From: Gracilinema caldarium DSM 7334
GTDB lineage: Bacteria > Spirochaetota > Spirochaetia > Treponematales > Breznakiellaceae
Reading direction: 5' to 3'
Assembly (NCBI RefSeq): GCF_000219725.1
Contig: NC_015732.1
Location: forward strand, 2,484,972 to 2,548,971
Length of the DNA stretch: 64,000 nucleotides
Shown here: in pieces, positions 1 to 64,000 of the stretch
Position numbering within the stretch: position 1 is the first letter of the stretch
How the letters are laid out: the number at the start of each line of letters is the position of its first letter
The notes under the pieces: model-generated
What the model was told of the DNA's origin: nothing
Database searches by the model: none
What the model saw: the letters and a program-made list of their open reading frames with translations, nothing else
Translations under genes and position numbers: made by a program

Positions 1-1164
1 GCAGATTCTTCTCTGGGTCGGGATGGCTACCTGTATATTTCCGATCAGAATGGAGAGCTGGTTTTTGCACCGGTAAACCAAACCATCTACCGGATCGCAC
101 CCCGGCAAATAGAGGGCTCAGAAGGGAGAACACTCCGCCGATGTAACCATGAAGTATTTCAGATCCTGTACAAACAGTCATCCTATACCGGATGGACCAC
201 CGCTGGAGTTTTTTCGATACAAAGTGTTCTCCGCGAAGTTTCTTTTATACGGTTTTACGCCCTAATTGTTGGAAGTTTCACCGTCCTCCTGGCCATTTTG
301 CTTTCGGTATTCTTTGCATCTTCCATAGCACTCCCCGTAGAAAAATTGCGTAGTTTGATGCGACAGGCTGAAACGGGAGATTTCTCCATCCGGTTTTCTG
401 AAAACCGTCAGGACGAGATCGGCCAACTCGGACACTCTTTTAATCGTATGATATTGGAAATCAGCAACCTGATCGACCAGGTATACCATGAACAACAACG
501 GAAACGAGAGACCGAGTTACGGGTTCTGCAAGAACAGATAAAACCGCACTTCCTATACAATACCCTCGATACCATTCAATGGATGGCCCAGGAACATAGA
601 GCCCAAGATATAGTAGACATGGTGAGCGCCTTAACCCAGCTATTTAGGGTTGGACTTTCTAAGGGTCAAGAAATGATACCTCTCCGGGAAGAACTCAGAC
701 ATGTGGAAAGCTATTTATTTATCCAGAAGGTCCGATATGAGGATAAGTTTGATTACACCATTTCTATAAGCCCTGGCATTGACCAGCTACGGGTGCTCAA
801 GGTGATTTTACAGCCCCTGGTAGAAAATGCCATTTATCATGGGATAAAGGAACGACGGGGTAAAGGGCACATCCTGGTTAGTGCTGAACGTGAGGGACCA
901 GACCTATTCCTGACCGTGGAAGATGACGGTATTGGAATGCCAGCAGACAAACTGGCACAACTGCAGGAAGAACTAAAGTCCAGTCATCAGTTGCATACAG
1001 ACAGCCATAAAGATTGGGGTGAAGGGGGGCATATCGGGTTCGGTGCCAGAAATGTCCATGAACGGATATTTTTAAATTTTGGACCCGATTATGGCATTAC
1101 CTACCAAAGCACCTGGGGTGTTGGTACCCGGGTTACCATCCGACATCCAGCAATAGAAGTATAA
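1..1164 (+). CDS. sensor histidine kinase, YesM/LytS type (HAMP + His_kinase + HATPase_c); 5' end lies outside the window
   Basis: The frame-1 ORF is open from base 1 with no stop. The translation has a HAMP-like segment, the FLYNTLDTIQW His-kinase motif and an N-box LVENAIYHG plus DDGIGM ATPase motif. The stop is TAA at 1162-1164. Confidence 0.85.
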   Translation, partial: ADSSLGRDGYLYISDQNGELVFAPVNQTIYRIAPRQIEGSEGRTLRRCNHEVFQILYKQSSYTGWTTAGVFSIQSVLREVSFIRFYALIVGSFTVLLAILLSVFFASSIALPVEKLRSLMRQAETGDFSIRFSENRQDEIGQLGHSFNRMILEISNLIDQVYHEQQRKRETELRVLQEQIKPHFLYNTLDTIQWMAQEHRAQDIVDMVSALTQLFRVGLSKGQEMIPLREELRHVESYLFIQKVRYEDKFDYTISISPGIDQLRVLKVILQPLVENAIYHGIKERRGKGHILVSAEREGPDLFLTVEDDGIGMPADKLAQLQEELKSSHQLHTDSHKDWGEGGHIGFGARNVHERIFLNFGPDYGITYQSTWGVGTRVTIRHPAIEV

Positions 1165-1179
1165 CACGGGAAAAAAACT

Positions 1180-2394
1180 ATGTGGAAAGTACTAATCGCC
1201 GATGATGAACCTAAAATCCGCCGAGGTATCCGTTCTGTCCTTGAGCGGCTTGATTCGGAAATTGAGGTGGTTGCCGAAGCAGGCGACGGCGAGGCGGCCC
1301 TTGCTCTGGCTGAGGAGACAATCCCGGATATCCTCTTTATCGATATTCGTATGCCCTTCTTAAATGGTCTTGAATTAATTGAAAAACTTTCTGGCCTTCC
1401 CCATGACTGGATTATTATTATCGTGAGCGGACACGATGAATTTGAGTATGCCAGAAAAGCAGTATCTCTTAAAGTCTTTGAGTATCTCTTAAAACCGGTA
1501 CAAGAAGCTGAAATAAAAAGAACACTGGAACACGCTAAAAATGAACTTGCCCTGCGGCGAGAAACAAATCGGTACATTAACTGGGCAAGAGAGAAAATAA
1601 CTGAACACCGAAGTACTCTGCAAGAACAATTTATTCTGGAATGGCTTTCATCATCCCTTTCGAAAACTGACATTGAAGACTGTTCCAAATTCCTGGGGCT
1701 TACCTTGCCAGAAAAAGCGGTGGTGCTTGCTATTCGGCTGGAGGAAAAGGTACTCTCAGTAGGAAGTTTGCAAGCTGGTTACCGGACCATTCTTATCTAT
1801 TCAGTACAATCAATTATTCAAGAACAGTTAGGTAAGGATATAATCTGCGTAATAGATAGAGATGATACGATTATTACCCTATATCCAGGGGATCTACAAG
1901 TATTACAAAATAAGATCCTTGGCATCGAAGCCGCTATTGAAGCGACAACCCATCAACATCCAATTATAGCAGTAGTGCCCAGCGGAAATTATAGAAAAGA
2001 AGGGCATCGCACGATACAGGAATCCTATGAAGAGGCCCTATCGGAGCTGACCAAGAAGGGAAATTACCAAACCTTTGTGCTCCTGGCTCAGGGATATATC
2101 GAAAAAAACTATCAATACCCGGATTTATCATTAGAGGAAACCGCATCGGAATTGGAAATCAGCCCAGGCTATTTGTCCCGGCTGCTTAAACAAGCAACCG
2201 GTTACTCCTTTGTAGAATATGTGAGCAGAGTTCGGATCCAGCATGCCCTGCAGTTATTAACAGATCCGGCAATAAAGATCTATGAAATTGCTGAAAAGGT
2301 AGGCTATCGTAGCCAGCATTACTTTAGCAGGGCTTTTAAACAGATACTGGGTATATCTCCCATCGAATACCGAAAGGGAGGCAGCTTACCATGA
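1180..2394 (+). CDS. two-component response regulator with REC domain and C-terminal AraC-type HTH (YesN-like)
   Basis: The N-terminus MWKVLIADDEPKIRRGIRSVL with DIRMP and VSGHDEF is a typical receiver domain. The C-terminus has AraC HTH signatures (ETASELEISPGYLSRLLKQ and IAEKVGYRSQHYFSRAFKQ). It starts 16 nt after the kinase stop and overlaps the next gene with ATGA. Confidence 0.85.
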   Translation: MWKVLIADDEPKIRRGIRSVLERLDSEIEVVAEAGDGEAALALAEETIPDILFIDIRMPFLNGLELIEKLSGLPHDWIIIIVSGHDEFEYARKAVSLKVFEYLLKPVQEAEIKRTLEHAKNELALRRETNRYINWAREKITEHRSTLQEQFILEWLSSSLSKTDIEDCSKFLGLTLPEKAVVLAIRLEEKVLSVGSLQAGYRTILIYSVQSIIQEQLGKDIICVIDRDDTIITLYPGDLQVLQNKILGIEAAIEATTHQHPIIAVVPSGNYRKEGHRTIQESYEEALSELTKKGNYQTFVLLAQGYIEKNYQYPDLSLEETASELEISPGYLSRLLKQATGYSFVEYVSRVRIQHALQLLTDPAIKIYEIAEKVGYRSQHYFSRAFKQILGISPIEYRKGGSLP

Positions 2395-4289
2395 AACGGT
2401 ATATCCAGCCTTCATTCATCCTCATTGCCCTTGGCATTATGGTCCTAGCCGTTTCCTTGCTCTGGTTTGTGAATATTCTACCCCTTATTTCATACAATAA
2501 GGTAGAGCCAGAAGTTGGCAAACTCATAGGCCTTTCACAGGCCAACCTTTCAGAACCATGGCGCATCAGCATGACGGAAGAAATAACCCAGCAGGCAAAA
2601 AAATACCTCGATATGCGGGTAATTATTACTGATGCGGTAGATTCCAGCGAACGCCAGGTTGATGATGTGAAACGGCTCCTTGCCTATGGCATCGATCTCC
2701 TTATCATCTCGCCGACAGATTCGCAGATTCTGACCCCCGTCGTAACTGAAGCGTATAAAACTATTCCAGTGATTGTACTGGATCGGGCAGTGGAAGGCTA
2801 TGATTACACCCTGTATATCGGTCCGGACAACCAGCTCATTGGTCGCGAGACGGGTCGCTATGTCTCAGAATTATTGGGAGAAAAGGGCGGTCAGGTCTGG
2901 GAAATTCAGGGCCGCTCAGGCTCTCCGCCTACCATCGACCGAAGTACCGGTTTACGGCAGGAAATTGAGCGACATCCCGGGATCAGATTGGTCAAAACAG
3001 TCACCGCCGATTGGCTCCGGGACCAAGCTGAGGATACCCTCTCTCATTTATTTAAAACCACCCCAACGCCCGATGTCATCGTATCCCAGAATGACGCCAT
3101 GGCCTATGGGGCAATTTTAGCAGCGAAGAAAGCAGCGGTTTCAAATATCAAATTCATCGGGGTAGATGGACTGGAGGGTGCCAATGGGGGCCTAGACCTG
3201 GTACGGAAGGGACTCCTATCAGCCACTTTTATTTGCCCCACCGGCGGAAAAGAAGCGGTAAACTACGCCTGGGATATTCTAGAAAAGAAACCCGGCATTC
3301 CCAAAAAAATATATTTACGCACAAGAAAGATAACCGCCGAAACAGTTAATGCTAATGTGGATCCCTATGCGTCATTCCGGCATCCCCGCTCCAACAAGGA
3401 ACCCATACGCCTCGGCTTTGCCCAGGTAGGAAGCGAAAGCCGTTGGCGGCTTACCAATACAAAATCGATAAAAGATGCGGCCCGTGACGCCGGCATTGAG
3501 CTTACCTTTATAGACGGCCAGCAAAAGCAGGAAAACCAGATTGCAGCGATCAGGTCATTTATCAAACAGAAGGTGGACATCATCGCCTTTTCACCGATTG
3601 TCGAATCAGGCTGGGAAGAGGTGCTCCAGGAAGCAAAAGCCGCAGGGATTCCGGTTATTCTTTCTGACCGGGAAGTAGATATAAAAGATGACTCCCTTTG
3701 GGCTACCTTTATCGGCTCAGATTTTCTAGAAGAGGGCCGACGGGCCGCCCGGTGGCTCCTGTCCTATATAGAACATCATCCTACCCCAGATGGTCAAGTT
3801 AATATCGTGGAACTCCAAGGGACGGTAGGTTCAGCTCCTGCCATTGACCGGAAACGGGGCTTTGAGCTAACCCTGGAACCTCATCCAGAGTTCCGCATCA
3901 TCCGATCGGAAATTGCCAATTTTTATTTCGATCAGGGCCGGGATGTGATGAAAAAAATCCTTGAAACGGAAAAGAGACGGATTGATGTCCTCTTTGCCCA
4001 CAATGATGATATGGCTCTGGGAGCAATTCAAACACTTGAATCAGCAGGACTGCGACCGGGAAAGGATATGGTGATCGTCTCGGTAGATGCGGTAAAGGAA
4101 GCCTTTCAGGCTATGATTGCGGGTAAACTCAACTGTACCGTGGAATGTACTCCCCTCCTGGGGCCCCAATTAATGAAAGTAATCCAGGATTATTTTGATG
4201 GAAAGGAACTACCCACCCGGATTATCACCAGTGAAGAAGTATTCCCCGCCGAGGTAGCCCGAACAGTACTGCCAAAACGTCGGTATTAA
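2391..4289 (+). CDS. membrane-anchored protein with two tandem periplasmic sugar-binding (PBP type I) domains; likely co-sensor for the upstream kinase
   Basis: It has an N-terminal hydrophobic helix (FILIALGIMVLAVSLLWFV). Residues ~50-330 look like a LacI/RbsB-type periplasmic binding fold. Residues ~335-632 are ~65% identical by eye to the adjacent YtfQ-like binding protein. The ATGA overlap with the regulator implies translational coupling. Confidence 0.75.
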   Translation: MKRYIQPSFILIALGIMVLAVSLLWFVNILPLISYNKVEPEVGKLIGLSQANLSEPWRISMTEEITQQAKKYLDMRVIITDAVDSSERQVDDVKRLLAYGIDLLIISPTDSQILTPVVTEAYKTIPVIVLDRAVEGYDYTLYIGPDNQLIGRETGRYVSELLGEKGGQVWEIQGRSGSPPTIDRSTGLRQEIERHPGIRLVKTVTADWLRDQAEDTLSHLFKTTPTPDVIVSQNDAMAYGAILAAKKAAVSNIKFIGVDGLEGANGGLDLVRKGLLSATFICPTGGKEAVNYAWDILEKKPGIPKKIYLRTRKITAETVNANVDPYASFRHPRSNKEPIRLGFAQVGSESRWRLTNTKSIKDAARDAGIELTFIDGQQKQENQIAAIRSFIKQKVDIIAFSPIVESGWEEVLQEAKAAGIPVILSDREVDIKDDSLWATFIGSDFLEEGRRAARWLLSYIEHHPTPDGQVNIVELQGTVGSAPAIDRKRGFELTLEPHPEFRIIRSEIANFYFDQGRDVMKKILETEKRRIDVLFAHNDDMALGAIQTLESAGLRPGKDMVIVSVDAVKEAFQAMIAGKLNCTVECTPLLGPQLMKVIQDYFDGKELPTRIITSEEVFPAEVARTVLPKRRY

Positions 4290-4398
4290 TGCATTTCTCA
4301 GTGCGTTATCGTACACAAAATTATGGAATCCTCTAAATACATATTCTCCAAGGGGTGCCACAATATTGGTATCAACGAAGCCCACAAAGGAGGCATGT

Positions 4399-5358
4399 AT
4401 GAAGAAATCCTTACAAGTTTTTGCGGGAGTGTGCGCACTCATCACCCTGGTGTCTCTGAACGCCTTTGCTCAGAGCAATAAAAAAATTGTGCTCGGGTTC
4501 TCCCAGATCGGGGCAGAAAGCGAATGGCGGACCGCCAACACCGAATCCATTAAGGCGGCTGCAGCTGCAGCGGGCATTGAACTAAAATTTGCCGATGCCC
4601 AGCAAAAGCAGGAAAACCAGATTAAAGCCATCCGCTCCTTTATTGCCCAGAAGGTAGATGTGATCGCCTTCTCACCGGTTGTAGAAACCGGTTGGGAAAC
4701 GGTGCTTCAGGAAGCCAAGCGGGCAAAAATTCCTGTTATTCTTACTGATCGAGCAGTTAATGTCAAAGATGATAGCCTTTATGTATCCTTTATGGGATCC
4801 GACTTTGTCGAAGAAGGCAGACGTGCTGCGGTCTGGCTCATGGGCTACCTGCACACCGACAAACCAGTAAACATTGTGGAACTCCAGGGCACCGTTGGTT
4901 CTGCTCCGGCCATCGACCGTAAGCGTGGTTTTGAGGAAATGCTGAAGCCCTTCCCCAATTATAAAATCATCCGTTCCCAGACCGGTGACTTTACCCGTGC
5001 CAAGGGCAAGGAAGTCATGGAAGCGTTCCTGAAGGCAGAAGGTAAGAATATCAATGTCCTCTTTGCCCACAATGACGACATGGCAATTGGTGCCATCCAG
5101 GCTATTGAAGAATTCGGACTAAAACCCGGAAAGGATATCATCATCGTATCCATCGATGCTGTAAAGGGCGCCTTCGAAGCAATGATCGCCGGTAAACTCA
5201 ATTGCACCGTGGAATGCTCTCCTCTGCTTGGAGAGCAGCTCATGGCTGCTGTTAAAGATCTGATGGCAGGAAAAACATTACCCAAACGGATCGTTACCAA
5301 TGAAGGTGTATACCCCGCAGAATTTGCGGCCCAGGTATTCCCCTCCCGCAAGTACTAG
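4399..5358 (+). CDS. ytfQ: ABC transporter periplasmic sugar-binding protein, YtfQ-like (galactofuranose-type CUT2 family)
   Basis: Signal peptide MKKSLQVFAGVCALITLVSLNAFAQ. An AAAGGAGG RBS sits 5 nt upstream of the ATG at 4399. The PBP-I fold matches YtfQ, and it is followed by a tandem-ATPase gene and two permeases as in ytfQRT-yjfF. Confidence 0.7.
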   Translation: MKKSLQVFAGVCALITLVSLNAFAQSNKKIVLGFSQIGAESEWRTANTESIKAAAAAAGIELKFADAQQKQENQIKAIRSFIAQKVDVIAFSPVVETGWETVLQEAKRAKIPVILTDRAVNVKDDSLYVSFMGSDFVEEGRRAAVWLMGYLHTDKPVNIVELQGTVGSAPAIDRKRGFEEMLKPFPNYKIIRSQTGDFTRAKGKEVMEAFLKAEGKNINVLFAHNDDMAIGAIQAIEEFGLKPGKDIIIVSIDAVKGAFEAMIAGKLNCTVECSPLLGEQLMAAVKDLMAGKTLPKRIVTNEGVYPAEFAAQVFPSRKY

Positions 5359-5376
5359 GGCTACTTGGTAACTACA

Positions 5377-5411
5377 GGGGCGTTTCGGCGTAAACCGGAA
5401 CGCCCTTTTTT
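5377..5411 (+). terminator. GC-rich hairpin plus T-run between the SBP and ATPase genes (partial terminator or attenuator)
   Basis: GGGGCGTTTCGGCG-TAAA-CCGGAACGCCC is followed by TTTTTTAT, directly after the ytfQ-like stop and before the RBS of the next gene. Confidence 0.55.
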
Positions 5412-5430
5412 ATCAAAGGAGAATTACAGC

Positions 5431-6972
5431 ATGGAAAATATTGAAATTCTTTCCATGGTTAACATTTCAAAGTATTTTCCCGGAGTCAGGGCCCTTTCAC
5501 AGGTTAATTTTTCCTTAAAAAGCGGAGAAATTCATGCCCTTATGGGGCAGAATGGAGCCGGGAAATCCACATTAATAAAAATAATGACCGGAGTATATCA
5601 ACCTGACTCGGGTCACATGTATCTTCGAGGGGAAAGCATAAAAGTAGAATCCCCTGAACATGCTCAGACCCTGGGAATCGCGACCGTTTACCAGGAAGTA
5701 AATCTTTGCCCCAATGTAACAGTTGCAGAGAACCTTTTGCTCGGACGAGAACCACGGAATCTCATAGGTATTAAATGGAAGCATCTTTTTGAGGAAGCCC
5801 ATAAAATTATTAAAGAAAAATTGGACCTTGATCTGGACACAACAAAACCTCTTGGTTCTTACTCTCTGGCAATTCAACAAATGATCGCTATTGCCCGATC
5901 CCTCTGTGTGAAATCGGACATTTTAATACTTGATGAACCAACTTCGAGTCTTGATGAAGCCGAAGTTGAGCGGCTGTTTTACATTTTGCGTAAGTTAAAA
6001 AATGAAGGAATGGCGATTCTCTTTATAACTCATTTCATAGATCAGGTATATGCCGTATCCGATCGGATTACGGTTCTGCGGAACGGCGAATACATAGGAA
6101 CCGCAGAGGCCTCTGCATTATCCAAACTCGAACTCATTAGCATGATGGTTGGTAAGGATCCAGCAGAACTTGCAGCAACAGCAACCAGGCAGGAAGTAAA
6201 ACTTTCCCATGGTACCGAGGAGCTTCTTAAAGTTGATGGATTGGGCCGTACTGGCTATCTTAAACCCATCAACATAAGCTTAAAAAAAGGCGAAGTTCTC
6301 GGCCTGGCAGGGTTACTCGGCTCAGGACGTACGGAGACTGCAAAACTGATATTCGGGGCCGAACGGGCACTTGAAGGTAAATTATTCCGGAATGGGCAGG
6401 AAGTTGCCTTATCCGCCCCCCGGGATGCCATTATGGTTGGAATGGGATTCTGTCCGGAGGACAGAAAAACCGAAGGCCTTATTGGCGACCTTTCCATCCG
6501 GGAGAATATCATACTCGCATTGCAGGCAAAACAGGGTATCCTAAAATACATACCCCGGAAGACTCAGGAGGAAATTGCAAATCAGTTTATTAAAGAACTG
6601 GGTATAAAGACCCCCGATGCGGAACGACCGGTCAAAACCCTATCCGGCGGCAACCAGCAGAAGGTACTACTTGCCCGATGGCTTGCAACAAAACCGGCTA
6701 TACTCATTTTAGATGAACCAACCAGAGGAATTGATGTGGCCGCCAAAAGTGAAATTCTACAACGTATTTTACAATTAAGGAATGAAGGCCTGTCGATAAT
6801 ATTCATTTCATCGGAGTTGGAAGAAGTATCAGCTATCAGCGACCGGGTTGCGGTTTTCCGGGATAAAAAAAAGATTGCTGAAATAGAAGGTACTGAAATT
6901 AATGAGCATACCATTATGCGTCTTATTGCCCAGGAGGAGCTAGAAAATGAAAAACAAGTTAAAGCGAATTAA
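5431..6972 (+). CDS. ytfR: sugar ABC transporter ATP-binding protein with duplicated ATPase domains (YtfR-like)
   Basis: Two Walker A motifs (GQNGAGKST and GLLGSGRT), two signature motifs (LSGGNQQK) and two Walker B motifs (ILILDEPT). An AAAGGAG RBS lies before the ATG at 5431. Confidence 0.8.
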   Translation: MENIEILSMVNISKYFPGVRALSQVNFSLKSGEIHALMGQNGAGKSTLIKIMTGVYQPDSGHMYLRGESIKVESPEHAQTLGIATVYQEVNLCPNVTVAENLLLGREPRNLIGIKWKHLFEEAHKIIKEKLDLDLDTTKPLGSYSLAIQQMIAIARSLCVKSDILILDEPTSSLDEAEVERLFYILRKLKNEGMAILFITHFIDQVYAVSDRITVLRNGEYIGTAEASALSKLELISMMVGKDPAELAATATRQEVKLSHGTEELLKVDGLGRTGYLKPINISLKKGEVLGLAGLLGSGRTETAKLIFGAERALEGKLFRNGQEVALSAPRDAIMVGMGFCPEDRKTEGLIGDLSIRENIILALQAKQGILKYIPRKTQEEIANQFIKELGIKTPDAERPVKTLSGGNQQKVLLARWLATKPAILILDEPTRGIDVAAKSEILQRILQLRNEGLSIIFISSELEEVSAISDRVAVFRDKKKIAEIEGTEINEHTIMRLIAQEELENEKQVKAN

Positions 6973-7999
6973 CGACACCACCTTATTCTGGCCCTTTATG
7001 GTCCTTCTTTTATTGTTATTGATTAATGCATTTTTAACGAAAGGATTTTTTTCAATTGAATGGAAGGATGGCCGGTTCTCCGGCATCCTTGTTGATATTC
7101 TAAATAGGTCTACCTATATCGGTATCATTGCCATTGGACTGACTCTGGTAATTTCCACCGGCGGAATCGATATATCGGTGGGATCCGTGGTTGCTATTTC
7201 CGGAGCTATTGCAGCATACCTTATCGGCGGAGAATTAATCTTGCAGGGGGACCAACAGGTACTAGTTACCCGGACCCCTATGGGAGTTGCTATTACAGCG
7301 GCTCTCTTATCCGCCCTTATTTTAGGGATGTGGAATGGGTTTCTCGTTTCACGACTCCGAATCCAGCCAATTGTAGCTACCCTGATCCTTATGGTCGCAG
7401 GAAGGGGCATCGCCCAGCTGGTTACCAACGGACAAATTATCACCATTTATTACAAACCTTACTATTTTATTGGAAACGGCACCTTTCTTGGCATCCCCTT
7501 TTCATTGTATATTCTGCTTGCTGTTCTGATACTGGTCATCCTCGCAACAAGAAAGACTGCCCTGGGACTCTTTTTTGAATCGATCGGCGTGAATAGAACT
7601 GCAAGCCGTTACTCAGGAATACAGGAACAACGGATCGTGTTCTGGTCTTATGCATTCTGTGCTTTCTGTGCCGGTGTCTCGGGGCTTCTAGTAAGTTCCA
7701 ATGTAAAAAGTGCCGACGGAAACAACGCGGGAGACCTCTTTGAACTGGATGCCATTTTAGCAGTAGTTATTGGCGGTACTTCTCTAAATGGGGGCAAATT
7801 CAATCTGGCAGGCTCTATTCTCGGGGCGGTCATTATTCAGACCCTGACAACAACCATCTATTCTATCGGAGTACCGCCCCAGGTCAACTTAGTTATAAAG
7901 TCCATCGTTGTATTTTTAGTGAGCATGCTTCAGTCGGAAAACTTTAGAGCCCTGTTCCGCTTTGGCCGCAAGAGCTTTCAGATGAGAGGCGCTTTATGA
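6947..7999 (+). CDS. ytfT: sugar ABC transporter permease (YtfT-like, CUT2 family)
   Basis: Multi-span hydrophobic protein in the AraH/RbsC permease family. Its start overlaps the ATPase 3' end. Confidence 0.75.
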   Translation: MKNKLKRINDTTLFWPFMVLLLLLLINAFLTKGFFSIEWKDGRFSGILVDILNRSTYIGIIAIGLTLVISTGGIDISVGSVVAISGAIAAYLIGGELILQGDQQVLVTRTPMGVAITAALLSALILGMWNGFLVSRLRIQPIVATLILMVAGRGIAQLVTNGQIITIYYKPYYFIGNGTFLGIPFSLYILLAVLILVILATRKTALGLFFESIGVNRTASRYSGIQEQRIVFWSYAFCAFCAGVSGLLVSSNVKSADGNNAGDLFELDAILAVVIGGTSLNGGKFNLAGSILGAVIIQTLTTTIYSIGVPPQVNLVIKSIVVFLVSMLQSENFRALFRFGRKSFQMRGAL

Positions 8000-8991
8000 A
8001 ACAGATTGATAGAAAACATCTGCCCTTTATTGTCACCGTGAGTCTCTTTATTGTAATGTACAGTGCTGGTTCCATCGCCTACCCAAATTTTCTTTCAATC
8101 CAGGTGTTCATCAACCTGTTTATTGATAATGCCTTTTTAGGGATTGCGGCGGTAGGCATGACCTTTGTCATCCTATCTGGCGGGATTGATCTGTCTATGG
8201 GATCCGTAGTTGCCTTAGTCACGATGATCTCCGCGGACCTGCTGCGAAAGGATGTGCCACCGGCGGTGGTGATCCCGGTGGTACTTCTTGCAGCTTCCGG
8301 TATTGGACTCTTTCAGGGTATCATGATCCAGTTTTTTAAGGTGCAACCCTTTATCGCAACCCTGGCGGGGATGTTCTTTGCCCGGGGAGCTTGCTACCTC
8401 ATCAGCATAGATACCATCAATATTGAAAATGATTGGTATCGGGATGTTAGCATGGCTGCTATAGAGTTGCCAACCGGCGATTTTATTTCAGTTAACGTCT
8501 TGATTTTTGTAGTCTTTGCCATAGTCGGATGGTGGTTACTGCGCTTTACCCGTTTCGGAAGAACCGTTTATGCCATAGGGGGTTCGGAGCAATCGGCCCT
8601 ACTCATGGGCTTGCCAGTTAATCGAACCAAAGTTTTAATTTATACCTTTAATGGCTTTTGTTCAGGCCTGGCAGGCATTGTGTTTACTTTTTATATGCTT
8701 TCCGGGTATGCACTTCACTGCAAGGACCTGCACATGGATGCCATTGCAGCGGTCGTCATGGGCGGAACCCTTTTAACTGGCGGCGTCGGATCCATTGGCG
8801 GCTCTATCATGGGGGTTCTGATTCTAGGAACCATCCAGACCATCATCAATTTCCAGGGAACCTTAAGTTCCTGGTGGACCCGAATTGTGGTGGGCATCCT
8901 AATATTTGCATTTATATTGATGCAAAGCCTTTTGAATCGGCCTATGAAAGTTACCAATAAGAACAGCAAACAAGAACAAAACGCAGCCTAA
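7996..8991 (+). CDS. yjfF: sugar ABC transporter permease (YjfF-like, CUT2 family)
   Basis: It is the second CUT2 permease paralog. Its start overlaps the previous stop with ATGA. Confidence 0.75.
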   Translation: MKQIDRKHLPFIVTVSLFIVMYSAGSIAYPNFLSIQVFINLFIDNAFLGIAAVGMTFVILSGGIDLSMGSVVALVTMISADLLRKDVPPAVVIPVVLLAASGIGLFQGIMIQFFKVQPFIATLAGMFFARGACYLISIDTINIENDWYRDVSMAAIELPTGDFISVNVLIFVVFAIVGWWLLRFTRFGRTVYAIGGSEQSALLMGLPVNRTKVLIYTFNGFCSGLAGIVFTFYMLSGYALHCKDLHMDAIAAVVMGGTLLTGGVGSIGGSIMGVLILGTIQTIINFQGTLSSWWTRIVVGILIFAFILMQSLLNRPMKVTNKNSKQEQNAA

Positions 8992-8995
8992 GATT

Positions 8996-9019
8996 AAGCC
9001 CGCAGGTGCGGGCTTTTTT
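8996..9019. terminator. rho-independent terminator hairpin between convergent operons
   Basis: AAGCCCGC-AGGT-GCGGGCTT is followed by TTTTTT immediately after the yjfF-like stop. It is A-rich on the opposite side, facing the convergent alpha-galactosidase gene. Confidence 0.75.
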
Positions 9020-9039
9020 ATGCTTCTAACATTTTAATC

Positions 9040-11229
9040 TTATTCAGCTCTAAACCTGAAAATAATGCTTTGATTTTCCTGTAAAGGATAGGGTAATAAT
9101 AACCCCACCTGCATTAATTCTTCTCCCCAAAATACTTTCCCATCGCCTAACAGTCTGTATTTATAGTTTGATTGTAATCCCTTCAATCGCACTATTCTGA
9201 AAACATCATTTGCTTCAGTTCGTAATAATACAAAGGTTACCAATACTTCTCGTTTATCCTTTGATACGTAGCTCCATGAAGTGTACACTAAAGGGAACTC
9301 TTCATTATCTAATCGATATAGATCACCAAATTGTACAAGAGGGCGTATCTCTTTATAAAATGATACCTGTTCTTTAATTTCTGTTTTATCTGCTTCAGTT
9401 AGTCTTGTTAAATCTAATTCATAACCAAAATTGCCTGCCATTGCTACCGCACCACGCAACGATAAGGGGACAACTCTTCCGGTCTGATGATTTGGTACAG
9501 TGGAGACATGGGCTCCCATAGTAATTGCGGGATATGGGATAGTTGTACCCTTTTGGATATAAATCCTAGAAATTGCATCTGTATTATCACTGGTCCATGT
9601 CTGAGGCATATAATACAACATGCCCGGATCAAACCGTCCGCCACCTCCAGAACAACTTTCAAAAAGAATATCTGGAAATGAAGAGGTAATCCGTTCTAAT
9701 ATTTCATAGAGGCCAAGAACATAACGATGAGAGATTTCACCTTGTTGAGAGGAAGAAAACGCAGATGAACCGATCTCAGTTAAATGTCTATTCATATCCC
9801 ATTTAACATACGATATTGGAGCACTGCTTAAAACCATCGTGATTGTTTCAATTATATACTCTCTTACTTCGCGACGTGTCAAATCGAGCACTAACTGGTT
9901 CCGTCCTTCGGAACGTGAACGATTGGGAACATGCAGACACCAATCTGGATGCGTTTTATATAATCTACTTTCAACAGATACCATCTCTGGCTCTACCCAA
10001 ATACCAAATTTCATGCCAAGCTTGTTGATCTCTTCAGCTAAAGTTTTTAACCCGCCTGGTAATTTGTGTTTATCAGGAAACCAATCACCAAGAGAGCGTT
10101 TATCATCTTTTCTGTTGTCAAACCAGCCATCATCGAGAACAAATAATTCTATTCCGAGAGGGGCTGCCTCTTTTGCAAGAGAGACTAATTTATCTTCGTT
10201 AAAATCGAAGTAGGTACCTTCCCAATTATTAATGAGTATCGGACGAACCGTATCACGGTATTTTCCCCGGCACAAACGTTTCCGATATAAATCATGAAAT
10301 GTCCGGGACATGTCTCCCAAACCGTTTCTACTATAAACCATTACAACTTCTGGTGTCTGGAATTGTTCCCCCGGATTTAAAACCCAATTAAAATTCAGCG
10401 GGTTAATTCCCATCATAACTCGTATCATTTCAAATTGATCTACTTCTACCTGAGCAAGGAAATTGCCTGAATAAACCAGATTAAAACCAAAAACTTCACC
10501 GTGGTCTTCATCAGCATCAGGAGAAAGAATAGCAATAAATGGGTTCTGTTGATGACTACTGGTTCCTCGACGACTTTCTATGGATTGCATTCCTGGAACC
10601 AGAGATCGGGTATATATATGACGTTCACGGCAGTGGGCCCCTGATAGCTGTAAGAGCTTATACTTTTTATTGGGAAAATCAAGACTAAAACTCATTGTTT
10701 GTAATAAGGAGATGCAATTTTCTGAATCATTTATAAATCTGACATTTCTTGTAATGACATCAAATTCATTCCAAACTGTATATGAAAGAATACAACGCAA
10801 TCTTCCTACTGGATCAAATAGAATAATTTCCAGCGTGTCTGCTTCTTGATTATTTTCTATATATGTACCAGGCAATTTATCTAAACCTGGTTTCCCTTTT
10901 ATAATACGATATTCTTTATACCATAAGTCAGCAACTCTGCTGCCATCTTGATACTGAATTGTATAGGCTGGCGAGCGAAAATCTGTTCTTCCATATCCAG
11001 GATATTCTTGTGGTAATGTATCTAAAGAAAAAGTCCTGTCATCCGGTTCAGGATTAGGAGAAAACGAGCGATCTATAAACTGTAATGAATACGACCCATT
11101 CCATTCTTGCAAGATACTATACCAACCAAGATGCGCAACATATTTTCCACGAACAATCTGAATAATATAACTTGAATGTATGGTTTTTAGATGAAACACG
11201 TTATGCTCAGGCGAATAGGTAATACTCAT
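9040..11229 (-). CDS. alpha-galactosidase, glycoside hydrolase family 36 (melibiase/raffinose type)
   Basis: 729-aa product with GH36 hallmarks (FVLDDGWF, KFGIWVEPEMV, CSGGGGRFD). The likely start is the ATG for MSITY at 11229, preceded by an AAGAGGA RBS. Confidence 0.85.
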   Translation of the reverse strand: MSITYSPEHNVFHLKTIHSSYIIQIVRGKYVAHLGWYSILQEWNGSYSLQFIDRSFSPNPEPDDRTFSLDTLPQEYPGYGRTDFRSPAYTIQYQDGSRVADLWYKEYRIIKGKPGLDKLPGTYIENNQEADTLEIILFDPVGRLRCILSYTVWNEFDVITRNVRFINDSENCISLLQTMSFSLDFPNKKYKLLQLSGAHCRERHIYTRSLVPGMQSIESRRGTSSHQQNPFIAILSPDADEDHGEVFGFNLVYSGNFLAQVEVDQFEMIRVMMGINPLNFNWVLNPGEQFQTPEVVMVYSRNGLGDMSRTFHDLYRKRLCRGKYRDTVRPILINNWEGTYFDFNEDKLVSLAKEAAPLGIELFVLDDGWFDNRKDDKRSLGDWFPDKHKLPGGLKTLAEEINKLGMKFGIWVEPEMVSVESRLYKTHPDWCLHVPNRSRSEGRNQLVLDLTRREVREYIIETITMVLSSAPISYVKWDMNRHLTEIGSSAFSSSQQGEISHRYVLGLYEILERITSSFPDILFESCSGGGGRFDPGMLYYMPQTWTSDNTDAISRIYIQKGTTIPYPAITMGAHVSTVPNHQTGRVVPLSLRGAVAMAGNFGYELDLTRLTEADKTEIKEQVSFYKEIRPLVQFGDLYRLDNEEFPLVYTSWSYVSKDKREVLVTFVLLRTEANDVFRIVRLKGLQSNYKYRLLGDGKVFWGEELMQVGLLLPYPLQENQSIIFRFRAE

Positions 11230-11246
11230 ATTTATTCCTCTTATTG

Positions 11247-11300
11247 CGTTTTTATAAAAATACACGTACTCCTTAAATGTAAAGAGAAGTACGTGTATTT
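11247..11300. terminator. inverted repeat between the SBP gene and the alpha-galactosidase gene (internal terminator or processing hairpin)
   Basis: AAAATACACGTACT ... AGTACGTGTATTT form a 13-bp stem around a 16-nt loop. On the minus strand it is followed by TTTTATAAAA. Confidence 0.45.
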
Positions 11301-11312
11301 GTTTCTGATTAT

Positions 11313-12665
11313 TTATTTAAACAGATCAAGAATTTTTTTATTCGCGTCCTTAAGTCCAGCTTCAGGAGTCACCTTTCCGATAAAAATTGCATCGAAGGTC
11401 TGAGTCATTATTTCACTGATTTTTACTCCATTTTCAACGACTGGATATACAAAGGTACCATTTTTCTCATTAGCTTCATCTGTAAAGGCGGTTACATTGA
11501 TGTTTTTAGAAGTATATGCTTTTAATGCTTCATCAACACCAGCTTTGATTGCGGGGAATACAACTCCATAACTACCAACAATCTTCTGAGCCTCTTCTGA
11601 AGCGAGATATTTGACCCATTGCCAGGCTTCTTCTGGATGTTTTGTACCTACCCAAATAGAATCCGCAAGACCATTTATCATACTGCGTCGACCAACTGGC
11701 CCTACGGGAAGTTTGGCAAAACCAACCTTAAAGGGAGAACTGCTGGTATAATAGCCAATCATCCAGGAGCCATCGAATACTGTTGCAGCTTTTTTTGACG
11801 TAAAAAGTGAATTTGCTCCGTTTACAGTATCTTCATAGGAAGCCATATAGCCCTTTTTAGTGACCCTTACCATCCATTCAATTGTTTTAATAAAACGCGG
11901 ATCATCAAAATGGAAATTCGCATTGTACAGTCCATCCGTATACATCCATCCAGTACTAACGGCCAGAGGACTAAATTGTGCTTGCCCTCTGTCATCACTA
12001 TGATTTAATGCTATTCCATACTGAACTACATTATTTGCATCAAAACTGGGATCTAGACCATTTTTACCATTTTTATCGATAGAAAGTTTTGCGATAAATT
12101 TTTCAAAAGTTCCACCATCATTTGGATTCCAGGTTAATTCATTTGCTTCCTTTTCAGAAATTCCTGCAGCCTTTAGCATTTCCGCATTATAAACGATCGC
12201 AATAGTATCCCAATCTTTCGGAAGCCCATATCGCTTACCATCTTTTGTTGCCCAGAGTCCGGCTAAACCATTCATGTATATCGAAGTATCTACATTATCC
12301 CGCTTAACAAGAGGAGTAATGTCTACCAATTGTTTTTTTGAAGAAAAGTCCGGGTATTTTGCCAGGTGGTTCGTAAATACATCTGGAGCAGTACCGCTGA
12401 CCATATCGGTCTGCAGTGCAGTCCAATAATCCCCCCACCCTAATTGTTCAATTTTAATTTGAATGTTGGGATTTTTTGCCATAAAGCTTTCCGCAACTTT
12501 CTGATATGCGGGTAACTGATTCGCATCCCAGAGTACATATCGTATGGTAACTTTCCCACTACTTTTACTGGTACTCTGTTTTGCATCCTCACTGGTGCCT
12601 GAAGCAAACACCATACTGGATATGGCAATTGCCATAACCATTAAAACCAAGCTTCTCTTTTTCAT
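11313..12665 (-). CDS. extracellular solute-binding protein family 1 (CUT1 sugar ABC transporter SBP)
   Basis: Signal or lipoprotein-like N-terminus MKKRSLVLMVMAIAISSMVFASG. A GGAGGA RBS lies before the ATG at 12665. The fold matches MalE/MsmE-type oligosaccharide binders. Confidence 0.8.
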   Translation of the reverse strand: MKKRSLVLMVMAIAISSMVFASGTSEDAKQSTSKSSGKVTIRYVLWDANQLPAYQKVAESFMAKNPNIQIKIEQLGWGDYWTALQTDMVSGTAPDVFTNHLAKYPDFSSKKQLVDITPLVKRDNVDTSIYMNGLAGLWATKDGKRYGLPKDWDTIAIVYNAEMLKAAGISEKEANELTWNPNDGGTFEKFIAKLSIDKNGKNGLDPSFDANNVVQYGIALNHSDDRGQAQFSPLAVSTGWMYTDGLYNANFHFDDPRFIKTIEWMVRVTKKGYMASYEDTVNGANSLFTSKKAATVFDGSWMIGYYTSSSPFKVGFAKLPVGPVGRRSMINGLADSIWVGTKHPEEAWQWVKYLASEEAQKIVGSYGVVFPAIKAGVDEALKAYTSKNINVTAFTDEANEKNGTFVYPVVENGVKISEIMTQTFDAIFIGKVTPEAGLKDANKKILDLFK

Positions 12666-12721
12666 AAGCTTCTCCTCCAAAACCATATGTTATTCCAAGG
12701 GCCAGGCCCGGAATTTTCGAT

Positions 12722-13624
12722 TTAGCGGAACCCCGAAAAACCAATCGAATCTACTATTTTTCTTCCAAAAAGAATGAAAATACCGAAGGTAGGTATCATA
12801 GCCAGAGTAGTCCCTGCCATCATACCGCTCCAATCAGGCTGTCCTTGCGGTGTTTGCAACCGGAAAATTGCAAGCGCAACGGTAAGGGTTCGTATACTTT
12901 CTTTTTTACCCACAATTAGTGGCCACATATAATCATTCCATGCAGTGATAAAGGTGATTACCGCTAAAGTTGTCAGTGCAGTAGTACTAATCGGAAGAAT
13001 TACCTCAATAAATGTTTTCAAGTATCCAGCCCCATCAAGGTAGGCAGCTTCTTCCAATTCCTTGTTAATACGCAAAAAGAATTGTCTCAGAAAGAAAACG
13101 GCAAAAGGGGTCATCAGCAATGTTGGTGCCATAATCCCCCAATAAGAATTTAATAAGCCTAATTGCTTTACAAGGATAAAATTGGGAAGCATAGTGACAA
13201 TCCCTGGTATCATCAAAGTAGAGACATAGAGACTAAACAAATTATCACGAAATCTGAAATGCAGGCGGGCAAACGCATAGGCTGCCATAGAAGAAAATAA
13301 AACTTGAAAAAAGGTAACCCCTATTGAAACCAGAAATGAGTTATAAATATTTAAGAAGAAATTTACCTTCTGGCCGGAACCACCCATTTTTATTGCTGTT
13401 TCAGAATCAATTAATCCCAAAACGCGGGCATAATTTAACAAAGTAGCATGAGGTGGCCATAGTGCGGTAGGATTTGCAAAAACAGATTGTTGTGGTGCTA
13501 CGGATGTTCGAAAAACCCAATAAAATGGAAAAAGGGTTAAAAATAGAAATAAAACTACTATTATAAATACTGCCATTTTATATAACATGTTCGTTCTTTG
13601 GTTGATTGATAAGGAGTTCTTCAT
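12722..13624 (-). CDS. sugar ABC transporter permease (MalG/MsmG-like)
   Basis: Has the EAA-loop motif (EAAYLDGAGYLKTFIEVILP) and six predicted TM segments. Confidence 0.8.
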   Translation of the reverse strand: MKNSLSINQRTNMLYKMAVFIIVVLFLFLTLFPFYWVFRTSVAPQQSVFANPTALWPPHATLLNYARVLGLIDSETAIKMGGSGQKVNFFLNIYNSFLVSIGVTFFQVLFSSMAAYAFARLHFRFRDNLFSLYVSTLMIPGIVTMLPNFILVKQLGLLNSYWGIMAPTLLMTPFAVFFLRQFFLRINKELEEAAYLDGAGYLKTFIEVILPISTTALTTLAVITFITAWNDYMWPLIVGKKESIRTLTVALAIFRLQTPQGQPDWSGMMAGTTLAMIPTFGIFILFGRKIVDSIGFSGFR

Positions 13625-13636
13625 ATCTGTATTCCT

Positions 13637-14530
13637 TTAAAAGTCTGACTCATTTGCTCTGGACAATCGCATCTGCAAAAAGCTGATACCAATTAATATG
13701 AGGAAAAGGACCATCGAAACTGCAGTGGCATATCCCATACGATAACTTTCAAAACCATTTTTAAATATATACAAATAAATAACATACGTTGCGTTTACAG
13801 GCCCACCTTTTGTGGTAACCGCAATCGTATCGTATATTTGAAACGAACCAATAACAGAGGTAATGACAACAAAGGCAAGAACAGGTTTTAAGTAGGGGAT
13901 GAGAATTGTAAAAAATCGTTTCCAGGGGCCAGCACCATCAATTAATGCGGCTTCTTCGACTTCTTTAGGAAATCCTTGAATGCCTGCAAAAACAATTAAA
14001 GCCGTATATCCCATATGGCGCCAGATATTTATAGCTGCTACTGATGGTAACGATAGGGTATCAGAAAAAAGGAATGGAACAGATTTAAAACCGACAGCTT
14101 TAATTATTTCATTAATAATACCAATTGCGGGATCCATCATCCAGAGCCAAAGAAGGGCAACTACAACATTTGGTAACAACCATGGAATAAGAAACAAGCT
14201 TCTTACCAACACGGAAGAAGTAGATCGTTCCATAATCATGGCAAGCAGTAATGCTAAAACAGTTTGTATTGGTATATTCCAGAGGACATACTGAAACGTG
14301 ATAAAGAGAGAATGCCAGAAATCTGGATCAGTAATCAGTGCCTTATAATTTTTAAAACCAATAAATTCAGCCTTACTTAATAAATCCCAGTTTGTAAAAC
14401 TTAACCAAAAACCACGTAACGTAGGTACTAGGAAAAACATGCTGAATCCAATCAAGCTCGGGAAAATGAAGAAAAGGGCTATTATATGCTCTCTTGTGGT
14501 ATGTGATGAAACATTCTTTATGCCTTTCAT
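13637..14530 (-). CDS. sugar ABC transporter permease (MalF/MsmF-like)
   Basis: Has the EAA motif (EEAALIDGAGPWKRFFTILIPYLKP). An AGGAGG RBS lies 9 nt before the ATG at 14530. Confidence 0.8.
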   Translation of the reverse strand: MKGIKNVSSHTTREHIIALFFIFPSLIGFSMFFLVPTLRGFWLSFTNWDLLSKAEFIGFKNYKALITDPDFWHSLFITFQYVLWNIPIQTVLALLLAMIMERSTSSVLVRSLFLIPWLLPNVVVALLWLWMMDPAIGIINEIIKAVGFKSVPFLFSDTLSLPSVAAINIWRHMGYTALIVFAGIQGFPKEVEEAALIDGAGPWKRFFTILIPYLKPVLAFVVITSVIGSFQIYDTIAVTTKGGPVNATYVIYLYIFKNGFESYRMGYATAVSMVLFLILIGISFLQMRLSRANESDF

Positions 14531-14698
14531 CCTTTCACACCTCCTATTCAAAACTATACTACGATTTGTAAAATCTGTAAAGTTATAATGTAAATATTTT
14601 CTAATTATCTGAAATTTATTTCTATTATTTTAATTAATTCTCCATAATCATATATTTACAAGACCTTCACTTTAGATATAATTGGTTCAGAGAAAATT

Positions 14699-15703
14699 AT
14701 GACTATACAAGAAATAGCACTGGAAGCAGGTGTATCAACTGCAACTGTATCCCGAGTAATTAATAATCAGCCGGTAAGCAAAGAAAAGCGGGAATTGGTT
14801 GAGGGAGCGATTCGTCGCTTAAATTATTTGCCCGATGATCTGACTCGTAGACATTTGGGAACCCCCTACAAAGCTGTAGCTGTCCTAACCCATAGCATGA
14901 CTAATCCATATAGCATGGAGTTTGTTGAAACAATTATAGATAGATATGAAGAATTGGGGATAAATGTATATGTAAGCAGGAATGAAACTGCTGACATTGA
15001 GTATCGCTGCCTTGCGGATCTGCTTGCCCGGGGTGTTGAAGGCATTATTCTCCACGATCCACCTTTTAAAAACTACGAGACCGGCCTATTTACAAAGATT
15101 TCTGAACGATTACCCCTTGTTATTGTACATTCTTTTAATCAAGTTTTGGAAATGAATGAAGTTGTTGTGGACCAATACTACGGTATGAAAAAAGTAATGT
15201 CCCACCTCATCGGGCTTGGACACCGGGATATTCTGTTTCTCAGAAATAAAATTGGTTATTCATTAGATTTAAAAGAAAAAGTATGGAGAGAGGAACTTAC
15301 CCTGGCCGGGACGCCTCCAAAGGATAATTATGTATTAGTAATTCCTGATGCTGACAAAGAAGCAGGAATAAAAGAAACTGAAGATATTGTACGAGAGTTC
15401 TTTGTCTCGAATAAAAGGCCCACAGCAATATTTGCAGCCAATGATATGATGGGGGTAGGGGCACTTAATGTGATTAAAGAGCTTGGACTGAGAGTCCCGG
15501 AGGATATTTCTGTTATCAGTCATGACAATACAATGCTTGCCGCTAGTTATCATTTAAGCTCTGTGGACCTTAAAATTAAAAGTGTCGCCCATGCGGTCGT
15601 CGATTTAATGCAGTATGTTGTCAATGGCCACGATAAAGAGCCACGGAGAATCATGATCACCCCGGAGCTTATCCTCCGTGGTTCCACAGCGAAAATTGGA
15701 TAG
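14699..15703 (+). CDS. LacI family transcriptional regulator
   Basis: N-terminal HTH (MTIQEIALEAGVSTATVSRVINN) plus a periplasmic-binding-like effector domain. It is transcribed divergently from the ABC/alpha-galactosidase operon. Confidence 0.85.
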   Translation: MTIQEIALEAGVSTATVSRVINNQPVSKEKRELVEGAIRRLNYLPDDLTRRHLGTPYKAVAVLTHSMTNPYSMEFVETIIDRYEELGINVYVSRNETADIEYRCLADLLARGVEGIILHDPPFKNYETGLFTKISERLPLVIVHSFNQVLEMNEVVVDQYYGMKKVMSHLIGLGHRDILFLRNKIGYSLDLKEKVWREELTLAGTPPKDNYVLVIPDADKEAGIKETEDIVREFFVSNKRPTAIFAANDMMGVGALNVIKELGLRVPEDISVISHDNTMLAASYHLSSVDLKIKSVAHAVVDLMQYVVNGHDKEPRRIMITPELILRGSTAKIG

Positions 15704-15717
15704 TATATGTATTAGCT

Positions 15718-16752
15718 TTACACCGCGACCTTGATCGCTTCGCTCCTGCTGGCGGTGGCGGTAACGGGGACGTCATAAGCGGCCAAAATGGCATTCAGCC
15801 GGTTGATGAGCTCCTGCCGGGAATCCTTGAACCGGAACCCAACGGGAATAACCGCGGGCCGCCGCAGCTGTTCGAGGGAGGCGAGAAAGCGCGGTAAAAC
15901 TTTTCCGAGTTCCCGCACATCGTACACCATGAGGCCCCGGCCGCTTTGCTGGAGCATCCGGGCATTCAGTTCCTGTTCAGCCTGGCCTCGCTGGGGAATA
16001 GCCAGCACCGGTTTACCAAGAACCAGGGCTTCCGACAGGGTCTGGTGCCCCCCGTTGGTGATCACTGCGGTACAGTTCCGCAGGCCCTCATCAAAATCCG
16101 CCCCCGGTGCTGGATAAAGCCGGTAGGTTAAACCGGGAATCGCGTCCAGGAGGGGGAGAATGTCCTTGCGGCTTTCTATTTTTAGGTTTACCGCGAGGAA
16201 AGCCTCATTCCGAACCGGTTTGGCAAGCAAGGCCTTGCGCAGTACAGGCCCGATATCGCCTCCGAAAAATGACACATGGAGCCGCCAATCCCAGGGGCCT
16301 TCCATCATAAACGCTACCAGGGCGGCCACCCAGGTTCGGGGGTCCAGAGTAAGATACCGGCGGATGATGCCGGGATGATTCATCTGAATGACTGGTATGC
16401 CCACGAGCCGGGCAGCCCAGGGCAGATAGGGATCGAAATCGGAGAGCACCGCCTGAATCCGGTCCTTTACCAACTGACGGGAGAGCCGCTTTATGGCAGG
16501 AAAAAAATGCAGGGCCTGTCTCAGGCTATAAAAAACAGTACGAATATACTCTACACGGTTTTTATTTTTTATAAAGGTAAAACAGGGTATACTGCGCACT
16601 GCCGCCCGGGGTAAGCGGGATGCAACAAAGGCCGACACTGTTTCAGGTATATACAACAGTACCTCATGATACTGCTTAAGGTCATCATACAGGGCGACCA
16701 TCCGGCCCGCATGTCCGAATCCTTCCCCAGCACAGGAATAGGCTATACGCAT
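15718..16752 (-). CDS. glycosyltransferase, GT-B fold (MGT/GT1/GT28-like UDP-glycosyltransferase)
   Basis: The N-terminal GEGFGHAGR motif and C-terminal ITNGGHQTLSEALVLGKPVLAIPQRGQAEQELNA resemble the GT1 donor-binding signature. Confidence 0.65.
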   Translation of the reverse strand: MRIAYSCAGEGFGHAGRMVALYDDLKQYHEVLLYIPETVSAFVASRLPRAAVRSIPCFTFIKNKNRVEYIRTVFYSLRQALHFFPAIKRLSRQLVKDRIQAVLSDFDPYLPWAARLVGIPVIQMNHPGIIRRYLTLDPRTWVAALVAFMMEGPWDWRLHVSFFGGDIGPVLRKALLAKPVRNEAFLAVNLKIESRKDILPLLDAIPGLTYRLYPAPGADFDEGLRNCTAVITNGGHQTLSEALVLGKPVLAIPQRGQAEQELNARMLQQSGRGLMVYDVRELGKVLPRFLASLEQLRRPAVIPVGFRFKDSRQELINRLNAILAAYDVPVTATASRSEAIKVAV

Positions 16753-16861
16753 AGGAGTACCTCCATGCTAAGGTTCGCCTATGGATGTTAAAAAAGGCCT
16801 AAAAAAGTATTAGAATTATATAAAAAGTTCCGCTCCTTGAGACTTCTGCCAGGAGGTTTCC

Positions 16862-18289
16862 ATGAAATATGCCTTTGAAAGAAAATCACCCTGGGTCTTT
16901 GAACTCCCCCGAAAGGGCCCCATGCAGGTGCCCCTGCGGCTCTATACCACCGAAGGGATGCTGAAACAGCTCGAAGAAGACCAATCCATAGACCAGTTGA
17001 TGAACGTCGCGAGTCTCCCCGGCATTTACCGGTATGCCCTGGGCATGCCCGACATGCACCAGGGCTTTGGCTTCCCCATCGGTGCGGTCGCCGCCTTTGA
17101 CATCGACTCGGGGATCATTTCCCCCGGCGGTGTGGGCTTTGATATTAACTGCGGGGTGCGGCTCCTGCGAACCGGTTTAAGCCGCCAGGCCATCGAAGAC
17201 CGTCTGGATGAACTGGGGAAAAGGCTCTTCGCCCTTGTGCCCAGCGGTGTGGGTTCAACGGGACACAGGGTCTTCAGCAAGGCTGAGATGAAAGGGCTCC
17301 TCAGCGAAGGTGCCCCCTGGATTATTTCAGCAGGTTTCGGTGTTCCTTCTGATCAGTCAGCCATGGAAAGCCAGGGGCACCTTGCGGCCGCCGATGCGGA
17401 ACTGGTGAGTGAAAAGGCTATTGAGCGGGGCCGGGATGAACTTGGCACCCTGGGGGCGGGGAACCATTTCCTCGAGGTCGATTACATCGAAACTATCTAC
17501 GATGCGGAATATGCCGCGGCCTTTGGGCTACGGGAACATGACATTGTGGTCTGGATACACACCGGCTCCCGGGGCTTAGGCCACCAGGTCGCCACGGATT
17601 TCATCAACCTGTTTAAGAAAAAGATGGACCAATACAAGATACCCCTGTACAACCACGAACTCGCGGCCCTACCCTTTAAAACCAGCGAAGGCCGCCAGTA
17701 TTTTGCTGCCATGTCCGCGGCGGCAAATTATGCCTGGGTGAACCGGCAGATCATTACCCACCAGGTCAGGACCGCCTTTGAGCAGGTCTATCCAGACCTC
17801 ATGGCGGGACAGAGCATCGACCTCATCTACGATGTGGCCCACAACATTGCCAAGGAGGAGGTCCACGACGGAAAAAAACTACTGGTCCATCGCAAGGGCG
17901 GCACCCGGGCATTCCCGGCGGGGCATCCTGAATTGGAGGGGCCCTTCGCCCAATATGGACAGCCGGTTCTCCTTCCGGGGGACATGAAGCGGGGCAGTTA
18001 CATTCTTGTAGGTACCGGGGCCAGTATGGATGAAACCTTCGGCAGTACCGCCCATGGGGCGGGCCGCCGCTTAAGCCGGAACGAGGCGGTGCGGCGCTAC
18101 CAGTTCGAGGACATCAGCGCGGATATGGCCCAGCATCACATTAGGCTCTTTGCGGCGGACAAAAAGGTTGCCCGGGAAGAGGCCCCCGATGCGTATAAAA
18201 ATGTGGATGAAGTAGTGGGCCCCATAGTCCATGCAGGCATTGCCCGCCCCGTTGCCCGTTCCCGGCCCCTCTTGGTAATTAAGGGGTGA
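16862..18289 (+). CDS. rtcB: RNA-splicing ligase RtcB
   Basis: Carries the conserved RtcB metal-binding core (PDMHQGFGFPIGAVAAFD, GVGFDINCGVRLLRT) and the HxG nucleotidylation region. An AGGAGG RBS precedes the start. Confidence 0.85.
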   Translation: MKYAFERKSPWVFELPRKGPMQVPLRLYTTEGMLKQLEEDQSIDQLMNVASLPGIYRYALGMPDMHQGFGFPIGAVAAFDIDSGIISPGGVGFDINCGVRLLRTGLSRQAIEDRLDELGKRLFALVPSGVGSTGHRVFSKAEMKGLLSEGAPWIISAGFGVPSDQSAMESQGHLAAADAELVSEKAIERGRDELGTLGAGNHFLEVDYIETIYDAEYAAAFGLREHDIVVWIHTGSRGLGHQVATDFINLFKKKMDQYKIPLYNHELAALPFKTSEGRQYFAAMSAAANYAWVNRQIITHQVRTAFEQVYPDLMAGQSIDLIYDVAHNIAKEEVHDGKKLLVHRKGGTRAFPAGHPELEGPFAQYGQPVLLPGDMKRGSYILVGTGASMDETFGSTAHGAGRRLSRNEAVRRYQFEDISADMAQHHIRLFAADKKVAREEAPDAYKNVDEVVGPIVHAGIARPVARSRPLLVIKG

Positions 18290-18316
18290 GCAGGGTCAGA
18301 GACCCCATGGTGACCA

Positions 18317-19924
18317 TTACCCTCCATCAATAAAAAAGCCCAGACTCTTTGCAACAGAAAGAAATTTTTGTTCATCCTGTAATGAGACAACAATTTTGTT
18401 GCCTTCGACCAGACTGTAAAGGGGCCTTATTTTTTCATTCTGCAATAAAGCATAAACTTCGGGGCTGGCATTTGTAAGATCATAAAGCAAGGCCCGTTGT
18501 GGGCTTTTAAGTACCCCAAACCGAGATTTAAGGTTTCTAAAAAACTCGTTCCACCGCACAGAAGGTTCCGGGGAAATAAGTTGTTTAAACTTGTTTATTC
18601 TCATTTCTACTTGTTTATACGTGGTACAAGCCCGCATAAAAGAAATTTCATCAATCTTATATCTATCGGGGCCCAAAGGATTGCCTATTTGTTCCAAAAA
18701 AAGTTTATGCCCCAGAGATTTACCCCGAAAAGTTACTAAAAGCAGATCCTTATCTGCCAGAGCTTCGTAAGAGGTCTGAGATTGGGTTTCATACTCATCG
18801 ATAAGACCCAGACAATAGGCACCCAATTTAGTCACCCGGACCATAAAAAGGCCATCAAATCTGGAGATGATCCTATCCTTGCCATTATAGTGTAGCGGTT
18901 TTGGGGGTTCTTTTTCACTAATTTCTACTAAACCCAAGAGGGCCAAGAGATACCAATAACCTTTAAAAAGCGGGAGCCCCATCAAAAGGTGGCTTTGAGG
19001 GCCCCACACATAGATGATTCGTTGATAATCTGAGTTTAGAAGAGCATCCTCTTCGCCTATATCGATGTACTCAGCCCTACAAAACAGGCTATACTTCTCT
19101 ATGTACGGGTCTGCATAGGTAAATCTGTAGCCTCGAACATAGAGGGTTTTATACAGTGATTCTACAGAAAACCACCGTTGTGCCTTGGCGCATTCGACAA
19201 AAACATGCCAGAATAGGGATCTACAATCGGGGGCCTTAGCTGAAATGCGGGCACTGTTAACCTGACGGAATGAAAGATGTTCAGTAAGTACAGCAAATTC
19301 AAAAAAACTGCCCAGGGGATCATCCAATTTATAAAATGTTTTTTCTGGATTAAAAAATCGAGGAACTATTTTTCTTAAGATCTGTGGAACAGTACCATCT
19401 TGTTCAGTAAAGTCTGACTGCACCGATTGATACCAGCGAACAAATAGTTCTATTGGATCAAGCCCATGGATTTTACTAAGGGGAAATTCTCCCTGACCGC
19501 AGAGGGGTCGTATACTTTTAATTTCAGTTTTTGTCAGGCCGCTTTCCATCAATCCCCGAGAATATTTACGTTCGTCATGTAATACATCTTTAGATACCTG
19601 GATAAGCAAAGACAAATTATCCACAATAGTGGTTTCATTAGACCAAACATCGGTTGGTGCCTCCATAAGTTCCTGAAAAGAATATTCCGGAGGTTTTTTC
19701 ATATACCCTATAAACAGACTACGAAATAGTTCGTAAAGATATAAATACTTATTTTGAACAACAGTAAAGAGACTCAGAGCTGGCTCTAACTCTATTAGGT
19801 ACTGCGATGGTTCATACAGAGCAATTTCATTGTGCAGGTCTTCATCAATTTCATACTTTTTAAACAATGTTTCAAAATTTACAAAGCCCCAGAATACACC
19901 CACATATCGGTTTGGTTTGACCAA
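18317..19924 (-). CDS. hypothetical 535-aa region, probably the C-terminal extension of the adjacent SNF2-family helicase pseudogene (no recognisable domain)
   Basis: It has no ATG start; the track uses TTG. It overlaps the 3' end of the helicase_C ORF by 52 nt in the +1 frame, which is consistent with a single ancestral gene broken by a frameshift. Confidence 0.35.
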   Translation of the reverse strand: MVKPNRYVGVFWGFVNFETLFKKYEIDEDLHNEIALYEPSQYLIELEPALSLFTVVQNKYLYLYELFRSLFIGYMKKPPEYSFQELMEAPTDVWSNETTIVDNLSLLIQVSKDVLHDERKYSRGLMESGLTKTEIKSIRPLCGQGEFPLSKIHGLDPIELFVRWYQSVQSDFTEQDGTVPQILRKIVPRFFNPEKTFYKLDDPLGSFFEFAVLTEHLSFRQVNSARISAKAPDCRSLFWHVFVECAKAQRWFSVESLYKTLYVRGYRFTYADPYIEKYSLFCRAEYIDIGEEDALLNSDYQRIIYVWGPQSHLLMGLPLFKGYWYLLALLGLVEISEKEPPKPLHYNGKDRIISRFDGLFMVRVTKLGAYCLGLIDEYETQSQTSYEALADKDLLLVTFRGKSLGHKLFLEQIGNPLGPDRYKIDEISFMRACTTYKQVEMRINKFKQLISPEPSVRWNEFFRNLKSRFGVLKSPQRALLYDLTNASPEVYALLQNEKIRPLYSLVEGNKIVVSLQDEQKFLSVAKSLGFFIDGG

Positions 19925-20690
19925 TTCGATGCACCCGGTCTATTGCCTGAGCTTCAGCGGCTCGATTCCACCAGGGGTCAAAAATAAAAACATAATCCGC
20001 AGCGGTCAGATTAAGACCCACCCCACCGGTTTTCAGTGTCATAATAAGAACCTTTACTTCCGGATCAGTCTGAAAGCGCTGAACCAATGCCTGCCGATCT
20101 ACGGTGGCTCCAGTCATAACCAAATTCGCCAGCCCTCGCTTGGACAGATCTTCCGAAAGTAAATCTACCGTCGCAAGGAAATTGGTAAAGACCAGACATT
20201 TGTGTCCCTCTGCTGAAAGGTTTTCCACCATATCCAGAAAATATTCCCGTTTTGCTGAAATACCGTTGTAGTTATCATCAGCTTCCGGAATACCTGCTAA
20301 ACGCCGTAAACGGGTCATGGCTTTAAGCAGTCTGAACAAACCCTTTGCAGTTTCCCCGGATGAGAAGGCCTCTTGCACAGCCCGCAATTCCTCTTCTCGG
20401 ATCTGGTGATATAATTCTAGATGGTCCTGGTCTAATTCGATTATTACTGTCTGCTCGGTTTTACTGGGCAAATCTTTGAGCACATCGGTCTTCATCCGAC
20501 GCAAGATAAATGGATAAATTTTTAGCCGTAGTTCCCGACTTACTGGTTCTTCGCTATTTTATATGGGTAAGTACCCCAGTTTACCAGCGATCCGGTAAAT
20601 AATAAGCTTAAACCTGAATCCGTATAAAAAATAAAGTAACCCAAGCCAACCTGATGGTGTATAATGAATTACCACTAAAACAAAATGCAC
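19872..20690 (-). pseudogene. SNF2/RapA-family helicase remnant: Helicase_C domain and degraded upstream sequence; SNF2_N ATPase domain missing
   Basis: The product has the SNF2 C-terminal motifs (KIYPFILRRMKTDVLKDLPSK, LVFTNF, TGGVGLNLTAADYVFIFDPWWNRAAEAQAIDRVHRIGQ). An in-frame stop lies just upstream. The N-terminal motor domain is absent and the sequence abuts a transposase remnant. Confidence 0.7.
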
Positions 20691-20699
20691 CCAAGAGGT

Positions 20700-21299
20700 G
20701 AAGCTTGGATTACGTCATAAATACTACCACAGAAAAATTAAATAGCATAGGCGGAATGGCGCTGGTAGGAAAAATACTAGAAAAAGGGGAAAAAGCCTGC
20801 TGGAGATGCATCGCTTCCTGATATTGATATTATTTTTCAGGTTACTGAAACACGTATAACCAAAGATGGGACACCCTTACTGTTTCCGGAGATAGACATT
20901 GAAACCTTCTGGACGAATCTGTATGAAAGCCCTGAAACAGTAATCGATCTCTATCATGAACATGGTACCTCGGAACAGTTCCACAGTGAGTTGAAATCAG
21001 ATATGAACGTTGAACGCTTGCCTTCGGGGAAGTTTGTGGTAAATGCCATCCTGCTGAAACTCGCCATGCTGTCGTTCAATATCTTGCGATTTATCGGCCA
21101 GACATCGCTTGCTTTCCCGGATGCACTTCCCTATAAAACAGATTCTAAAAGAAAGCGTCTACGAAAAGTCATTGATGACTTGATTCGTGTTGCGGTAAAG
21201 ATTGTGAGACACGCCAGACAGACCTGTATCCGGTTGTGGGAACAAGATCCCTGGCTTGCTTGTTTCAAACAGGTCTATAGCGTCTGCTGTAATCTATAA
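20700..21299 (+). pseudogene. IS1380-family-like transposase remnant (N-terminal and C-terminal pieces, internally deleted and frameshifted)
   Basis: The translation has an N-terminus-like TTEKLNSIGGMALVGKILEKG, followed out of frame by C-terminal motifs YHEHGTSEQFHSELKSDMNVERLPSGKFVVNAILLKLAMLSFNIL. Confidence 0.55.
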
Positions 21300-21443
21300 T
21301 TTTTTTTGCTCTTTTTCAGCTAAATTCTGGAAGCAGCCTTCTCTTAAAAGATTTTCTCCCTTACTTTGTGGGCTGTTTTTATGCTTCTTTTCCTTGGTTA
21401 CTGCTAATTTGGATGGTTTTATACGGATTTAGGTTTAAATAAA

Positions 21444-21731
21444 AAACCTACAGCAATATTTGCTGCTAATGATATAATAGGTGTAGGGGCACTTAATGCA
21501 ATTAAAGATCTTGGATTAAGAGTTCCGGAGGATATTTCTGTCATAAGTCATGACAATACGATGCTTGCTGCTAGTTACCATTTAAGTTCGGTGGACCTTA
21601 AAATTAAAAGTGTGGCCCATGCGGTTGTCGATTTAATGCAGTATGTTGTCAATGGCCATGACAAAGAGCCACGGAGAATCATGATCACCCCAGATATCAT
21701 TCTTCGCGGCTCAACAGCTAAGACTATATAA
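21444..21731 (+). pseudogene. 3' fragment of a LacI-family regulator gene (paralog of 14699..15703)
   Basis: About 88% nucleotide identity to 15421-15703. It encodes KPTAIFAANDIIGVGALNAIKDLGLRVPEDISVISHDNTMLAASYHLSSVDLKIKSVAHAVVDLMQYVVNGHDKEPRRIMITPDIILRG. The HTH and N-terminal two thirds are missing. Confidence 0.8.
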
Positions 21732-21846
21732 GAACGTTTCTAAAATTGAATTATTTTTTTTAGACATAGGAGCAAATGTTTGCAGAGTTGGCTTAAAAGT
21801 TTAAAAAACTGCTAAAAATCAAAAATTTTGTCCTCTCCATAATATA

Positions 21847-22179
21847 CTACTACACCGCAGCCTTGACCGCTTCATCAGTCTTGCTGGGAACAAAAGTACA
21901 GTATGTTGCAAGTATACAATTTAGCCGATCTAGCAACTCTTTCTGGGAATCCTTAAAGCTGAACCCCACAGGGATGACCGCAGGCCTTCATCAAAATTAG
22001 CCCCCGGCGCGGGATAAAGCCGGTAGCGTAGACCGGGAATTGCATCTAATATGGGGAGAATCTCCTTGCGGCTTTCCACCTTAAGATTTACCGCCAGGAA
22101 CCCCTCATCCCGTACCGGTTTGGATAGCAGGGCCTTCCTCAGTACCGGTCCTATATCTCCACCGAAAAATGAAACATAG
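21847..22179 (-). pseudogene. 3' portion of a glycosyltransferase paralog (copy of 15718..16752), internally deleted and truncated by the IS insertion
   Basis: Homology to the intact GT resumes after a ~260-bp internal deletion. It ends at the IS left boundary. Confidence 0.75.
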
Positions 22180-23827
22180 GGCTTCCTGAAAAACAAACAA
22201 CTCTTTACAAAAGAAGCAAATACAGAGATAATCTCAATAAGAAGTGCACGGAAGAAAGGGGTAAGGCCTTAAAAAGCGTGCACTTTACTATGGGGTAACG
22301 ATGTATAAGGAAAAGGAACAGGTACCTGAGTTTGAAGACTTTTATGTACCCTTCGGAGGACATTTACGAGAAGATAATCGATGGGTACGATTAGCCGCAA
22401 TTATTCCATGGGAAGAGATAGAAGCTGAATATAAAAAATGTTTTTCAAAACGAATTGGAAGAACAGCCAAGACCGTACGGCTCGCCTTGGGATCATTATT
22501 GATAAAAGAGAAATTACAATTAACAGATGAAGAAACGGTAGAAACAATACGAGAGAACCATTACCTGCAATATTTTTTAGGATATGAATCTTACAAAGAT
22601 GAAAAACCCTTTGATCCAAGCATGATGGTTCATTTTCGAAAACGGCTTGGACCTGATGCAATAGCAAAGATAAATGAGTTGATAGCGAAACGGTATCAAG
22701 AACAGGTAGAAGCAGAATCTGAAAAAAAACAGAACAAAAAAAACCAAAAGGATGACCATGATCATGGAAATCGAGGGCAACTCATTATAGATGCCACGTG
22801 CGTCCCCCAGGATATCCGGCATCCCCATGATGTCACTTTATTGGATGAAGCGCGAAGGAAAACAGAAAAGATAATTGATACGTTATATGAAGCGAGTGAG
22901 CTCACCATAAAACCACGAACCTATAGAAAACAGGCCCGTATCAAATATCTCAATTTTATACGAGGGCGACGAAGAACAAAAAAAGAAATACGCAGAGCGA
23001 TTCGGACCCAACTCCAATACATACGACGTAATTTACGGACTATCAATGAATTACAAAACAAGGTTCCCAGTACAACGTTGAGTGCAAAACAGCGACGTGA
23101 TCTTATCGTGATACATGAGGTTTACCGGCAACAGGTACAGATGTATAAGGGAAAGACCCATTCGATATCGGGAAAAATCGTCAGTATCAGTCAACCCCAT
23201 GTACGACCAATAGCCCGAGGTAAAGCAAAAGCGGCCTTTGAATTCGGAGCAAAACTATCAGCATCGATGACCGAACACGGGATGATTTTTATAGATCGAT
23301 TACAATGGGAACCCTATAACGAACAAGAAGATTTGCCAACACAAATAGAAAAATATAAGAGGCGATGTGGTCGATATCCGGAATCGGTGCATGCCGATAA
23401 AATATATCGGACACGAGCAAACCGAGCCTATTGTGAAGCTCGAGGAATACGATTGTCTGGACCACCCTTAGGCAGACCGATTAAAGAAACATTAGAGAAT
23501 AAAAAGATAGTACGACAGCTACGAAAGATTCAAAGACTTGACGAAGCCATTCGACAAGCGATTGAAGGTGGCTTTGGATATATGAAACGAAAGTTTGGTC
23601 TTGGTACAATCTATGAAAAATTACGCGAAACTAGTGAAACAGCAATCATGGTATGTGTATTGCTGACCAACTGTGAAAAGATCCTGAGGGATCTTTTTAT
23701 GCGCTTTTTATTTTTACTTGGTTTTAAACCTCATAAATCATATTTGAAAGTTTTAGTATACTAAATTAAACCCATTTTAACGTAAAAAAGTTTTGAAATA
23801 TCATTTTTAGACATTTTCAGTAGGCCC
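22180..23827 (+). mobile_element. insertion sequence, 1648 bp, with imperfect ~13-bp terminal inverted repeats and a 7-bp target duplication AACATAG (IS5/IS1182-superfamily-like DDE transposase)
   Basis: Left end GGCTTCCTGAAA, right end TTTCAGTAGGCC. AACATAG appears at 22173-22179 and 23828-23834. It splits a GT paralog whose halves lie on either side. A second copy lies at 60647..62293. Confidence 0.8.
22301..23764 (+). CDS. DDE transposase, 487 aa (InsH-like N-terminal domain, IS5/IS1182-like)
   Basis: Intact ORF inside the IS. The N-terminal region (RWVRLAAIIPWEEIEAEYKKCF, HYLQYFLGYESY) resembles the transposase InsH N-terminal domain. Confidence 0.75.
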   Translation: MYKEKEQVPEFEDFYVPFGGHLREDNRWVRLAAIIPWEEIEAEYKKCFSKRIGRTAKTVRLALGSLLIKEKLQLTDEETVETIRENHYLQYFLGYESYKDEKPFDPSMMVHFRKRLGPDAIAKINELIAKRYQEQVEAESEKKQNKKNQKDDHDHGNRGQLIIDATCVPQDIRHPHDVTLLDEARRKTEKIIDTLYEASELTIKPRTYRKQARIKYLNFIRGRRRTKKEIRRAIRTQLQYIRRNLRTINELQNKVPSTTLSAKQRRDLIVIHEVYRQQVQMYKGKTHSISGKIVSISQPHVRPIARGKAKAAFEFGAKLSASMTEHGMIFIDRLQWEPYNEQEDLPTQIEKYKRRCGRYPESVHADKIYRTRANRAYCEARGIRLSGPPLGRPIKETLENKKIVRQLRKIQRLDEAIRQAIEGGFGYMKRKFGLGTIYEKLRETSETAIMVCVLLTNCEKILRDLFMRFLFLLGFKPHKSYLKVLVY

Positions 23828-23834
23828 AACATAG

Positions 23835-24307
23835 AGTCGTTTGTCCCAGGGGCCTTCCATCATGCAAGCTACCAGGGCAGCCACCCAGGTTCGAGGATCC
23901 ATAGTCAGGTAGCGGCGGATGATTCCGGGATGATTCATCTGAATGACCGGAATTCCCGCAAGCCGGGCAGCCCAGGGCAGATAGGGATCAAAATCGGAGA
24001 GGACCGCCTGAATACGATCCTTTACCAACTGCCTGCTTATGCGTTTTATAGTTGGGTAAAAATGCAGAGCCAAGCGAAGACTGTGAAATATGGTGCGGAT
24101 ATATTCAACGCGGTTTTTATTTTTAATAAATGTAAAACAGGGAATGGACCGCACTGTGGCACGGGGCAGGCGGGAGGTAACAAAGGACGACACGGTCTCG
24201 GGTATATACAACAAAACTTCATGATACTGTTTCAGATCATCATACAGGGCGACCATCCGGCCGGCATGACCGAATCCTTCTCCTGCACAAGAATAGGCTA
24301 TACGCAT
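23835..24307 (-). pseudogene. 5' portion of the glycosyltransferase paralog split by the IS
   Basis: Encodes MRIAYSCAGEGFGHAGRMVALYDDLKQYHEVLLYIPETV..., near-identical to the N-terminal half of the 15718..16752 product. It ends at the IS right boundary and TSD. Confidence 0.8.
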
Positions 24308-24415
24308 GGAATAACTCCATGCTAACGTTCGCCTAAGGATGTTAAAAAACACCTAAAAACGTATTAGAATTATATAAAAAGTGTTGCTCCATAATCCTTC
24401 TGTAAGGAGGTCTCG

Positions 24416-24790
24416 ATGAACTATCCCTTTGAAAAACTATCCCCCTGGGCTTTTGAACTCCCCCGCTAGGGGCCCATGCAGGTACCCCTGCGGCTCTATA
24501 CCACTGAAAACATGCTGAAACAGCTTAAAGAAGATTAATCCATAGACCAGTTGATGAACGTCGCAAGCCTCTCTGGCATTTACCGGTATGCTCTGGGCAT
24601 GCCCGACATGCACCAGGGCTTCGGGTTCCCGGCGGGACATCTAGAATTGGAGGAGCCTTTCGAACAGTATGGGCAGCCGGTCCTGTTTCAGGGGGATATA
24701 AAGCGAGGCAGTTACTTTCTTGTTGATACCGATTGATACCGAGGCCAGTATGGATGAAACCTTCGGCAGTACTGCCCCTGGCTCGTTCCC
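24416..24790 (+). pseudogene. rtcB paralog remnant (in-frame stops, ~870-bp and ~200-bp internal deletions)
   Basis: Matches the N-terminus of RtcB but with TAG and TAA stops (FELPR*GPMQ, LKED*SID). It then jumps to C-terminal HLELEEPFEQYGQPVLFQGDIKRGSY. The divergent intergenic region is conserved with 16753-16861. Confidence 0.8.
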
Positions 24791-24805
24791 GGCCCCTGTT
24801 GGTAA

Positions 24806-25897
24806 TTAAGGAGTAAGTACTTTTGTCAGGAAATGGGCTGGAGGCTCCCAGGCATAGTCGCCATATCCACCTGCCAGAAGCCAGGTAGAAGGAATAGCCC
24901 GATCTCGCAGGAAGGAAAAAACCGTCATGTCCCGTTTTACACAGGTATCGAGGGGTAGTTGTAAATCAACAGAGGAAGGCAGTTCATCCTTTTCATAGGG
25001 GTCAGCGCCATCAACCACGATGGCGAGATCCGGTTTTTTACCACCTGAAAGCATTTCAAGCTGAAGAAGCCCAGAGGCAAGGCGGGATACATAGGACGCT
25101 TGATCTTCTTTCGATACAGGAATATCTACATCAGAAGCCACCAGCGGGGCTCTGCTGGGAACTGCATGAGCTAATGTTTCCGGGTCGAGAGGCCAACCTA
25201 AAGCCATGTGTATGGAGAGGGTCAGTATACAAGGATCACCAGAAGCAAGCTCTGCTGTACCGTCTCCCTTATGAGCATCGAGATCAATAATCCATATTGA
25301 TGAAATGAGTCCTTCCGCTTTAAGCCTCCGGGCTGCGATAATAATGTCATTGAGAAGGCAGAAACCTGCACCGGAATCGTAGCGGGCATGGTGCATTCCA
25401 CCGCCTAAATAGTAGCAAAAACCCGGATTGGAATTATTTGTAGACAATGGTTCAGAACTTACACCGGAAGGTTTGCTACGATGAGCCAGAGCTAAACGGC
25501 AGGCGAGATAGGTTCCCCAGACCTGGGCCCGGATCGTGGTAAAAAGCTCTGAAAGGGGTCGCACCGCATCACCAGGGCTGTATCGCCTAAACCTTCCCTG
25601 TTCATCCATCAATTCATAGGTCTTGATAAGTTCTTTTTCGAGCCCTTCACCGAACAGCGCTGCCACAAAGTTGGCATCATGTGCCCTGGCAATATCTTCC
25701 CGACTAATATGTCGGTCTCCTTCGGGAATAGAGAGCATATCCGCAGCTGATGCAAGCGAGTGTACAGGCCGCATGGGTGGTATTATCTTTTTTTTAAGAT
25801 ACTCAAGTACTGCCAAGGCCCGCCGATCCCGTATCGGGATTTGAATCCCATAATCGGGGAATCGCATATCAAGAGCAGGATCGTACAGCAAAATCAT
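24806..25897 (-). CDS. histone deacetylase superfamily protein (AcuC/AphA-like, arginase-deacetylase fold)
   Basis: Carries the HDAC motifs YYLGGGMHHARYDSGAGFCLLND and WIIDLDAHKGDGT. The ATG at 25897 (MILLYDP) is preferred over the longer TTG-initiated track ORF, but has no clear RBS; TTG at 25942 remains an alternative. Confidence 0.75.
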   Translation of the reverse strand: MILLYDPALDMRFPDYGIQIPIRDRRALAVLEYLKKKIIPPMRPVHSLASAADMLSIPEGDRHISREDIARAHDANFVAALFGEGLEKELIKTYELMDEQGRFRRYSPGDAVRPLSELFTTIRAQVWGTYLACRLALAHRSKPSGVSSEPLSTNNSNPGFCYYLGGGMHHARYDSGAGFCLLNDIIIAARRLKAEGLISSIWIIDLDAHKGDGTAELASGDPCILTLSIHMALGWPLDPETLAHAVPSRAPLVASDVDIPVSKEDQASYVSRLASGLLQLEMLSGGKKPDLAIVVDGADPYEKDELPSSVDLQLPLDTCVKRDMTVFSFLRDRAIPSTWLLAGGYGDYAWEPPAHFLTKVLTP

Positions 25898-25902
25898 AGG
25901 AT

Positions 25903-27183
25903 CTAAAAACGCATCACTAACTTGAGCGTCATTTCTACCCAATACCCCACATGGGCAGGCCCCAATTCACCATACCAACCAGAGGGATACAACATTGTCA
26001 TATCTACTGGTATTTTATTCACAAGACTGACTGTAGTTCCTTGGAAAAGGGTATGATCAATATTGAATGAACACAAAAACGAGCCATCCTCAAGCGCGAT
26101 AAGAGCATTACTACCCAGCATGGTATAATCATCAATTTTATAAATCCCGTTCACTATAAAATAATGCATCCGATTCAAATCACCTAACGGAAGGTTTACA
26201 TTAAAAGACCGCTGTTCAGGTACTGTGTTGATCCAATCTTTTGTATATAGCATATCTATACTATCTTGTGAAACCAGTGCACTTCCACCATTGTACCAAT
26301 ATTGACTGGTAATGATGAACATTCCATCGTTGATAGAAAAATCTAAACCTATTGCAGCTTCAAGGCCTCGATACCAAATCCAGTCTCTGGTATAATAGGT
26401 TTGTGTATGCAACCAATGCATATCAAGGGTATATAAAGCATCAAAAACGATTGAAACCGGTCCATCATATTTTATAGAGCTACCGAAACGATGTAGAGGT
26501 TCATTGGTTGCATCTCGAAGTGTGACAGATCCAACCTTCATTGCAGGTCTACCAGCTTGAATTGCATAGAGCCCTTGCACACTCCAATGATTTCCGTGGT
26601 GTTCTGACACTATACCAGCTAGACTGGTTCTCCCATTCGTTTCAGTTGTATCATAAGGTCCGGTCCCAAAGAAACTCATTTTTAGAGTATCCATCGGGTA
26701 CCAGTTACAAACAAGCCCAAGAATACCCCGAGGTCGAGCATCGGGATTTCGTGGATTTGGATGGATAAGAAAATCGGTAGGGCGAAATAGTTGCCCAAAT
26801 CCAAAGGATAATCTAAGAATTCCCATATCTGTTGCAAAGGAATCGCCCTTGATTTGGTAATATAAACGATCTACATCTATAGTACTGGAATAGAAAGAAT
26901 CAGTATTATTTTCATTTACCTCATTTGAACTACCACTTTGAATATAAAGGTTAACTGAAGATATAAAAATCCCTCGGTCTCCTACTGGGGCTTTCATCCT
27001 TAGATTGGCATACTGTTCTATTCCAAATAAATTATTTGAAGTCTCATTATAACCATATCCCCAGGAAGAACGTACAAGAGATTCACTCATACCGCTCCAT
27101 TGCCAATCTGAAGCTACTGAATATGGAATAGAAATTATAAAAATAAAACCTACTATAAATAGAAATACACGCCAATATTTCAT
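25903..27183 (-). CDS. putative outer membrane beta-barrel protein
   Basis: N-terminal signal sequence, many alternating aromatic/hydrophilic stretches, and a C-terminal ...KLVMRF ending in Phe as in OMP sorting signals. It overlaps the LolA-like gene by 4 nt. Confidence 0.55.
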   Translation of the reverse strand: MKYWRVFLFIVGFIFIISIPYSVASDWQWSGMSESLVRSSWGYGYNETSNNLFGIEQYANLRMKAPVGDRGIFISSVNLYIQSGSSNEVNENNTDSFYSSTIDVDRLYYQIKGDSFATDMGILRLSFGFGQLFRPTDFLIHPNPRNPDARPRGILGLVCNWYPMDTLKMSFFGTGPYDTTETNGRTSLAGIVSEHHGNHWSVQGLYAIQAGRPAMKVGSVTLRDATNEPLHRFGSSIKYDGPVSIVFDALYTLDMHWLHTQTYYTRDWIWYRGLEAAIGLDFSINDGMFIITSQYWYNGGSALVSQDSIDMLYTKDWINTVPEQRSFNVNLPLGDLNRMHYFIVNGIYKIDDYTMLGSNALIALEDGSFLCSFNIDHTLFQGTTVSLVNKIPVDMTMLYPSGWYGELGPAHVGYWVEMTLKLVMRF

Positions 27184-27938
27184 CGTTCAAGATTCCTCAT
27201 ACTAAATAAGGTATCATCTATAGGTTTGTCTAAAACAACATTAGACATTTTCAGAACCGTTCGACTCCCCTTTCTCAGAAGATCTCTCATTTCAAATTCT
27301 ATCGGAAACCGTCTATTTCCAATTTGTTCAATCTTATGCAAGGTATACTCTTTCAACTTTGCACCTGAAAGTGCATACTGCTCAGTCTTTAATACATCTC
27401 CTGTTTGGATATCTACCCATATCTTTTGTTTTGGATAGCTTTCAGTTTTTTTATTAGCTAATAATTCGAGAACCCAAGCATCTCTATTATTTATAGACTC
27501 TTTACCAAGCAATGTAGGAGTATACCGAACCGATAATTTCTCATTTTCAATTGTATCTTCATAAGAAAAATCGGAACCCATCATAGATTCTTTAAGCATA
27601 TGACCAGAAATCAGCATAACCGATTCAGTATCTGGTGAATACACATAGAGACGGCCTTCACGTTTTAAATATCTGGTATCCCGATCTTCAGGATTATAAA
27701 ATTCAACAAAACTTAGTTGATTACCCTTTGCCCAAGCTTTAAACAATTTAACAAAACGCTTCCCCTGGTATTCAATAATCATTTCACCCGTATAGTGAAT
27801 ACTATCATATACTTCATTCGCATCAATCTGGGCCAATAGCTGCTTTGGATCCGGGCTTTGATGTTGTGCATACATGGCAGAAAATTTTACAAAGAAAATC
27901 AGCAATATAACGAGTACAAACCTTGTTTTATATTTCAT
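27180..27938 (-). CDS. LolA-like outer-membrane lipoprotein-sorting protein family member (periplasmic, signal peptide)
   Basis: Has a signal peptide MKYKTRFVLVILLIFFVKFSAMYAQ. Size and sequence resemble LolA-like proteins that accompany FtsX/MacB-type ABC exporters. Confidence 0.5.
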   Translation of the reverse strand: MKYKTRFVLVILLIFFVKFSAMYAQHQSPDPKQLLAQIDANEVYDSIHYTGEMIIEYQGKRFVKLFKAWAKGNQLSFVEFYNPEDRDTRYLKREGRLYVYSPDTESVMLISGHMLKESMMGSDFSYEDTIENEKLSVRYTPTLLGKESINNRDAWVLELLANKKTESYPKQKIWVDIQTGDVLKTEQYALSGAKLKEYTLHKIEQIGNRRFPIEFEMRDLLRKGSRTVLKMSNVVLDKPIDDTLFSMRNLER

Positions 27939-27976
27939 AATGTTCCTCCCTTAATCACGGTTCTATTAAAGACATC

Positions 27977-29233
27977 TTATCTTCGTAAAGCTTCTACAGG
28001 TTCGATGTATGCACTTTTTAAGGATGGTAGCAATGTACAACAGGCAGATACTAACACACCAAAACCAAATCCTTGCAATAATATATTTGGAGTAAATGAA
28101 AGAAAGATGGTACCTGCAATGGGATAATCCTTGAGGCCTCCACCAGTAAAATAGGTAAAATCCATAGGGAACATCGATCCTAACCAGGTTCCTAAAGCAC
28201 CAATGAGAGTTCCTAACATAGCGCCAAAAACACTAAGATAAAGGGCTTCGTAAAAAAACGTCCGTACAATTTGCCATCGAGTAAAACCTAAAGCCCCCAT
28301 CATTCCAATTTCTTTGATACGTTCATGAATCACCATTAAAATAGTGTTAATGATCAAGAAACTTGCAACTACTTGAAATATGGTAAAAATGATTACATAG
28401 AGGAAATTGAATGATTTCATTAAAGCAATCCAATAGTGTTCCCTCCATTCTCGAACCAGTGCTCCCGGTCCTACGATAGATTGTACTGCTAATTTTACCG
28501 TTCCAGCCTGCTCATAACGGTTTGTATAAATAAAGAGTTGTTGTATGTTATTCTGCATTACAAGCACTTTTGAAAGTCGATCATAAGGTAAGATGATCAC
28601 ATTTTCATCATATTTAATATAATCAAAATTAAAAATGCCAACGATCTGAGGATTCATAAATTTATCAGAATATTGGGCAGAAATCATTTTAAAAGAAATC
28701 GTATCCCCTATCTTAACACCTAACTTCTTTGCCAATGTATAGCCAATTGCACATTCGTTGGATCCCAATGTAGGGAAACGTCCCGCTACAATGCCATCAT
28801 TGCGCTTTGTAAGATTAAAATGATTTACCAGTAATTCCCGTTCTGTATCTATTCCCCACACAATTGCATGTTTTACTGTACTGTCAAAAAGACTTGCATA
28901 GACACTGATTCTTGGAAGGGCTGCCTTTACTCCAGGAATAGATTCAATCTCTGATAATAAATTCTTGAGAGGCATAGTCTCATTAAGAGGATATTGAACT
29001 GGAAGATATTCTTTGTTTTCTTCAAAGTCTCGTGAAACCACAAGCACATGTCCTGTTTCAAAGGTACGTACTGCTACTTCCATAGCCTTAACCATTCCAT
29101 CAATCATGGAATTCATAGCAATATTAAAAAATACAGCAATTGCGACCGCAGAAATACAGAACCAAGTTCTGCGTTTATTACGCCAGATATTTCTAAAGGC
29201 TATTACAAGGAATGTTCCATTTGCAAATTTCAT
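27977..29233 (-). CDS. ABC transporter permease, FtsX/MacB/LolC-like (4 TM with large periplasmic loop)
   Basis: N-terminal FRNIWRNKRRTWFCISAVAIAVFF, a C-terminal FtsX TM bundle, and the typical ending VEALRR. Confidence 0.75.
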   Translation of the reverse strand: MKFANGTFLVIAFRNIWRNKRRTWFCISAVAIAVFFNIAMNSMIDGMVKAMEVAVRTFETGHVLVVSRDFEENKEYLPVQYPLNETMPLKNLLSEIESIPGVKAALPRISVYASLFDSTVKHAIVWGIDTERELLVNHFNLTKRNDGIVAGRFPTLGSNECAIGYTLAKKLGVKIGDTISFKMISAQYSDKFMNPQIVGIFNFDYIKYDENVIILPYDRLSKVLVMQNNIQQLFIYTNRYEQAGTVKLAVQSIVGPGALVREWREHYWIALMKSFNFLYVIIFTIFQVVASFLIINTILMVIHERIKEIGMMGALGFTRWQIVRTFFYEALYLSVFGAMLGTLIGALGTWLGSMFPMDFTYFTGGGLKDYPIAGTIFLSFTPNILLQGFGFGVLVSACCTLLPSLKSAYIEPVEALRR

Positions 29234-29242
29234 AATCTCATC

Positions 29243-30757
29243 CTATTCAAAACGCAGGCTGTCAGTGACTGGTAATTTCAGAGCCCTTATGGTTGGGAAA
29301 AGGGCTCCCAGACCAGAAATACTTGTAGCCACAGGGCCTATACCGAAAATAACTGGCCAATTCCAGGTAGACCTAAATAACCCCACTATTCGGTAGCCAA
29401 AATCTCCCTCCATCTCTCTTACCATTGCAGAATAATCAATTCCATATAAAACCATAGGAATATTGATAAGGCATCCAAGAACTATACCAAAACAAGAACC
29501 TAAGAAGCCAATCAATGATGCTTCTATAATGTACACTAGGAGTATTTCACTATCTATCATTCCAAGAGATCGAAGCATGCCGGTTTCTTTAGTTCTTTCA
29601 AGAACCGCCATCAGCATGGTATTTGAGATTCCAATAAACGAAATAATAAAAAGCAAGATTATTATTATTCGATTAGAAATATTATCACCTGTAGAAACAG
29701 CAATATAATCGGATACATATGATTTCCAGCCATATACCACTAAATTAGATGGTATAGGCAACCCTTTCTGCTCTATACCTTTTAAAAGACAGGACTGAAT
29801 CTGTTCAGGATGTTCTTGCGGACCAGGGAGACGATCATCACGGGTATTTTTAGACCTGATAATAAGCTCGGTAATATGTCCTTGTAACATCATGCCAGCC
29901 TCATCCTGAAGCACATCTAAAGGTATACATGCGACATTTGCGTTTAATTGTGGGTTTGGACAATTAATAACACCAACAACTTGAACATCAATAATCTGGT
30001 TGATATGTCGAATAGCTCCCGTTTCTGTTTTTATATCAATTACGGTAGCAATTCGTACCCGCATTTGACCTGCCTCAAATAAACGATTCCAGAGAAATTG
30101 CAGATCATCTTTCTTCGCATCAGAACGCAAGATAAATCTTTTTTCATCACTATTTTCTGACAAGCGGTACAATCCACGAATTTTATTTTCTTCTTCTTTT
30201 GTTATGGCTAGTGACAATAGATCTTCCTCCAACCTTTCAGGAGATAATATACGAGGGATCCCAATCCTTAATTTTTCTGCAGCCATATAACCAAGAACAA
30301 TCTCGAAAGATCCCTTATTGGGAAAGCGGCCTAGATCTATATAATTTGGATATCGTAAAACCGAGGATTCTCGTTCAGGATCGATAGCATAAAATACAAT
30401 CGGCGCAGAACCAGAACTTGAAAAAAGTGTGCCATTAAAAACAAAGCGAGGGGCTACGGCATACCCATTTTGTTCTAACACTTCTGCAATTGGCTCCCAA
30501 TGAGAAAAACTTTCATACATTGGTAATTCGTCCTTTATCTCATAGTATTCTTTTGTCTGAAGTTTTGCAGCACCTGTTTCAAAAGCAACAATATTTCGCT
30601 GAGATTCAATATTCATCCCAGCCAACCAACCATCGATAAAAATGTAAAGACCCACAGAGATTGCGACTGCAGCAATAGTGATAATTGTCTTAACACGGTG
30701 GCGGGTTAAATTTTTTAAAGCCATCCGGACAAGTTCAATGAGTACTTGTATTTTCAT
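29243..30757 (-). CDS. ABC transporter permease, FtsX/MacB/LolE-like, second non-identical paralog
   Basis: Same architecture with a larger periplasmic domain. ATGA overlap with the upstream ATPase gene. Confidence 0.75.
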   Translation of the reverse strand: MKIQVLIELVRMALKNLTRHRVKTIITIAAVAISVGLYIFIDGWLAGMNIESQRNIVAFETGAAKLQTKEYYEIKDELPMYESFSHWEPIAEVLEQNGYAVAPRFVFNGTLFSSSGSAPIVFYAIDPERESSVLRYPNYIDLGRFPNKGSFEIVLGYMAAEKLRIGIPRILSPERLEEDLLSLAITKEEENKIRGLYRLSENSDEKRFILRSDAKKDDLQFLWNRLFEAGQMRVRIATVIDIKTETGAIRHINQIIDVQVVGVINCPNPQLNANVACIPLDVLQDEAGMMLQGHITELIIRSKNTRDDRLPGPQEHPEQIQSCLLKGIEQKGLPIPSNLVVYGWKSYVSDYIAVSTGDNISNRIIIILLFIISFIGISNTMLMAVLERTKETGMLRSLGMIDSEILLVYIIEASLIGFLGSCFGIVLGCLINIPMVLYGIDYSAMVREMEGDFGYRIVGLFRSTWNWPVIFGIGPVATSISGLGALFPTIRALKLPVTDSLRFE

Positions 30758-31440
30758 AACTGCACCTGCTCTGTTTCAATCATTCCATCTCGTAATACAA
30801 TGATTCGACGAGCATATTCCATGACCAATTTGTCATGGGTAGAAAAGATAAAGGTACTTTTTTCTTTTTTATTTAGTTCCAACATCAATTCAAGAATTTC
30901 TCGCGCTGTTTTAGAATCAAGATTAGCTGTCGGTTCATCAGCTAGAATAATCGCTGGATGTTTTACCAAGGCCCGTGCAATTGCAACTCTTTGTTGTTGA
31001 CCTCCAGACATCTCCTTTGGCCGCCTCTTTCCCATATTGATAAGACCGACATCTTCTAAGGCCTTTTCAGCTCGCATCTTTGCTTCATTTTGAGGAATAC
31101 CGAGTAATGTAAGGGGCAGCATGACATTTTCAAGAGCAGTTAAGACAGGAATTAGATTATATGCTTGAAAAATAAAACCGGTTTTTTGCCGACGTAAGAT
31201 AGCCAGTTCTTTTTTACTTTGATTTCCTATGTTTTTATCTTCTATTTCAATTATTCCTTCAGTGGGAGTATCTAAACATCCAACCAAATGTAAAAATGTC
31301 GATTTTCCACTTCCCGAAGGTCCTGCAATTGCAGCAAAATCACCAGTTTCAAATTGTAAAGTAATACCTTGTAGAGCTGGTATAATCATACCATTTATAT
31401 GGTACTGTTTTACTAAATTACTTGTTTTAACAACAACCAT
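30754..31440 (-). CDS. ABC transporter ATP-binding protein, LolD/MacB-ATPase-like
   Basis: Walker A GPSGSGKST, signature SGGQQQRVAIARAL, Walker B ILADEPT. An AAAGGAGG RBS lies 6 nt before the ATG at 31440 (MVVVKTSNL). Confidence 0.85.
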   Translation of the reverse strand: MVVVKTSNLVKQYHINGMIIPALQGITLQFETGDFAAIAGPSGSGKSTFLHLVGCLDTPTEGIIEIEDKNIGNQSKKELAILRRQKTGFIFQAYNLIPVLTALENVMLPLTLLGIPQNEAKMRAEKALEDVGLINMGKRRPKEMSGGQQQRVAIARALVKHPAIILADEPTANLDSKTAREILELMLELNKKEKSTFIFSTHDKLVMEYARRIIVLRDGMIETEQVQL

Positions 31441-31462
31441 GAATGGCCTCCTTTTCATTGCT

Positions 31463-32539
31463 TTATTTCTTTTGTTGTTTCAATTCCTGCAATGCCTCTA
31501 GTCCAAATACATCCTTAACTTTTAATTCTTCTGTAATAGAGTTGGGGACTAACATCATCGAATTACCAGCCTTAAGGCCTTCATTTAATATTGATAAGTT
31601 TTTAAGCTTTAACGCGGTTTCATTGTTTATATAGATTTCAGCCGCTTCTTTAAATCGATTAGCGATATCAATCTCCGCTTCTGCCAGTAGTATACGACCT
31701 TTCTTTTCTCGTTCAGCCTGGGCAAGCCGGCTTAATGAACTCTGTAATTCCTGTGGGATTTGGATATCCGTAATTTCGATATGTTGAACAGTGATACCCC
31801 AATCAGTTGTTTTTATATCTACTTCTTTTCGAATTTGGTGTTCAATTTCATCACCTAGCTCAAGGAATGTGGTGAGATCATGCTTACTAATTGCGTTTCG
31901 CAAAGCAGTTTTTGCTGATAAAACTACAGCTTCTTCATAATTCTGAACCTCGCATATTGCTTTTTCTGCATCCCATACAAGCCAAAAGCAAAGAGCATCC
32001 ACTGTGACTGTTACAGAATCTCTCGTAAGTGTTGTTTCAGCAGAGAAATCGGTAACCCTAATCCGTAAATCTACTGTTTCAGCAATCTTATCAGCAATTG
32101 GAAATAATATAAAAACACCAGGTCCTTTAACTTGATGAAATTTACCAAAACGCAAAATGATAGCCCGCTCCCATTCATCCATTTTTTGAATACTAGGAGC
32201 AACCAATGCACCAAAGGCAGCATAAAGAATATAAATTTGTGGATTATTTACATACCAAATTATAATAAGGATACTCATGATAATAAGAACTTTTACAGCC
32301 ACTTGCCATCGAGGAAACAAGGTCATAACCAGTGTTGTCACAATGGGAGCTGCAATGAGTGCTAATGCATCGAGACCTCTAAATTGAATATTAGTTGTAT
32401 ATCGGAAAACTGCTGTTACAAGCAGCAACATGAGTAAAACCCCGATACCAATCACATGTAAGGAGAAATCTCTCTGTGAATTTTCCTTATGTACATTTTT
32501 AATATAGGGCTGCTGTTGATCCTTTTTATGAAACCACAT
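31463..32539 (-). CDS. SPFH/band-7 (stomatin/prohibitin-like) membrane protein
   Basis: Two N-terminal TM helices are followed by an SPFH domain (ILRFGKFHQVKGPGVFILFPIADK ... AQAEREKKGRILLAEAE). An AAGGAGG RBS lies 7 nt upstream. Confidence 0.8.
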   Translation of the reverse strand: MWFHKKDQQQPYIKNVHKENSQRDFSLHVIGIGVLLMLLLVTAVFRYTTNIQFRGLDALALIAAPIVTTLVMTLFPRWQVAVKVLIIMSILIIIWYVNNPQIYILYAAFGALVAPSIQKMDEWERAIILRFGKFHQVKGPGVFILFPIADKIAETVDLRIRVTDFSAETTLTRDSVTVTVDALCFWLVWDAEKAICEVQNYEEAVVLSAKTALRNAISKHDLTTFLELGDEIEHQIRKEVDIKTTDWGITVQHIEITDIQIPQELQSSLSRLAQAEREKKGRILLAEAEIDIANRFKEAAEIYINNETALKLKNLSILNEGLKAGNSMMLVPNSITEELKVKDVFGLEALQELKQQKK

Positions 32540-32541
32540 TG

Positions 32542-32943
32542 TTATTCCTCCTTAAATTGCTGTATTAATTCGATTAGATCCTGTTTTGTTCGAATTCCCA
32601 AGGCTTCCATCTCTTTAAAAAACCTCCCAATACATTCTTCTATTCTTTTTTGCCGTTCAGTCTCTTTTAAATCCACTTCTTTATCAGAAATATAGGTACC
32701 ACTACCAACTTGGGTAATGACCAAACCACGAAGCTCTAATTCACTATAAGCCTTTGCAATTGTATTCGGATTAATTTTTAATTCTATTGCCAGAGATCTA
32801 ATCGTCGGCAGTCGATCTCCAGGAACTAAATGTTTTGCAAGTATTGCCCGTTCTACTTGCTGGATAATTTGTCGATAAAAGGGAACTCCACTCACGGGAT
32901 CAAGAGAAAATGTTATTTTGCTACGTATACTTGTACTATACAT
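32542..32943 (-). CDS. GntR family transcriptional regulator (YtrA-like short subfamily)
   Basis: Winged-helix region VPGDRLPTIRSLAIELKINPNTIAKAYSELELRGLVITQVGSGTYIS. Only 3 nt separate it from the SPFH gene. Confidence 0.8.
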   Translation of the reverse strand: MYSTSIRSKITFSLDPVSGVPFYRQIIQQVERAILAKHLVPGDRLPTIRSLAIELKINPNTIAKAYSELELRGLVITQVGSGTYISDKEVDLKETERQKRIEECIGRFFKEMEALGIRTKQDLIELIQQFKEE

Positions 32944-32960
32944 TTAGTGCTATTGTATTA

Positions 32961-32974
32961 TTGTAATAGTACAA
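32961..32974. promoter_or_regulatory. 14-bp near-perfect palindrome TTGTAATAGTACAA immediately upstream of the GntR start; candidate autoregulatory operator
   Basis: 6 of 7 palindromic pairs, flanked by direct ATTGTA repeats, ~18 nt upstream of the GntR ATG. Confidence 0.4.
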
Positions 32975-32991
32975 TTGTCAAGTAAAAACAT

Positions 32992-33038
32992 ACAAAAAAT
33001 AACACAAAGGACCCCTAAAGCTATTCTTTAGAGGTCCT
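32992..33038 (-). terminator. rho-independent terminator downstream of fucI
   Basis: On the minus strand, AGGACCTCTAAAG-AATAG-CTTTAGGGGTCCT is followed by TTGTGTTATTTTTTG. Confidence 0.65.
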
Positions 33039-33097
33039 AATTGAATGTACGTATAAGCTATAATAGATTTTTAAAATTAACTTTCTAAAAGCAACCT

Positions 33098-34918
33098 TTA
33101 TGCATTTCCATATAGAGGCCCAAGGATCTGACATGCCCGGTAATCGGAACCTTCACTGTCCATACCAAAGGCACTCCAATAACTGGGGCGGTACACCCTA
33201 CTGATGTCCACATTGTGCATACAGACAGGGATCCGCAGGATGGAAGCCAGGGTAATCAGGTCAGCCCCAATGTGACCGTAGCTGATTGCCCCATGGTTCG
33301 CGCCCCAGGCAGCCATAACCGAGTAGACATCCTTAAAGGGACCATTGCCTGTAAGCCGCGGAACAAACCAGGTAGTTGGCCAGGTTTCATTGGTCCGCTT
33401 ATCAAGCTTATTATGGACATCCTCCGGCAAGGTGGCGGTGACCCCTTCGGCTATTTGCAGTACCGGCCCAAGGCCCTTTACCAGATTGATGCGACTCATG
33501 GTCACCGGCATTCCGCCTTCGGTTAAGAAATCCGATGAGTAGCCGCCGCCCCGGAAGTAGCCCAGGTCTGCATAACGCCAGAGGGTGGCATCCAGGCAAG
33601 CCCCAGCCTCTTCGGGGGTAATTTCCCAGAAGGGTTTCATGGCAGGCTTGCCATCCCTGCGCTGTTTGCCGGTCCCATCCATGGTCGTAGCCCCTGAGTT
33701 TATCAGGTGGATGAACCCCTGGGCCGCGACGCCCTCAGGTTTCCATCCCGTAACTCGCTGGACCGCTTCGGGACTCCAATAGGTCCGCACATCGGAGAAT
33801 ATCTGGGCTGTTCCGGTAAGGAGATGCCCGAAGAGCATAGCCGCTCCGTTCAGGGAGTCATTTTCCGTTGCTACCAGATAGGGACTGCGGATTCCGTTCC
33901 AATCAAAGGATGAATTTAAAATAGTTTCAAGGAAGTCCCCATTGGGGAAATGGTCTGTCCAATGCCGCTGTCCCTGGAAGCCAGCCAAAAGAGCATTATG
34001 TCCCAGGGCTTCTTCATAGAGGCCTTTCCGTTTCAGGTCAGAATTTCCAACCATCAGATCCCGAACAATCATGGCCATTTTTACACTGGTAGACCAGACC
34101 TCATCTTTTTTTTTGCGGTTGTGCTGTTTTTCCGGCGGATTGATATCCGGTCCTTCCTTGCAGTTTTCCCGAACCCATTCCAGAGCCCGTTTATATTCGG
34201 CTTCGCTGTAAATCTTTTCCTCAAAACGCCGGACCAGTTCGCTCATATCGACATACTCGGTCCGCATCCCCAGATAGTCCTGGAAAAAGTCCGGATTTAC
34301 AATGGAGCCAGCGATGCCCATGGAAACGGAACCGATGGAAAGGTAGCTCTTTCCCCGCATCCAGGCGGCGGCAATACCTGCACGGGCAAAACGGAGGATT
34401 TTTTCTTCCACATCGGCGGGTATTTTATCCGTATCCTGCAGATCCTGCACATCGTGGCCATAGATGCCAAAGGCAGGCAGACCCTTCTGGTTATGGGCTG
34501 CCAATACTGCCGCCAGGTACACCGCCCCTGGCCGGTCGGTGCCATTAAAGCCCCACACGGCTTTAATGGTCAGGGGGTCCATATCCATGGTTTCAGAGCC
34601 GTAGCACCAGCAGGGAGTAACGGTTAGGGTTACCGACACATTTTCCCGTCTGAATTTGTCCGCGCAGGCCGCGGCTTCTGCTACCCCCCCAATAGTGGTG
34701 TCCGCAATCACACACTGTACGGGCATGCCATTGGGATGTCGCAGTTTCGACTGAATCAAGGCCGCTGCAGCCTTGGCCATTCCCATGGTCACCTCTTCCA
34801 GGGATTCCCGCACGCCGCCAAGCCGGCCATCGATTGTGGGACGTATACCGATTTTGGGAAGTTCCCCCCGATACCGTTGCTCCGGTGGATTCATTTTTAA
34901 ACTGGCTATATCTGCCAT
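33098..34918 (-). CDS. fucI: L-fucose isomerase
   Basis: Collinear, roughly 65-70% identical by eye to E. coli FucI across the whole length ([57 protein letters not shown]). An AAGGAGG RBS lies before the ATG at 34918 (MADIA). Confidence 0.92.
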
Positions 34919-34975
34919 ACCGACACCTCCTTTCAAGGCAATTTTGATGTTTGGATACCCCTAAAACGAAAAGTT

Positions 34976-36031
34976 TTAGAAGATCCTATGAGAGTTCACC
35001 GGCAATATGGTAACCGGCAGACGGACAATTTCCGGTTCTATTGGATGCACCGTTCCGGTGGAAGGGATCCTTTTTACTTCATCAATTTGTATGAGAATCC
35101 GTTCAGCCGCCAGCCGTCCCAAACCAGCTATATCCTGAGCTGCTATATATTTACAGAAAGGCAAGAAGGCCGAATAAGCTGTTTGATCAAAAGCAGCAAC
35201 TGCGAAGGAAGGTAAAGGATAACCCTGTTTAATGTCTTCCAAAAGGCGCCGCTGCATTCCCAGATGCACCAAAAGGTTCACCGCCACCAGGGCTTCCGGA
35301 GGATTCCGGCTTTGCAGTAGTTCATCCATCCGCTGATACCCGTCGCTTACCCCCATACCCCCTAATCGGATCAGGTCGCCCTCCACAGAAAGCCCCGCCT
35401 CAGCCATAGCCCGGCCATAACCGGCAAGCCGTTCCCGGGCAGTCGAAATGCTGATATCTCCCCCGACAAAAGCAATCCGGGAATATCCATCCTGGATTAA
35501 GGCCCGAGTAAGGGCCGCCGATCCTGTTTCATTTTCCGAGAGCACCGCACCAAGGGAACAGCCTTCCACAAGCCGATCCACCAGCAGGATGGGCATACCC
35601 TGACAGGCTAAGTGCTGCAGGTGGTCTCCCTGGGATCCTGCCGGAATGACGATGATCCCATCCACCAGACGTTCCGCAAAAAGGGAAATCCGCTTTTGTT
35701 CTTCCTCCACCGAATTGGAAGAAGAAGCAACAAGAAGGGTATATCCTGCCTGTTCAAGGATGCAGTCCATAGCTTCGGTGAGTTCCATAAAAAAATCGTT
35801 AGACAGTTCCGGAGCAATCACCGCTACGGTCTTGGTGGATTTTGTTTTTAGACTCCGGGCTACATGGTTTATCGTAAAATGCAACTCTTCTGCAGCAGTA
35901 AGAACTTTCTGACGGGTTTCCGCCGTTACCAGATGGGAAAGGTCCGGATCAAAGCAACGGGAAACCGTGGCTGTAGAAACCCCTGCCAGGGCCGCTACAT
36001 CCCGGACCGTGGCATGTTGCCTGCGGCTCAC
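34976..36031 (-). CDS. LacI family transcriptional regulator
   Basis: HTH ATVRDVAALAGVSTATVSRCF plus a sugar-binding-like domain. ATGA-type overlap with the upstream AEC gene. Confidence 0.85.
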   Translation of the reverse strand: MSRRQHATVRDVAALAGVSTATVSRCFDPDLSHLVTAETRQKVLTAAEELHFTINHVARSLKTKSTKTVAVIAPELSNDFFMELTEAMDCILEQAGYTLLVASSSNSVEEEQKRISLFAERLVDGIIVIPAGSQGDHLQHLACQGMPILLVDRLVEGCSLGAVLSENETGSAALTRALIQDGYSRIAFVGGDISISTARERLAGYGRAMAEAGLSVEGDLIRLGGMGVSDGYQRMDELLQSRNPPEALVAVNLLVHLGMQRRLLEDIKQGYPLPSFAVAAFDQTAYSAFLPFCKYIAAQDIAGLGRLAAERILIQIDEVKRIPSTGTVHPIEPEIVRLPVTILPVNSHRIF

Positions 36032-37011
36032 TAAAGCACCCCTGAAAGCAACCCTGCGTTATTCCCCCATATAAGGGCAATTATAAAGGCAAGCAAAAGA
36101 GCCACCAGGGTGTGCAAGGAGAGGACGGTGCTAATAAAAGCTCCATCCTCATTATTTGTTTTAAAAACCGGAATGATAAAGGGCGGCGGCAGTATGAAGA
36201 GGGTCATCAACGCTAAGGCTTGCAGGGGACCATAACCAAGACGGGGCAGTATCAGGAGGGTTATCCCTAAACCGACCAGGATAACCGCAACCAGCCGGCT
36301 TATAATAAGCAGTACACTTTTGCCCAGGTTCTGCAACGAAAGATCCTTAAGCCCAAAGCCTACTACAAGAGATACCAGGGGAGTGGTCATTGAGCCTATG
36401 GTACTAAACAGCGGATATAAAAATCCCCTATCCCCCCAGGGAAGATTTTGAGCCTGAGGAACAAAGGTTGATGAAATGAGGCCTGAAATAATGGCTATCA
36501 TGACCGGAGATTTGAGCATACCAAGAACTATTGTTCCTAAAGACTGCCGGCCCCGCTGGTGAGGCTTTATATGTTCCGTCTGCAGCTGAAACATCAGGAT
36601 GGTGAACACATAGAGAACCTGTCCAAGATCGGCTGATGCAAAAGCTGGAAGGGCTTGCGTTCCATACAGGGTTGTAAAAAGGGCATAGCCCAGCATTCCT
36701 GCCTCGAAACCTTGGAATAGAAAGACCGTAGTTTGCCTTGGCAGTGAAAAAAGCTTTGCAGGGATAATGGCAGCAAATCCCAGTAAACCACAGGAAACAA
36801 ATACGGACAATGCTAATATCCCAAGCCGGCCATTTATGGAGATACGAGAAAAGGCGAGAAAAAGCAAAGCCGGCAGACTGATAGAAGACACAATCCGTTT
36901 AAGTCCCTCTATCATTGAAAAAGTGATATACTCTCGCTTCCCTAAAACAGCTCCCAGCAGGACAAGCACTATAATTGGTAAAAATTGAGATAACAGGCCC
37001 AGTTCATCCAT
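36031..37011 (-). CDS. AEC (auxin efflux carrier) family membrane transporter
   Basis: About 10 TM segments with typical AEC N-terminal (FLPIIVLVLLGAVLGK) and C-terminal halves. Confidence 0.75.
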   Translation of the reverse strand: MDELGLLSQFLPIIVLVLLGAVLGKREYITFSMIEGLKRIVSSISLPALLFLAFSRISINGRLGILALSVFVSCGLLGFAAIIPAKLFSLPRQTTVFLFQGFEAGMLGYALFTTLYGTQALPAFASADLGQVLYVFTILMFQLQTEHIKPHQRGRQSLGTIVLGMLKSPVMIAIISGLISSTFVPQAQNLPWGDRGFLYPLFSTIGSMTTPLVSLVVGFGLKDLSLQNLGKSVLLIISRLVAVILVGLGITLLILPRLGYGPLQALALMTLFILPPPFIIPVFKTNNEDGAFISTVLSLHTLVALLLAFIIALIWGNNAGLLSGVL

Positions 37012-37043
37012 GTAATCGTTTACACCTTATCACTATTGAGTGG

Positions 37044-37481
37044 TCATCGAGATACTGGAATAACACCTTTTTTTAGAATGATATTCCCGTATTTTACGGT
37101 TTCACCGGTCATAACCACCGCGAAGGCCTTTTTTGCCCTTTCATAAAAAGCAAATCGCTCCATCCGTTCAGTAGGAGGAGTTCCAGGCCAGCGACGGTCG
37201 ATAACCTCCCGGTAAGAACGTTCAACTGAAAGATCAAGTTCGTCCCCAGGAACTGGTTGCATCATAACAACCGGATGTTCCACATAGGAATCCAGATTGA
37301 TCAACGCAAGTATGCCATCCAACAGGTCGGGAATCCTCAATCCATCAGCCCGTATCACCCTTGAATTAAGGGAATCACCAGTAAAAAAAGCATCGGCCAG
37401 CACTATTTCGTCACCATGTCCCATCCGGAAGAGAGTATCCAATAGATCAGGGCCAATTACCGGGGAAATACCAATAAGCAT
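37044..37481 (-). CDS. fucU: L-fucose mutarotase (RbsD/FucU family)
   Basis: The 146-aa product aligns along its length with E. coli FucU (GISPVIGPDLLDTLFRMGHGDEIVLADAFF, IRADGL, FAFYERAKKAFAVVMTGE, KYGNIILKKGV). An AGGAGG RBS lies 6 nt before the ATG at 37481. Confidence 0.88.
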   Translation of the reverse strand: MLIGISPVIGPDLLDTLFRMGHGDEIVLADAFFTGDSLNSRVIRADGLRIPDLLDGILALINLDSYVEHPVVMMQPVPGDELDLSVERSYREVIDRRWPGTPPTERMERFAFYERAKKAFAVVMTGETVKYGNIILKKGVIPVSR

Positions 37482-37554
37482 AACTACCTCCTGTATGATA
37501 GTATCATCAGCCTGAAATAAGGAATTGTCAAGCAAAAATGTAATCGATTACATT

Positions 37555-37941
37555 TTATGTACAAGTCTGGTATATGAAAACAGACACTTCAGGGGCGGAT
37601 ATGGTAGACATCGTAGGTTCCATCCAGACCTTTAAAGGCATGGGTGGATCGAAACACCCTGAATACCGGCTGCCATAGTAACCATAGTTCCAAGTTAAAT
37701 AATACTCACGCAGAGCCTGCTGGGCTTCGATTGCGACTTGAATGGTATGGCGGGAGTCGATTAAAAAGCCCATGACCGCATCCCCAATGGTTTTGACCGG
37801 AAGGCCATTATATTTTTCAATGTATTTAAAAAGTATCCTAAAATGTTCCCGTACAAGACCAACGGCTTTGGCATCCCCTAAATCGGAATACAATCTGGTT
37901 GAACCTTTTATATCGATAAACAGGATGGTACTGATCATCAA
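37555..37941 (-). CDS. truncated class III nucleotidyl cyclase (CHD) domain ORF, 128 aa; likely a decayed gene
   Basis: The N-terminal half has CHD motifs (ILFIDIKGSTRL, KTIGDAVMGF). The C-terminal half lacks the second catalytic region and looks frameshifted. Confidence 0.4.
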   Translation of the reverse strand: MMISTILFIDIKGSTRLYSDLGDAKAVGLVREHFRILFKYIEKYNGLPVKTIGDAVMGFLIDSRHTIQVAIEAQQALREYYLTWNYGYYGSRYSGCFDPPMPLKVWMEPTMSTISAPEVSVFIYQTCT

Positions 37942-38045
37942 TTCCAGACTCTAATCCTGAGGAAGGGTCTCACTTCCAAATATCTCCCGGTACAGGGGAT
38001 GTTGCAGTACATCCAGCTCTACAAGAATAAGATCTTAATTTACCT

Positions 38046-39308
38046 TTATATTGCAGGCCAGTGTTCCAGCAGGTACTGTTCCGCTTCTGCATTCCAGAGC
38101 CCTTGGTACTTATCGCAGAGCACAGCTAAGCGTGCATACCGTGCATCTGTTTCCTCCAGCTGTTTAAAATCGGTAATCGCAGTCATCGGCATAGAGATCC
38201 CTGTATAGACAAGTTTTTTCCCCGCAGGCTTATCCGGCAGATGCAGGGTTGCCTCAGCGGCACTGTCCAGGCCTCCCACATGGGTAACCATAACCGCCGG
38301 GTTAATACGTCCCTGTTCCGAGAGACTCAGGGCTTCCCGCATATCATCTGTGTTGCCGCCAGTGGTCCCTACAATATGGGTTGCACCATAATGGATATTA
38401 TAAAAATTCACTTTGGCACTGAACTGGGAATCCACAGGGCCGGCAAAGAAATTAAGACATCCGTCTTTACCCAGAATTGCGTCCCCCTGCTCTACGACAG
38501 GCGCTACCGGGGCAAACACAAAGACATCATCATAACCAGTACCCTCATTCAGCTCGATAAGCCGAGCCACCGGATCAGAGATCGTGGCGGTATTGATGAA
38601 CACCAGGTCCACACCCCGCTTTTTCTGCTCCGCTGGGGGAAATAAAGAGGCAGCCCGGGCCAAACGGCCATCATCAATATCGGTAACCACCAGACGACGG
38701 GGTCGGTGTTCTAACTGTAGGGCATAACTGATGGCTCCTAGCCCCATCGGCCCGGCTCCGGCAAGAATGGCCATGGTCCCTCCGGGCAGGGTACCCATCT
38801 TGTGTTCATAACTACCCATGGTGGTATGATAACTTGCATGGAAAGCTCCGATAATGCAGGACATGGGTTCTGCCAGGGATGCCATAAAAAAAGCATCTCC
38901 CTTATACTCTAAGAGACAATCCAGTTCCATGACTTCATGGGGCATAATAGCATAGGTCGCCGCTCCACCACAGTACCGGTAGGAATAACCAGGTGAAGCC
39001 ATGCTACCCTTATAATTCAGCGCAGGCTGTAGGGCAAATTTTGCCCCAACCTTATAGCGATGGGCCCATTTAGCACCAACCTTTTCAATAATTCCTGCAG
39101 TTTCATGACCTACAATGATTGGTTCTTGTGCTATATTTTTAGGCACCCGTTTATGGTCACTTCCAAGTTTTGCAGCCTTATAGGTGGACATACAGATAGA
39201 ATCAGTAATAATTTTTACCAGTATTTCATCATCCTGAATCTCAGGAAGTTCAAATTCTTCCAGACGTAAATCCATTTTGCCATAGAGGCGCACCGCCTTC
39301 GTTTTCAT
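38046..39308 (-). CDS. zinc-dependent medium-chain dehydrogenase, 420 aa (SorE/GatD-like polyol-phosphate or ketose-phosphate dehydrogenase)
   Basis: GroES-like N-terminus with Cys/His zinc ligands (DSICMSTYKAAKLG, GHETAG) and a Rossmann motif (AGAGPMGLGAISYAL). Last gene of the PTS operon, overlapping the kinase gene. Confidence 0.7.
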   Translation of the reverse strand: MKTKAVRLYGKMDLRLEEFELPEIQDDEILVKIITDSICMSTYKAAKLGSDHKRVPKNIAQEPIIVGHETAGIIEKVGAKWAHRYKVGAKFALQPALNYKGSMASPGYSYRYCGGAATYAIMPHEVMELDCLLEYKGDAFFMASLAEPMSCIIGAFHASYHTTMGSYEHKMGTLPGGTMAILAGAGPMGLGAISYALQLEHRPRRLVVTDIDDGRLARAASLFPPAEQKKRGVDLVFINTATISDPVARLIELNEGTGYDDVFVFAPVAPVVEQGDAILGKDGCLNFFAGPVDSQFSAKVNFYNIHYGATHIVGTTGGNTDDMREALSLSEQGRINPAVMVTHVGGLDSAAEATLHLPDKPAGKKLVYTGISMPMTAITDFKQLEETDARYARLAVLCDKYQGLWNAEAEQYLLEHWPAI

Positions 39309-40273
39309 AGTTCCTCCTCAATTTCATGAACCTGTACTTGTTGAGTATAATAATGCAGGGCTTCTCTTGTAGGGACCGCAGTACCTTCCGTAGTAACCGC
39401 TGCGGTTCCTGCTCCAACTGCGTTGCGGATCATGTTGTGCAAGGGATCCTCCCGCTGCAAACACAGGGCCAGCGCAGCCACCATAGCATCCCCTGCTCCT
39501 ACAGTACTTTTAGGTTGTACCGGGATGCCTTCGGCAAATAGGACGGCCTTCTCATGTACTAAGAGGGCCCCTTGGGAACCCAGGGAAACAACTATTAGTT
39601 CCACTCCTTGTGCCAGCAAGGCCCGGCATGCATAAGCCATTTCACCAAGCCGAGGTTTGTCTTCCTTACGGAAAGAACGGCCGAATAACCGCTCTAATTC
39701 ATCAATATTGGGCTTAACAAGGGTTGGCCCAACTTCCAAACCTAAACGGAGCGATTCTCCATCTGCATCCAGTATGGTTCGAGCTCCCAGGGATCGGGCC
39801 TTTAGGATCAGCCTTCGATACATATCTGGAGGGGTGCCTCTTCCAATACTGCCGGAAAAGACAAATATGGTTTCTGGACTAGCTTCAGAAAACAGGATAG
39901 CTTCCAATGCAGTTAAGGCCTTTTCCGATATGAGCGGCCCCTGATCATTGATATCCGTATGGGTGTGGTTAAGCGGATCGACAATTTTCATATTCGTCCT
40001 TGTTTCTCCCGGCACAGATACAAAGCGGTGTTCAATCCCACGTTCATCCAAATAGGTCTTAATAAAATTGCCTGCTGTACCTGCGATAACACCAAAAGCA
40101 GTACTTGTCCCCCCAAAGCCGTGTATCGATTTTGATACGTTAATTCCCTTACCCCCTGCATCGAGTCTTGAGGTACTGATACGATTTACCTGGTTTAAGG
40201 CAAAACCTTCTATTTCGACGGTCCGATCCACTGCAGGGTTTAAGGTAAGGGTACGAATCTTGCGATTATTCAT
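39305..40273 (-). CDS. 1-phosphofructokinase/tagatose-6-phosphate kinase family (PfkB) sugar-phosphate kinase
   Basis: FruK/LacC-like N-terminus (IRTLTLNPAVDRT, AGGKGINVSK) and a C-terminal GAGDAMVAAL anion hole. The start at 40273 overlaps the HPr stop. Confidence 0.8.
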   Translation of the reverse strand: MNNRKIRTLTLNPAVDRTVEIEGFALNQVNRISTSRLDAGGKGINVSKSIHGFGGTSTAFGVIAGTAGNFIKTYLDERGIEHRFVSVPGETRTNMKIVDPLNHTHTDINDQGPLISEKALTALEAILFSEASPETIFVFSGSIGRGTPPDMYRRLILKARSLGARTILDADGESLRLGLEVGPTLVKPNIDELERLFGRSFRKEDKPRLGEMAYACRALLAQGVELIVVSLGSQGALLVHEKAVLFAEGIPVQPKSTVGAGDAMVAALALCLQREDPLHNMIRNAVGAGTAAVTTEGTAVPTREALHYYTQQVQVHEIEEEL

Positions 40274-40535
40274 GATGAATAGCCTCAAAGAAAGCGCCGA
40301 GGACTTCCTGGGCTTTATCTTCTTCATCTCCTGATATTTCCAGGGTTACCTGTTCCTGATATTTCACACCCAGGGTAAGCATGTGCAGAAGACTTTTGCC
40401 ATTAATCACCTTGTCCCCTTTAATAACCGTAACTTGACAATCAGGAAACTGTTCGTTTGCAGTATCCACAAAGAGGCGGGCAGGCCGGGTATGGAACCCC
40501 GTAGGATTTATAATGGTATAGGTTTTACGATTCAT
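40266..40535 (-). CDS. ptsH: phosphocarrier protein HPr
   Basis: The 89-aa product has the active-site His15 context (GFHTRPA) and regulatory Ser46 context (GKSLLHMLTLG). Confidence 0.88.
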   Translation of the reverse strand: MNRKTYTIINPTGFHTRPARLFVDTANEQFPDCQVTVIKGDKVINGKSLLHMLTLGVKYQEQVTLEISGDEEDKAQEVLGAFFEAIHHE

Positions 40536-42250
40536 GATAAAACTCCTTTCATATAGGTATAAATTGCTTCAGAACTTTCCATTGTGCTTGCCTGCGAAGC
40601 CCATTGGGCTGCCTCATGTAAGGTGATATGAGCTAAACGGGATCGAATCTTAGGAATTGATGCAGAACCCATACTAAGTTCAGTAATACCCAGCCCGATA
40701 AAGAGGGGAAAGAGTTCCGGATCTCCTGCGAGTTCTCCACATACACCGATCCAGATGCCATGAGCTCGTGCAGCTTTCGCGGCCAGCTCTATAAGCTGTA
40801 AAACCGCAGGAGTTAAACCCTGATGCAGGTACGTCAGGGACCGGTTCATACGATCAGCGGCCATGGTGTATTGGGTTAAATCATTGGTACCTACGCTGAA
40901 GAAATCAACCTCTTGGGCAAAATGATTTGCCAGGAGAGCCGCGGAGGGAATTTCTATCATTATACCCAATTCCCAGGAATCGGAAATGGATATGCCACTT
41001 TGTTGTAAATATGTAGTTTCTTCTGCAATGATCTTTTTAGCCGCCCTTAACTCTTCAAGGGTTGCGATCATAGGAAGTAAAATTCTGAGCTTTCCAAAGC
41101 TACTGGCTCTGAGCAGAGCCCGGATCTGGGTCCGAAAGAGCGTTTCTTTCTGTAGGCAAAGCCGGATTGCCCGAACTCCAAGGAATGGATTTGCTTCTTG
41201 TTCAAGCTCTATATAGGGAATCTGCTTATCTCCCCCTACATCGAGAGTCCGGATGACTACTGGTTTGCCCTTCATCCGCTGTAAAACAAATTTATAAACC
41301 TCGAACTGCTCATCTTCAGATGGCATGGATGGCCGGTCCATAAACATGAATTCGGTTCTGAAAAGTCCTATGCCATCGGCCCCATTGGTCAGCACCCCAT
41401 CCAAATCTTGTAAGCTACCGATATTGGCGGCGATTTCTATCGGTACACCATCTCTGGTTACCGAAGGCTTCCCTGCATAATGACGAATCAGTGACTGTTC
41501 TTCGATATAGGCACTGCGTTTCTGTTCATATTCTGAAAGGATATCCGCATGAGGATTGATAATCACTGTGCCGGTTATTCCATCTACAATAATAGAGCTC
41601 CCTTCATGAAGGTCTGGCAGGGGGCCTAATCCAACAACCGCAGGAATTCCTAACGAACGGGCCAGAATACTTGAATGAGACAGTGCACTGCCTCCTTCAG
41701 TAATAAAGGCAAGCACCATAGCTCGATCCAATGAGGCAGTTTCAGAAGGGGTCAGATCTTTCGCTGCAACAATCGAAGGTTGCTGTAAATGCAGGGTTCC
41801 TAGCTCATCACCCTGGATATTTTGAACAAGACGATGCACAATATCCTCTATATCATTGATACGCCCCATAAAGAGTTCATCCTGCACCTGGCGTAAAAGT
41901 TCAATAAACAGGTCCCCCGTTTCTTTTACAGCCATGACTGCGCTTTTGTGTTCATCAGAAATTTTTTTTCTAATCTCCGCCAAAAACTCAGGATCCCGTA
42001 AAATCGAAAGATGACTCGCAAATATTTCTGCTTTTTCGGTACCTAATTCTGCTTGTGTCTTATCCCGTAAGAATGTAACCTGTTCTTTGGCCTGTTCCAA
42101 AGCTTTTGTAAAATGTTGCCACTCCACTTCCGGACTATTCGCACAGAGCTCTGGGCTCTGTTGTTGTGTAGTTTTGGTTGGTTCGATGAAATAAACTGGC
42201 CCTATGGCCACTCCCGGGGAAGCAGGAATCCCCTGCAAGGTAACAGTCAT
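40532..42250 (-). CDS. ptsI: phosphoenolpyruvate-protein phosphotransferase (PTS enzyme I)
   Basis: 572 aa with the EI phospho-His region (GGSALSHSSILARSLGIPAVVG) and a PEP-utilising C-terminal domain (FFSVGTNDLTQY). Confidence 0.9.
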   Translation of the reverse strand: MTVTLQGIPASPGVAIGPVYFIEPTKTTQQQSPELCANSPEVEWQHFTKALEQAKEQVTFLRDKTQAELGTEKAEIFASHLSILRDPEFLAEIRKKISDEHKSAVMAVKETGDLFIELLRQVQDELFMGRINDIEDIVHRLVQNIQGDELGTLHLQQPSIVAAKDLTPSETASLDRAMVLAFITEGGSALSHSSILARSLGIPAVVGLGPLPDLHEGSSIIVDGITGTVIINPHADILSEYEQKRSAYIEEQSLIRHYAGKPSVTRDGVPIEIAANIGSLQDLDGVLTNGADGIGLFRTEFMFMDRPSMPSEDEQFEVYKFVLQRMKGKPVVIRTLDVGGDKQIPYIELEQEANPFLGVRAIRLCLQKETLFRTQIRALLRASSFGKLRILLPMIATLEELRAAKKIIAEETTYLQQSGISISDSWELGIMIEIPSAALLANHFAQEVDFFSVGTNDLTQYTMAADRMNRSLTYLHQGLTPAVLQLIELAAKAARAHGIWIGVCGELAGDPELFPLFIGLGITELSMGSASIPKIRSRLAHITLHEAAQWASQASTMESSEAIYTYMKGVLS

Positions 42251-42693
42251 TATTGTTTCTCCATTGTCCTGATTACATCCATTATTTCTTTAGTACTCTG
42301 GGCTTTTAGCATCTTATTTAGTTTAGCATCGTCGATGCAAATCTGAGCAATGTTGGTAAGAAGGTCGATATGTTCATTTCCTTGAGCGGCCACAGCAATA
42401 AGCAATTTTGCTATCCGGCCCTTGCCAAAATCGACACCTCCAGGAACCTGAATAATCGCTAATCCAGTCTTTTTCACCAGGGGTTTAGCAGCTTCGGTTC
42501 CATGGGGCACCGCCACACCATTCCCAACATAGGTCGTTGAGATACTGTCCCGCTGGACCATTGCATCAACATATCCCGGTTCTATATACCCCGTCTTTAA
42601 CAGCAGTTCCCCGCACGCACGGATTGCTTCATCCTTACTGGTAAAACAAGCATTCAATCTAATGTTGTTTTCTGAAAGCATCGCTTCATACAT
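42250..42693 (-). CDS. PTS EIIA component, mannitol/fructose (EIIA-2) family
   Basis: EIIA-2 fold with the His-containing GVAVPHGT motif. An AAGGAGG RBS precedes the ATG at 42693; the longer track ORF overlapping the regulator is rejected. Confidence 0.8.
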   Translation of the reverse strand: MYEAMLSENNIRLNACFTSKDEAIRACGELLLKTGYIEPGYVDAMVQRDSISTTYVGNGVAVPHGTEAAKPLVKKTGLAIIQVPGGVDFGKGRIAKLLIAVAAQGNEHIDLLTNIAQICIDDAKLNKMLKAQSTKEIMDVIRTMEKQ

Positions 42694-42754
42694 ACTCTGA
42701 TCCTCCTTAGCCCAAATTGAGTAATTGGGCACCTCAAAAAAATCGGTTGGATTT

Positions 42755-44812
42755 TTAAAAGCGCTTATAAAAACTCCTGATATGTTGTTCTGTTTCCTGT
42801 TCCAGATACTCAAGTATAGTAGTATCCAAAAGTGAAACACTTATTTCATTTAGAAGGGACAGATCCCGGTCATTCAGGTTCTGTGGTGCAAGCATCAACA
42901 GTATTGTTCTCGGGGCAGATGACCACTGCACAGCATCCACAACTAGGGGTTCTCTAAGTCGATGAATGGTAAAACAGGGCCTGGTGACGGCTGTACTGCG
43001 GGCATGTAAAAACAAAGAGCGGTTATCGGGCAATAAAATCCCATGATCGGTTGATCGCTGGGCCAGTGCTGCAAAAGCCGCTTCCTCATCGTTTATACAA
43101 CCCAGACCCTTGCATGCATATATAAGTTGTTGTAAAACTTCATTCCAATCCTTCCCATAGGAACAGGATGTAAATACGAAAATATGATCAAAAATAGTTT
43201 CTTTCGGTAGATGAACGGTATCAGCCTGACAAGATGCAGGAATGGGTGTCACAACTGGAGCTGTTCGAGAATGTTCCGGATGCTCCCTCTGTTTGATCTT
43301 ATCCTTTGCGTTCAAGTAGTTTCTGATCAGCTTTACGCCCTCATCAGATAAGAGGGGTTCCACTAATACATAGCTCCCTTGCGGGATTGGTAATGGGATG
43401 GTTGAAATAAGAATATCCCACCCTTCTAAAGACATGGTTTGAATATCAAACCATGATACATTCACAATAAGCTCAATCTCCGGGATCTTCTCCCGCAACC
43501 GGCTTGCGAGCATATTGGCACTGCCGATACCTGCAGAACACACAACCAGGGCTCGATATCGTCTGCGCTCCTGGGTTCTACGCGAGAGGGCCGCACCGAA
43601 ATGGAGTACCAGGTAACCTACCTCATCATCAGGCACCCTGAGGCTGGGGAACAATTCATGCACAATATGAGACAATATTTCAAATAACGACCCATATTCC
43701 TCTTTGATACGATGCAAGAGGGGGTTTTTAATTGGTAGGTTATGTTGTAAGCGATACAGGGCGGGCACCCAATGGGCCAATAATCCATCACGCAGGATCC
43801 GATCTTCACTGAGTCCCTGCCCTAATGTTTCTTCACATTTCTGAATGAGGAGAGTGATTTCCGGAAGCACCTGCAGATTATCCGCAAGGAGTGTTTTGCC
43901 AAGCCGCTCCTGATGAGCGCCCCGAAGAAACCGTTCTATCGCTTCCTGTTCTGCATCATCAACAGGGATCGAAAAGTGGGAAAACATTGCAGTCAGGGCT
44001 GCCCGTGCAATACGGCAGACCTCTTCATCGCTCACCTGCTTCAGTTCTTGCGTCACAACAGGAAGCATATAGCCAGATTTGCGTCGTACAGCCGCCACAG
44101 CAAGTACCAAGAGGAGTTGCAAATAATCCTGTGGAGCCATATCGGGCAATAATTCCCGGGAAAGCCCCGAAAGAACATGTTCCGCATACCGAATATACTG
44201 CAGGGGGATAATTCTCAGAGCCAATAGTTCTGCTTCTTCCAGACAGAGACGGGAAAGTGCTGCCTCAGAACGAAGCAGAGCAAGGAGGCCACTCTCACCA
44301 AACAGATCCCATAACAGCATCACCAGCGCTTCCCGTTTCCGGTTTTCACTGCCCTCGAGTCGGAGTCCCATTCCCTTCCGCAGGGTCAACTGAAAACCAT
44401 ACAGGGAAAACCAGGATTGCAGGGTATCCAGATCCCGCCGTATGACTTGGATTGAACTATACAGCTCTTCTGCAAGAGCCGAGAGCTTTATCGCCTCATT
44501 CGATTCCAGAAGCAAGAGACACAGCATTCGCTGTCGTTCTTCCGGGCTTGTATCGCTTGGCACCGATTCCTGTAAGTCATTCCGGCACCGGGTTATACCC
44601 TCAGCATCACCTGCAAGTTTAAGTCCTAGCCCAGGCCGTGCCTGAAGTCGTATACCATAATCCCGCTCAAGATTTCTGGACAAGCTCACCAGTTCACGAT
44701 GCACCGTACGGATACTCACCTTAATCTTCTGGGCAATATGGGCTAGGGTAACCTCACTCGGTTCATCGATGAGAATCTGAAGAATATTCCGTTGTCTCAA
44801 AGTCAGATTCAT
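42755..44812 (-). CDS. mtlR: PRD-domain transcriptional regulator, MtlR/LicR type (HTH + 2 PRD + EIIB-like + EIIA-like)
   Basis: N-terminal HTH (LTLRQRNILQILIDEPSEVTLAHIAQKIKVSIRTVHREL), PRD-type His regions, and a C-terminal EIIB(Gat)-like CSAGIGSANMLA and EIIA-like domain. A GGTGGAG RBS lies before the ATG at 44812. Confidence 0.75.
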   Translation of the reverse strand: MNLTLRQRNILQILIDEPSEVTLAHIAQKIKVSIRTVHRELVSLSRNLERDYGIRLQARPGLGLKLAGDAEGITRCRNDLQESVPSDTSPEERQRMLCLLLLESNEAIKLSALAEELYSSIQVIRRDLDTLQSWFSLYGFQLTLRKGMGLRLEGSENRKREALVMLLWDLFGESGLLALLRSEAALSRLCLEEAELLALRIIPLQYIRYAEHVLSGLSRELLPDMAPQDYLQLLLVLAVAAVRRKSGYMLPVVTQELKQVSDEEVCRIARAALTAMFSHFSIPVDDAEQEAIERFLRGAHQERLGKTLLADNLQVLPEITLLIQKCEETLGQGLSEDRILRDGLLAHWVPALYRLQHNLPIKNPLLHRIKEEYGSLFEILSHIVHELFPSLRVPDDEVGYLVLHFGAALSRRTQERRRYRALVVCSAGIGSANMLASRLREKIPEIELIVNVSWFDIQTMSLEGWDILISTIPLPIPQGSYVLVEPLLSDEGVKLIRNYLNAKDKIKQREHPEHSRTAPVVTPIPASCQADTVHLPKETIFDHIFVFTSCSYGKDWNEVLQQLIYACKGLGCINDEEAAFAALAQRSTDHGILLPDNRSLFLHARSTAVTRPCFTIHRLREPLVVDAVQWSSAPRTILLMLAPQNLNDRDLSLLNEISVSLLDTTILEYLEQETEQHIRSFYKRF

Positions 44813-44854
44813 CGCAATCTCCACCCTAAACCCATACCGATTAATACTACCCGC

Positions 44855-46264
44855 TTATGCCTTTAACTTCTCTACAAGCACATCATATTCTGGACTCTTT
44901 AAAAAGTCATCGATGGAAATATGAACAGCACCTGGCAATATTGAACGGGCCCGTTCTGTCAAAGCTTCATGGGTAATGACGATATCCGCATCTTGAGGCA
45001 GATCGTTAATTGCACAATTGGTCACAGTTATCTGTAGACCTGCTTTCTGAATCTTGGAACGAAGTATCGATGCACCCATAGCACTGGAACCCATACCTGC
45101 ATCACAGGCGAAGACGATCTTTTTTACGCCCTTTTTCTGAGGAATAACATCTACCTTGAGCTTGGAGCCCTTGAAGGCAGCAGTCTGGGCCGCAGCCTGT
45201 TCCAAACCATCCTCAGCTTCATTCTGTTTACCAAACTTCAGGAGCAGATAGGCTACTGCAAAGGATGCTGCAGATGAAAGCAGAACCCCTGTCAGCATCG
45301 GGAACAGTCCCCCCTTGGGAGTCATAGCCAGATAGGCAAAAATGGAACCAGGCGAAGGAGTAGCGACAAGGCCAGCCCCCAGTACCGAGAATGTAAAGGT
45401 ACCGGTCATACCACCTGCAATTGCTGCAAGTATGAGTTTGGGATTCATTAAAATATAGGGGAAGTAAATTTCATGAATGCCGCCCAGGAAATGAATAATA
45501 ATTGCACCGGGGGCAGATTCTTTAGCCATCCCCTTGCCAACAAGCCAATAGGCGACGAGGATTCCAAGTCCAGGACCAGGGTTGGATTCCAGCATAAAGA
45601 TGATGGATTTACCCGCCTCAGTTGCCTGCTGAACACCGATGGGAGCAAGAACACCATGATTAATTGCATTGTTCAGGAAGAGTACTTTACCAGGTTCAAT
45701 AAAAATATTTGCTAGGGGAAGCAGGTTCATAGAAACAATGGACCGAACACCAGCAGCTAAAACATTTGAGATAAACATAACCGCCGGAGCAATAACTACA
45801 TAGGCGATAAGGGCAAGAATGGTACCCAAAATACCCATGGAGAAATTGTTCACCAGCATCTCAAAGCCTACAGGTATCTTACCTTCGAAGAAGGCATCTA
45901 CCTTTTTTAAGCACCATGCGGCGATAGGACCTACAATCATTGCACCAAGGAACATGGGTATACTCGAACCAACAATGATACCCATAACCGCCGCAGCACC
46001 AATTACACCACCGCGAACATCATAGACCATTTTTCCGCCGGTGTATCCAATTAAGAGGGGCAGGAGATAGGTAATCATGGGGCCTACGAGCTTTGCAAAA
46101 GATTCATTAGGTAGCCAGCCTGTCGGAATAAACAATGCAGTAATAAGTCCCCAGGTAATAAAAGCCCCGATGTTTGGCATCACCATGCCGCTTAAAAACC
46201 GCCCGGTCCGCTGGATATGCATGCGGGCACCGGATTGATTCGCTTTTTGTACAGAATCACTCAT
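44855..46264 (-). CDS. mtlA: PTS mannitol-family EIICB permease
   Basis: Collinear with E. coli MtlA EIIC and EIIB, roughly 60% identity by eye (GRFLSGMVMPNIGAFITWGLITALFIPTGWLPNE, HFLGGIHEIYFPY, EIIB motif ACDAGMGSSAMGASILRSKIQKAGL). A GGAGG RBS lies before the ATG at 46264. Confidence 0.88.
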   Translation of the reverse strand: MSDSVQKANQSGARMHIQRTGRFLSGMVMPNIGAFITWGLITALFIPTGWLPNESFAKLVGPMITYLLPLLIGYTGGKMVYDVRGGVIGAAAVMGIIVGSSIPMFLGAMIVGPIAAWCLKKVDAFFEGKIPVGFEMLVNNFSMGILGTILALIAYVVIAPAVMFISNVLAAGVRSIVSMNLLPLANIFIEPGKVLFLNNAINHGVLAPIGVQQATEAGKSIIFMLESNPGPGLGILVAYWLVGKGMAKESAPGAIIIHFLGGIHEIYFPYILMNPKLILAAIAGGMTGTFTFSVLGAGLVATPSPGSIFAYLAMTPKGGLFPMLTGVLLSSAASFAVAYLLLKFGKQNEAEDGLEQAAAQTAAFKGSKLKVDVIPQKKGVKKIVFACDAGMGSSAMGASILRSKIQKAGLQITVTNCAINDLPQDADIVITHEALTERARSILPGAVHISIDDFLKSPEYDVLVEKLKA

Positions 46265-46361
46265 ATTCTGAACCTCCAATACTGGCAGTATATCCGTCTT
46301 CTGTACAGCAGAAATGACAACTTAATGATGTTACGGCAGGAATATTGTTGACAAATTACAT

Positions 46362-47669
46362 TTAGTCTTTAAGCAAGCCTGCACGGGCCAGTTCCAGTTC
46401 CAGGTAGGTAGGGCCCACGCCCCAGAGGTCAAGAAATTCCCGGTAGGCCCGGTATCCGGAGTCTTTTATATTGATGAACAGCTCCCGCCTGTCCGCACCT
46501 TCCCGGTAAGCCCGGATAAGCACATTTTTCGGGGTATGTTCCATGGTGATAAACTCGACCATTTCCACCGCATATCCAAAAGCCCGGAGCATGAGAGCCC
46601 GGGAAGCATCGGTAACGAGGGTTGCCTGCTTATCCCTGGTTACCCCGTAGCGAATGATCGGGTCCATAGCGGGCGCTTTAAGTTGATGAAAGAACTCATG
46701 CTGACAGCAGGGTACGGCTAAAATGACCGGGCACCCCCATTGGAGGCCCTTAACCAGGGCCGCATCGGTGGCTATATCACAGGCATGGAGGCTGATAATC
46801 ATGTCAGGCCGGCGAGCAGAAGCCGGCGAGCCTTCATCAATCTGAAAATTGGCGATATCCCCGACTTCGAAATGGAGCCGGTCGTAGCCGAGACGCCGGG
46901 CGGTATCATTGCAAAAGGCAACCACATCATCCTTTAGGTCCAGGCCGGTGACCTGAAATTGGCTGTACCCCCGGTCTATCAGGTAGTGATAGAGCGCAAA
47001 GGTAAGATAGGCCTTGCCACTGCCAAAATCTACTATATACAAAGGCTTATCTTTGGGGAAATGCCGGAGCGCGTCCTCTGCAAATTCCAGGTATTTATTG
47101 ATCTGCCGAAATTTATCGTACCGTTTCTGAGAAACCCGGCCGTTGGTATCCATGACGCCAAGCTCGACTAAGAACGGAATTGCCTCTCCTTCCGAAAGGA
47201 GATAAGCCTTCTGGCGGTTATGAGAAAGGGAAGACCTGGACTTGGTGGGGGGCTTTTCCGCAATCTGACAAAGGCCGGCGGCGGTCCAATGGAATTGATA
47301 ATCGGCGCGGCTTGTAAAAATGGTACCCTCTGCAAAGTTCCGAAGACCTTCTGCGAGGGGCGGTGCATCTGAAGCAAGGGGGTACTGTTGATGAAAGGTC
47401 TTGGGGCCGAATTGGAACTCTGCCTGCAGTTGTATGCCGCCTTTAAGGGCGACGGGCCTAAGTTTTAATTTTTGGCACCCCTCAGCCTGACGGATAAAAA
47501 GGCTGTCTTCTGCAGGGGCATAAGCATCCCGGAGCCGGGAGAACACGGCGTACACCAGGGTTTCTGCCACATCAAGGGAATCGAGGAAACTCTGCAGTTG
47601 TTCGGGACGGAGCGAAATCTTGGCTGTCATATTAAGCATGGACCTGGCTGGCCTCGATATAGGCGGCAT
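46362..47669 (-). CDS. class I SAM-dependent methyltransferase with N-terminal extension
   Basis: Motif I IVDFGSGKAYLT and motif ISLHACDIATD in the C-terminal half. Confidence 0.6.
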   Translation of the reverse strand: MPPISRPARSMLNMTAKISLRPEQLQSFLDSLDVAETLVYAVFSRLRDAYAPAEDSLFIRQAEGCQKLKLRPVALKGGIQLQAEFQFGPKTFHQQYPLASDAPPLAEGLRNFAEGTIFTSRADYQFHWTAAGLCQIAEKPPTKSRSSLSHNRQKAYLLSEGEAIPFLVELGVMDTNGRVSQKRYDKFRQINKYLEFAEDALRHFPKDKPLYIVDFGSGKAYLTFALYHYLIDRGYSQFQVTGLDLKDDVVAFCNDTARRLGYDRLHFEVGDIANFQIDEGSPASARRPDMIISLHACDIATDAALVKGLQWGCPVILAVPCCQHEFFHQLKAPAMDPIIRYGVTRDKQATLVTDASRALMLRAFGYAVEMVEFITMEHTPKNVLIRAYREGADRRELFINIKDSGYRAYREFLDLWGVGPTYLELELARAGLLKD

Positions 47670-48384
47670 GCCGGGCGGCTCTTCGGGTAGAGGAAAAGGC
47701 TTCGAAGCGCTCGAGGCTGCTGTTCAGCACCAGGTTTTCAGGAGCCTTCACTTCGGCGAGCAAGGCTTGCACTTCATCGAAACGGCCCACATCTTCCCAG
47801 TAATGGGCATCGCTGCCGCAGACCATGGGACAGCCCAGTTCTATACAGAGTTGTGCAATCCTGAGGCAATTGGGATGGCTGCCCTTGCGGATCCGGAAGG
47901 AGCTGTCGTTAATTTCCAGGGCTTTCCCATAATCCCGGGCTGTGGCCACCACCCGTTCCATATCGATGGGGAAGGCGGGGTTCCCGGGGTGGGAAATGGC
48001 ATCTACCCAGGGACTGCGCAGGGCATTCACCAGGGCTTCCGTGTTTTCCTCTTGGCCGTGATCTTCAAAACAGATTTCGTGAAAACCCGCCATAACAAAA
48101 TCGAGCCTGGCGAGAATATAGGGTTCCAGGTCAATCTCACCGGCGGTATTCATAATATTGGCCTCGATGCCGGTGAAAAACCGCACCCCCTGTATGGTCT
48201 TAGGCAGTACACGCAGGTTTCCGAAATGATAGGGATGGGTAGTCCCGGGCATAGCCGGACCATGATCAGTTAATACAAAGGCTTTGAGTCCCCGTCGTTG
48301 AGCCCCCCGGGCAAGATCATCGACGGTAGAAAAGGCATGGCCAGAGGCCACCGAATGGGTATGGGAATCAATATGTATGTTCAT
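47632..48384 (-). CDS. PHP-domain phosphoesterase (YcdX/histidinol-phosphatase-like)
   Basis: PHP His clusters (HIDSHTHS, LTDHGP, GSDAHYWEDVG). Start taken at MNIHID. Confidence 0.75.
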   Translation of the reverse strand: MNIHIDSHTHSVASGHAFSTVDDLARGAQRRGLKAFVLTDHGPAMPGTTHPYHFGNLRVLPKTIQGVRFFTGIEANIMNTAGEIDLEPYILARLDFVMAGFHEICFEDHGQEENTEALVNALRSPWVDAISHPGNPAFPIDMERVVATARDYGKALEINDSSFRIRKGSHPNCLRIAQLCIELGCPMVCGSDAHYWEDVGRFDEVQALLAEVKAPENLVLNSSLERFEAFSSTRRAARHAAYIEASQVHA

Positions 48385-48415
48385 AGAGATGTACCTTATA
48401 GCATAATCATTTGTT

Positions 48416-49831
48416 CTACACAATTGCCTTGGTCATCCAACGTTTGCTCTTCCAGCGGAACAGCATGATGATACCCCGTATTGTTTCGTCGGTGCCCACA
48501 GCAAGCCAGATGCCAACCATGCCAAGCCCGAAGTGGAGCCCCAAAAGCCATGCACCCAAAACCCCAAGCCCCCACATCGATACGATACCCACCATAACGG
48601 GAAACTGAACATCCCCTGCCCCCTTCAAAGCCGGTATGGTAATCAGGTTAATAGACCGGCCCGTTTCCACATAAAAGGAAACAAAGAGCATATTGTAGGT
48701 AACTACAGCTATTTCCTTGACGTGGGTAAAAATACCAATGAGAGGCCGCTTGAATATATTAAGAAGGAGCACAAGGCTTACCGAGATGAGGGTTCCCGCA
48801 ATCTGGTAGAGGTACACCCGCTTATAGGCCGCTTCAGGCTGTTTCGCCCCGACAAAATAACCGGTTTTTATCTGAGCTCCGTTACCAATGGACATGGCAG
48901 CAACAAACACAAAACGAACCAGCGTCTGGGCATAGACCTGAGCAGACATGGCATAGGTCCCCAGGGTAGTCACCATAGCCATAATGACAATCTGGCCTAC
49001 GTTATAGGAGAGGGCTTCACCCGCAGAGGGAACACCGATTTCCAGAATCTTTCTATAAATTGATGCAGGAACAGTACGCCAGCCTTCTGACCGGAAAACA
49101 ATATTTTGATGTTTCTTAATCCTGTAGCGGGTCATGATGACCGCCGCAATCTGGGAAACTACCGACGACACAGCAACCCCGGCAACCCCGGTTACCGGCA
49201 ATCCAAACCATCCGTAGAGGGCCAGTGCATTTCCTACAACATTAATCAGATTCGCAATAATCGAAATATACATGGCATCCCGGGTATAACCATAAGTCCG
49301 GAGCACCGTTCCCTGAAACATGTTAAAGGCAATAAAAGCCGAACCAAAACCACCAAAGATAGTAAAATACTGCCACGCATAGGTTCGAACCTTTGGTTCC
49401 AGAGGATACAGAGAAAGCAGGGGCCAGGACCCCGCAAGAACCAGAACCGTAACCAAGAGGGCCAGCATCAGTACCATAACCGCACCAGCTTGGGCGATCA
49501 GCCCCGATTCCTCCTTCCGCTCCGCACCCAGATACTGGGCCAGTACAATACCCGATCCGGTACACACGATGGTAAACAGGAGTTGGATAAAAAACATGTA
49601 TTGGGACACCATACCAACGCCCGCTACAGCCTCTTGGGCATAGGAACTGAGCATGAAGGTATCGATGGATGATACCAGCATTCTGAAAAGGGATTCGAGA
49701 AATATGGGCAGTACCAGTACTGGTAACCCCACCGACCCAGGGTTAATTGATTTTTGAGCTTTCATTATTGCATTACTCCAGCGGAACAGCTCTCCGATGA
49801 GCATAATGTCCAGCGGAGCCATACTACTCAA
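48416..49831 (-). CDS. MATE family efflux transporter
   Basis: 12 TM segments with duplicated 6-TM halves, as in NorM/DinF-like transporters. Confidence 0.8.
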   Translation of the reverse strand: MSSMAPLDIMLIGELFRWSNAIMKAQKSINPGSVGLPVLVLPIFLESLFRMLVSSIDTFMLSSYAQEAVAGVGMVSQYMFFIQLLFTIVCTGSGIVLAQYLGAERKEESGLIAQAGAVMVLMLALLVTVLVLAGSWPLLSLYPLEPKVRTYAWQYFTIFGGFGSAFIAFNMFQGTVLRTYGYTRDAMYISIIANLINVVGNALALYGWFGLPVTGVAGVAVSSVVSQIAAVIMTRYRIKKHQNIVFRSEGWRTVPASIYRKILEIGVPSAGEALSYNVGQIVIMAMVTTLGTYAMSAQVYAQTLVRFVFVAAMSIGNGAQIKTGYFVGAKQPEAAYKRVYLYQIAGTLISVSLVLLLNIFKRPLIGIFTHVKEIAVVTYNMLFVSFYVETGRSINLITIPALKGAGDVQFPVMVGIVSMWGLGVLGAWLLGLHFGLGMVGIWLAVGTDETIRGIIMLFRWKSKRWMTKAIV

Positions 49832-50018
49832 TTTTTAATCTTTGGTATAGATGGATGAAATTTTCCAAATATTATTCTGTATAAAACATATAGAGACATA
49901 TTGCCCGTCGTATACCCGTCGTATACATAAGTACCCTCAGTTATACAATCTAATTACTTTTGTCATCTTTAACTTGCGCAACATGCATACTCAAGGTAGT
50001 ATAACTGTGGAGGTTTTT

Positions 50019-50990
50019 ATGATTATATGCTGCGGTGAAGCCCTTATCGATATGGTTCCCTATACAACGTCCGATGACATTGATACCTATCGTCCCCTGC
50101 CTGGTGGCAGTCCCTATAACACTGCTATTGCCATAGGCCGGCTGGGCGCTCCGGTCAGTTTTATGGGCCGCCTTTCATCCGACTTTTTTGGAACCATGCT
50201 CGTAGATCGGCTTCGAGCAAACAACGTAGAGACCAATCTCATCGTCCGGTCAACTCAAAACAGCACCCTGGCTTTCGTAAAAATAGAAGCAGGGAAAGAA
50301 CCCCAATACGCCTTTTACACCGAAGGAACCGCTGACCGGTCATTCTCGGTAGAAGATCTGCCAAAAACCTTACCACAGGACCTGCATGGAATTCTTTTTG
50401 GGTCCATATCGATGACCATGGAGCCCGTGGCGAGCACCATAGAAACCTTTATACAATCCCAGAGCAGGCGGAATGATGCCTCTGCACCGGTCATCTCGCT
50501 GGATCCTAACGTCCGTCCTGTAATGATCCATGATCGGGCTCGGTATGTGCAACGTCTTGAATCATGGATAGCCTCTGCCACCATCGTTAAAATTTCCGGC
50601 GCCGATTTGGAATATGTCTACCCATCCCTGTCGCGGGAAGCGGCGCTTGAAAAGGTTCTATCCTTAGGTCCCACCCTGGTGGTGACCACCCTCGGCGCCG
50701 ATGGTGCCCTCGCCATCGGCCGCCGTAGTGACGGCAGCCGCTTCAGTGCCACCGCACCAGTAGTTCCGGTTAAAGTTGCCGACACCATCGGCGCCGGCGA
50801 CACCTTTCACGGAGCCTTATTATCATGGCTGGAACTCAAGGGCAAACTGAACCGGCTCGCCCTGTCAAAGATTTCAGAAGCAGACCTGCATGAAGCCCTC
50901 TTTTTTGCGAATAAGGCAGCTTCTTTGGTCTGTACTAAACATGGCGCAGAGCCTCCCACCATGGCAGAAATGGAAGCGTTGCAGACCTAA
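50019..50990 (+). CDS. PfkB family carbohydrate kinase (fructokinase/2-keto-3-deoxygluconate kinase-like)
   Basis: N-terminal MIICCGEALIDM and C-terminal DTIGAGDTFHGALLS anion-hole motif. A GTGGAGG RBS precedes the ATG at 50019. Confidence 0.8.
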   Translation: MIICCGEALIDMVPYTTSDDIDTYRPLPGGSPYNTAIAIGRLGAPVSFMGRLSSDFFGTMLVDRLRANNVETNLIVRSTQNSTLAFVKIEAGKEPQYAFYTEGTADRSFSVEDLPKTLPQDLHGILFGSISMTMEPVASTIETFIQSQSRRNDASAPVISLDPNVRPVMIHDRARYVQRLESWIASATIVKISGADLEYVYPSLSREAALEKVLSLGPTLVVTTLGADGALAIGRRSDGSRFSATAPVVPVKVADTIGAGDTFHGALLSWLELKGKLNRLALSKISEADLHEALFFANKAASLVCTKHGAEPPTMAEMEALQT

Positions 50991-51025
50991 GGCATCCTAA
51001 TCAATTTTATAGAGGAAAACGTTGG

Positions 51026-51646
51026 ATGGAATATCTTTTTGATGGAGTTCGAGAGTTTAATCAAAAGGATTATCGGGAATACAAAAACCTCTTTCAGGGA
51101 CTCAGTCGCAGACAACAACCGCATACTCTTTTTATCGGCTGTTCCGATTCTCGGGTGGTTCCTAACCTGATAACTAAAACATTACCTGGAGAGCTATTCG
51201 TCATTCGTAATATCGCAAATATTGTTCCCTTTTACCGGGAATCTGAAGAATTCCTTGCCACCACAGCCGCAATTGAATATGCTGTCCAGGTTCTTAAGGT
51301 TGATAACATTCTCATTTGCGGCCATTCAAATTGCGGGGGATGTAAAGCCCTGTATATGGATGAACATCAAACCCAGGAGATTCCCCACACTAAAAAATGG
51401 CTTGAACTTGCAGGGCGGGTAAAGCAAAAAATACTATCAGAACCGGTTCTTGATGAACTGGAACGGGAATGGAAAACAGAACAGCTGAATGTGGTGGAAC
51501 AGATGAATCATCTTATCACCTACCCCTACATCAAGGAGAAATATCGGAATAAGGAGATCAACATCCTCGGGTGGTATTATCACATCGAAACCGGGGATGT
51601 CTTTAATTATAACCCTGAGGAAAAACGTTTTGTAAAAATTACTTGA
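51026..51646 (+). CDS. beta-class carbonic anhydrase
   Basis: Zinc-ligand motifs CSDSRV and HSNCGG with the conserved spacing. Confidence 0.85.
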   Translation: MEYLFDGVREFNQKDYREYKNLFQGLSRRQQPHTLFIGCSDSRVVPNLITKTLPGELFVIRNIANIVPFYRESEEFLATTAAIEYAVQVLKVDNILICGHSNCGGCKALYMDEHQTQEIPHTKKWLELAGRVKQKILSEPVLDELEREWKTEQLNVVEQMNHLITYPYIKEKYRNKEINILGWYYHIETGDVFNYNPEEKRFVKIT

Positions 51647-51705
51647 AACAAGCGCTTCTCCCACAACCCAATCAGGGTTTTGGGGAGCCTTTACACCATA
51701 CACAA

Positions 51706-52842
51706 CTACAAAGTAACCTTAGCGCCTACAAACCACTGGGACCAGGCAGTAAAGGGAATACCAAACCAGGTGGCCGATAGTGTATCCTGGGTCTTCATAA
51801 ACTCTGGAACTGTTCCGCCCTCTTCCAGTTGAACCAGGGTTTTAATACCTCCTGTCAGGTGAAGGGACCGGCTCAAAGGAAGTCCGAGGCTGAGACGGGC
51901 TGTGGGATAGGGTTTAATTAAGGAAATAAAAGCATCTTTATCACAATCTACTCCCGCCTGATACAGGGCTTCAATATCCTTCCCAAGGTGTTGCTCTGCG
52001 GACACATCAATATCAATATAGGGACCTCCCAGCCGTACCCTGGTACCGAGGCCTGCACTCACCATGAGGTTGTCATTTCGGACAAACCAGTCAGTCCGCG
52101 GAGCTCCTGCACCTAGTACCAAATAGATGAAGGGACTTCCGGCCTGCCAATAGGCAAAGGCCGTGTCCGTAGCGGGCATATATACAAAGCTCAGACTGTC
52201 CACTCCATTCCGGGATATATTGATGAGCCCGATCTGTAGGCCCCGTAACTCATCGGTGATATTCACGAGGCCAATCTGCATCCCATCCACCGATTCAGCC
52301 ACATTGAATACTTCCGCAATCTGTATACCCTTAACGGTTTTGGCAATATTAAAAACCCCTGCGGCCTGCACCGATCCCGTAACATCCTCTGCAATATTAA
52401 ACACCCCTGCCAGCTGAGCTCCCCGAACGGGACCGCCGGCTATATTAAACACCCCGGCCCCTTGAAAACCAAAACCCTGGTTATAGATATTAAAAACCCC
52501 AGCCCCGGCAAAGCCATAGGAGGCTTCGAAGGTTGCTCCAATTAAAGCAAAGGAAGCAGAGGTGCGATAATACCCAAAAGGACTAGATACCCCTGGCGCA
52601 AACGAAAGCAGTACCGGTGTATAGGGAACTTCAGAGTCTTCGTAAGATTCTGTAGCTTCCCTTACCTGAGACGGAAACTCCGCATCTGCTCTGTTTGTAT
52701 CCCGTTCCCTGTTCAGTTTTTCCTGGTATTGCTCCCGAGCTTTCTGCAGAACAGTCTCATCATCTTCCTGGGCAGCCAGGGGACCAGCAAAAAACGAAAA
52801 ACCCATTAGTAATGCGACGAGTGAACCAACAATACGTTTCAT
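51706..52842 (-). CDS. secreted/outer-membrane repeat protein with ~6 tandem GAGVFNIA-type 11-12 residue repeats
   Basis: Signal peptide MKRIVGSLVALLMGFSFFAGPLAAQ with a GGAGAGGAG RBS. Repeats AGVFNIYNQGF, GAGVFNIAGGP, LAGVFNIAEDV, AAGVFNIAKTV, IAEVFNVAESV, IGLVNITDEL and IGLINISRNG. Confidence 0.55.
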   Translation of the reverse strand: MKRIVGSLVALLMGFSFFAGPLAAQEDDETVLQKAREQYQEKLNRERDTNRADAEFPSQVREATESYEDSEVPYTPVLLSFAPGVSSPFGYYRTSASFALIGATFEASYGFAGAGVFNIYNQGFGFQGAGVFNIAGGPVRGAQLAGVFNIAEDVTGSVQAAGVFNIAKTVKGIQIAEVFNVAESVDGMQIGLVNITDELRGLQIGLINISRNGVDSLSFVYMPATDTAFAYWQAGSPFIYLVLGAGAPRTDWFVRNDNLMVSAGLGTRVRLGGPYIDIDVSAEQHLGKDIEALYQAGVDCDKDAFISLIKPYPTARLSLGLPLSRSLHLTGGIKTLVQLEEGGTVPEFMKTQDTLSATWFGIPFTAWSQWFVGAKVTL

Positions 52843-53039
52843 TTCGCTCTCCTCTCCATTCGATGAACCAACACAAGAGTCCGATCCATCAATTAAAAAT
52901 TGAGGGATTAAAAATCCATCCCCCGATGTCTCCATAAGAGCACATCGGTTATATATATAGCACGAAACAACTAACATTTCAGATGAATATGTCAAAATCT
53001 AAAAATCCCAACTTATTTTTTAAGCGACTGGTTAACTAT

Positions 53040-53581
53040 TGATGATATATTTACAGCTGCTTTGCCTTATCGATTAATAAACAACCGCATTAACCTGGAC
53101 TTTATACCCCAATTTCGCTATTTTAAAATTGCAGAGAATGAGTTCAGCACAAAGGAACTCCTTTCCTTAAAGAACCTGATTGGGGCATTGTTTTTAGTTG
53201 AAACTTCAGTCCCCAACGGAACTCGAAGGGATATTTAAACAGCTGAGGGCTTTGCTTGAGCAGGAACAGCCGGAGGTGTATCGGGCATTTCTTTCCTGGC
53301 TGTATAATTTTTTCTCAAAATCCGTACCTGATTGGGTGAGAGAGCCGTTAGATCCGAAGGAGGCACCGACCATGCTAGCCACAAACCTGAAGAAATGGGA
53401 ACAGGAACTTATCCAACAGGGTATATTCAAAGGTAAACAAGAAGGTTTGCAAGAAGGGCTACAACAGGGTATAGTAAGAGGCAAACTGGAAACGGCTCGA
53501 AAACTGAAACAAAAAGGTTTAAGTGTACAGGAAATTGCTGAGGTTACGGGACTCAGCTTTGAGGACATAGAACAACTTTAG
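53040..53581 (+). pseudogene. 3' remnant of an Rpn/YhgA-like PD-(D/E)XK nuclease (putative transposase) gene, frameshifted and lacking the nuclease domain
   Basis: The C-terminal region KGKQEGLQEGLQQGIVRGKLETARKLKQKGLSVQEIAEVTGLSFEDIEQL is the characteristic Rpn-family tail. Upstream homology continues in another frame, and there is no N-terminal domain. Confidence 0.55.
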
Positions 53582-53588
53582 AAGACTT

Positions 53589-53617
53589 TTAGAAATATCA
53601 TATTTTAAAAGTATAAT
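53589..53617 (+). promoter_or_regulatory. sigma70-like promoter TTAGAA-17-TATAAT upstream of the acetyltransferase gene
   Basis: Near-consensus -35 and -10 hexamers with a 17-bp spacer, 37 nt upstream of the GTG start. Confidence 0.4.
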
Positions 53618-53653
53618 ATTGTTGATGTGCAAATCCCGTAACAGGGGGCCCCG

Positions 53654-54469
53654 GTGGGTGAACAAGAAACGATAGAGAATCGTAAAAACGGTCCTAATAC
53701 GGTGATAAGCCTCGCAGAGGAACTTTTGTCTGCAGGACTCCGTCCCGGGATGACCATCCTCCTGCATTCTTCCCTCAGTGCTCTTGGCTGGGTTTGCGGC
53801 GGTGCACCGGCGGTCATCATGGCGTTCCAACAGGTTTTAACCGAAGAAGGAACCCTCGTCATGCCAACCCATTCGGGGGATTTATCAGACCCGGCCCAGT
53901 GGGAACATCCGCCGGTTCCCCGTGAGTGGTGGGAAACCATACGGAGTACCATGCCTGCTTATCGAAAAGATCGAACCCCCACACGAGGCATGGGCATCAT
54001 TCCGGAAACCTTCCGAAAAATGGATGGTGTACTGCGGTCCAGTCACCCCCAGATGTCCTTTGCTGCCTGGGGAAAACACAAAGCATACATTTTGCAGGAC
54101 GAACACTACGATTTTGGCATGAATGACCAGAGCCCCCTGGGCCGCCTTTACGAACTGGACGGACAGGTCTTTCTGCTTGGCGTAGGCCATGACAGGAACA
54201 CTTCGATACACCTGGCTGAATACCGAGCCGAGTGGCCTTCCAAATTGATGATTAAAAACGGCATGCCCATAGAAGAAGGGGGCATAACCTCCTGGCGCGA
54301 GTTTGATGACATCGCCTATGGGGGCGAAGACTTCGAAGCCCTCGGCAAGGCCTTTGAGGAGCAGCATCACATAAAACCATTCAAGGTTGGCAATGCAAGC
54401 TGCCGCATGTTTTCCCAGCGGGCCCTGGTGGACTTTGCAGTCCATTGGATCTCTACTCACCGGACCTAA
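53654..54469 (+). CDS. aminoglycoside N(3)-acetyltransferase family protein (AAC(3)/Antibiotic_NAT fold)
   Basis: The 271-aa product is collinear with AAC(3) enzymes (MTILLHSSLSALGWVCGG, LVMPTHSGDLSDP, RGMGIIPETFRKMDGVLRSSHPQMSFAAWG, FLLGVGHDRNTSIHLAEYRA). GTG start with an AGGGGG RBS. Confidence 0.8.
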   Translation: MGEQETIENRKNGPNTVISLAEELLSAGLRPGMTILLHSSLSALGWVCGGAPAVIMAFQQVLTEEGTLVMPTHSGDLSDPAQWEHPPVPREWWETIRSTMPAYRKDRTPTRGMGIIPETFRKMDGVLRSSHPQMSFAAWGKHKAYILQDEHYDFGMNDQSPLGRLYELDGQVFLLGVGHDRNTSIHLAEYRAEWPSKLMIKNGMPIEEGGITSWREFDDIAYGGEDFEALGKAFEEQHHIKPFKVGNASCRMFSQRALVDFAVHWISTHRT

Positions 54470-54475
54470 GGCCCT

Positions 54476-56437
54476 TTACTTTAGAGCCCGCAGTGCATTC
54501 AGCACCGCCAGGAGGGCAACCCCCACATCGGCAAGGACCCCCATCCACATGGTTGCCAGCCCCAGGGCACCAAGCACCATGACAGCAATCTTCACCAGCA
54601 GGGCAAAGAGTATGTTCTGCCAGACGATGCGGCGGGTTTTCCGCGCCCGGTCGATGGCTTCGGGTATCCGGGACAGGTCATCGGTCATAAGGACCATATC
54701 CGCCTGTTCTATAGCCAGGTCCGACCCGGCCCTGCCCATGGCGATTCCCACATCGGAGCGGGCCAGCACCGGCCCATCGTTAATGCCATCGCCTACAAAG
54801 GCCGTAGTCCCCCCAGAGCTTTGCTGTAACAGCGATTCGAACCGCTCCAGCTTATCCTCAGGGAGCAGGCTGTGGTGTACTTCAGTGACCCCGGTTTGCC
54901 GGCCAACAGCATGGGCAGGGCCGGGGCCGTCACCGGTAAAGAGGGCGACCTGCTCGACCCCGCGATCCCGCAGTTCCCGGATGACCCGGGGAGCATCGGC
55001 CTTTATCTGGTCTTCCAGGTGTACCGTTCCGACAATGGAGCCATCGTATGCAACATGAATAACCGTTGCGTCGGCGGAGCTGCATTCATGGGGAATAGAT
55101 TTAAGATGGAGGAGCCGATCATTCCCGGCAAGAATTTCCGTTCCCTCCTGGGTCACCAGACTGCCATGACCGGGAATTTCGTAGTAGGAGCCCTCATCAT
55201 AGACAGGGTTGGTATCCGATTGGGTTTTCCAATGGCGCTGCACTGCCTGGGCCAAAGGATGATTGGATTGGGCAGTAGCGGCCGCTGCATAGGCCAGAAC
55301 CTGTGCTTCCGAATGGTTAGGGTGGACATCAATTTTTGACACCTGGAATTTTCCCGTGGTCAGGGTGCCGGTTTTATCAAAGACGATACGTTGGACATGA
55401 ACCAGCCGGTCAAGGACTGCAGCTCCCTTGAGTAAAATGCCCCGTTTTGCCGCTCCCCCAAGACCGGCAAAATAGGTAAGAGGCACACTTAAGACAAAGG
55501 CACAGGGACAAGAAATGACTAGCATGATGAGGGCTCGGTACAGCCAATCATAGAACCGTGCTCCTGGAAGCAGAAGAGGCGGCACAACTGCTATAATGAG
55601 GGCTATTCCCACAACAACAGGGGTATAGAAGCGGGCAAAGCGGGTAACGAATAATTCAACCGGGGCTTTCCGCTGTTGGGCTGATTCTATCAGATGTAAA
55701 ACCCGGTTTAAGGTCGAATGTTCATACTTTTCAGTTACCTGTACCGTAAGGGTGCCTTCTGTAAGTACATAACCGCCTAGCAATACCTGCCCCGGTTCAG
55801 CGGGCCGGGGTACGGACTCACCGGTTACTGCAGAAGTATCCACCGTACCGGTACCCTCTGCCACAAGACCATCCAGGGCAAGCCGCTCCCCTGCCCGCAA
55901 CAGCAGGAGCTCTCCCGGTTCAACCTGTTCCGGAGGAGATGCTATCCAGGTGCCGTTTCGTTTAACCCGCACCTGGTCGGGGCGCAGATTCAGGAGAGCC
56001 TCGATGGATCGGCGGCTGCGGTGTACTGCATAGTCCTGGAAGAATTCTCCAATCCGGTAAAACACCATAACACCCACCGCTTCTTCCCAGGCTCCGAGGG
56101 CAATAGCTCCAAGAGATGCAATGCTCATGAGGAAGAGTTCATCAAATACAAATCCCCTTCGCAGGTTCTGCCAGGCTCCCCTGAAAACGGGCCATGCGGC
56201 AGCCCCGTAGGTGACCATCAACATAATAAGACCCATTGTTGTCCCATAGGGGATACTGAGTAGATTTTCAGACAGTAGAATGCCAAAGATAGTCCCCAGA
56301 AACGCGAGGGCTAATGTCCGGGCTTCGGCAATCTGGGTCTCGGTAAGATGACCCACAGGAAGGCTCTTTTCAGCGGAACTTGAATCTTGTATGTCAAAGG
56401 CGGCACCACAACCGCAACTACTGCAGGAATCATTCAT
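54476..56437 (-). CDS. heavy-metal translocating P1B-type ATPase (Cd/Zn/Pb type, CadA/ZntA-like)
   Basis: N-terminal Cys-rich metal-binding segment (CSSCGCG), TM6 SCPCAFVLSVP, phosphorylation motif FDKTGTLT and GDGINDGP hinge. Confidence 0.88.
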   Translation of the reverse strand: MNDSCSSCGCGAAFDIQDSSSAEKSLPVGHLTETQIAEARTLALAFLGTIFGILLSENLLSIPYGTTMGLIMLMVTYGAAAWPVFRGAWQNLRRGFVFDELFLMSIASLGAIALGAWEEAVGVMVFYRIGEFFQDYAVHRSRRSIEALLNLRPDQVRVKRNGTWIASPPEQVEPGELLLLRAGERLALDGLVAEGTGTVDTSAVTGESVPRPAEPGQVLLGGYVLTEGTLTVQVTEKYEHSTLNRVLHLIESAQQRKAPVELFVTRFARFYTPVVVGIALIIAVVPPLLLPGARFYDWLYRALIMLVISCPCAFVLSVPLTYFAGLGGAAKRGILLKGAAVLDRLVHVQRIVFDKTGTLTTGKFQVSKIDVHPNHSEAQVLAYAAAATAQSNHPLAQAVQRHWKTQSDTNPVYDEGSYYEIPGHGSLVTQEGTEILAGNDRLLHLKSIPHECSSADATVIHVAYDGSIVGTVHLEDQIKADAPRVIRELRDRGVEQVALFTGDGPGPAHAVGRQTGVTEVHHSLLPEDKLERFESLLQQSSGGTTAFVGDGINDGPVLARSDVGIAMGRAGSDLAIEQADMVLMTDDLSRIPEAIDRARKTRRIVWQNILFALLVKIAVMVLGALGLATMWMGVLADVGVALLAVLNALRALK

Positions 56438-56475
56438 AGGTTCATATACTCCTCTTGATACTATGCAGGCCGCTT

Positions 56476-56495
56476 CTCAAAACTGCAGTTTTGAG
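56476..56495. promoter_or_regulatory. 20-bp perfect palindrome CTCAAAACTGCAGTTTTGAG between the ArsR-family gene and the P-type ATPase gene
   Basis: Exact self-complementarity. It sits in the 65-nt intergenic gap of a two-gene operon, with an adjacent direct repeat AGAGGCCCT x2. Confidence 0.4.
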
Positions 56496-56502
56496 AGGCC
56501 CT

Positions 56503-56874
56503 TTAAGAGAGGCCCTGCTCGGACACATGTTCCATGGCCAGGGCAATCAGGGCATCCACATGGTGATCATCGAGCTGGTAGTAAACAATTTTTCCAATTT
56601 TCACTGGCCGGACGAGCCGGGCACGGCGAAGTATTGCAAGCTGATGACTTAAGGCAGACTGACTCATATCAAGCAGTGCTGCGAGGTCACAGACACAGCG
56701 GTTTTCCGGACTTTGCAGGGCATGGAGAATCCGCAATCGACTGGGATCCGCAAGAATTTTAAACAACTCCGATAAGGCTAAAAGCCGTGGAACAGGCCAT
56801 TCCAGCTTCCGGTCTTCTTCCGAAATCGTTTCGTCCCTGTCGGTACAGGTACAATGATAAGTTTGTTGGTCCAT
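56503..56874 (-). CDS. ArsR/SmtB family metalloregulator (CadC-like)
   Basis: HTH LADPSRLRILHAL ... VCDLAALLDMSQSALSHQLAILRRARLV and N-terminal Cys pair (HCTCTD) typical of CadC-type sensors. Confidence 0.85.
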   Translation of the reverse strand: MDQQTYHCTCTDRDETISEEDRKLEWPVPRLLALSELFKILADPSRLRILHALQSPENRCVCDLAALLDMSQSALSHQLAILRRARLVRPVKIGKIVYYQLDDHHVDALIALAMEHVSEQGLS

Positions 56875-56885
56875 ACTCGATGACA

Positions 56886-56901
56886 GCTCCCATACATGAA
56901 T
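56886..56901. promoter_or_regulatory. imperfect 16-bp inverted repeat ATGAATATATGTTCAT just upstream of the ArsR-family gene; candidate metalloregulator operator
   Basis: 14 of 16 positions palindromic, flanked by ATACAT direct repeats, 12 nt upstream of the start codon. Confidence 0.45.
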
Positions 56902-57112
56902 ATATGTTCATACATAATAAATGTCAAGGGATGCATTAAACAAATACAAGCAACACCCGAGCAGTTTGTCGGACTTGTCTGAATAATCAGATAAAAATCG
57001 CAGACATTAGCGATTTTTTACCTTGCAAACAGCCAAAGCAGCCAGGTTAATCGAGATTTTAATGGCTAAGGGTAATCCTTAGCCATTAAAAATCTACAAG
57101 TCCGACAGGCTC

Positions 57113-57463
57113 TTAAGTACGGAGAATTTTCTCCATTGGCTTTCCTTTTGCCAGTTCATCAACCAACTTATCAAGACAGCGGACAATACGTACAATTTCA
57201 TCTTGAATATCCTCGATACGTATACCACAGATAAGTCCTGTAATAAGGCTAGCCTTGGGATTGATGCACGGGGCCTCTTTTACAAAGGTTTCCAGATTAA
57301 TCTCTAAATCCGATTGCCGTTGTAGCTCTTCACTCGTATACCCCGTAAGCCAGGAAATGACCCGATCCACTTCTTCTTTTGTCCTGCCTTTTCGGACAGC
57401 TTTTTGGATATAGAGCGGGTATACTGTTGAAAAGCGCATTTTATATATTTTTTGTTGATCCAT
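57113..57463 (-). CDS. DUF2200-like small conserved protein
   Basis: About 116 aa. Start chosen at MDQQK with an AGGAGAG RBS. The sequence pattern (FSTVYPLYIQKAVRKGRTKEEVDRVISWLTGY) matches the DUF2200 family from memory. Confidence 0.45.
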   Translation of the reverse strand: MDQQKIYKMRFSTVYPLYIQKAVRKGRTKEEVDRVISWLTGYTSEELQRQSDLEINLETFVKEAPCINPKASLITGLICGIRIEDIQDEIVRIVRCLDKLVDELAKGKPMEKILRT

Positions 57464-57555
57464 GGGGAACTCTCCTGATAATTTGACAGGATTCAAAGTG
57501 CCTCAAAAAAATCGGTAAGATTTTTGAAAGCGCTTAATCAAATCTTTACAAAATC

Positions 57556-59451
57556 TCATTTTCCGTTACCCGCAAGCCTTTCCATCTCCTGTCGGGTCCG
57601 TTCCATCAGATCCGTTGTGGATTCCCGCTGTAAAAGATGGGGGTCGGGATATTGGGGATTCCCGATACGCACATAAATGGTCTGGCCAAAGAGGAACCGC
57701 AGTAGGCCCCAGGACCGTTTCTTAAAACTGATCCTGATCGGTACCACGGGCACCGAGGCTTCGACTGCAAGCTGAAAAGCCCCCCGCTTAAAGGGCCGCA
57801 GCTGTTCATCAAACTTAACCAGTTCTCCCTCAGGGAATACATGGATAAAGCGCCTGTGCCGCAAGAGACGGGAGAGTTCGTAAAAAAAGATACGGCCTTC
57901 GGTCAGCGTCTCTGGAATCGGCACACTGCCGAGGGCATTTACCAGAAAACCTGCAACCGGAAGCTTAAAATTGCTGGGCAGGGACGTAAAGACCGGTTTT
58001 TTCGGAAACGCTGCAAGGCCAACCATGGCTGAATCCAGGGTATGTACATGGTTGGCAACCAGGACTGCCCCGCTTTTCCGGCGTACCTTACGGAGGACCT
58101 TACGATTTTTAATTCGCACCCGCAGCACAAAGGTACAATAGAGCCACAGGAGAGGGATAGCGACAATATAATAGAAAACAATTGAAAAAAGCCTTGTGGG
58201 GATGCCCTTGTTTATCCGCCGTTTATACTCCCGTCCCGGGTTTTGCTTTTCCAGACGCCGGGTCTGTTCATCCTGCCGGGCCGCATCGAACATCTGCTCG
58301 GCCTTGCGTATTGAATAGTCCAGACGATACACCTTCGCCCGCTCGGTATAGGCCGGCCCCATCCTATACCGTTCTTCCGGATGTTCTATCCAGTACTCAA
58401 TTTTATGAGCCAGGTCCCGGCTGGAACCGGCTTTAAAGAGACTGCGTTCATCCAGGGCAAACTGGCCGGTGGCGCTTTTTTTACTGTTCGAAATCACCGG
58501 AACCTTACCGCAAGCGATTGCTTCGAGACAGGCTATGGCTTCAATTTCCACATCTGCCGCATGCACATAGAGATCGCAGGAATGAATCAGATTAATGAGT
58601 TCCTCCTGCTGGTAAAATCCGAAGGTTACCGGATTCGTGAGAGATTTCGCAAGCCACCGTAGATAGCCCTCTCGGGGGCCAGCACCGGCGAGATGTAGTT
58701 GAATACGATCTTCATATTTGGATAATTTTATGGCTTTAATGAGCACATCCTGCCGTTTTTCCGGAGCAAAGCGACCCACCATGAGAATATGAAACAACCG
58801 GTTTCCTCCGGAATCTGTTGATGGGTGGACCTCAGGTCCCTGAAAATTGGGAGCCGGGTATATAGCTCCCGGGAGATCTAAGCTCTGGGACACAGGACTG
58901 AAAGCGTAGCTGACTCCATTCGAAATTACATGGAGACGCCCCGTATAATGATGTTTAACCAGTTCCCGGGCAATAAAGGGAGAAGGACAGTGGATATGTT
59001 CAACCCTTCGGTAAAAGCTGAAACGAAACCAGAAGTAGATAAAAAATGCTATCGGTGCGCCCCAGGGACCTAGCCCGGCCCCATAGGTGATGTTTTCCGG
59101 CTGAACATGAAAAGCGGCCGTAGCGGGGATTCCCATTTTTTTTGCAAGCCCCAAACCCTTTCGTGCTACCTGCCAGGGCATGAAAAAATGAACCACATCA
59201 GCTCCGGTCAAGGCTTCCTGCATAACTTTTTTATCATATTTTGCAAATATCATGGACTGTTTTCGGGCTACCGGTGTTACGATGGGGATATAGCGCTCTG
59301 GAACCGAATACATGTCGGGGCCATGGACTCCCACACTTACCACCCGGACCTGGTGGCCCCGCATATTAAGGGCTTCGACAAAACGGAAGGCAGTCATGGT
59401 AGTTCCATTGGTCAGGATGCCGTAATTGTCGATCACAAAGACGATGACCAT
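57556..59451 (-). CDS. fusion protein: N-terminal GT4-type glycosyltransferase and C-terminal lysophospholipid acyltransferase (PlsC/LPLAT) domain
   Basis: The N-terminal ~390 aa have a GT-B fold with the E-x7-E region (HAADVEIEAIACLEAIACGKVPV). A TM segment is followed by acyltransferase motifs NHVHTLD, FPEGE and PVVPIRI. Confidence 0.7.
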   Translation of the reverse strand: MVIVFVIDNYGILTNGTTMTAFRFVEALNMRGHQVRVVSVGVHGPDMYSVPERYIPIVTPVARKQSMIFAKYDKKVMQEALTGADVVHFFMPWQVARKGLGLAKKMGIPATAAFHVQPENITYGAGLGPWGAPIAFFIYFWFRFSFYRRVEHIHCPSPFIARELVKHHYTGRLHVISNGVSYAFSPVSQSLDLPGAIYPAPNFQGPEVHPSTDSGGNRLFHILMVGRFAPEKRQDVLIKAIKLSKYEDRIQLHLAGAGPREGYLRWLAKSLTNPVTFGFYQQEELINLIHSCDLYVHAADVEIEAIACLEAIACGKVPVISNSKKSATGQFALDERSLFKAGSSRDLAHKIEYWIEHPEERYRMGPAYTERAKVYRLDYSIRKAEQMFDAARQDEQTRRLEKQNPGREYKRRINKGIPTRLFSIVFYYIVAIPLLWLYCTFVLRVRIKNRKVLRKVRRKSGAVLVANHVHTLDSAMVGLAAFPKKPVFTSLPSNFKLPVAGFLVNALGSVPIPETLTEGRIFFYELSRLLRHRRFIHVFPEGELVKFDEQLRPFKRGAFQLAVEASVPVVPIRISFKKRSWGLLRFLFGQTIYVRIGNPQYPDPHLLQRESTTDLMERTRQEMERLAGNGK

Positions 59452-59511
59452 AGATTTTTCCCTTGTATTATGTAAAATTGTAGTGATAATTTACTGATCG
59501 GTCGAGGGCCC

Positions 59512-60120
59512 GTGAGAGATAGAACAAATCTAAAGAACATACAAGAGGCGTTTCAAAAACCTTTACCCGGCAGGGAAGCACATCTCAAAATGGCACCTCC
59601 CTGGCGAAGGGATGCCCTGCAGCCCGAACAGCATTACCGGCCTTCGGCGGTTCTGCTATTGCTGTATCAGGCGGGGGATGCACTGTATTTTCCTCTTATT
59701 CTTCGAAGCAGTCAGTTGAACCACCATGCGAGCCAGATTGGGCTTCCCGGAGGCGCTCTGGAACCGGGAGAAAGTGCAGAACAGGCAGCCCTGCGGGAAA
59801 CGGAGGAGGAACTGGGGATTTCTACCGCAAAGATTCAAATCCTGGGCTCATTAAGTCCCCTGGGTCTTGCCGTCAGCGGCTACACGATTTACCCTGTTGT
59901 CGGATACCATGAGGGGCCTCTTAACGTTCGGCCAAACCCAGCTGAGGTAGCCCGTTGTATTATGGTTTCTCTTGATGAACTACTCCATGATAAAACAATC
60001 ATCACCCATACGTTGGAAGACGGCCGGAATGTCCCGGCGTATCGCCTTGCAGGAGCAACAGTCTGGGGTGCTACTGCCATGATTCTGGCGGAATTGACCG
60101 AAATTTTGATGCAGGAATAA
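59512..60120 (+). CDS. NUDIX hydrolase (CoA pyrophosphatase NudL-like)
   Basis: Nudix box GLPGGALEPGESAEQAALRETEEELGI and upstream UPF0035-like SAVLLLL motif. Confidence 0.8.
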   Translation: MRDRTNLKNIQEAFQKPLPGREAHLKMAPPWRRDALQPEQHYRPSAVLLLLYQAGDALYFPLILRSSQLNHHASQIGLPGGALEPGESAEQAALRETEEELGISTAKIQILGSLSPLGLAVSGYTIYPVVGYHEGPLNVRPNPAEVARCIMVSLDELLHDKTIITHTLEDGRNVPAYRLAGATVWGATAMILAELTEILMQE

Positions 60121-60646
60121 AGATATACAGTATTGTTTCCATATTATCAACCACAATTCTGCCATCTATTTGCTTTAAAAGTAGCTGAAATAATTCCATA
60201 TTAAGTTCAAAATGAGGATACTCATTGTTTAAAACAGGAAATGAAATCTTATTTTTAGTACTATACAGTTTTATAGTAATTTTAATCTCATCATTTTGAA
60301 TATTCTCAATAGATAATGATATTTTTTGCGGCTTATGCATTTCCATTACAAGATATAATTGAACAAAAAGCTCATGTATAAAAAGGGTAAGATGTTGAGA
60401 GTTTTGTATAGATACCGGTATAGGCTCAGCATGTTCGATTGTAATAATAGAGCGTTTTGTCTGAAAGTGAGTATTCTCTTCAAAATAAGACTGAAACCAT
60501 TGTAATAAATCGATGAGATTTACCATCTCGACATACTGATCCATTTTATGAATATCATAAACGCTTATTAATGAGCGTATTTCAGAAATTAACATGTCAA
60601 ATTGTTGAGCTGAATTATTACCAAGTTCAAACATCTGGTTATATAG
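60071..60646 (-). pseudogene. 3' part of an AT-rich gene split by an IS insertion (weak GHKL/histidine-kinase-like ATPase resemblance)
   Basis: The reading frame continues through the target duplication into 62294..62435 on the far side of the IS. The reconstructed pre-insertion ORF is ~237 aa with an AAAAGG RBS and ATG at 62435. GC is far below the neighbouring genes. Confidence 0.6.
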
Positions 60647-62293
60647 GGCTTCCTGAAAAACAAACAACTCTTTACAAAAGAAGCAAATACAGAGATAATC
60701 TCAATAAGAAGTGCACGGAAGAAAGGGGTAAGGCCTTAAAAAGCGTGCACTTTACTATGGGGTAACGATGTATAAGGAAAAGGAACAGGTACCTGAGTTT
60801 GAAGACTTTTATGTACCCTTCGGAGGACATTTACGAGAAGATAATCGATGGGTACGATTAGCCGCAATTATTCCATGGGAAGAGATAGAAGCTGAATATA
60901 AAAAATGTTTTTCAAAACGAATTGGAAGAACAGCCAAGACCGTACGGCTCGCCTTGGGATCATTATTGATAAAAGAGAAATTACAATTAACAGATGAAGA
61001 AACGGTAGAAACAATACGAGAGAACCATTACCTGCAATATTTTTTAGGATATGAATCTTACAAAGATGAAAAACCCTTTGATCCAAGCATGATGGTTCAT
61101 TTTCGAAAACGGCTTGGACCTGATGCAATAGCAAAGATAAATGAGTTGATAGCGAAACGGTATCAAGAACAGGTAGAAGCAGAATCTGAAAAAAAACAGA
61201 ACAAAAAAACCAAAAGGATGACCATGATCATGGAAATCGAGGGCAACTCATTATAGATGCCACGTGCGTCCCCCAGGATATCCGGCATCCCCATGATGTC
61301 ACTTTATTGGATGAAGCGCGAAGGAAAACAGAAAAGATAATTGATACGTTATATGAAGCGAGTGAGCTCACCATAAAACCACGAACCTATAGAAAACAGG
61401 CCCGTATCAAATATCTCAATTTTATACGAGGGCGACGAAGAACAAAAAAAGAAATACGCAGAGCGATTCGGACCCAACTCCAATACATACGACGTAATTT
61501 ACGGACTATCAATGAATTACAAAACAAGGTTCCCAGTACAACGTTGAGTGCAAAACAGCGACGTGATCTTATCGTGATACATGAGGTTTACCGGCAACAG
61601 GTACAGATGTATAAGGGAAAGACCCATTCGATATCGGGAAAAATCGTCAGTATCAGTCAACCCCATGTACGACCAATAGCCCGAGGTAAAGCAAAAGCGG
61701 CCTTTGAATTCGGAGCAAAACTATCAGCATCGATGACCGAACACGGGATGATTTTTATAGATCGATTACAATGGGAACCCTATAACGAACAAGAAGATTT
61801 GCCAACACAAATAGAAAAATATAAGAGGCGATGTGGTCGATATCCGGAATCGGTGCATGCCGATAAAATATATCGGACACGAGCAAACCGAGCCTATTGT
61901 GAAGCTCGAGGAATACGATTGTCTGGACCACCCTTAGGCAGACCGATTAAAGAAACATTAGAGAATAAAAAGATAGTACGACAGCTACGAAAGATTCAAA
62001 GACTTGACGAAGCCATTCGACAAGCGATTGAAGGTGGCTTTGGATATATGAAACGAAAGTTTGGTCTTGGTACAATCTATGAAAAATTACGCGAAACTAG
62101 TGAAACAGCAATCATGGTATGTGTATTGCTGACCAACTGTGAAAAGATCCTGAGGGATCTTTTTATGCGCTTTTTATTTTTACTTGGTTTTAAACCTCAT
62201 AAATCATATTTGAAAGTTTTAGTATACTAAATTAAACCCATTTTAACGTAAAAAAGTTTTGAAATATCATTTTTAGACATTTTCAGTAGGCCC
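60647..62293 (+). mobile_element. second copy of the 1.65-kb IS (1647 bp), 7-bp target duplication TATATAG
   Basis: Near-identical to 22180..23827, with the same terminal inverted repeats. TATATAG appears at 60640-60646 and 62294-62300. Confidence 0.8.
60768..62230 (+). pseudogene. transposase gene with a -1 frameshift in a poly-A tract (A7 versus A8 in the intact copy)
   Basis: The ORF breaks at 61256 after KKQNKKTKRMTMIMEIEGNSL and resumes as the 307-aa ORF 61307..62230, which is identical to the C-terminal part of the intact copy. The only visible difference is one A fewer at ~61203-61209. Confidence 0.75.
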
Positions 62294-62435
62294 TATATAG
62301 ATTTAACAAACTAAGAATTACCTGAATATTATTTCGAACATAATGATTTACTTTTTTCTCAAACGATTCTGTCAGTTGGCTTAGAGAATATTCAGAGAGA
62401 GGGTTGTTATTGGAATTTATTTTTTTAGATTTCAT
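62294..62435 (-). pseudogene. 5' part of the IS-disrupted AT-rich gene
   Basis: ATG at 62435 with an AAAAGG RBS, in frame with 60071..60646 through one copy of the target duplication. Confidence 0.55.
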
Positions 62436-62692
62436 TCGTAATACCTTTTCAGAATCGATAGCATATCGCTATTAGCGATATAAAAACATAGTATTAGCTC
62501 ATTGTTTTAATGTCAAGAAAAACAGACAATTATTAAAGACTATTTTTTTATACAATTGTCATGCAATTTGCTATGCGGTTTGTTAAGTTACAGAAAATTG
62601 CACTTAAAATCAAAAGATGGAAGGCAAGGTTTTCTAAATATTTCTCTATTTTGAAAACCAATTAATAAGGCATTGATTAGTGGTACACAATT

Positions 62693-63028
62693 ATGATGGA
62701 AAATGAATTACTAAATTTACTCGGTCATAACATTCGACAGACCCGTATCGAAAAAGGCCTTTCACAGTATGGTTTAGCATTAAAAACAGGAATGGCAGCC
62801 AATTCTATTAATGATATAGAGAATGGAAAACGTTGGGTTTCAGCAAAATCATTATCTAGAATAGCAAATGCCTTAGAAGTTGAGCCTTATATTTTCCTCC
62901 TTCCAAAATCATTTCGAATTAATGATGGAATTACTAGTATTAAATTATATGATGACGAAATGATTAAAGCTATCCAATCAGCTATAAAAGAAGTCAGAAA
63001 ACGTTATAATATCGATTCCGATTCTTGA
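62693..63028 (+). CDS. XRE family (Cro/C1-type HTH) transcriptional regulator
   Basis: HTH_XRE signature LLGHNIRQTRIEKGLSQYGLALKTGMAANSINDIENGKRWVSAKSLSRIANAL. AT-rich context. Confidence 0.8.
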   Translation: MMENELLNLLGHNIRQTRIEKGLSQYGLALKTGMAANSINDIENGKRWVSAKSLSRIANALEVEPYIFLLPKSFRINDGITSIKLYDDEMIKAIQSAIKEVRKRYNIDSDS

Positions 63029-63122
63029 TATTATAAAATAGTGAAAATTTTTCATATAATTTTCATTAAATAGCGATAAAAGCTTGATTTTTCTAATTTG
63101 TAAGCTGTATGATTTTTCAATC

Positions 63123-64000
63123 ATGAATATGCAATCCTTCTTTTCAATTGGAAGATTAGTTCCCCGAACCTTCGAAATTGGGAAAGCATTTCCCTACTCC
63201 CGGGAAAGTTTTGCTAAAGATCTTGTATCTGGCTTTACAGTCGGTATTGTAGCCCTGCCGCTGGCCATGGCCTTTAGTATCGCCGCCGGCGCATCCCCTG
63301 CCCAGGGCTTATACACGGCAATCCTCGCAGGTTTCTTCATCAGTTTCCTCGGCGGAAGCCGCTACCAGATCGGCGGGCCTACCGGTGCCTTTGTGGTCAT
63401 TATTTTCGGTGTCATTTCCCGACATGGGATGGAGGGGCTCGTACTGGCGACGATCCTCGCAGGACTTATGCTGATTGCAATGGGACTTTCCGGCCTAGGC
63501 CGGCTCATCAAATTTATCCCCTATCCGGTAACCACGGGTTTTACAACCGGTATTGGGCTGCTCATTTTTTCCCAGCAGGTCAAAGATTTTCTTGGACTAA
63601 AAATAGAAAAGGTATCTCCCGAATTTTTTGAAAAATGGGCTCAGTATTTTGAGCATATGGGCACCTTTGACCCATTAACCCTCTTTGTAGGATTACTCAC
63701 CATTACGATCATCATTCTGATCCGGCGCTTTTTCCCTCGAATTCCCGCGTCAGTAGTAGGAGTAGGCTTCACCACCCTGATATGTTTTATCTTTTCCCTG
63801 CCAGTAGAAACCATAGGATCCCGGTTTGGGGGCATTCCCTCAACATTACCCATTCCGACCCTGCCGGAATTTCATTGGAGTACAATGAAAGCCGTTTTCC
63901 CCGATGCAATCACCATCGCACTCCTTGCGGCAATCGAATCCCTGCTCTCCGCAGTTGTAGCCGATGGTATGACCGGAGACCGGCATAATGCCAACATGGA
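63123..64000 (+). CDS. SulP family anion transporter (sulfate/bicarbonate permease), 3' end outside the window
   Basis: The frame is open from ATG 63123 to the window end. Typical SulP N-terminus (FSIGRLVPRTFEIGKAFPYSRESFAKDLVSGFTVGIVALPLAMAFSIAAGASPAQGLYTAILAGFFISFLGGSRYQIGGPTGAF). Confidence 0.85.
   Translation, partial: MNMQSFFSIGRLVPRTFEIGKAFPYSRESFAKDLVSGFTVGIVALPLAMAFSIAAGASPAQGLYTAILAGFFISFLGGSRYQIGGPTGAFVVIIFGVISRHGMEGLVLATILAGLMLIAMGLSGLGRLIKFIPYPVTTGFTTGIGLLIFSQQVKDFLGLKIEKVSPEFFEKWAQYFEHMGTFDPLTLFVGLLTITIIILIRRFFPRIPASVVGVGFTTLICFIFSLPVETIGSRFGGIPSTLPIPTLPEFHWSTMKAVFPDAITIALLAAIESLLSAVVADGMTGDRHNANM

Follow-up and report, generated by a model that had tools for sequence, protein, structure and literature searches.

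A probable three-component furanose sensor-importer module with a tandem periplasmic-binding-protein co-sensor in Gracilinema caldarium

Positions 1-8991 of the stretch of Gracilinema caldarium DNA analysed here (64,000 nucleotides; the window) carry sensor and importer genes, all on the + strand. We regard them as a genuine three-component module of furanose sensor and importer, in which a so far undescribed co-sensor comprises two periplasmic-binding-protein (PBP) domains in tandem. In our preferred reading, to which we assign a probability of about 0.6, the seven genes form a self-contained cassette that senses and imports a furanose sugar, with the co-sensor serving the kinase.

The cassette begins with a YesM-type histidine kinase gene, of which the window has the 3' part of 388 codons (1-1164). 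It is followed by the genes for a YesN-like response regulator of 404 aa with a REC and an AraC-type HTH domain (1180-2394), for the membrane-anchored tandem PBP-I co-sensor of 632 aa (2391-4289), for a secreted GafA/YtfQ-like binding protein (SBP) of 319 aa (4399-5358, with its ATG at 4399), for a YtfR/GafB-like ATPase with two ABC domains (5431-6972), and for a YtfT/GafC-like (6947-7999) and a YjfF/GafD-like permease (7996-8991). Thus, all genes of the arrangement given in a preliminary description of this DNA, i.e. a kinase, a REC-AraC regulator and a tandem binding protein located 5' of a CUT2-type importer on one strand, are present. The gene junctions were read from the sequence. The regulator stop codon and the co-sensor start codon overlap as ATGA at 2391-2394, as described before, with a AAGGGAGG ribosome-binding site 5' of the co-sensor start, whereas the gap between the TAA stop codon of the kinase gene (1162-1164) and the ATG of the regulator gene (1180) is 15 nt and not 16 nt as claimed there.

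Of 14 loci checked, 12 have all parts of the module together; they belong to Spirochaetia, Pelosinus, Bacillus, Gracilibacillus, Clostridium, and Butyrivibrio. Of the remaining two, one ends before the transporter and one has transporter genes only. The genes flanking the seven-gene cassette differ among its occurrences in Spirochaetota and Bacillota, and also in close relatives it is set between unrelated genes. In the Firmicutes loci the gene order within the module is shuffled; for the Butyrivibrio locus L012, no regulator was among the matches listed. Tandem proteins down to 27-36% identity retain the triad of kinase, regulator and tandem PBP.

The N-terminus of the kinase is truncated by the window edge, and ~205 residues with TM1 and most of a dCache_1 domain lie outside the window. 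Inside the window, Pfam matches cover the dCache_1 tail, a TM segment (TM2), HAMP, His_kinase (PF06580), and HATPase_c, and full-length orthologues of 568-637 aa have the order TM1-dCache_1-TM2-HAMP-His_kinase-HATPase. The components of a three-component system are in place: window fragment and orthologues provide an extracytoplasmic domain between two TM segments together with HAMP, His_kinase and HATPase domains, the gene of the REC-AraC regulator (Pfam scores of 91 bits for Response_reg, 83 bits for HTH_18, and 70 bits for HTH_AraC) adjoins the kinase gene, and the ATGA-coupled binding protein is a dedicated one, distinct from the importer SBP encoded at 4399-5358 and kept at other loci. 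Since direct binding of small ligands is frequent among dCache_1 domains, the kinase might itself sense the sugar. If it did so by means of this common type of direct ligand sensor, the tandem PBP could be a co-transcribed transport binder with no role in signalling, and source annotations indeed label it as a transport SBP. We consider this explanation to be of almost negligible probability, because the translational coupling to the regulator is held from 91% to 27% identity and across phyla, because such coupling is also found in single-domain relatives, and because the tandem gene keeps its place next to those of kinase and regulator even at loci with relocated transporter genes (L006, L007, L010, and L012). 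A partial ability to sense sugar itself has been reported for the CuaSR pair (PMC10384115).

For the co-sensor, HMM, PDB and Foldseek matches agree on two complete PBP-I domains behind one N-terminal TM anchor, as initially described. A signal-anchor helix with N-in/C-out orientation at residues 7-35 (2409-2495) is predicted from hydropathy, with a mean Kyte-Doolittle value of 2.85 over 19 residues, and from the AF2 model, in which these residues form a helix; K2 and R3 precede the hydrophobic helix. Among 130 homologues, a crude classifier found a lipobox-like Cys in 87 and a TM-like anchor in 34. The linker between the domains (residues 316-338; 3336-3404; pLDDT 58-73) is restricted in length (24-26 aa in 109 of 131 homologues) and variable in sequence, with a majority-residue identity of 38% in comparison to 73-76% in both domains. 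Both modules have type-I folds (Peripla_BP_1/4), neither is fused to an enzyme or a permease, and the two are only ~28% identical to each other. Since more than 120 independent full-length homologues with 58-91% identity share the tandem architecture, the fusion is no assembly artefact.

The N-domain (residues ~44-315; 2520-3335) was found as a PBP fold by HMM annotation of the 632-aa protein, a check proposed in the preliminary description; Pfam Peripla_BP_1 covers residues 47-256. Its best match to a solved structure is the fructose sensor domain of BT1754 (PDB 2x7x; E 1.4e-53, 39% identity, Foldseek TMt 0.85), while the match to XylFII (5xsj; E 4.7e-9) is far weaker than those to BT1754 and to ribose-binding proteins. 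Judged by its sequence, the N-domain is a member of a sensor-dedicated PBP clade with BT1754, and not XylFII, as nearest solved relative. The pocket residues E55, W57, R58, D131, R132, R184, W208, N234, D259, and C282 are at positions conserved to 92-100% in 131 sequences, and 8 of the 10 are identical in the alignment with BT1754, which in addition has a conservative E/D change. Single-domain homologues of the N-module hold the same slot in kinase-regulator-PBP triads: P0164, P0177, P0221, and P0176 are encoded directly 3' of AraC-type regulators, in three of the four cases again with a 4-nt overlap, and a dCache kinase gene is located 5' where the contig extends far enough. In a distance-matrix comparison of 10 non-independent loci, the periplasmic domain of the kinase tracks the N-module with r 0.80 and the C-module with r 0.61, a weak hint that it is the N-module which better follows the kinase.

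The C-domain (residues ~339-632; 3405-4286) is of the GafA/YtfQ furanose-binding PBP-I type according to the NCBIfam YtfQ model (409 bits), PDB matches (6hyh/6hbd/6hb0 at E 3e-93; also 5ocp and 2vk2) and Foldseek, by which it aligns to liganded GafA structures with TMt 0.93-0.95 and rmsd 1.4-1.5 Å, including superposition on liganded MSMEG_1712 and YtfQ (6hbm, 6hbd, and 2vk2; TMt 0.93-0.95). Its pocket residues S350, W352, R353, D426, R427, R487, F511, N538, D566, and C586 are at positions conserved to 95-100% (131 sequences), and all 41 positions conserved among GafA-type SBPs are kept, with none lost. The downstream SBP, whose signal peptide ends with ...NAFA before QS, shares the GafA-type binding site (W-R, D-R, R, F, N, D) with the C-module. 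The paralogy of the second domain and the transporter's binding protein, which had been supposed, is confirmed by an identity of 66% at the protein level and 71-75% at the DNA level (families D6 and D8). The C-modules of distant tandem subfamilies are not closely paralogous to the neighbouring SBP; hence, a match to the transporter is no general rule of this architecture.

The similarity of C-module and SBP allows an explanation in which the N-module holds the kinase and the C-module docks on the YtfT/YjfF permeases as the free SBP does, so that the kinase would read transporter occupancy or competition instead of free sugar. The identity to the cognate SBP, the retention of every conserved position of GafA transport SBPs without type-I/type-II loss, and the tethering at the membrane beside the permeases would fit. 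Nevertheless, we hold it distinctly unlikely, since the C-module tracks the permease distances no better (r 0.69-0.75) than the N-module (r 0.72-0.80), since the SBPs of three loci from Rectinemataceae and related Spirochaetia (L001, L002, and L004) have diverged and are only ~50% identical to the C-domain of the window while the C-modules of the same loci stay 66-69% identical, and since the C-modules of distant tandem proteins are unrelated to the neighbouring SBP. The retained GafA residues would also suit a bifunctional protein in which the N-module alone signals and the C-module, as an additional transport SBP on a tether, provides a constitutive basal uptake until the free SBP is induced; expression of the C-module from the sensor operon, 5' of the inducible promoter, and the sufficiency of single-domain N-type co-sensors in other triads point in the same direction. 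This is very improbable in view of the separate SBP at every locus checked except L003, where the sequence ends after the co-sensor gene, and in view of the restricted linker length and the pTM of 0.84 of the predicted structure, which suggest a defined unit of two modules and not a free-swinging SBP.

Each module has an intact pocket that is conserved in its own right, with all ten RBP-type sugar-pocket positions conserved to at least 92% in both modules (131 homologues). Together with the low identity between the modules and their resemblance to receptors for different sugars, the fructose sensor BT1754 and GafA-type binders of galactofuranose (Galf) and arabinofuranose (Araf), this would be compatible with two inputs: the modules might bind different sugars, or one sugar at very different affinities, and provide the kinase with AND/OR logic or a wider dynamic range. 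The tandem binding domains of GlnPQ indeed differ in specificity and affinity (PMC8025302). We nevertheless regard two inputs as rather unlikely, because the first-shell pocket residues are nearly one set (W-R, D-R, R, W/F, N, D, C) and the cassette comes with neither a further transporter nor a further pathway.

Galf and L-Araf are ligands of GafA proteins (PMC10191376), and D-galactofuranose and/or L-arabinofuranose are probably those of the module. The furanose assignment, initially a guess, gains support from a wall-anchored homologue of a β-D-galactofuranosidase which adjoins the cassette in two Bacilli (L006 and L007) and, as tested for L007, matches PDB 9j6n with E 1.9e-184. GH43 enzymes also adjoin the cassette in the same two Bacilli. 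No furanosidase or catabolic genes were found within the window, so that the ligand stays putative for this organism.

Regarding the importer, YtfQ, YtfR and YtfT models are the best-scoring families for the respective components despite scores below the NCBIfam cut-offs: 394 bits for the SBP (YtfQ_transport, cut-off 510; Pfam Peripla_BP_4), 677 bits for the ATPase (YtfR_transport, cut-off 850), and 330 bits for the YtfT-like permease (cut-off 535; Pfam BPD_transp_2). Only the YjfF-like permease (PRK11618 YjfF) passes its equivalog cut-off, with 427 bits against 363. The alignment of the ATPase begins at residue 28 of its ORF, and the likely start codon is the ATG at 5431, which is preceded by a AAAGGAGA ribosome-binding site.

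Upstream of the SBP gene, a conserved footprint and a motif search revealed a bipartite candidate operator of 29 bp for the AraC-type regulator (4312-4340, + strand), composed of TACACAAAAT-N10-TCTAAATAC. Its box 2 lies in the -35 region of a predicted promoter with the -10-like element CACAAT at 4359-4364. The footprint is conserved in four relatives, and the bipartite motif also occurs in Pelosinus, Clostridium, Bacillus, and Gracilibacillus. A regular expression for the operator matched 13 times in 807 kb searched, in all cases just 5' of transporter genes. Besides the window, 12 related loci of both phyla carry the operator in this place. In Gracilibacillus (L007), where the SBP gene is separate, the operator is present at the SBP promoter as well as at that of the ATPase. 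These positions would fit control of the adjacent importer by the regulator via the candidate operator. Between the SBP and ATPase genes, a strong hairpin (13 bp, 8 of them GC) followed by a T-run (5376-5407, + strand) could be a partial terminator or could stabilise the mRNA, and in this way raise the SBP:permease ratio, and a terminator-like hairpin with a T-run is located at the operon end (8996-9015, + strand).

The resemblance to the XylFII-LytS-YesN class which had been proposed holds for the functional composition and fails for orthology. As in XylFII-LytS-YesN of Clostridium beijerinckii (PDB 5XSJ), a non-transport binding protein is combined with a PF06580 kinase and a REC-AraC regulator, but the co-sensor comprises a pair of PBP-I modules where XylFII has one. 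Strict membership in the XylFII-LytS group was rejected on the basis of the E values for XylFII (4.7e-9) and BT1754 (1.4e-53) and of the dCache_1 domain of the kinase orthologues. As in the XylFII system, in CuaDSR of Ruminiclostridium cellulolyticum, and in the Geobacillus three-component systems, which are named AraPST/GanPST, the importer presumably under control has its own binding protein; CuaD, however, is of a different SBP class. XylFII/XylF, CuaD/CuaA and the Geobacillus systems are precedents for a sensing SBP beside a transport SBP (PMC8050422, PMC10384115). In the review PMC8050422, the LytS sensor domain is given as TarH-like and as lacking an annotation, in contrast to dCache_1 here.

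The periplasmic domain of BT1754 from Bacteroides thetaiotaomicron (PDB 2X7X) binds fructose directly (PMC3404733). In both systems a PBP-I serves, here presumably, in signalling and not in transport, the output is of AraC type, and the N-domain has the BT1754 pocket. The hybrid one-protein architecture of BT1754, with PBP, kinase, receiver and AraC in one polypeptide, differs from the separate tethered protein found here, which bears a second PBP and whose partner kinase has its own dCache domain. Importer and C-module belong, by sequence and predicted fold, to the family of GafABCD/YtfQRT-YjfF (E. coli YtfQ, 2VK2; M. smegmatis MSMEG_1712, 6HBD/6HBM; Shewanella GafA, 5OCP). Two binding folds in series on one extracytoplasmic chain are also found in the GlnPQ SBDs, CdgH, and the tandem Venus-flytrap sensors BvgS/EvgS; those folds are type-II (SBP_bac_3-like) and fused to a permease or signalling enzyme, whereas here type-I sugar PBPs reside on a separate co-sensor polypeptide. 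The domains of V. cholerae CdgH are tandem PBPb domains (PMC5431781). The named regulators of GafABCD-type importers are cytoplasmic, namely AraC for the E. coli operon and AraJ/R-like proteins elsewhere (PMC10191376), in contrast to the periplasmic three-component sensor here, where in addition three of four NCBIfam equivalog cut-offs are missed. LuxP-LuxQ likewise pairs a Peripla_BP_4 protein with a kinase whose periplasmic domain is dCache-like (PMC8050422), but LuxP is a single soluble PBP with AI-2 as ligand, its kinase is of the hybrid type, and the system controls no importer.

In the preferred reading, the kinase would not be the sole reader of the sugar but would be served by a tethered co-sensor with two ligand-competent PBP-I modules, between which we infer a division of work. 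The N-module would be the ancestral kinase-coupled receptor, whose clade also includes single-domain co-sensors, and the C-module an added GafA/YtfQ-type furanose receptor, by which the sensor would share its ligand class with the importer. Closure of the modules on sugar would alter the engagement of the co-sensor with the periplasmic domain of the kinase; physical contact between the two proteins, and the module which makes it, are part of this proposal. The kinase would then phosphorylate the REC-AraC regulator, which would bind the operator overlapping the -35 region and, presumably as an activator and not as a repressor, increase transcription of the SBP, ATPase and permease genes, adding to basal read-through from the sensor genes.

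Cross-phylum synteny, the conserved operator and the intact pockets in both domains support the reading as a sensing module. The preliminary description had called the co-sensor unusual, which is valid in comparison with the literature searched, where no study of a two-PBP co-sensor design was found. It does not apply to genomes, since the tandem co-sensor family, with members in Spirochaetota and Bacillota, falls into ~25 clusters at 50% identity and is thus common there.

Seven genes, all read in one direction, occupy positions 1-8991 of the window; the sensor genes lie upstream of the importer genes and on the same strand, as had been described. The first is a YesM-type kinase gene represented by a fragment (1-1164; plus strand, frame 1, 388 codons, stop at 1164), the N-terminus of which is outside the window. 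Pfam assigned to this fragment the last ~70 residues of dCache_1, a hydrophobic segment, HAMP, His_kinase (PF06580), and HATPase_c, while full-length orthologues of 568-637 aa have TM1, a ~250-aa dCache_1 domain, and TM2 ahead of this set of cytoplasmic domains. It is followed on the plus strand by the genes of a regulator with REC and AraC-type HTH domains (1180-2394), a 632-aa protein with two periplasmic binding protein (PBP) modules in tandem (2391-4289), a secreted substrate-binding protein (SBP; ATG 4399 to 5358), a double-ABC ATPase (probable start ATG 5431), and two BPD_transp_2 permeases. The best NCBIfam families of the four importer components were YtfQ for the SBP, YtfR for the ATPase, and YtfT and YjfF for the permeases; only YjfF passed the curated cut-off.

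At 2391-2394 the stop codon of the regulator overlaps the start codon of the tandem PBP in the previously noted ATGA, and the kinase-regulator gap, given as 16 nt in the preliminary description, reads 15 nt (1165-1179). The tandem-PBP and SBP genes are not separated by a terminator, and a terminator-like hairpin is present at the end of the operon (8996-9015). The TTG at 5365 listed as start of the ATPase ORF is probably wrong. If the ATPase starts at 5431, 72 nt separate it from the SBP stop (5358), and this stretch contains a hairpin (5376-5407) with a 13-bp stem including 8 GC pairs followed by a T-run, which may be a partial terminator or an mRNA stabiliser raising the SBP relative to the membrane components.

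The tandem protein carries a hydrophobic helix at residues 7-35 after K2 and R3, in agreement with the single N-terminal anchor described for it. A crude classifier applied to 130 homologues assigned a lipobox-like Cys to 87 and a TM-like anchor to 34 of them, and membrane tethering appears to be the conserved feature. An AlphaFold2 model based on a 75-sequence alignment (pLDDT 91.5, pTM 0.84) contained two complete PBP-I folds at residues 44-315 and 340-629, as proposed; the first of these folds covers most of residues 50-330, for which a check of the fold had been suggested. The linker between the modules was modelled with lower confidence; it comprises 24-26 aa in 109 of 131 homologues and varies in sequence. 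A Foldseek search retrieved no PDB chain spanning both modules (TMq at most 0.45).

The C-module (residues 339-632) shares 66% identity with the downstream SBP and is a paralogue of the transporter's binder, as had been claimed. Its best solved relatives, MSMEG_1712 (6hbd, 6hbm), Shewanella GafA (5ocp), and E. coli YtfQ (2vk2), are all furanose binders, and its model superimposed on the liganded structures with TMt 0.93-0.95 and an rmsd of 1.4-1.5 Å (Foldseek). D-galactofuranose and/or L-arabinofuranose are the ligands of these GafA proteins, which do not differ from one another in their binding-site residues (PMC10191376). In a functional-divergence scan, all positions conserved among 72 GafA-type SBPs were retained in 128 C-modules, without loss or switch, a result compatible with a C-module that is only a sensor as well as with one that still docks on the permease. 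The C-module mirrors the neighboring transporter in the GafA subfamily. As a general rule this fails in the distant tandem subfamilies P0137/L090, P0208/L092, and P0191/L082 (protein/locus), in which the adjacent SBP is without significant similarity to the C-domain of its own tandem protein. The C-module and its cognate SBP did not pair within genomes in a neighbor-joining tree, so that neither a recent duplication nor gene conversion between them was supported; the resolution of the tree was too low to tell whether the fusion originated once.

The N-module (residues 44-315) shares only ~28% identity with the SBP. Its best solved relative is 2x7x, the periplasmic domain of the Bacteroides hybrid two-component system BT1754 (E 1.4e-53; next match 2.4e-32; XylFII 4.7e-9), to which its model aligned with TMt 0.85 (Foldseek), and this domain binds monomeric fructose directly (PMC3404733). 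The search of 50%-identity cluster representatives also yielded single-domain proteins of 304-346 aa matching the N-module only (38-49% identity) and bearing, like the N-module, an N-terminal anchor and the motif IGxSQANLxEPWR. Their genes were located directly downstream of an AraC-type regulator gene in all four contexts examined, with a 4-nt overlap in three, and were preceded by a dCache-HAMP-His_kinase kinase in both contigs reaching that far, one of which also contained a CUT2 transporter. Since these single-domain co-sensors occupy the same triads, the N-module is probably the canonical co-sensor for kinases of this type, with the C-module as an addition. A weak hint in the same direction came from a mirror-tree comparison of distance matrices for 10 loci, few and not independent, in which the kinase periplasmic domain was tracked by the N-module with r 0.80 vs 0.61 for the C-module. 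In this comparison, the kinase periplasmic and cytoplasmic parts, the regulator, and the N-module formed a sensory block (r 0.80-0.93), and the ATPase and the two permeases a transporter block (r 0.94-0.96).

For the analysis of the sugar pockets we used the ten pocket positions of the E. coli ribose-binding protein (N13, F15, F16, D89, R90, R141, F164, N190, D215, and Q235). They correspond to E55, W57, R58, D131, R132, R184, W208, N234, D259, and C282 in the N-module and to S350, W352, R353, D426, R427, R487, F511, N538, D566, and C586 in the C-module. The ribose-binding protein positions agree with Arg38 and Asp111 given for YtfQ (PMC10191376). Across 131 tandem proteins, conservation at every pocket position of both modules was 92% or higher, and therefore both modules look ligand-competent.

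Among the best 120 database matches (58-91% identity) nearly all had the full tandem length and only few were truncated fragments, which rules out that the fusion is an assembly or frameshift artefact. The top matches reached 90-91% identity, one being from a Treponema sp. MAG, and those with names came from Treponema, Rectinemataceae, and Spirochaetia MAGs; the source names were exclusively 'substrate-binding domain-containing protein' or 'galactofuranose/simple sugar transport system substrate-binding protein'. Among the cluster representatives, ~25 clusters were of the full-length tandem form, the most distant at 27-30% identity, and in reference genomes the tandem form was present in Spirochaetia, Pelosinus, Bacillus sp. 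SD088, Gracilibacillus massiliensis, Clostridium, and Butyrivibrio. All module parts occurred together in 12 of 14 loci checked, counting the Butyrivibrio locus L012, which has no regulator match listed; of the other two, L003 breaks off directly behind the co-sensor gene and L011 consists of transporter genes only. Gene order is shuffled in Firmicutes. Distant tandem proteins (27-36% identity) retain the triad of dCache kinase, AraC regulator, and tandem PBP, in the case of L082 with the same 4-nt overlap. In three close relatives the cassette is flanked by unrelated genes and therefore behaves as a self-contained unit.

Some homologous loci and proteins showed further features. In Rectinemataceae and related Spirochaetia, ~0.9 kb separate the tandem-PBP and SBP genes (L001; similar spacing in L002, L004, and L008); the gap in L001 contains a 231-aa ORF (11894-12589) for an apparently secreted protein, and in L004 the operator motif described below lies upstream of the gap. 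Seven proteins of 635-1117 aa (P0138, P0158, P0182, P0201, P0224, P0242, and P0260) combine a GafA-like or N-type module with unrelated N-terminal regions, perhaps a protein-kinase-like start in P0201 and a permease-looking beginning in P0260. PBP-I modules appear to have been recruited into several further architectures.

The 109-nt spacer in front of the SBP gene contains a candidate bipartite operator (box 1 and box 2; 4312-4340), the block GTGCGKTATCGTACACAAAAT...TCTAAATACA being conserved in four relatives. The same bipartite motif was found 5′ of transporter genes in Pelosinus, Clostridium, Bacillus, and Gracilibacillus, with a -10 element ~18-20 nt further on. Box 2 would be situated in the -35 region, a placement as for an AraC-family activator. 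The loose pattern T[AGT][TC]A[ACT][AG][AGT][AT]A-N9-16-TNTAAATAC gave 13 matches in 807 kb from 20 sources searched on both strands, with fewer than one expected by chance according to a rough base-frequency estimate. All 13 were on the coding strand, just 3′ of the co-sensor gene or 5′ of SBP or ATPase genes, and they included four loci outside the design set of the pattern (L003, L004, L020, and L009). In the Gracilibacillus locus L007, where the SBP gene is apart from the ATPase-permease genes, both promoters fit the pattern; the ATPase promoter of the Bacillus sp. SD088 locus L006 has only a box-2-like TTCTAAATACA. Elsewhere in the window no extra operator copies were detected above chance, and an Rfam scan of the window gave no matches. 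The region upstream of the kinase gene of this genome is outside the window. In relatives a box-1-like sequence, GTGCACAAAATT, is present 5′ of the kinase gene, and box-1-like GTGCACAAAATTACCGA together with an extended -10 (TGGTATAMT) was seen there in L083 (~6925-6950), L084 (~6760-6790), and L086 (~4590-4610). The site in relatives hints at autoregulation of the sensor genes.

Judged by the C-module and the importer, furanoses are the ligand class pointed to. No hydrolase or catabolic gene belonging to the cassette was found in the window or in the closest relatives, whose flanks differ. In G. massiliensis (L007) and Bacillus sp. SD088 (L006), a gene downstream of the cassette and in the same orientation encodes a 1,300-aa GH2 enzyme that carries PA14 and ConA-like domains. 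Judging from its LPxTATN sorting signal, the Gracilibacillus copy is probably a wall-anchored protein, and its catalytic core matched PDB 9j6n, 'Beta-D-galactofuranosidase 2', with E 1.9e-184 (L007 enzyme tested). PA14-containing GH43 enzymes are encoded nearby in both Bacilli, and a GH2 homologue is encoded near a single-domain ytfQ, without the tandem sensor, in Roseateles (L049). These GH2/GH43 regions (L007 15848-21884; L006 15721-19617 and 3314-5266, minus strand; L049 14686-16386) lie beside GafA-type transporters and therefore link the family to extracellular release of galactofuranose, perhaps also of arabinofuranose. For this spirochaete, we infer a furanose as ligand.

The remainder of the window contains a second sugar locus (9040-15703), convergent with the cassette, with genes for a GH36 α-galactosidase (9040-11265), an SBP_bac_1 binding protein (11313-12686), and two BPD_transp_1 permeases (12722-14551) on the minus strand and a LacI-family regulator (14699-15703) on the plus strand. 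In composition it resembles a CUT1 system of the melibiose/raffinose type. Positions 15410-17053 and 21438-24607 form a diverged segmental duplication (81-87% identity) that extends over the LacI gene's 3′ end, the glycosyltransferase gene, and the start of rtcB. Its second copy is broken by an insertion sequence with a DDE_Tnp_1_2/DUF772 transposase, two copies of which (22176-23770 and 60643-62235; 98-100% identical) have the common end AGTATACTAAATTA at 23755 and 62221. An SNF2/Helicase_C protein encoded on the minus strand (18317-20504) is apparently split, as a 210-aa ORF with the end of SNF2-rel_dom and Helicase_C overlaps a 535-aa ORF without Pfam match; the gene may be frameshifted or disrupted.

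Kinases dependent on binding proteins are known from LuxPQ, TorTS, ChvE-VirA, XylFII-LytS, HptAS, and CuaDSR, and several such systems use separate SBPs for sensing and transport (PMC8050422, PMC10384115). Of the likeness to XylFII-LytS-YesN proposed in the preliminary description, the generic three-component plan stands at the level of gene content; strict membership of that family fails on both the co-sensor (E 4.7e-9 to XylFII) and the kinase sensor domain, which is dCache_1. The co-sensor was rightly called unusual with respect to the literature, since one with two type-I PBP modules was not found in the review PMC8050422 or in full-text literature searches, but the form is frequent in sequence databases. 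The family is unnamed and now annotated as a transport protein. All tandem binding domains encountered in these searches were of type II, a kind also present in BvgS. In contrast to the type-I modules described here, those of GlnPQ are type-II domains fused to a permease (PMC8025302) and those of CdgH type-II domains fused to a signalling enzyme (PMC5431781).

One possible function of the tandem co-sensor is that of a hard-wired coupler between importer and kinase. The N-module would hold the kinase, while the GafA-like C-module would dock on the YtfT/YjfF permeases or compete there with the free SBP, so that expression would be set by transporter occupancy or flux and not by the external sugar concentration. 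We give this reading roughly one chance in eight. If true, it would represent a binding-protein-paralogue version of 'trigger transporter' sensing.

Known three-component sugar sensors are a handful, each with a single binding protein. The family described here is widespread in Spirochaetota and several Bacillota classes and has a co-sensor with two intact pockets, and in the GafA subfamily the added module copies the transporter's own receptor type. Such a family is a natural system in which to study how kinases that depend on binding proteins gain ligand specificity by domain addition, and its definition corrects the automatic annotation of these proteins as transport binding proteins. Also, the cassette is a portable, self-contained, and presumably furanose-responsive unit with a predicted operator and possible use as a biosensor. 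For the organisms themselves, it suggests that spirochaetes and Firmicutes of gut or soil scavenge galactofuranose or arabinofuranose.

Follow-up and report, generated by a model that had tools for sequence, protein, structure and literature searches.

Organization of the Locus

The analyzed window is a stretch of 64,000 nucleotides of Gracilinema caldarium DSM 7334, and all of the features described here lie on its forward strand. It opens within a sensor histidine kinase gene that runs off the window start (1..1164; frame 1 is already open at the first base) and whose 3' part encodes the end of an extracellular domain, a transmembrane segment and the HAMP, His_kinase (PF06580) and HATPase_c domains detected by Pfam. 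In full-length orthologues of 587-626 amino acids (L081, L082, L084 and L085) the extracellular domain is dCache_1. The following gene (1180..2394) codes for a YesN-like response regulator with a receiver and an AraC-type helix-turn-helix (Pfam Response_reg, HTH_18 and HTH_AraC), and its stop codon overlaps the ATG of the next gene at 2391 (ATGA, 2391-2394). The latter (2391..4289) encodes a membrane-anchored two-domain co-sensor of 632 amino acids with tandem periplasmic-binding-protein domains (two Pfam Peripla_BP_4). In its AF2 model (pLDDT 88.9, pTM 0.83), a helical N-terminal transmembrane anchor, hydrophobic after K2/R3 (residues 6-29, 2406..2477), and a disordered tether (residues 30-38, pLDDT below 50) precede an N-terminal binding domain of the co-sensor clade (N-domain; residues 44-315, 2520..3335; pocket E W R D R R W N D) and a C-terminal binding domain of the GafA/YtfQ type (C-domain; residues 340-632, 3408..4286; pocket S W R D R R F N D).

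After 110 bp, and on the same strand, a gene whose ATG at 4399 is preceded by the ribosome-binding site AAAGGAGG encodes the free periplasmic substrate-binding protein of an ABC transporter (4399..5358; GafA/YtfQ family, 319 amino acids, signal peptide, one Pfam Peripla_BP_4). The other transporter genes code for a YtfR/GafB-like ATPase with two ABC_tran domains (5431..6972; Pfam; YtfR_transport, 677 bits), a YtfT-like permease assigned by profile matches (6947..7999) and a YjfF-like permease (7996..8991; NF008630, 427 bits, cut-off 363). The gene coordinates of the first-pass annotation were correct. A conserved element located 5' of the free-binder gene (4300..4341; AGTGCGTTATCGTACAC ... AATCCTCTAAATACA) carries ATCGT/ATCCT-type half-sites about 21 bp apart and is nearly invariant across the intergenic regions of L081, L082 and L085, while its flanks vary. 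We infer that it is a candidate site for the AraC-type regulator. A sigma-70 consensus scan of the intergenic region found no promoter.

The C-domain and the Adjacent Binder Are Ancient Cousins

A BLASTP comparison of the 2391..4286 product with the 4399..5355 product gave 197 identities in 300 positions (66%; 80% positives, E 1e-141), spanning co-sensor residues 333-632 and free-binder residues 25-319, in agreement with the value of about 65% proposed previously. The three identical runs quoted earlier (NIVELQGTVGSAPAIDRKRGFE, VLFAHNDDMA.GAIQ and MIAGKLNCTVEC.PLLG) were all found. The gaps do add up to five positions, although they are spread over three small indels and not a single one: one position at the boundary of the domain, plus 1+3 within the loop of residues 459-468. 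The N-domain is indeed only distantly related to the free binder (28% identity, E 2e-27). From this likeness the first-pass annotation had concluded that the binder of this transporter was recently duplicated and fused to an existing membrane-anchored sensor binding protein. Such a lineage-specific copy would agree with the 66% identity, the long identical runs, the adjoining position of the two genes and the existence of stand-alone N-like sensors. Nevertheless, the synonymous sites of the pair are saturated (pS 0.73, dS 2.6), and the dN of 0.27 is about four times the figure for the window against its nearest relative, where dS itself already reaches about 2.2; these values are incompatible with a recent event. 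The same codon is used at a fraction of 0.47 of the identical residues (0.39 expected), and 11 third positions differ within a run of 22 identical amino acids. The Treponema clade further speaks for an old split, because the identity of C-domain to binder within a genome holds there at 62-66% while orthologues vary between 75 and 97%.

An old pair of paralogues might also have been held alike by repeated gene conversion between neighbours, as the short distance and common orientation of the two genes would permit. Among 15 genomes, the identity between the C-domain and the binder of the same genome ranged from 42 to 66% (75-97% between orthologues), and it peaked at 62-66% in the Treponema clade, or 61-66% with Pelosinus included, compared with 42-52% elsewhere, which could be read in the same sense. 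However, no tract of raised synonymous identity was detected along the alignment (third-position identity 0.33-0.63), the longest exact nucleotide run shared by the C-domain and the free-binder gene is 25 nt, and the binders of Anaeromyxobacter (66%) and Sorangium (65%) are as close to the C-domain as its own neighbour. Moreover, C-domains and binders fall into separate clades across genomes, and we consider such concerted evolution very improbable. The family evolves unusually slowly, since proteins of the binder clade keep 77-88% identity between phyla whereas the ATPases encoded in these operons reach 51-70%, and this slowness under a same-ligand constraint, rather than recency or conversion, accounts for the 66% identity. 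The C-domain and the free binder are, therefore, ancient cousins within a slowly evolving family.

The phylogeny pointed in the same direction. In a neighbour-joining analysis on corrected p-distances, 0 of 100 bootstrap trees placed the C-domain and the adjacent binder as sisters. The window C-domain clustered with the C-domains of other spirochaetes (91/100), and a second clade, without any C-domain (96/100), united the window binder with free binders from Pelosinus, Myxococcota and Betaproteobacteria. By identity, the C-domain ranks only 24th among the relatives of the free binder, and more than 60 free binders of other phyla are nearer to it, the window binder being 66-83% identical to free binders in proteobacterial and myxobacterial genomes, at 66 loci that lack a kinase, a regulator or a two-domain protein. 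Hence, although the identity lies well above the floor of about 35% that the annotation had set for its reading, the two sequences are not sisters and a duplication of this transporter's own binder is contradicted. The backbones of the N-domain and C-domain trees are both poorly resolved, and rooting with N-domains places the C-domains as a basal grade, so that the trees allow descent in either direction between transporter binder and C-domain, and varied numbers of fusions and losses.

The Two-domain Co-sensor Is an Old Fusion

More than 120 full-length homologues of the co-sensor were found at 58-91% identity, and, when clustered at 50% identity, two-domain proteins fall into at least 20 groups, down to 27% identity. 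Loci combining the kinase, the regulator, the two-domain binder and the gaf transporter are present in Spirochaetota, Negativicutes, Bacilli and Clostridia, the genera beyond Spirochaetota being Pelosinus, Bacillus/Gracilibacillus and Clostridium/Butyrivibrio. Across 35 two-domain proteins, the N-N and C-C distances co-vary (Mantel r 0.80, exceeded in 0 of 2000 permutations), which points to one old fusion. The architecture is common to two phyla and is thus not lineage-specific, and with the saturated sites and the tree positions this leaves a recent copy of the adjacent gene with next to no credibility. Many spirochaetes and Firmicutes share this two-domain sensor, an old fusion whose halves have been inherited together vertically, and its C-domain and the lineage of present-day transporter binders parted before the family radiated into Spirochaetota and Bacillota.

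The N-domain has a different affiliation. Its nearest PDB relative is the fructose-binding sensor domain of BT1754 (2x7x; E 6e-53, 38% identity, TM 0.88), and N-like transporter binders fall outside the co-sensor clade (97/100). Stand-alone N-like binders, 46-48% identical to the N-domain, hold the same kinase-regulator position in L088 and in Clostridium beijerinckii L089, so that the unfused arrangement sought in related genomes does occur; L089 and the two-domain locus L010 are syntenic, and their transporter proteins are 75-82% identical. Within Clostridium, single-domain co-sensors and one two-domain N-domain group together (100/100), suggesting that the single-domain proteins of this genus may have arisen by secondary loss instead of retaining the ancestral form. 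Judged from these sequences, the N-domain clade represents dedicated kinase-linked sensor binding proteins, including single-domain forms. The proposed fusion history thus stands in part: a YtfQ/GafA-type domain is joined to a different sensor domain with stand-alone kin, but it was not captured from this binder.

Predicted Ligand of the C-domain

The C-domain and the free binder score 409 and 394 bits, respectively, with NCBIfam YtfQ_transport, both under the equivalog cut-off of 510. The PDB relatives of the C-domain are 6hbd, 2vk2 and 5ocp, and its AF2 model can be superimposed on GafA structures with bound ligand with a deviation of 1.6-1.8 A. Of ten RbsB-homologous pocket positions, nine hold the same residue in the window binder, the C-domain and E. 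coli YtfQ, and at the tenth the two window proteins agree and E. coli YtfQ differs; this mapping recovers the published R38/D111 (PMC10191376). Across 69 homologues, neither domain varies in its pocket residues, the exception being one nearly invariant N-domain position. The C-domain is a member of the GafA/YtfQ furanose-binding family and shares its binding pocket with the transporter's binder. These shared residues make the earlier suggestion that regulation is tied to the imported ligand plausible, its basis being the likeness of the pockets and not a copy of this binder.

A C-domain that does not bind sugar, acting as a structural or regulatory appendage such as a dimerization or kinase-docking scaffold, could be envisaged from a divergent two-domain sub-family (P0134, P0137, P0154, P0191, P0202, P0208 and P0261) in which the canonical C-domain pocket residues are largely replaced. 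For the sub-family of the window this is improbable, since its nine canonical pocket residues equal those of E. coli YtfQ and are conserved throughout the homologues, and the fold matches that of ligand-bound GafA.

Comparison with Known Systems and Proposed Sensing Mechanism

Two binding folds in series on one membrane-tethered polypeptide are known from GlnPQ of Lactococcus lactis, with its tandem substrate-binding domains, and from BvgS, with its tandem Venus-flytrap domains. Both use type II folds, which GlnPQ joins to a permease and BvgS directly to its kinase, whereas here two type I sugar-binding domains lie on a separate anchor-only protein. By analogy with GlnPQ, the two-domain protein might be a tethered second substrate-binding protein that feeds the YtfRT-YjfF translocator and widens or boosts uptake. 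Its C-domain, with a full GafA pocket and 66% identity to the binder, may include permease-docking surfaces, and in Bacilli (L006 and L007) the two-domain gene lies directly 5' of the ATPase gene, the usual binder slot. We regard this role as unlikely, although less so than the other alternatives, because a separate free binder is always encoded too, translation of the two-domain gene is coupled to that of the regulator gene, the kinase-regulator-binder gene order is conserved across the loci of the relatives, and single-domain members of the N-domain clade hold the sensor-binder place in three-component loci. In CuaDSR, moreover, kinase binding is a property of the sensor binder and not of the transport binder (PMC10384115).

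CuaDSR of Ruminiclostridium cellulolyticum, in which a dedicated sensor binding protein has been characterized, resembles the locus in its YesM-type kinase (HAMP and PF06580), its YesN/AraC-type regulator and a dedicated extracytoplasmic binder, distinct from the transport binder, encoded beside them; its target is the adjacent sugar ABC-transporter operon, and sensor and transport binders take the same sugar (PMC10384115). CuaD is a single-domain cluster-D type lipoprotein, unlike the two Peripla_BP_4 domains behind a transmembrane anchor found here. Other characterized systems with a dedicated sensor binding protein are XylFII-LytS, LuxPQ and HptRSA (PMC8050422); XylFII-LytS-YesN of Clostridium beijerinckii (cited in PMC8050422) is likewise comparable with the locus, but XylFII is a single Peripla_BP_4 protein and the extracellular part of LytS is a four-helix bundle, in contrast to the fused pair and the dCache_1 kinase of the window locus. 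XylFII (5XSJ) was absent from the PDB sequence matches at E<=1e-10. In LuxP-LuxQ of Vibrio harveyi, a Peripla_BP_4 binder also signals via a dCache-like periplasmic domain of the kinase (PMC8050422), although LuxP, the AI-2 sensor, is free and consists of a single domain, and kinase family and output differ. BT1754 of Bacteroides thetaiotaomicron, a hybrid two-component protein, likewise uses the binding fold for signalling and not transport, but within the kinase polypeptide instead of on a separate anchored protein with a second binding domain. The Gaf/Ytf transporters (E. coli YtfQ, 2VK2; Mycobacterium smegmatis MSMEG_1712, 6HBD/6HBM; Shewanella GafA, 5OCP), the best-match family of binder and C-domain, share the pocket residues, the fold and the set of binder, fused ATPase and two permeases. 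Neither a kinase-regulator pair nor a fused GafA sensor copy is reported for the characterized Gaf systems, and the terms two-component, sensor and histidine kinase did not turn up in the GafA paper (PMC10191376). A three-component sensor with two binding domains is apparently uncharacterized so far.

Taken together, the locus is most likely a three-component sugar-sensing system beside the transporter it probably controls, composed of a dCache-HAMP histidine kinase, a YesN/AraC-type regulator, a tethered tandem sensor and a GafABCD/YtfQRT-YjfF-type furanose ABC transporter. We assign a probability of roughly 70% to the whole explanation, that is, the old two-domain fusion history plus three-component control of the adjacent transporter. 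The N-domain would couple to the extracellular dCache domain of the kinase, as judged only from the single-domain relatives, in which it would suffice by itself next to the same transporter type. The C-domain would add a site for L-arabinofuranose and/or D-galactofuranose with a pocket as in the transporter's binder. Sugar-driven domain closure would then activate the kinase, and the phosphorylated regulator may act at the conserved repeat 5' of the free-binder gene to switch on the transporter operon.

Gene organization of the locus

Seven genes are encoded within bases 1-8991 of the window, all on the + strand. The first, whose frame is open from base 1, is the 3' part of a sensor kinase gene (1-1164) specifying HAMP, His_kinase (PF06580) and HATPase_c domains; its full-length orthologues show the arrangement dCache_1-HAMP-His_kinase-HATPase, in which dCache_1 is the extracellular domain. 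It is followed by the genes for a receiver-AraC response regulator (1180-2394), a 632-aa protein with two Peripla_BP_4 domains that we refer to as the co-sensor (2391-4289), a 319-aa binding protein with a signal peptide (4399-5358), a fused ATPase (5431-6972) and two permeases (6947-7999 and 7996-8991). The ATG of the co-sensor gene overlaps the stop codon of the regulator gene, and a spacer of 110 nt lies between the co-sensor gene and the binding-protein gene. The nearest database relative of the co-sensor, with 91% identity, is encoded in a Treponema sp. metagenome-assembled genome.

The last four genes are named by NCBIfam as a YtfQ/YtfR/YtfT/YjfF galactofuranose transporter. YjfF was the sole transporter protein above its equivalog cut-off (427 vs 363), and YtfR and YtfT were the best-matching families for the ATPase and the other permease, yet with scores under the cut-offs. 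NF041827 (YtfQ_transport, cut-off 510 bits) was the top match for both the C-terminal domain of the co-sensor (C-domain; 409 bits) and the free binding protein (394 bits), again under the cut-off. The genomic setting is that of a GafA/YtfQ protein, as a fused ATPase of the YtfR type and both the YtfT and YjfF permeases are encoded alongside.

A separate sugar locus occupies positions 9040-15703 on the opposite strand, with genes for a GH36 alpha-galactosidase (9040-11265), a CUT1 binding protein (11313-12686) and two permeases (12722-14551), adjoined by a LacI-family regulator gene on the + strand (14699-15703); this cluster probably serves raffinose/melibiose utilization. The window also contains an RtcB RNA ligase gene (16862-18289) and an insertion sequence (22301-23764) whose ORF carries DDE_Tnp_1_2 and DUF772 transposase domains.

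Age of the similarity between the C-domain and the adjacent binding protein

The first-pass annotation had proposed that the binding protein of the transporter was recently duplicated and fused onto an older membrane-anchored sensor, a clean capture that, if true, would be a textbook snapshot of sensor evolution. The resemblance behind this proposal is correct and far above chance. BLASTP aligned residues 333-632 of the co-sensor with residues 25-319 of the binding protein with 197/300 identities (66%, E 1e-141), close to the ~65% estimated at first, and the identical runs that had been quoted were all found in the alignment, the gaps being three small indels that total five positions rather than a single 5-residue indel. 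The N-terminal domain (N-domain) is distant from the binding protein, as had been stated, with 28% identity over the alignment.

At the DNA level, the split between the C-domain and the binding protein is old and bears no trace of gene conversion, because synonymous sites are saturated and no conserved DNA tract remains. The Nei-Gojobori method gave a pS of 0.73 (saturated), a dS of 2.6 and a dN of 0.27, and as a yardstick the comparison of the window with its nearest relative, whose C-domain is 91% identical, already yielded a dS of ~2.2 and a dN of 0.07. Nucleotide identity across the aligned codons was 66%, with the same codon used at 47% of the 189 identical-residue sites, the expectation from codon usage alone being 39%. 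The longest exact nucleotide run was 25 nt, and 11 third positions differed within a run of 22 identical residues. No stretch of raised third-position identity was found along the alignment of the two coding regions, and gene conversion between them was ruled out since there is no tract of elevated synonymous identity.

The relationship was also analyzed by neighbor-joining with bootstraps on 88 sequences and 292 columns, including C-domains, adjacent binding proteins, free binding proteins and E. coli YtfQ, with N-domains as outgroup. In this tree, which like the other domain trees is distance-based, with an unresolved backbone and uncertain rooting, the window C-domain was placed among spirochaete C-domains (clade 91/100). 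The window binding protein grouped with those of the Treponema clade and then with free binding proteins of Pelosinus, Myxococcota and Betaproteobacteria, in a clade that lacks any C-domain (96/100). The two window sequences, which had been expected to be sisters, were so in 0/100 bootstraps. The window binding protein is 78-84% identical to free binding proteins of Anaeromyxobacter, Aquabacterium, Sorangium and Variovorax, and among the relatives of this protein the C-domain comes no higher than 24th. Of the 80 genome loci, 66 are plain transporter loci that lack a kinase, a regulator and a two-domain protein, and their binding proteins are 66-83% identical to that of the window. Because the C-domain is about equally similar to all these free binding proteins (63-67%), the 66% identity to its neighbor is the background level of the family and does not reflect a special tie. 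Four additional loci of the Treponema clade show 76-91% identity to the window in the C-domain and 87-97% in the binding protein, and when C-domains are compared with binding proteins the identity is always within 60-67%, which fits two orthologous lineages that separated earlier.

Rectinemataceae-type loci have binding proteins of a faster-evolving clade, merely 52-58% identical to that of the window. Between the co-sensor gene and the binding-protein gene they carry a conserved gene, absent from the window, for a secreted protein of ~230 aa with the motif TLTCVGLYSETSDGY.SYR (L001 9759-10666, L002 9780-10730, L004 9762-10703 and L008 9758-10615).

Conservation of the binding protein (window 4399-5358) was compared with that of the remaining transporter components against loci L011, L013, L015, L028, L005 and others. 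Within the clade of the window protein, binding proteins from different phyla are 77-88% identical, vs 51-70% for the ATPases and 55-77% for the permeases of the same operons, and in none of the pairs compared, proteobacterium-to-proteobacterium pairs included, was another transporter component better conserved than the binding protein. The usual pattern of ABC importers is reversed in this GafA-type clade, whose binding protein is strongly constrained and evolves unusually slowly. The 83% identity to Anaeromyxobacter might suggest that the binding-protein gene was acquired on its own by horizontal transfer, but this is unlikely because the binding protein ranks first in conservation in all the pairs. 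Since the binding protein of this clade is more conserved than the ATPase of its own operon, identities of 60-70% among GafA-type domains reveal little of their age.

Distribution of the two-domain protein and origin of the fusion

A database search revealed more than 120 full-length (~620 aa) two-domain homologues with 58-91% identity in Treponema, Rectinemataceae, Spirochaetaceae and other Spirochaetia, and the two-domain form was found in every Treponema-clade relative examined. When one genome per species was scanned, the two-domain gene was found flanked by kinase, regulator and gaf-type transporter genes in Spirochaetota, Pelosinus (Negativicutes), Bacillus sp. SD088, Gracilibacillus, two Clostridium genomes and Butyrivibrio. 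An exhaustive search of 50%-identity cluster representatives provided at least 20 clusters in which one alignment covered both domains, down to 27-30% identity. The co-sensor gene is split by a frameshift in two metagenome-assembled spirochaete genomes (L008 7878-9757 and L020 7881-9773), and these copies may be pseudogenes or assembly errors.

The fusion is therefore not confined to a narrow lineage with unfused close relatives, being also present in Rectinemataceae, Pelosinus, Bacilli and Clostridia. With a fusion so widespread, saturated synonymous sites and sister grouping in none of the bootstraps, recent duplication and gene conversion are effectively excluded, and the proposal of a clean recent capture of the transporter's binding protein turned out to be wrong.

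The two halves of the protein seem to share one history. For 35 two-domain proteins, the N-N and C-C distances were correlated with a Mantel r of 0.80, exceeded in 0/2000 permutations, and matching groups were recovered in the N- and C-domain trees, i.e. Bacilli, Pelosinus with cluster representatives P0121 and P0125, Butyrivibrio with P0124, the spirochaetes, and a divergent group of P0134 and P0137. As judged from these sequences, both halves have been co-inherited since early in the history of the family, which points to one old fusion. Some representatives show 44-53% identity in the N-domain and ~25% in the C-domain, which raised the possibility of a modular exchange, with unrelated C-domains joined to a constant N-domain. 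This possibility was not supported; such C-domains retain the family motifs SPV..GW[DE], NGYSRI and FAH[ND]E, and they look like divergent members with altered pockets and not like members of other families.

The unfused arrangement that the first-pass annotation suggested looking for does exist, as single-domain N-like co-sensors in two loci, and single-domain homologues of the N-domain, membrane-anchored or lipoproteins, form many 50%-identity clusters. A metagenome scan with one such protein as query returned one locus only. The metagenomic locus L088 encodes an ATPase, a permease, a binding protein, a dCache kinase (49% identical to that of the window), an AraC-type regulator and a single N-like binder (48% identical to the N-domain); its transporter binding protein belongs to the N-like family (39% identity to the N-domain) and not to GafA. 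The second locus, L089, is located next to araA in Clostridium beijerinckii (JACAZL010000001.1, 608720-625667), with genes in the order regulator, single N-like binder, GafA-type binding protein, ATPase, two permeases and dCache kinase. It is syntenic with the two-domain locus L010 of Clostridium sp. C8-1-8, with 75-82% identity among the transporter proteins; the single binder shares 57% identity with the L010 N-domain and terminates where that domain ends.

In the N-domain tree, the N-domains of two-domain proteins and the stand-alone co-sensors formed one clade (97/100) apart from the N-like transporter binding proteins, the backbone within the clade being unresolved. The clostridial single-domain proteins grouped with the L010 N-domain (100/100), so that the single-domain state in Clostridium may reflect loss of the C-domain and not the ancestral condition. 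Whichever state is ancestral, an N-like domain alone suffices beside a gaf-type transporter, and mainly for this reason the N-domain would be the module that communicates with the kinase. The GafA paper (PMC10191376) treats the gaf cluster of C. beijerinckii solely with respect to AraR regulation, and its co-sensor, AraC-type regulator and kinase genes suggest an extra layer of extracellular sensing.

Ligand sites and predicted structure

Ten classical RbsB pocket positions were mapped through a joint alignment that reproduced the published R38 and D111 of YtfQ (PMC10191376). Nine of them read S-W-R-D-R-R-F-N-D in E. coli YtfQ, in the window binding protein and in the C-domain alike, including W37, R38, D111, R112, R167, F191, N220 and D248 (E. 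coli precursor numbering), and E-W-R-D-R-R-W-N-D in the N-domain. The pocket residues of both domains are invariant or nearly so in 69 homologues (≥58% identity). Binding-site residues are identical across GafA proteins, which bind D-galactofuranose and/or L-arabinofuranose with the same first-shell residues and owe their selectivity to second-shell details (PMC10191376). The suggestion that the C-domain might not bind any ligand is unlikely for the window's sub-family, given its invariant pocket. A divergent two-domain sub-family (P0134, P0137, P0154, P0191, P0202, P0208 and P0261), sharing the NGYSRI motif, has lost most of the canonical sugar-pocket residues of the C-domain, e.g. the D-R pair replaced by G/D-N, which suggests that those proteins recognize another ligand or serve a role without ligand binding.

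An AlphaFold2 model of the two-domain protein built from 69 sequences (pLDDT 88.9, pTM 0.83) consists of a TM helix (residues 6-29), a disordered tether (30-38), the N-domain (44-315), a linker of lower confidence (316-339) and the C-domain (340-632). Foldseek searches of the PDB matched the C-domain to the ligand-bound GafA structures 6hbd, 2vk2 and 5ocp (TM 0.91-0.93, rmsd 1.6-1.8 Å), and the N-domain to 2x7x (TM 0.88, 38% identity), the sensor domain with which BT1754, a hybrid kinase of Bacteroides, binds fructose. A solved chain spanning both domains was sought in the same way, and none was found in the PDB (query-normalized TM ≤0.45).

Because the two pockets are strictly conserved yet unlike (E-W-R...W in the N-domain and S-W-R...F in the C-domain), a tentative and rather doubtful possibility is that of a two-input receptor, in which two sugars, or two ring forms of one sugar, would be reported by one tethered protein to one dCache kinase, so gating the induction of the furanose transporter on the combined signal. 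Examples of such ring forms would be the pyranose and furanose of L-arabinose or D-galactose.

A putative three-component sensor and its candidate operator

Gene content, synteny, domain families, the conservation of the pockets and the old age of the fusion are established. By analogy with CuaDSR and XylFII-LytS-YesN, a three-component sensor would most likely be formed by the kinase and regulator together with the two-domain protein, whose tethered N-domain would engage the dCache domain of the kinase and whose C-domain would supply a furanose site matching the specificity of the transporter. In both CuaDSR and XylFII-LytS-YesN, the extracellular domain of the kinase is bound by a dedicated sensor binder, which is not the transport binding protein and which induces the neighboring ABC operon (PMC10384115, PMC8050422). 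The locus shares with these systems a membrane kinase with HAMP and PF06580 domains paired with a receiver-AraC regulator, and a dedicated binding protein, additional to the transporter's own, whose gene adjoins those of the kinase and regulator. A dedicated sensor binder together with a separate transport binding protein was found in 14 genome loci and 4 further loci. The sensors of CuaDSR and XylFII-LytS-YesN consist of a single binding-protein domain, like the relatives in L088 and L089, whereas the window co-sensor contains two Peripla_BP_4 domains.

The two-domain protein might instead act as a tethered transport binding protein, a role hinted at by the gene order in Bacilli. This is less likely because the co-sensor gene is translationally coupled to the regulator gene, a free binding protein is always encoded too, and the N-domain belongs to the clade of stand-alone co-sensors.

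Upstream of the binding-protein gene, the three-component sensor may have a target. A nearly invariant element at 4300-4341, AGTGCGTTATCGTACAC ... AATC[CG]TCTAAATAC, with ATCGT-like half-sites ~21 bp apart in the pattern ATCGT-N16-ATC(C/G)T, is kept in L081, L082 and L085, three loci with full-length kinase orthologues, while the flanks vary, and it may be an operator of the AraC-type regulator. A scan of positions 4150-4500 for promoters (sigma-70 consensus) and terminators found nothing.

Three-component sugar sensors and GafA transporters are each already known. A two-domain type I binding-protein co-sensor was found neither described in the searched literature nor among solved PDB structures. 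The co-sensor of the window represents a widespread and apparently uncharacterized family, linked to transporters for furanoses (arabinose/galactose), that extends through spirochaetes and Firmicutes of gut, peat and soil samples. C. beijerinckii, with a single-domain version of the locus, and Clostridium sp. C8-1-8, with a two-domain version, form a natural pair that would let the contribution of the second binding domain be probed.

Follow-up and report, generated by a model that had tools for sequence, protein, structure and literature searches.

The hot-spring spirochaete Gracilinema caldarium DSM 7334 carries a working lacI–glycosyltransferase (GT)–rtcB locus (copy A) together with a broken second copy of it (copy B). 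Is copy B a duplicate of copy A that has decayed in place, or did it arise in another way? An earlier reading made without database searches (the sequence-only reading) had described a segmental duplication of a lacI(3′)–GT–rtcB block, and allowed either that the duplication was old or that the copy had come from a related lineage. We addressed the question in a window of 64,000 nucleotides (contig NC_015732.1, positions 2,484,972 to 2,548,971), to which all coordinates refer.

Anatomy of the two copies

The features of copy A are as follows.

14699–15703, + strand: lacI_A, intact LacI-family repressor of the adjoining GH36/ABC sugar cassette (Pfam LacI and Peripla_BP_3)
15718–16752, − strand: GT_A, intact 344-aa glycosyltransferase (PF13528, MJ1255/VC2487-like)
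16753–16861: divergent intergenic region, analysed by alignment of 11 lineages and a promoter scan
16862–18289, + strand: RtcB_A, intact 475-aa RNA ligase (PF01139, full length)

GT_A is 100% identical to the G. caldarium protein WP_013969625. It matches PF13528 (103.8 bits, cutoff 25), and its best subfamily profile is TIGR00661 (MJ1255/VC2487) at 122 bits, under that profile's cutoff of 195.9. The sequence-only reading had called it MGT-like; a macrolide glycosyltransferase (MGT) identity was rejected, with TIGR01426 scoring 23.9 bits (cutoff 260). The intergenic region contains a predicted sigma70-like rtcB promoter (TTAAAA, 17-nt spacer, TAGAAT, at 16788–16816) and GGAGG ribosome-binding sites for both GT and rtcB; an Rfam search of this region returned no family. 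RtcB_A matches PF01139 over profile positions 1–426 of 426 (536 bits) and aligns end-to-end with Pyrococcus horikoshii RtcB (1uc2, E = 6e-151), including the motifs DINC, GNHF, HTGSRGLGHQ, VAHNI and STAHGAGR. The metal-ligand (Asp/Cys/His) and guanylylation-His motifs are conserved, with residue roles that we take to be those of the P. horikoshii structure. Judged by its sequence, RtcB_A is an RtcB ligase of full length with a complete catalytic apparatus.

Copy A from 15410 to 18290 (lacI 3′ end, GT and RtcB) is repeated collinearly at 21438–24817 with 79–88% identity. A blastn comparison gave five segments on the same strand, with E-values down to 0, well past anything expected by chance.

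15410–15693 and 21438–21721: 87.7%, gap-free
16078–16277 and 21978–22177: 82.0%
16289–17076 and 23844–24630: 84.1%
17912–18057 and 24626–24781: 79.5%
18248–18290 and 24775–24817: 86.0%

This comparison bears out the second copy, with order and orientation kept, that the sequence-only reading had described, and the identity of about 88% given there for the lacI segment. The divergence of about 12% holds for lacI and the 5′ part of RtcB only, and is 16–20% elsewhere. The features of copy B, its right-hand neighbour and a related insertion sequence (IS) are as follows.

21438–21731, + strand: lacI_B 3′ fragment, 97 codons, open, 87.7% identical to A
21919–22179, − strand: GT_B 3′-proximal fragments, with an internal deletion of ~220 nt
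22180–23827, + strand: IS5-family IS of 1648 bp within GT_B, with an intact 487-aa transposase (22301–23764)
23835–24307, − strand: GT_B 5′ fragment, 154 codons, open, 83% nucleotide and 92% amino acid identity to GT_A
24308–24415: intergenic/promoter region, 84% identical to A, promoter core kept
24416–24817, + strand: RtcB_B remnant with two in-frame stops, two deletions and one duplication
24806–25897, − strand: HDAC-family gene (PF00850), its 3′ end overlapping that of RtcB_B by 12 nt
60647–62293, + strand: second IS5-family copy, target-site duplication TATATAG, 99.8% identical to the IS in GT_B

One copy is therefore intact and the other decaying and split by an IS, as had been read from the sequence, and the promoter region between GT and rtcB is indeed conserved. 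The first 237 of the 334 lacI codons are gone from copy B, corresponding to the missing 5′ two thirds reported earlier, so that only the last 294 nt of lacI_A (15410–15703) are repeated. An AT-rich extra spacer (21732–21850) adjoins lacI_B just upstream of the GT_B 3′-proximal fragments. The deletion in GT_B is real; its size is about 217–226 nt relative to A 15861–16077 and not the ~260 bp first given. The 1.65-kb IS with its own 7-bp target duplication was correctly recognized: it matches NF033578 (430 bits, cutoff 275), has the ends GGCTTCCTGAAAA... and ...CAGTAGGCCC, and is flanked by AACATAG at 22173–22179 and 23828–23834. Excising it with one repeat makes GT_B colinear with A, which represents the empty site. 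In the second IS5-family copy a poly-A run is 1 nt shorter, and the transposase is frameshifted. RtcB_B has the TAG (24467–24469) and TAA (24536–24538) stops and the two large deletions noted before, of 835 nt (A 17077–17911) and 190 nt (A 18058–18247), and also a 10-nt tandem duplication; codons ~73–350 are gone, and proline stands at the guanylylation-His position. The overlap between HDAC and RtcB also occurs in the related lineages L006, L022 and L164, and the RtcB_B–HDAC overlap is thus the ancestral junction as found in relatives. From 24779 to 33262 the sequence is collinear with L006 at 83.7%.

The two copies are separated by 3.1 kb that consists of further dead genes and IS scars.

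18317–19906, − strand: orf535, remnant of a 610-aa protein of unknown function (orf610), first ~81 codons gone
19906–20544, − strand: SNF2-family helicase fragment, truncated at both ends (Helicase_C and SNF2-rel_dom)
20545–20607: ISL3-family terminal fragment of 63 nt, 98.4% identical to an ISL3 end in sister strains
20608–21438, + strand: IS1380-family element, internally deleted, with both 22-nt inverted repeats and no target-site duplication

The remnant orf535 shows 88.6% amino acid identity to residues 82–608 of a 610-aa ORF in L021, relative to which it has a deletion of ~418 nt with its junction near 19906; it has no match in Pfam or PADLOC. The adjoining SNF2 fragment, which has DpdE/ZorD-like PADLOC matches, is 96.1% identical to L021 7176–7814, inside an intact 955-aa SNF2 gene. 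In the sister strains L017–L020, GT is split by an ISL3 element (DDE_Tnp_ISL3 transposase, 8-bp target duplication GTTTCAGG). The IS1380 element is 831 bp long and lacks an intact transposase: its 22-nt inverted repeats are 95% complementary, and profile matches cover the C-terminal ~80 aa only (NF033539, 62 bits, cutoff 180; PF13701, 28.7 bits, cutoff 34.7). Its flanks, ...AAGC and ATAAA..., are mismatched and hence show no target duplication, and its right end is the start of copy B. These features are consistent with a derivative that lost its interior and lies at a recombination joint. The sequence-only reading had placed an IS1380-family remnant at this edge, which is correct, and had suggested that it mediated the event; because it has no target duplication, the element plausibly took part.

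A junction that passes through IS sequences without a target duplication, next to a sequence type known from this genome only, might be an assembly error: pieces wrongly connected at an IS repeat, or sequence of a contaminating related strain built into a chimera. We regard such an artefact as extremely unlikely. The genome is finished: sequencing combined a 12-kb paired-end library with 283x Illumina coverage, and gaps were closed by PCR (PMC3739177). The copies differ by 12–20%, so that repeat collapse or expansion is of no concern; an independent Logan assembly likewise yields the GT_B fragment protein; both outer flanks fit a single syntenic backbone; and the IS5 element in B is 99.8% identical to the copy elsewhere in the window, which places B in this genome.

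Selection and ancestry of copy B

We then considered how the two copies diverged. In the lacI 3′ fragment they differ at 35 positions, distributed 2/2/31 over the three codon positions (omega 0.05, dS 0.66), and no stops or frameshifts occur in the 97 codons of lacI_B. A dead-on-arrival lacI 3′ end diverging neutrally could not have produced this concentration of 31 of the 35 differences in third positions. Because a lacI fragment without its 5′ end cannot be under selection, the divergence predates the truncation. For GT, omega is 0.10 in the 3′-proximal part (0.098; 66 aligned codons) and 0.055 in the 154-codon 5′ fragment, and for RtcB it is 0.17–0.18, with dS of 0.4–1.0 across the genes. 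The differences are overwhelmingly synonymous, which argues that the locus was intact and under selection while B diverged, and that the decay of B is only recent.

The tree points in the same direction. A neighbour-joining tree (1000 bootstraps) was built on the 306 codons retained by B. In GT, B is 82.6% identical to A, 82.3% to L022, 82.4% to L164 and 82.0% to L021, whereas these four are mutually 86–99% identical. The clade of A, L022 and L164 without B was recovered in 999 of 1000 bootstraps with all sites, 972 with third positions and 939 with first and second positions; A and B were sisters in at most 14 of 1000. Quartet site patterns favoured B outside this clade by 22–28 to 8–10. Long-branch effects could pull B outward, but the result with third positions alone and the equal identity of B (~82%) to A, L021, L022 and L164 argue against this. 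Jukes–Cantor distances to the outgroup L006 are 0.282 for B and 0.254–0.279 for A, L022 and L164. The excess of substitutions on the B branch, ~0.01–0.03 per site, is small, and the decay is therefore recent.

Comparison with related genomes, which the sequence-only reading had proposed as a check on which copy is ancestral, separates A from B. The sister-strain contigs L012–L014 and L017–L020 are 97–99% identical to window positions 4700–16647; lacI_A is 98.9% (5′ part) and 97.6% (3′ part) identical to L017–L020, and GT_A is 97–98% identical to the sister strains at the nucleotide level. No identity step was seen along 4700–16647 against L017. These contigs end within GT or RtcB, short of the right flank, and a metagenome scan with HDAC gave no match above 67% identity. 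The identity of A to L021 (90%) is like that of the backbone (91.6% in the left flank, 93.5% in FucI), whereas B is only 82% identical to L021. On these comparisons, copy A is the resident allele. The position of B is incongruent with its flanking backbone, as for a xenologue. The 90%-identity clusters of LacI, GT_A and RtcB_A include sister-strain members, and in those of HDAC, orf426, a TP_0789-like protein and MacB, DSM 7334 is the sole member. All relatives compared (L003, L006, L009, L011, L021, L022, L024, L164 and, as far as their contigs reach, the sister strains) have one copy at this locus, with the order FucI...HDAC–RtcB–GT, and none of the 70 genomes of a GT scan has two GT loci.

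The literal form of the duplication model holds that the lacI 3′–GT–RtcB block was duplicated in this genome, perhaps through IS1380, and that the dead copy drifted to 12–18%. Like a tandem duplication followed by pseudogenization, the copies are collinear, in the same orientation and a few kilobases apart, one of them carrying stops, deletions and an IS; lacI is truncated at the copy boundary, and IS1380 lies at the edge. Such decay in place is nevertheless very improbable: the lacI fragment retains the signature of selection rather than of neutral drift, the branch excess of B is only 0.01–0.03, and A and B are not each other's closest relatives, A being nearer to three other lineages (86–91%) than to B. 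Nor is there a junction of unit end to unit start, since the orf610 remnant, the SNF2 fragment, the ISL3 end and the deleted IS1380 element intervene.

The complete lacI–GT–RtcB locus might instead have been duplicated in tandem before the radiation of A, L021, L022 and L164, both copies remaining functional for a long time until one was recently inactivated. The adjacency, order and orientation of the copies, the purifying selection seen in the divergence of both, and the deep branching of B would all be accommodated. We nonetheless think an ancient duplication distinctly unlikely, as it demands many independent losses in the other sampled lineages, all single-copy (0 of 70 genomes in the GT scan with two loci), and as the lacI cassette is absent from cousins that would descend from the duplicated ancestor; identical tandem repeats are also unstable and prone to gene conversion.

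Junctions and the origin of copy B

We conclude that copy B is best read as an ordinary recombination relic and not as a paralogue born from A. It is probably a homeologous allele of the lacI–GT–RtcB locus, derived from a related Gracilinema-like lineage and lying beside the resident A. Of the two origins left open by the sequence-only reading, the tree and the synonymous pattern thus support a copy from a related lineage and speak against an old duplication. A donor was sought in all collections searched, and no protein or contig was closer to B than A is. One feature fits awkwardly with B branching outside A, L022 and L164: adjacency of lacI and GT is confined to B and the A-type G. caldarium strains and is not seen in L021, L022 or L164. 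The combination needs either loss of the cassette in the L021, L022 and L164 lineages or exchange between lineages.

The direction and mechanics that we infer are as follows. DNA from a related lineage would have recombined into the DSM 7334 chromosome, with ordinary homology anchoring its HDAC/FucI end, thereby keeping the ancestral RtcB–HDAC junction; the 8.5-kb HDAC-to-GntR cassette may have arrived together with B. The other end would have been joined through IS sequences, by IS1380/IS1380 recombination or an IS-associated deletion, so that lacI_B lost its 5′ two thirds and the adjacent SNF2 gene its 5′ part. With functional LacI, GT and RtcB already supplied by A, copy B would be redundant and is presumably being erased, by the GT deletion, the very recent IS5-family insertion, and the RtcB stops and deletions.

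Homology-facilitated illegitimate recombination and additive integration of homeologous DNA have been described for naturally transformable bacteria. As there, one end of B would be anchored in a homologous flank and the other joined without homology, and the foreign DNA, a 12–18% diverged version of the resident genes, would have been added beside the resident allele without replacing it. Unlike there, the non-homologous end runs through the ISL3 end and the deleted IS1380 element, and homologous recombination between ISs or an IS-associated deletion, instead of microhomology, may have made the left join. Target duplications are missing at an IS after IS–IS recombination or adjacent deletion. 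The IS1380 element resembles IS1380-family (ISEcp1-like) rearrangements in having both inverted repeats exactly at the breakpoint with no target duplication, and differs from such systems in being an 831-bp deleted derivative with no intact transposase. We saw no sign of ISEcp1-style one-ended mobilization: no 5-bp duplication surrounds a transposition unit, and lacI_A remains an intact, in-frame gene.

The same scars could be read in the opposite order, with B and its right flank replacing the native allele, IS1380 striking lacI_B, and an A-type segment later being re-imported to restore function. A sister strain would be the source of the re-imported segment, which would run from the left flank through SNF2′::ISL3::IS1380 and enter by homologous crossovers within the left flank and IS1380. 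This would explain why B holds the ancestral RtcB–HDAC junction whereas a cassette follows A, and an IS1380 element with mismatched flanks is the expected residue of IS–IS recombination; moreover, A and its left flank match sister strains at 98% identity, so that an import of recent date would leave no visible trace. We consider this order unlikely. It requires two transfers instead of one, the region 4700–16647 is without an identity step against L017, and the SNF2 and 610-aa cassette adjoining RtcB_A also occupies this position in L021, which argues that the right neighbour of A was also inherited.

The feature is real and ordinary, and no new type of system. For genome scanning, the lesson is that a diverged, lesioned second copy need not be an old duplication; when a fragment could never have functioned, as with the lacI 3′ end here, its codon-position pattern, together with a tree including sister lineages, distinguishes a recently arrived homeologous allele from a decayed paralogue. 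For G. caldarium, inter-lineage recombination and IS activity (IS5-family, ISL3 and IS1380) are documented at one locus.

The GT–RtcB pairing and allele exchange at the locus

The sequence-only reading had taken the divergent GT–RtcB pair, kept in both copies, as a hint of functional linkage. Counts across genomes give a different picture. Among spirochaete GT loci with enough flank (n = 59), RtcB lies within 8 kb at two, both from the close Gracilinema-like clade, and at none of the 53 where GT identity is below 55%. L003, L009 and L021 have GT but no RtcB, and L024 and L025 have RtcB but no GT; the two genes have been lost independently in close relatives, and the pairing is shallow synteny. 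Both copies show it simply because they go back, as homologues, to a single ancestral locus. This removes the inference, tempting but unsupported, that the glycosyltransferase works with the RNA ligase.

RtcB_A is full length, as in the E. coli-type rtcBA operon, yet no RtcA or RtcR adjoins it. Its neighbours are lacI, the divergent PF13528 GT and the orf610 remnant, with a convergent HDAC in relatives. Unlike rtcBA with RtcR, it has a plain sigma70-like predicted promoter and no obvious sigma54/RtcR arrangement.

Allele exchange at the FucI–HDAC–RtcB–GT locus is common. L021 and L022 have GT genes 98.6% identical within unrelated flanks, and L017 has a DSM 7334-like GT and lacI, yet an RtcB 5′ region 99.4–100% identical to that of L022. 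As a speculation to which we give little credence, the locus might be a recombination hot spot that swaps alleles and defence-like cassettes among co-occurring thermophilic Gracilinema-like lineages, with RtcB under conflict-driven, fluctuating selection; through RNA repair, RtcB could for example hinder or oppose RNA-targeting defence or toxin systems encoded nearby, and copy B would capture one moment of this turnover. This idea draws on the independent deletion of RtcB at least four times with the promoter kept. The cassettes at the locus are defence-like, comprising Wadjet JetABCD in L006 and the SNF2 helicase with the uncharacterized 610-aa protein in L021 and in the window.

An intact block and its broken second copy

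When copy A, the intact lacI–glycosyltransferase (GT)–RtcB block at 15410-18290, was compared by blastn with copy B, its broken counterpart at 21438-24817, five same-strand collinear segments of 79.5-87.7% identity were found. The recurrence of the block described in the sequence-only reading of this Gracilinema caldarium DNA (older names Spirochaeta caldaria and Treponema caldaria) was thus accurate. Suffixes _A and _B assign genes to the copies.

Features of the two copies, the interval between them and related elements
14699-15703, +: lacI_A, part of copy A; protein identical to WP_013969624
15718-16752, -: GT_A, PF13528 glycosyltransferase; protein identical to WP_013969625
109 nt between the divergent GT_A and RtcB_A: intergenic A
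16862-18289, +: RtcB_A, full length; protein identical to WP_013969626
18317-19906: orf535, codons ~82-610 of a 610-aa protein gene
19906-20544: SNF2 fragment, internal-to-3' piece
63 nt, truncating the SNF2 5' part at 20545: ISL3 end
20608-21438: IS1380-family element, 831 bp, internally deleted, both 22-nt inverted repeats present; adjoins the ISL3 stub
21438-21731: lacI_B, 97 codons, open
22180-23827: IS5-family element in GT_B, 1648 bp; intact 487-aa transposase; 7-bp target duplication AACATAG
24416-24817: RtcB_B, in-frame TAG and TAA; 835-nt and 190-nt deletions; 10-nt tandem duplication
24779-33262: HDAC-family gene (HDAC), orf426 (annotated porin), TP_0789-like lipoprotein-sorting protein, MacB/FtsX, ABC, Band7, GntR
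60647-62293: IS5-family twin, 99.8% identical; 7-bp target duplication TATATAG at 60640-60646 and 62294-62300

lacI_B begins at codon 238, immediately past the right inverted repeat of the IS1380-family remnant. An AT-rich spacer of ~115 nt (21732-21850) lies between its stop codon and the 3' end of GT_B; the copy A equivalent is 14 nt. GT_B lacks about 220 nt (corresponding to 15861-16077 in copy A), a deletion that had been recognized earlier but sized at ~260 bp. The gene is indeed split, as had been proposed, by a 1.65-kb IS with a 7-bp target duplication, and deleting this IS5-family element together with one AACATAG repeat in silico restores colinearity with copy A. The two IS5-family copies differ at 3 positions in 1660, and the presence of so similar a twin with its own target duplication means that the element has been active very recently. 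In the twin, a 1-nt poly-A contraction frameshifts the transposase into ORFs of 162 and 307 aa; the intact copy is the one within the pseudogene GT_B.

The stops and two large deletions previously attributed to the second RtcB were all found, the 835-nt deletion showing TTCCC microhomology. Comparison with RtcB motifs indicates that RtcB_B has lost all metal ligands and has Pro at the position of the guanylylated His. The alignment of RtcB_A with Pyrococcus horikoshii RtcB runs from end to end, and RtcB_A retains all catalytic motifs. The description of the GT as MGT-like did not hold: it reaches 23.9 bits with TIGR01426, for which the cutoff is 260, and the subfamily that fits best is MJ1255/VC2487.

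Divergence of copy B and the resident allele

Synonymous changes strongly predominate between the copies: omega is 0.05 for the lacI fragment, 0.055-0.098 for GT and 0.17-0.18 for RtcB, with dS of 0.4-1.0, and differences in the lacI fragment fall 2/2/31 by codon position. Purifying selection cannot act on a lacI gene that has lost codons 1-237, so nearly all of this divergence must have arisen within an intact locus.

Over the 306 codons retained by copy B, GT_B is equidistant (82.0-82.6% identity) from copy A and from the cousin lineages L022, L164 and L021, and those four are mutually 86-99% identical. A clade of A, L022 and L164 that excludes copy B was recovered in 999 of 1000 neighbour-joining bootstraps with all sites, 972 with third positions and 939 with first and second positions, and quartet site patterns supported the same grouping by 22-28 to 8-10. 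Changes polarized by outgroup number 92 on the B branch and 41 on the A branch (2.2-fold), with 54 S>W against 14 W>S. We rejected pseudogene decay as the explanation for this longer, AT-biased branch, which mostly reflects the deeper attachment of B: distances to outgroups show an excess for copy B of only ~0.01-0.03 substitutions per site, so that true decay is thin and recent. Selection and phylogeny are independent tests, and together they rule out the earlier proposal of a segmental duplication decaying in place; a literal duplicated fragment drifting where it lies is contradicted, and we give it almost no credence. Misassembly of the region is equally hard to credit in a finished genome supported by a 12-kb paired-end library (PMC3739177).

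Copy A is the resident allele. In metagenome contigs of sister strains (L012-L014, L017-L020), identity to the window is 97-99% in the left flank, in lacI and GT_A, in the intergenic region and at the beginning of RtcB_A, unbroken from 4700 to 16647, against only 81-87% for copy B. Sister strains occur in the hot-spring metagenomes JGI 3300045916, 3300038988, 3300038975 and 3300007072. Compared with L021, copy A is 90% identical, on a par with the backbone on both sides (91.6% over 1-9026; 93.5% in FucI, 33098-33775), and copy B 82%. Gene conversion between the copies was not significant: of the 28 positions that distinguish A from the sister sequence, A equals B at 16 and the sister equals B at 8.

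Within 15500-18300, GT_A and RtcB_A stand out as a GC-rich island (56-58% GC, GC3 0.62-0.68) in a neighbourhood of ~38% GC. We rejected this island as a sign that copy A is of recent foreign origin, because in relatives, too, GT, RtcB and HDAC exceed the genes around them in GC (RtcB GC3 0.62 against 0.26-0.39 for its neighbours in the more distant relative L006); the contrast is thus a trait of the GT and RtcB genes in all relatives and no mark of recent transfer. Likewise, lacI GC3 (0.33 in the 5' part, 0.45 in 3'_A, 0.31 in 3'_B) hinted at a chimeric lacI_A joined at 15410, but identity to the sister strains is high in both parts (98.9% and 97.6%), with no break.

Flanks of the locus and a possible origin of copy B

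The clade-wide backbone is FucI-(variable)-HDAC-RtcB-GT-(variable), always in single copy. In the window, 9040-15703 is a sugar-utilisation cassette (GH36 alpha-galactosidase, SBP, two permeases, lacI) inserted between the BPD_transp_2 ABC operon and GT relative to L021 and two other relatives (L011, L024), and lacI–GT adjacency was found only in G. caldarium strains and copy B. We consider ancient tandem paralogy of A and B quite improbable, since all relatives have one copy only and the cousins have no lacI cassette.

Copy B carries the ancestral right junction, in which the 3' end of RtcB_B and the convergent HDAC share 12 nt; L006, L022 and L164 have this overlap too. The order of events could conceivably be the reverse, copy B having come first and copy A having been re-imported later, which we think unlikely. 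The 8.5 kb from 24779 to 33262 are collinear with L006/L007 at 83.7% and absent from L021, L022 and L164, which have E1-E2 dehydrogenase genes or nothing there instead. As this block is closer to L006 than GT/RtcB are (77-78%), it may itself have been exchanged. HDAC proved uninformative as a marker of a foreign flank (59-75% aa identity among all lineages), and a metagenome scan with it for the sister-strain right flank gave only homologues of ≤67% identity. At 90% clustering, HDAC, orf426, the TP_0789-like protein and MacB have no sister-strain members, whereas LacI, GT_A and RtcB_A do, an asymmetry that weakly favours arrival of the HDAC-to-GntR cassette with copy B.

The 3.1 kb separating the copies is also made of gene and IS wreckage. 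In L021 (5107-9821) an intact two-gene cassette lies between HDAC and GT. One gene encodes a 955-aa SNF2 helicase whose top PADLOC hits are DpdE/ZorD-like, the other a 610-aa protein that matches nothing in Pfam or PADLOC, and the two could be an uncharacterised defence-type pair. This cassette is dead in the window (18317-20544), where a ~418-nt deletion spanning the boundary of the two genes joins orf535 to the SNF2 fragment. The ISL3 whose 63-nt end cuts the SNF2 5' part also interrupts GT in the sister strains L017-L020, with an 8-bp target duplication (GTTTCAGG). The flanks of the IS1380-family element are unmatched, and hence it has no target duplication.

We believe that copy B is probably a homeologous allele that originated in a related but as yet unsampled lineage and was set beside the resident allele by recombination. 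The HDAC/FucI-side end of the incoming DNA would have joined by homology, possibly carrying in the HDAC-to-GntR cassette, and the other end through IS sequences, at the cost of the 5' parts of lacI_B and SNF2; redundancy beside copy A may then have let copy B erode.

There is evidence that allele exchange is routine at this locus. GT is 98.6% identical between L021 and L022, with unrelated flanks on both sides; in L017, lacI and GT are 97-98% identical to DSM 7334, and the RtcB 5' region (396 nt, 13440-13835) is 99.4-100% identical to L022. The GT-distal side behaves like a variable island: in the L006 lineage (L006/L007/L008, 11058-17576) a complete Wadjet system (JetABCD) lies directly beside GT. 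As a scar left by recombination and IS elements, copy B belongs to a familiar type of feature. Its value is chiefly methodological, together with the hint that this locus is a hot spot where alleles and cassettes are exchanged and RtcB is repeatedly lost.

The GT–RtcB pairing and other repeats in the window

A GT profile scan of reference genomes gave 70 loci, from spirochaetes and two planctomycetes, and the 59 that extended 1.7 kb or more upstream of GT were assessed for RtcB. RtcB lay within 8 kb in 2/59, both in the Gracilinema-like clade (77% GT identity); of the 53 loci whose GT identity was under 55%, not one had it. The HDAC metagenome scan found no HDAC–RtcB adjacency beyond the close clade, and Mbeg1-like, DUF1722, SurE, FucI and JetD genes, sought as conserved GT neighbours elsewhere, gave 0 matches in 69 loci.

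Within the clade, RtcB has been reduced independently at least four times, with promoter region and neighbours retained: its remnants are a 255-nt 3' stub (L003/L005), a 62-nt 5' stub (L021), 42-46-aa stubs (L026/L027) and RtcB_B. L024/L025 have no GT, and in L017-L020 an ISL3 splits it. The two genes have thus been lost independently of each other, and both look dispensable in nature. Rare proximity and independent losses indicate that the pairing is shallow shared synteny and no evidence of joint function; the suggested functional linkage is not supported. The derivation of the copy from a related lineage, with IS involvement, is what survives of the original interpretation, without in-place decay or a GT–RtcB link. 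A literature search returned no description of the lacI–GT–RtcB locus or of a GT–RtcB association.

The conserved intergenic core contains a predicted sigma70-like promoter (TTAAAA, 17-nt spacer, TAGAAT) and two GGAGG ribosome-binding sites, which explain the sequence; a regulatory RNA was rejected, with no Rfam match above noise.

Self-comparison of the window also revealed two further repeats. The segments 3411-4162 and 4492-5231, 68% identical, lie inside neighbouring periplasmic-binding-protein genes and are probably paralogues, and a 36-nt repeat at 42732-42767 recurs at 57501-57536 with 92% identity.
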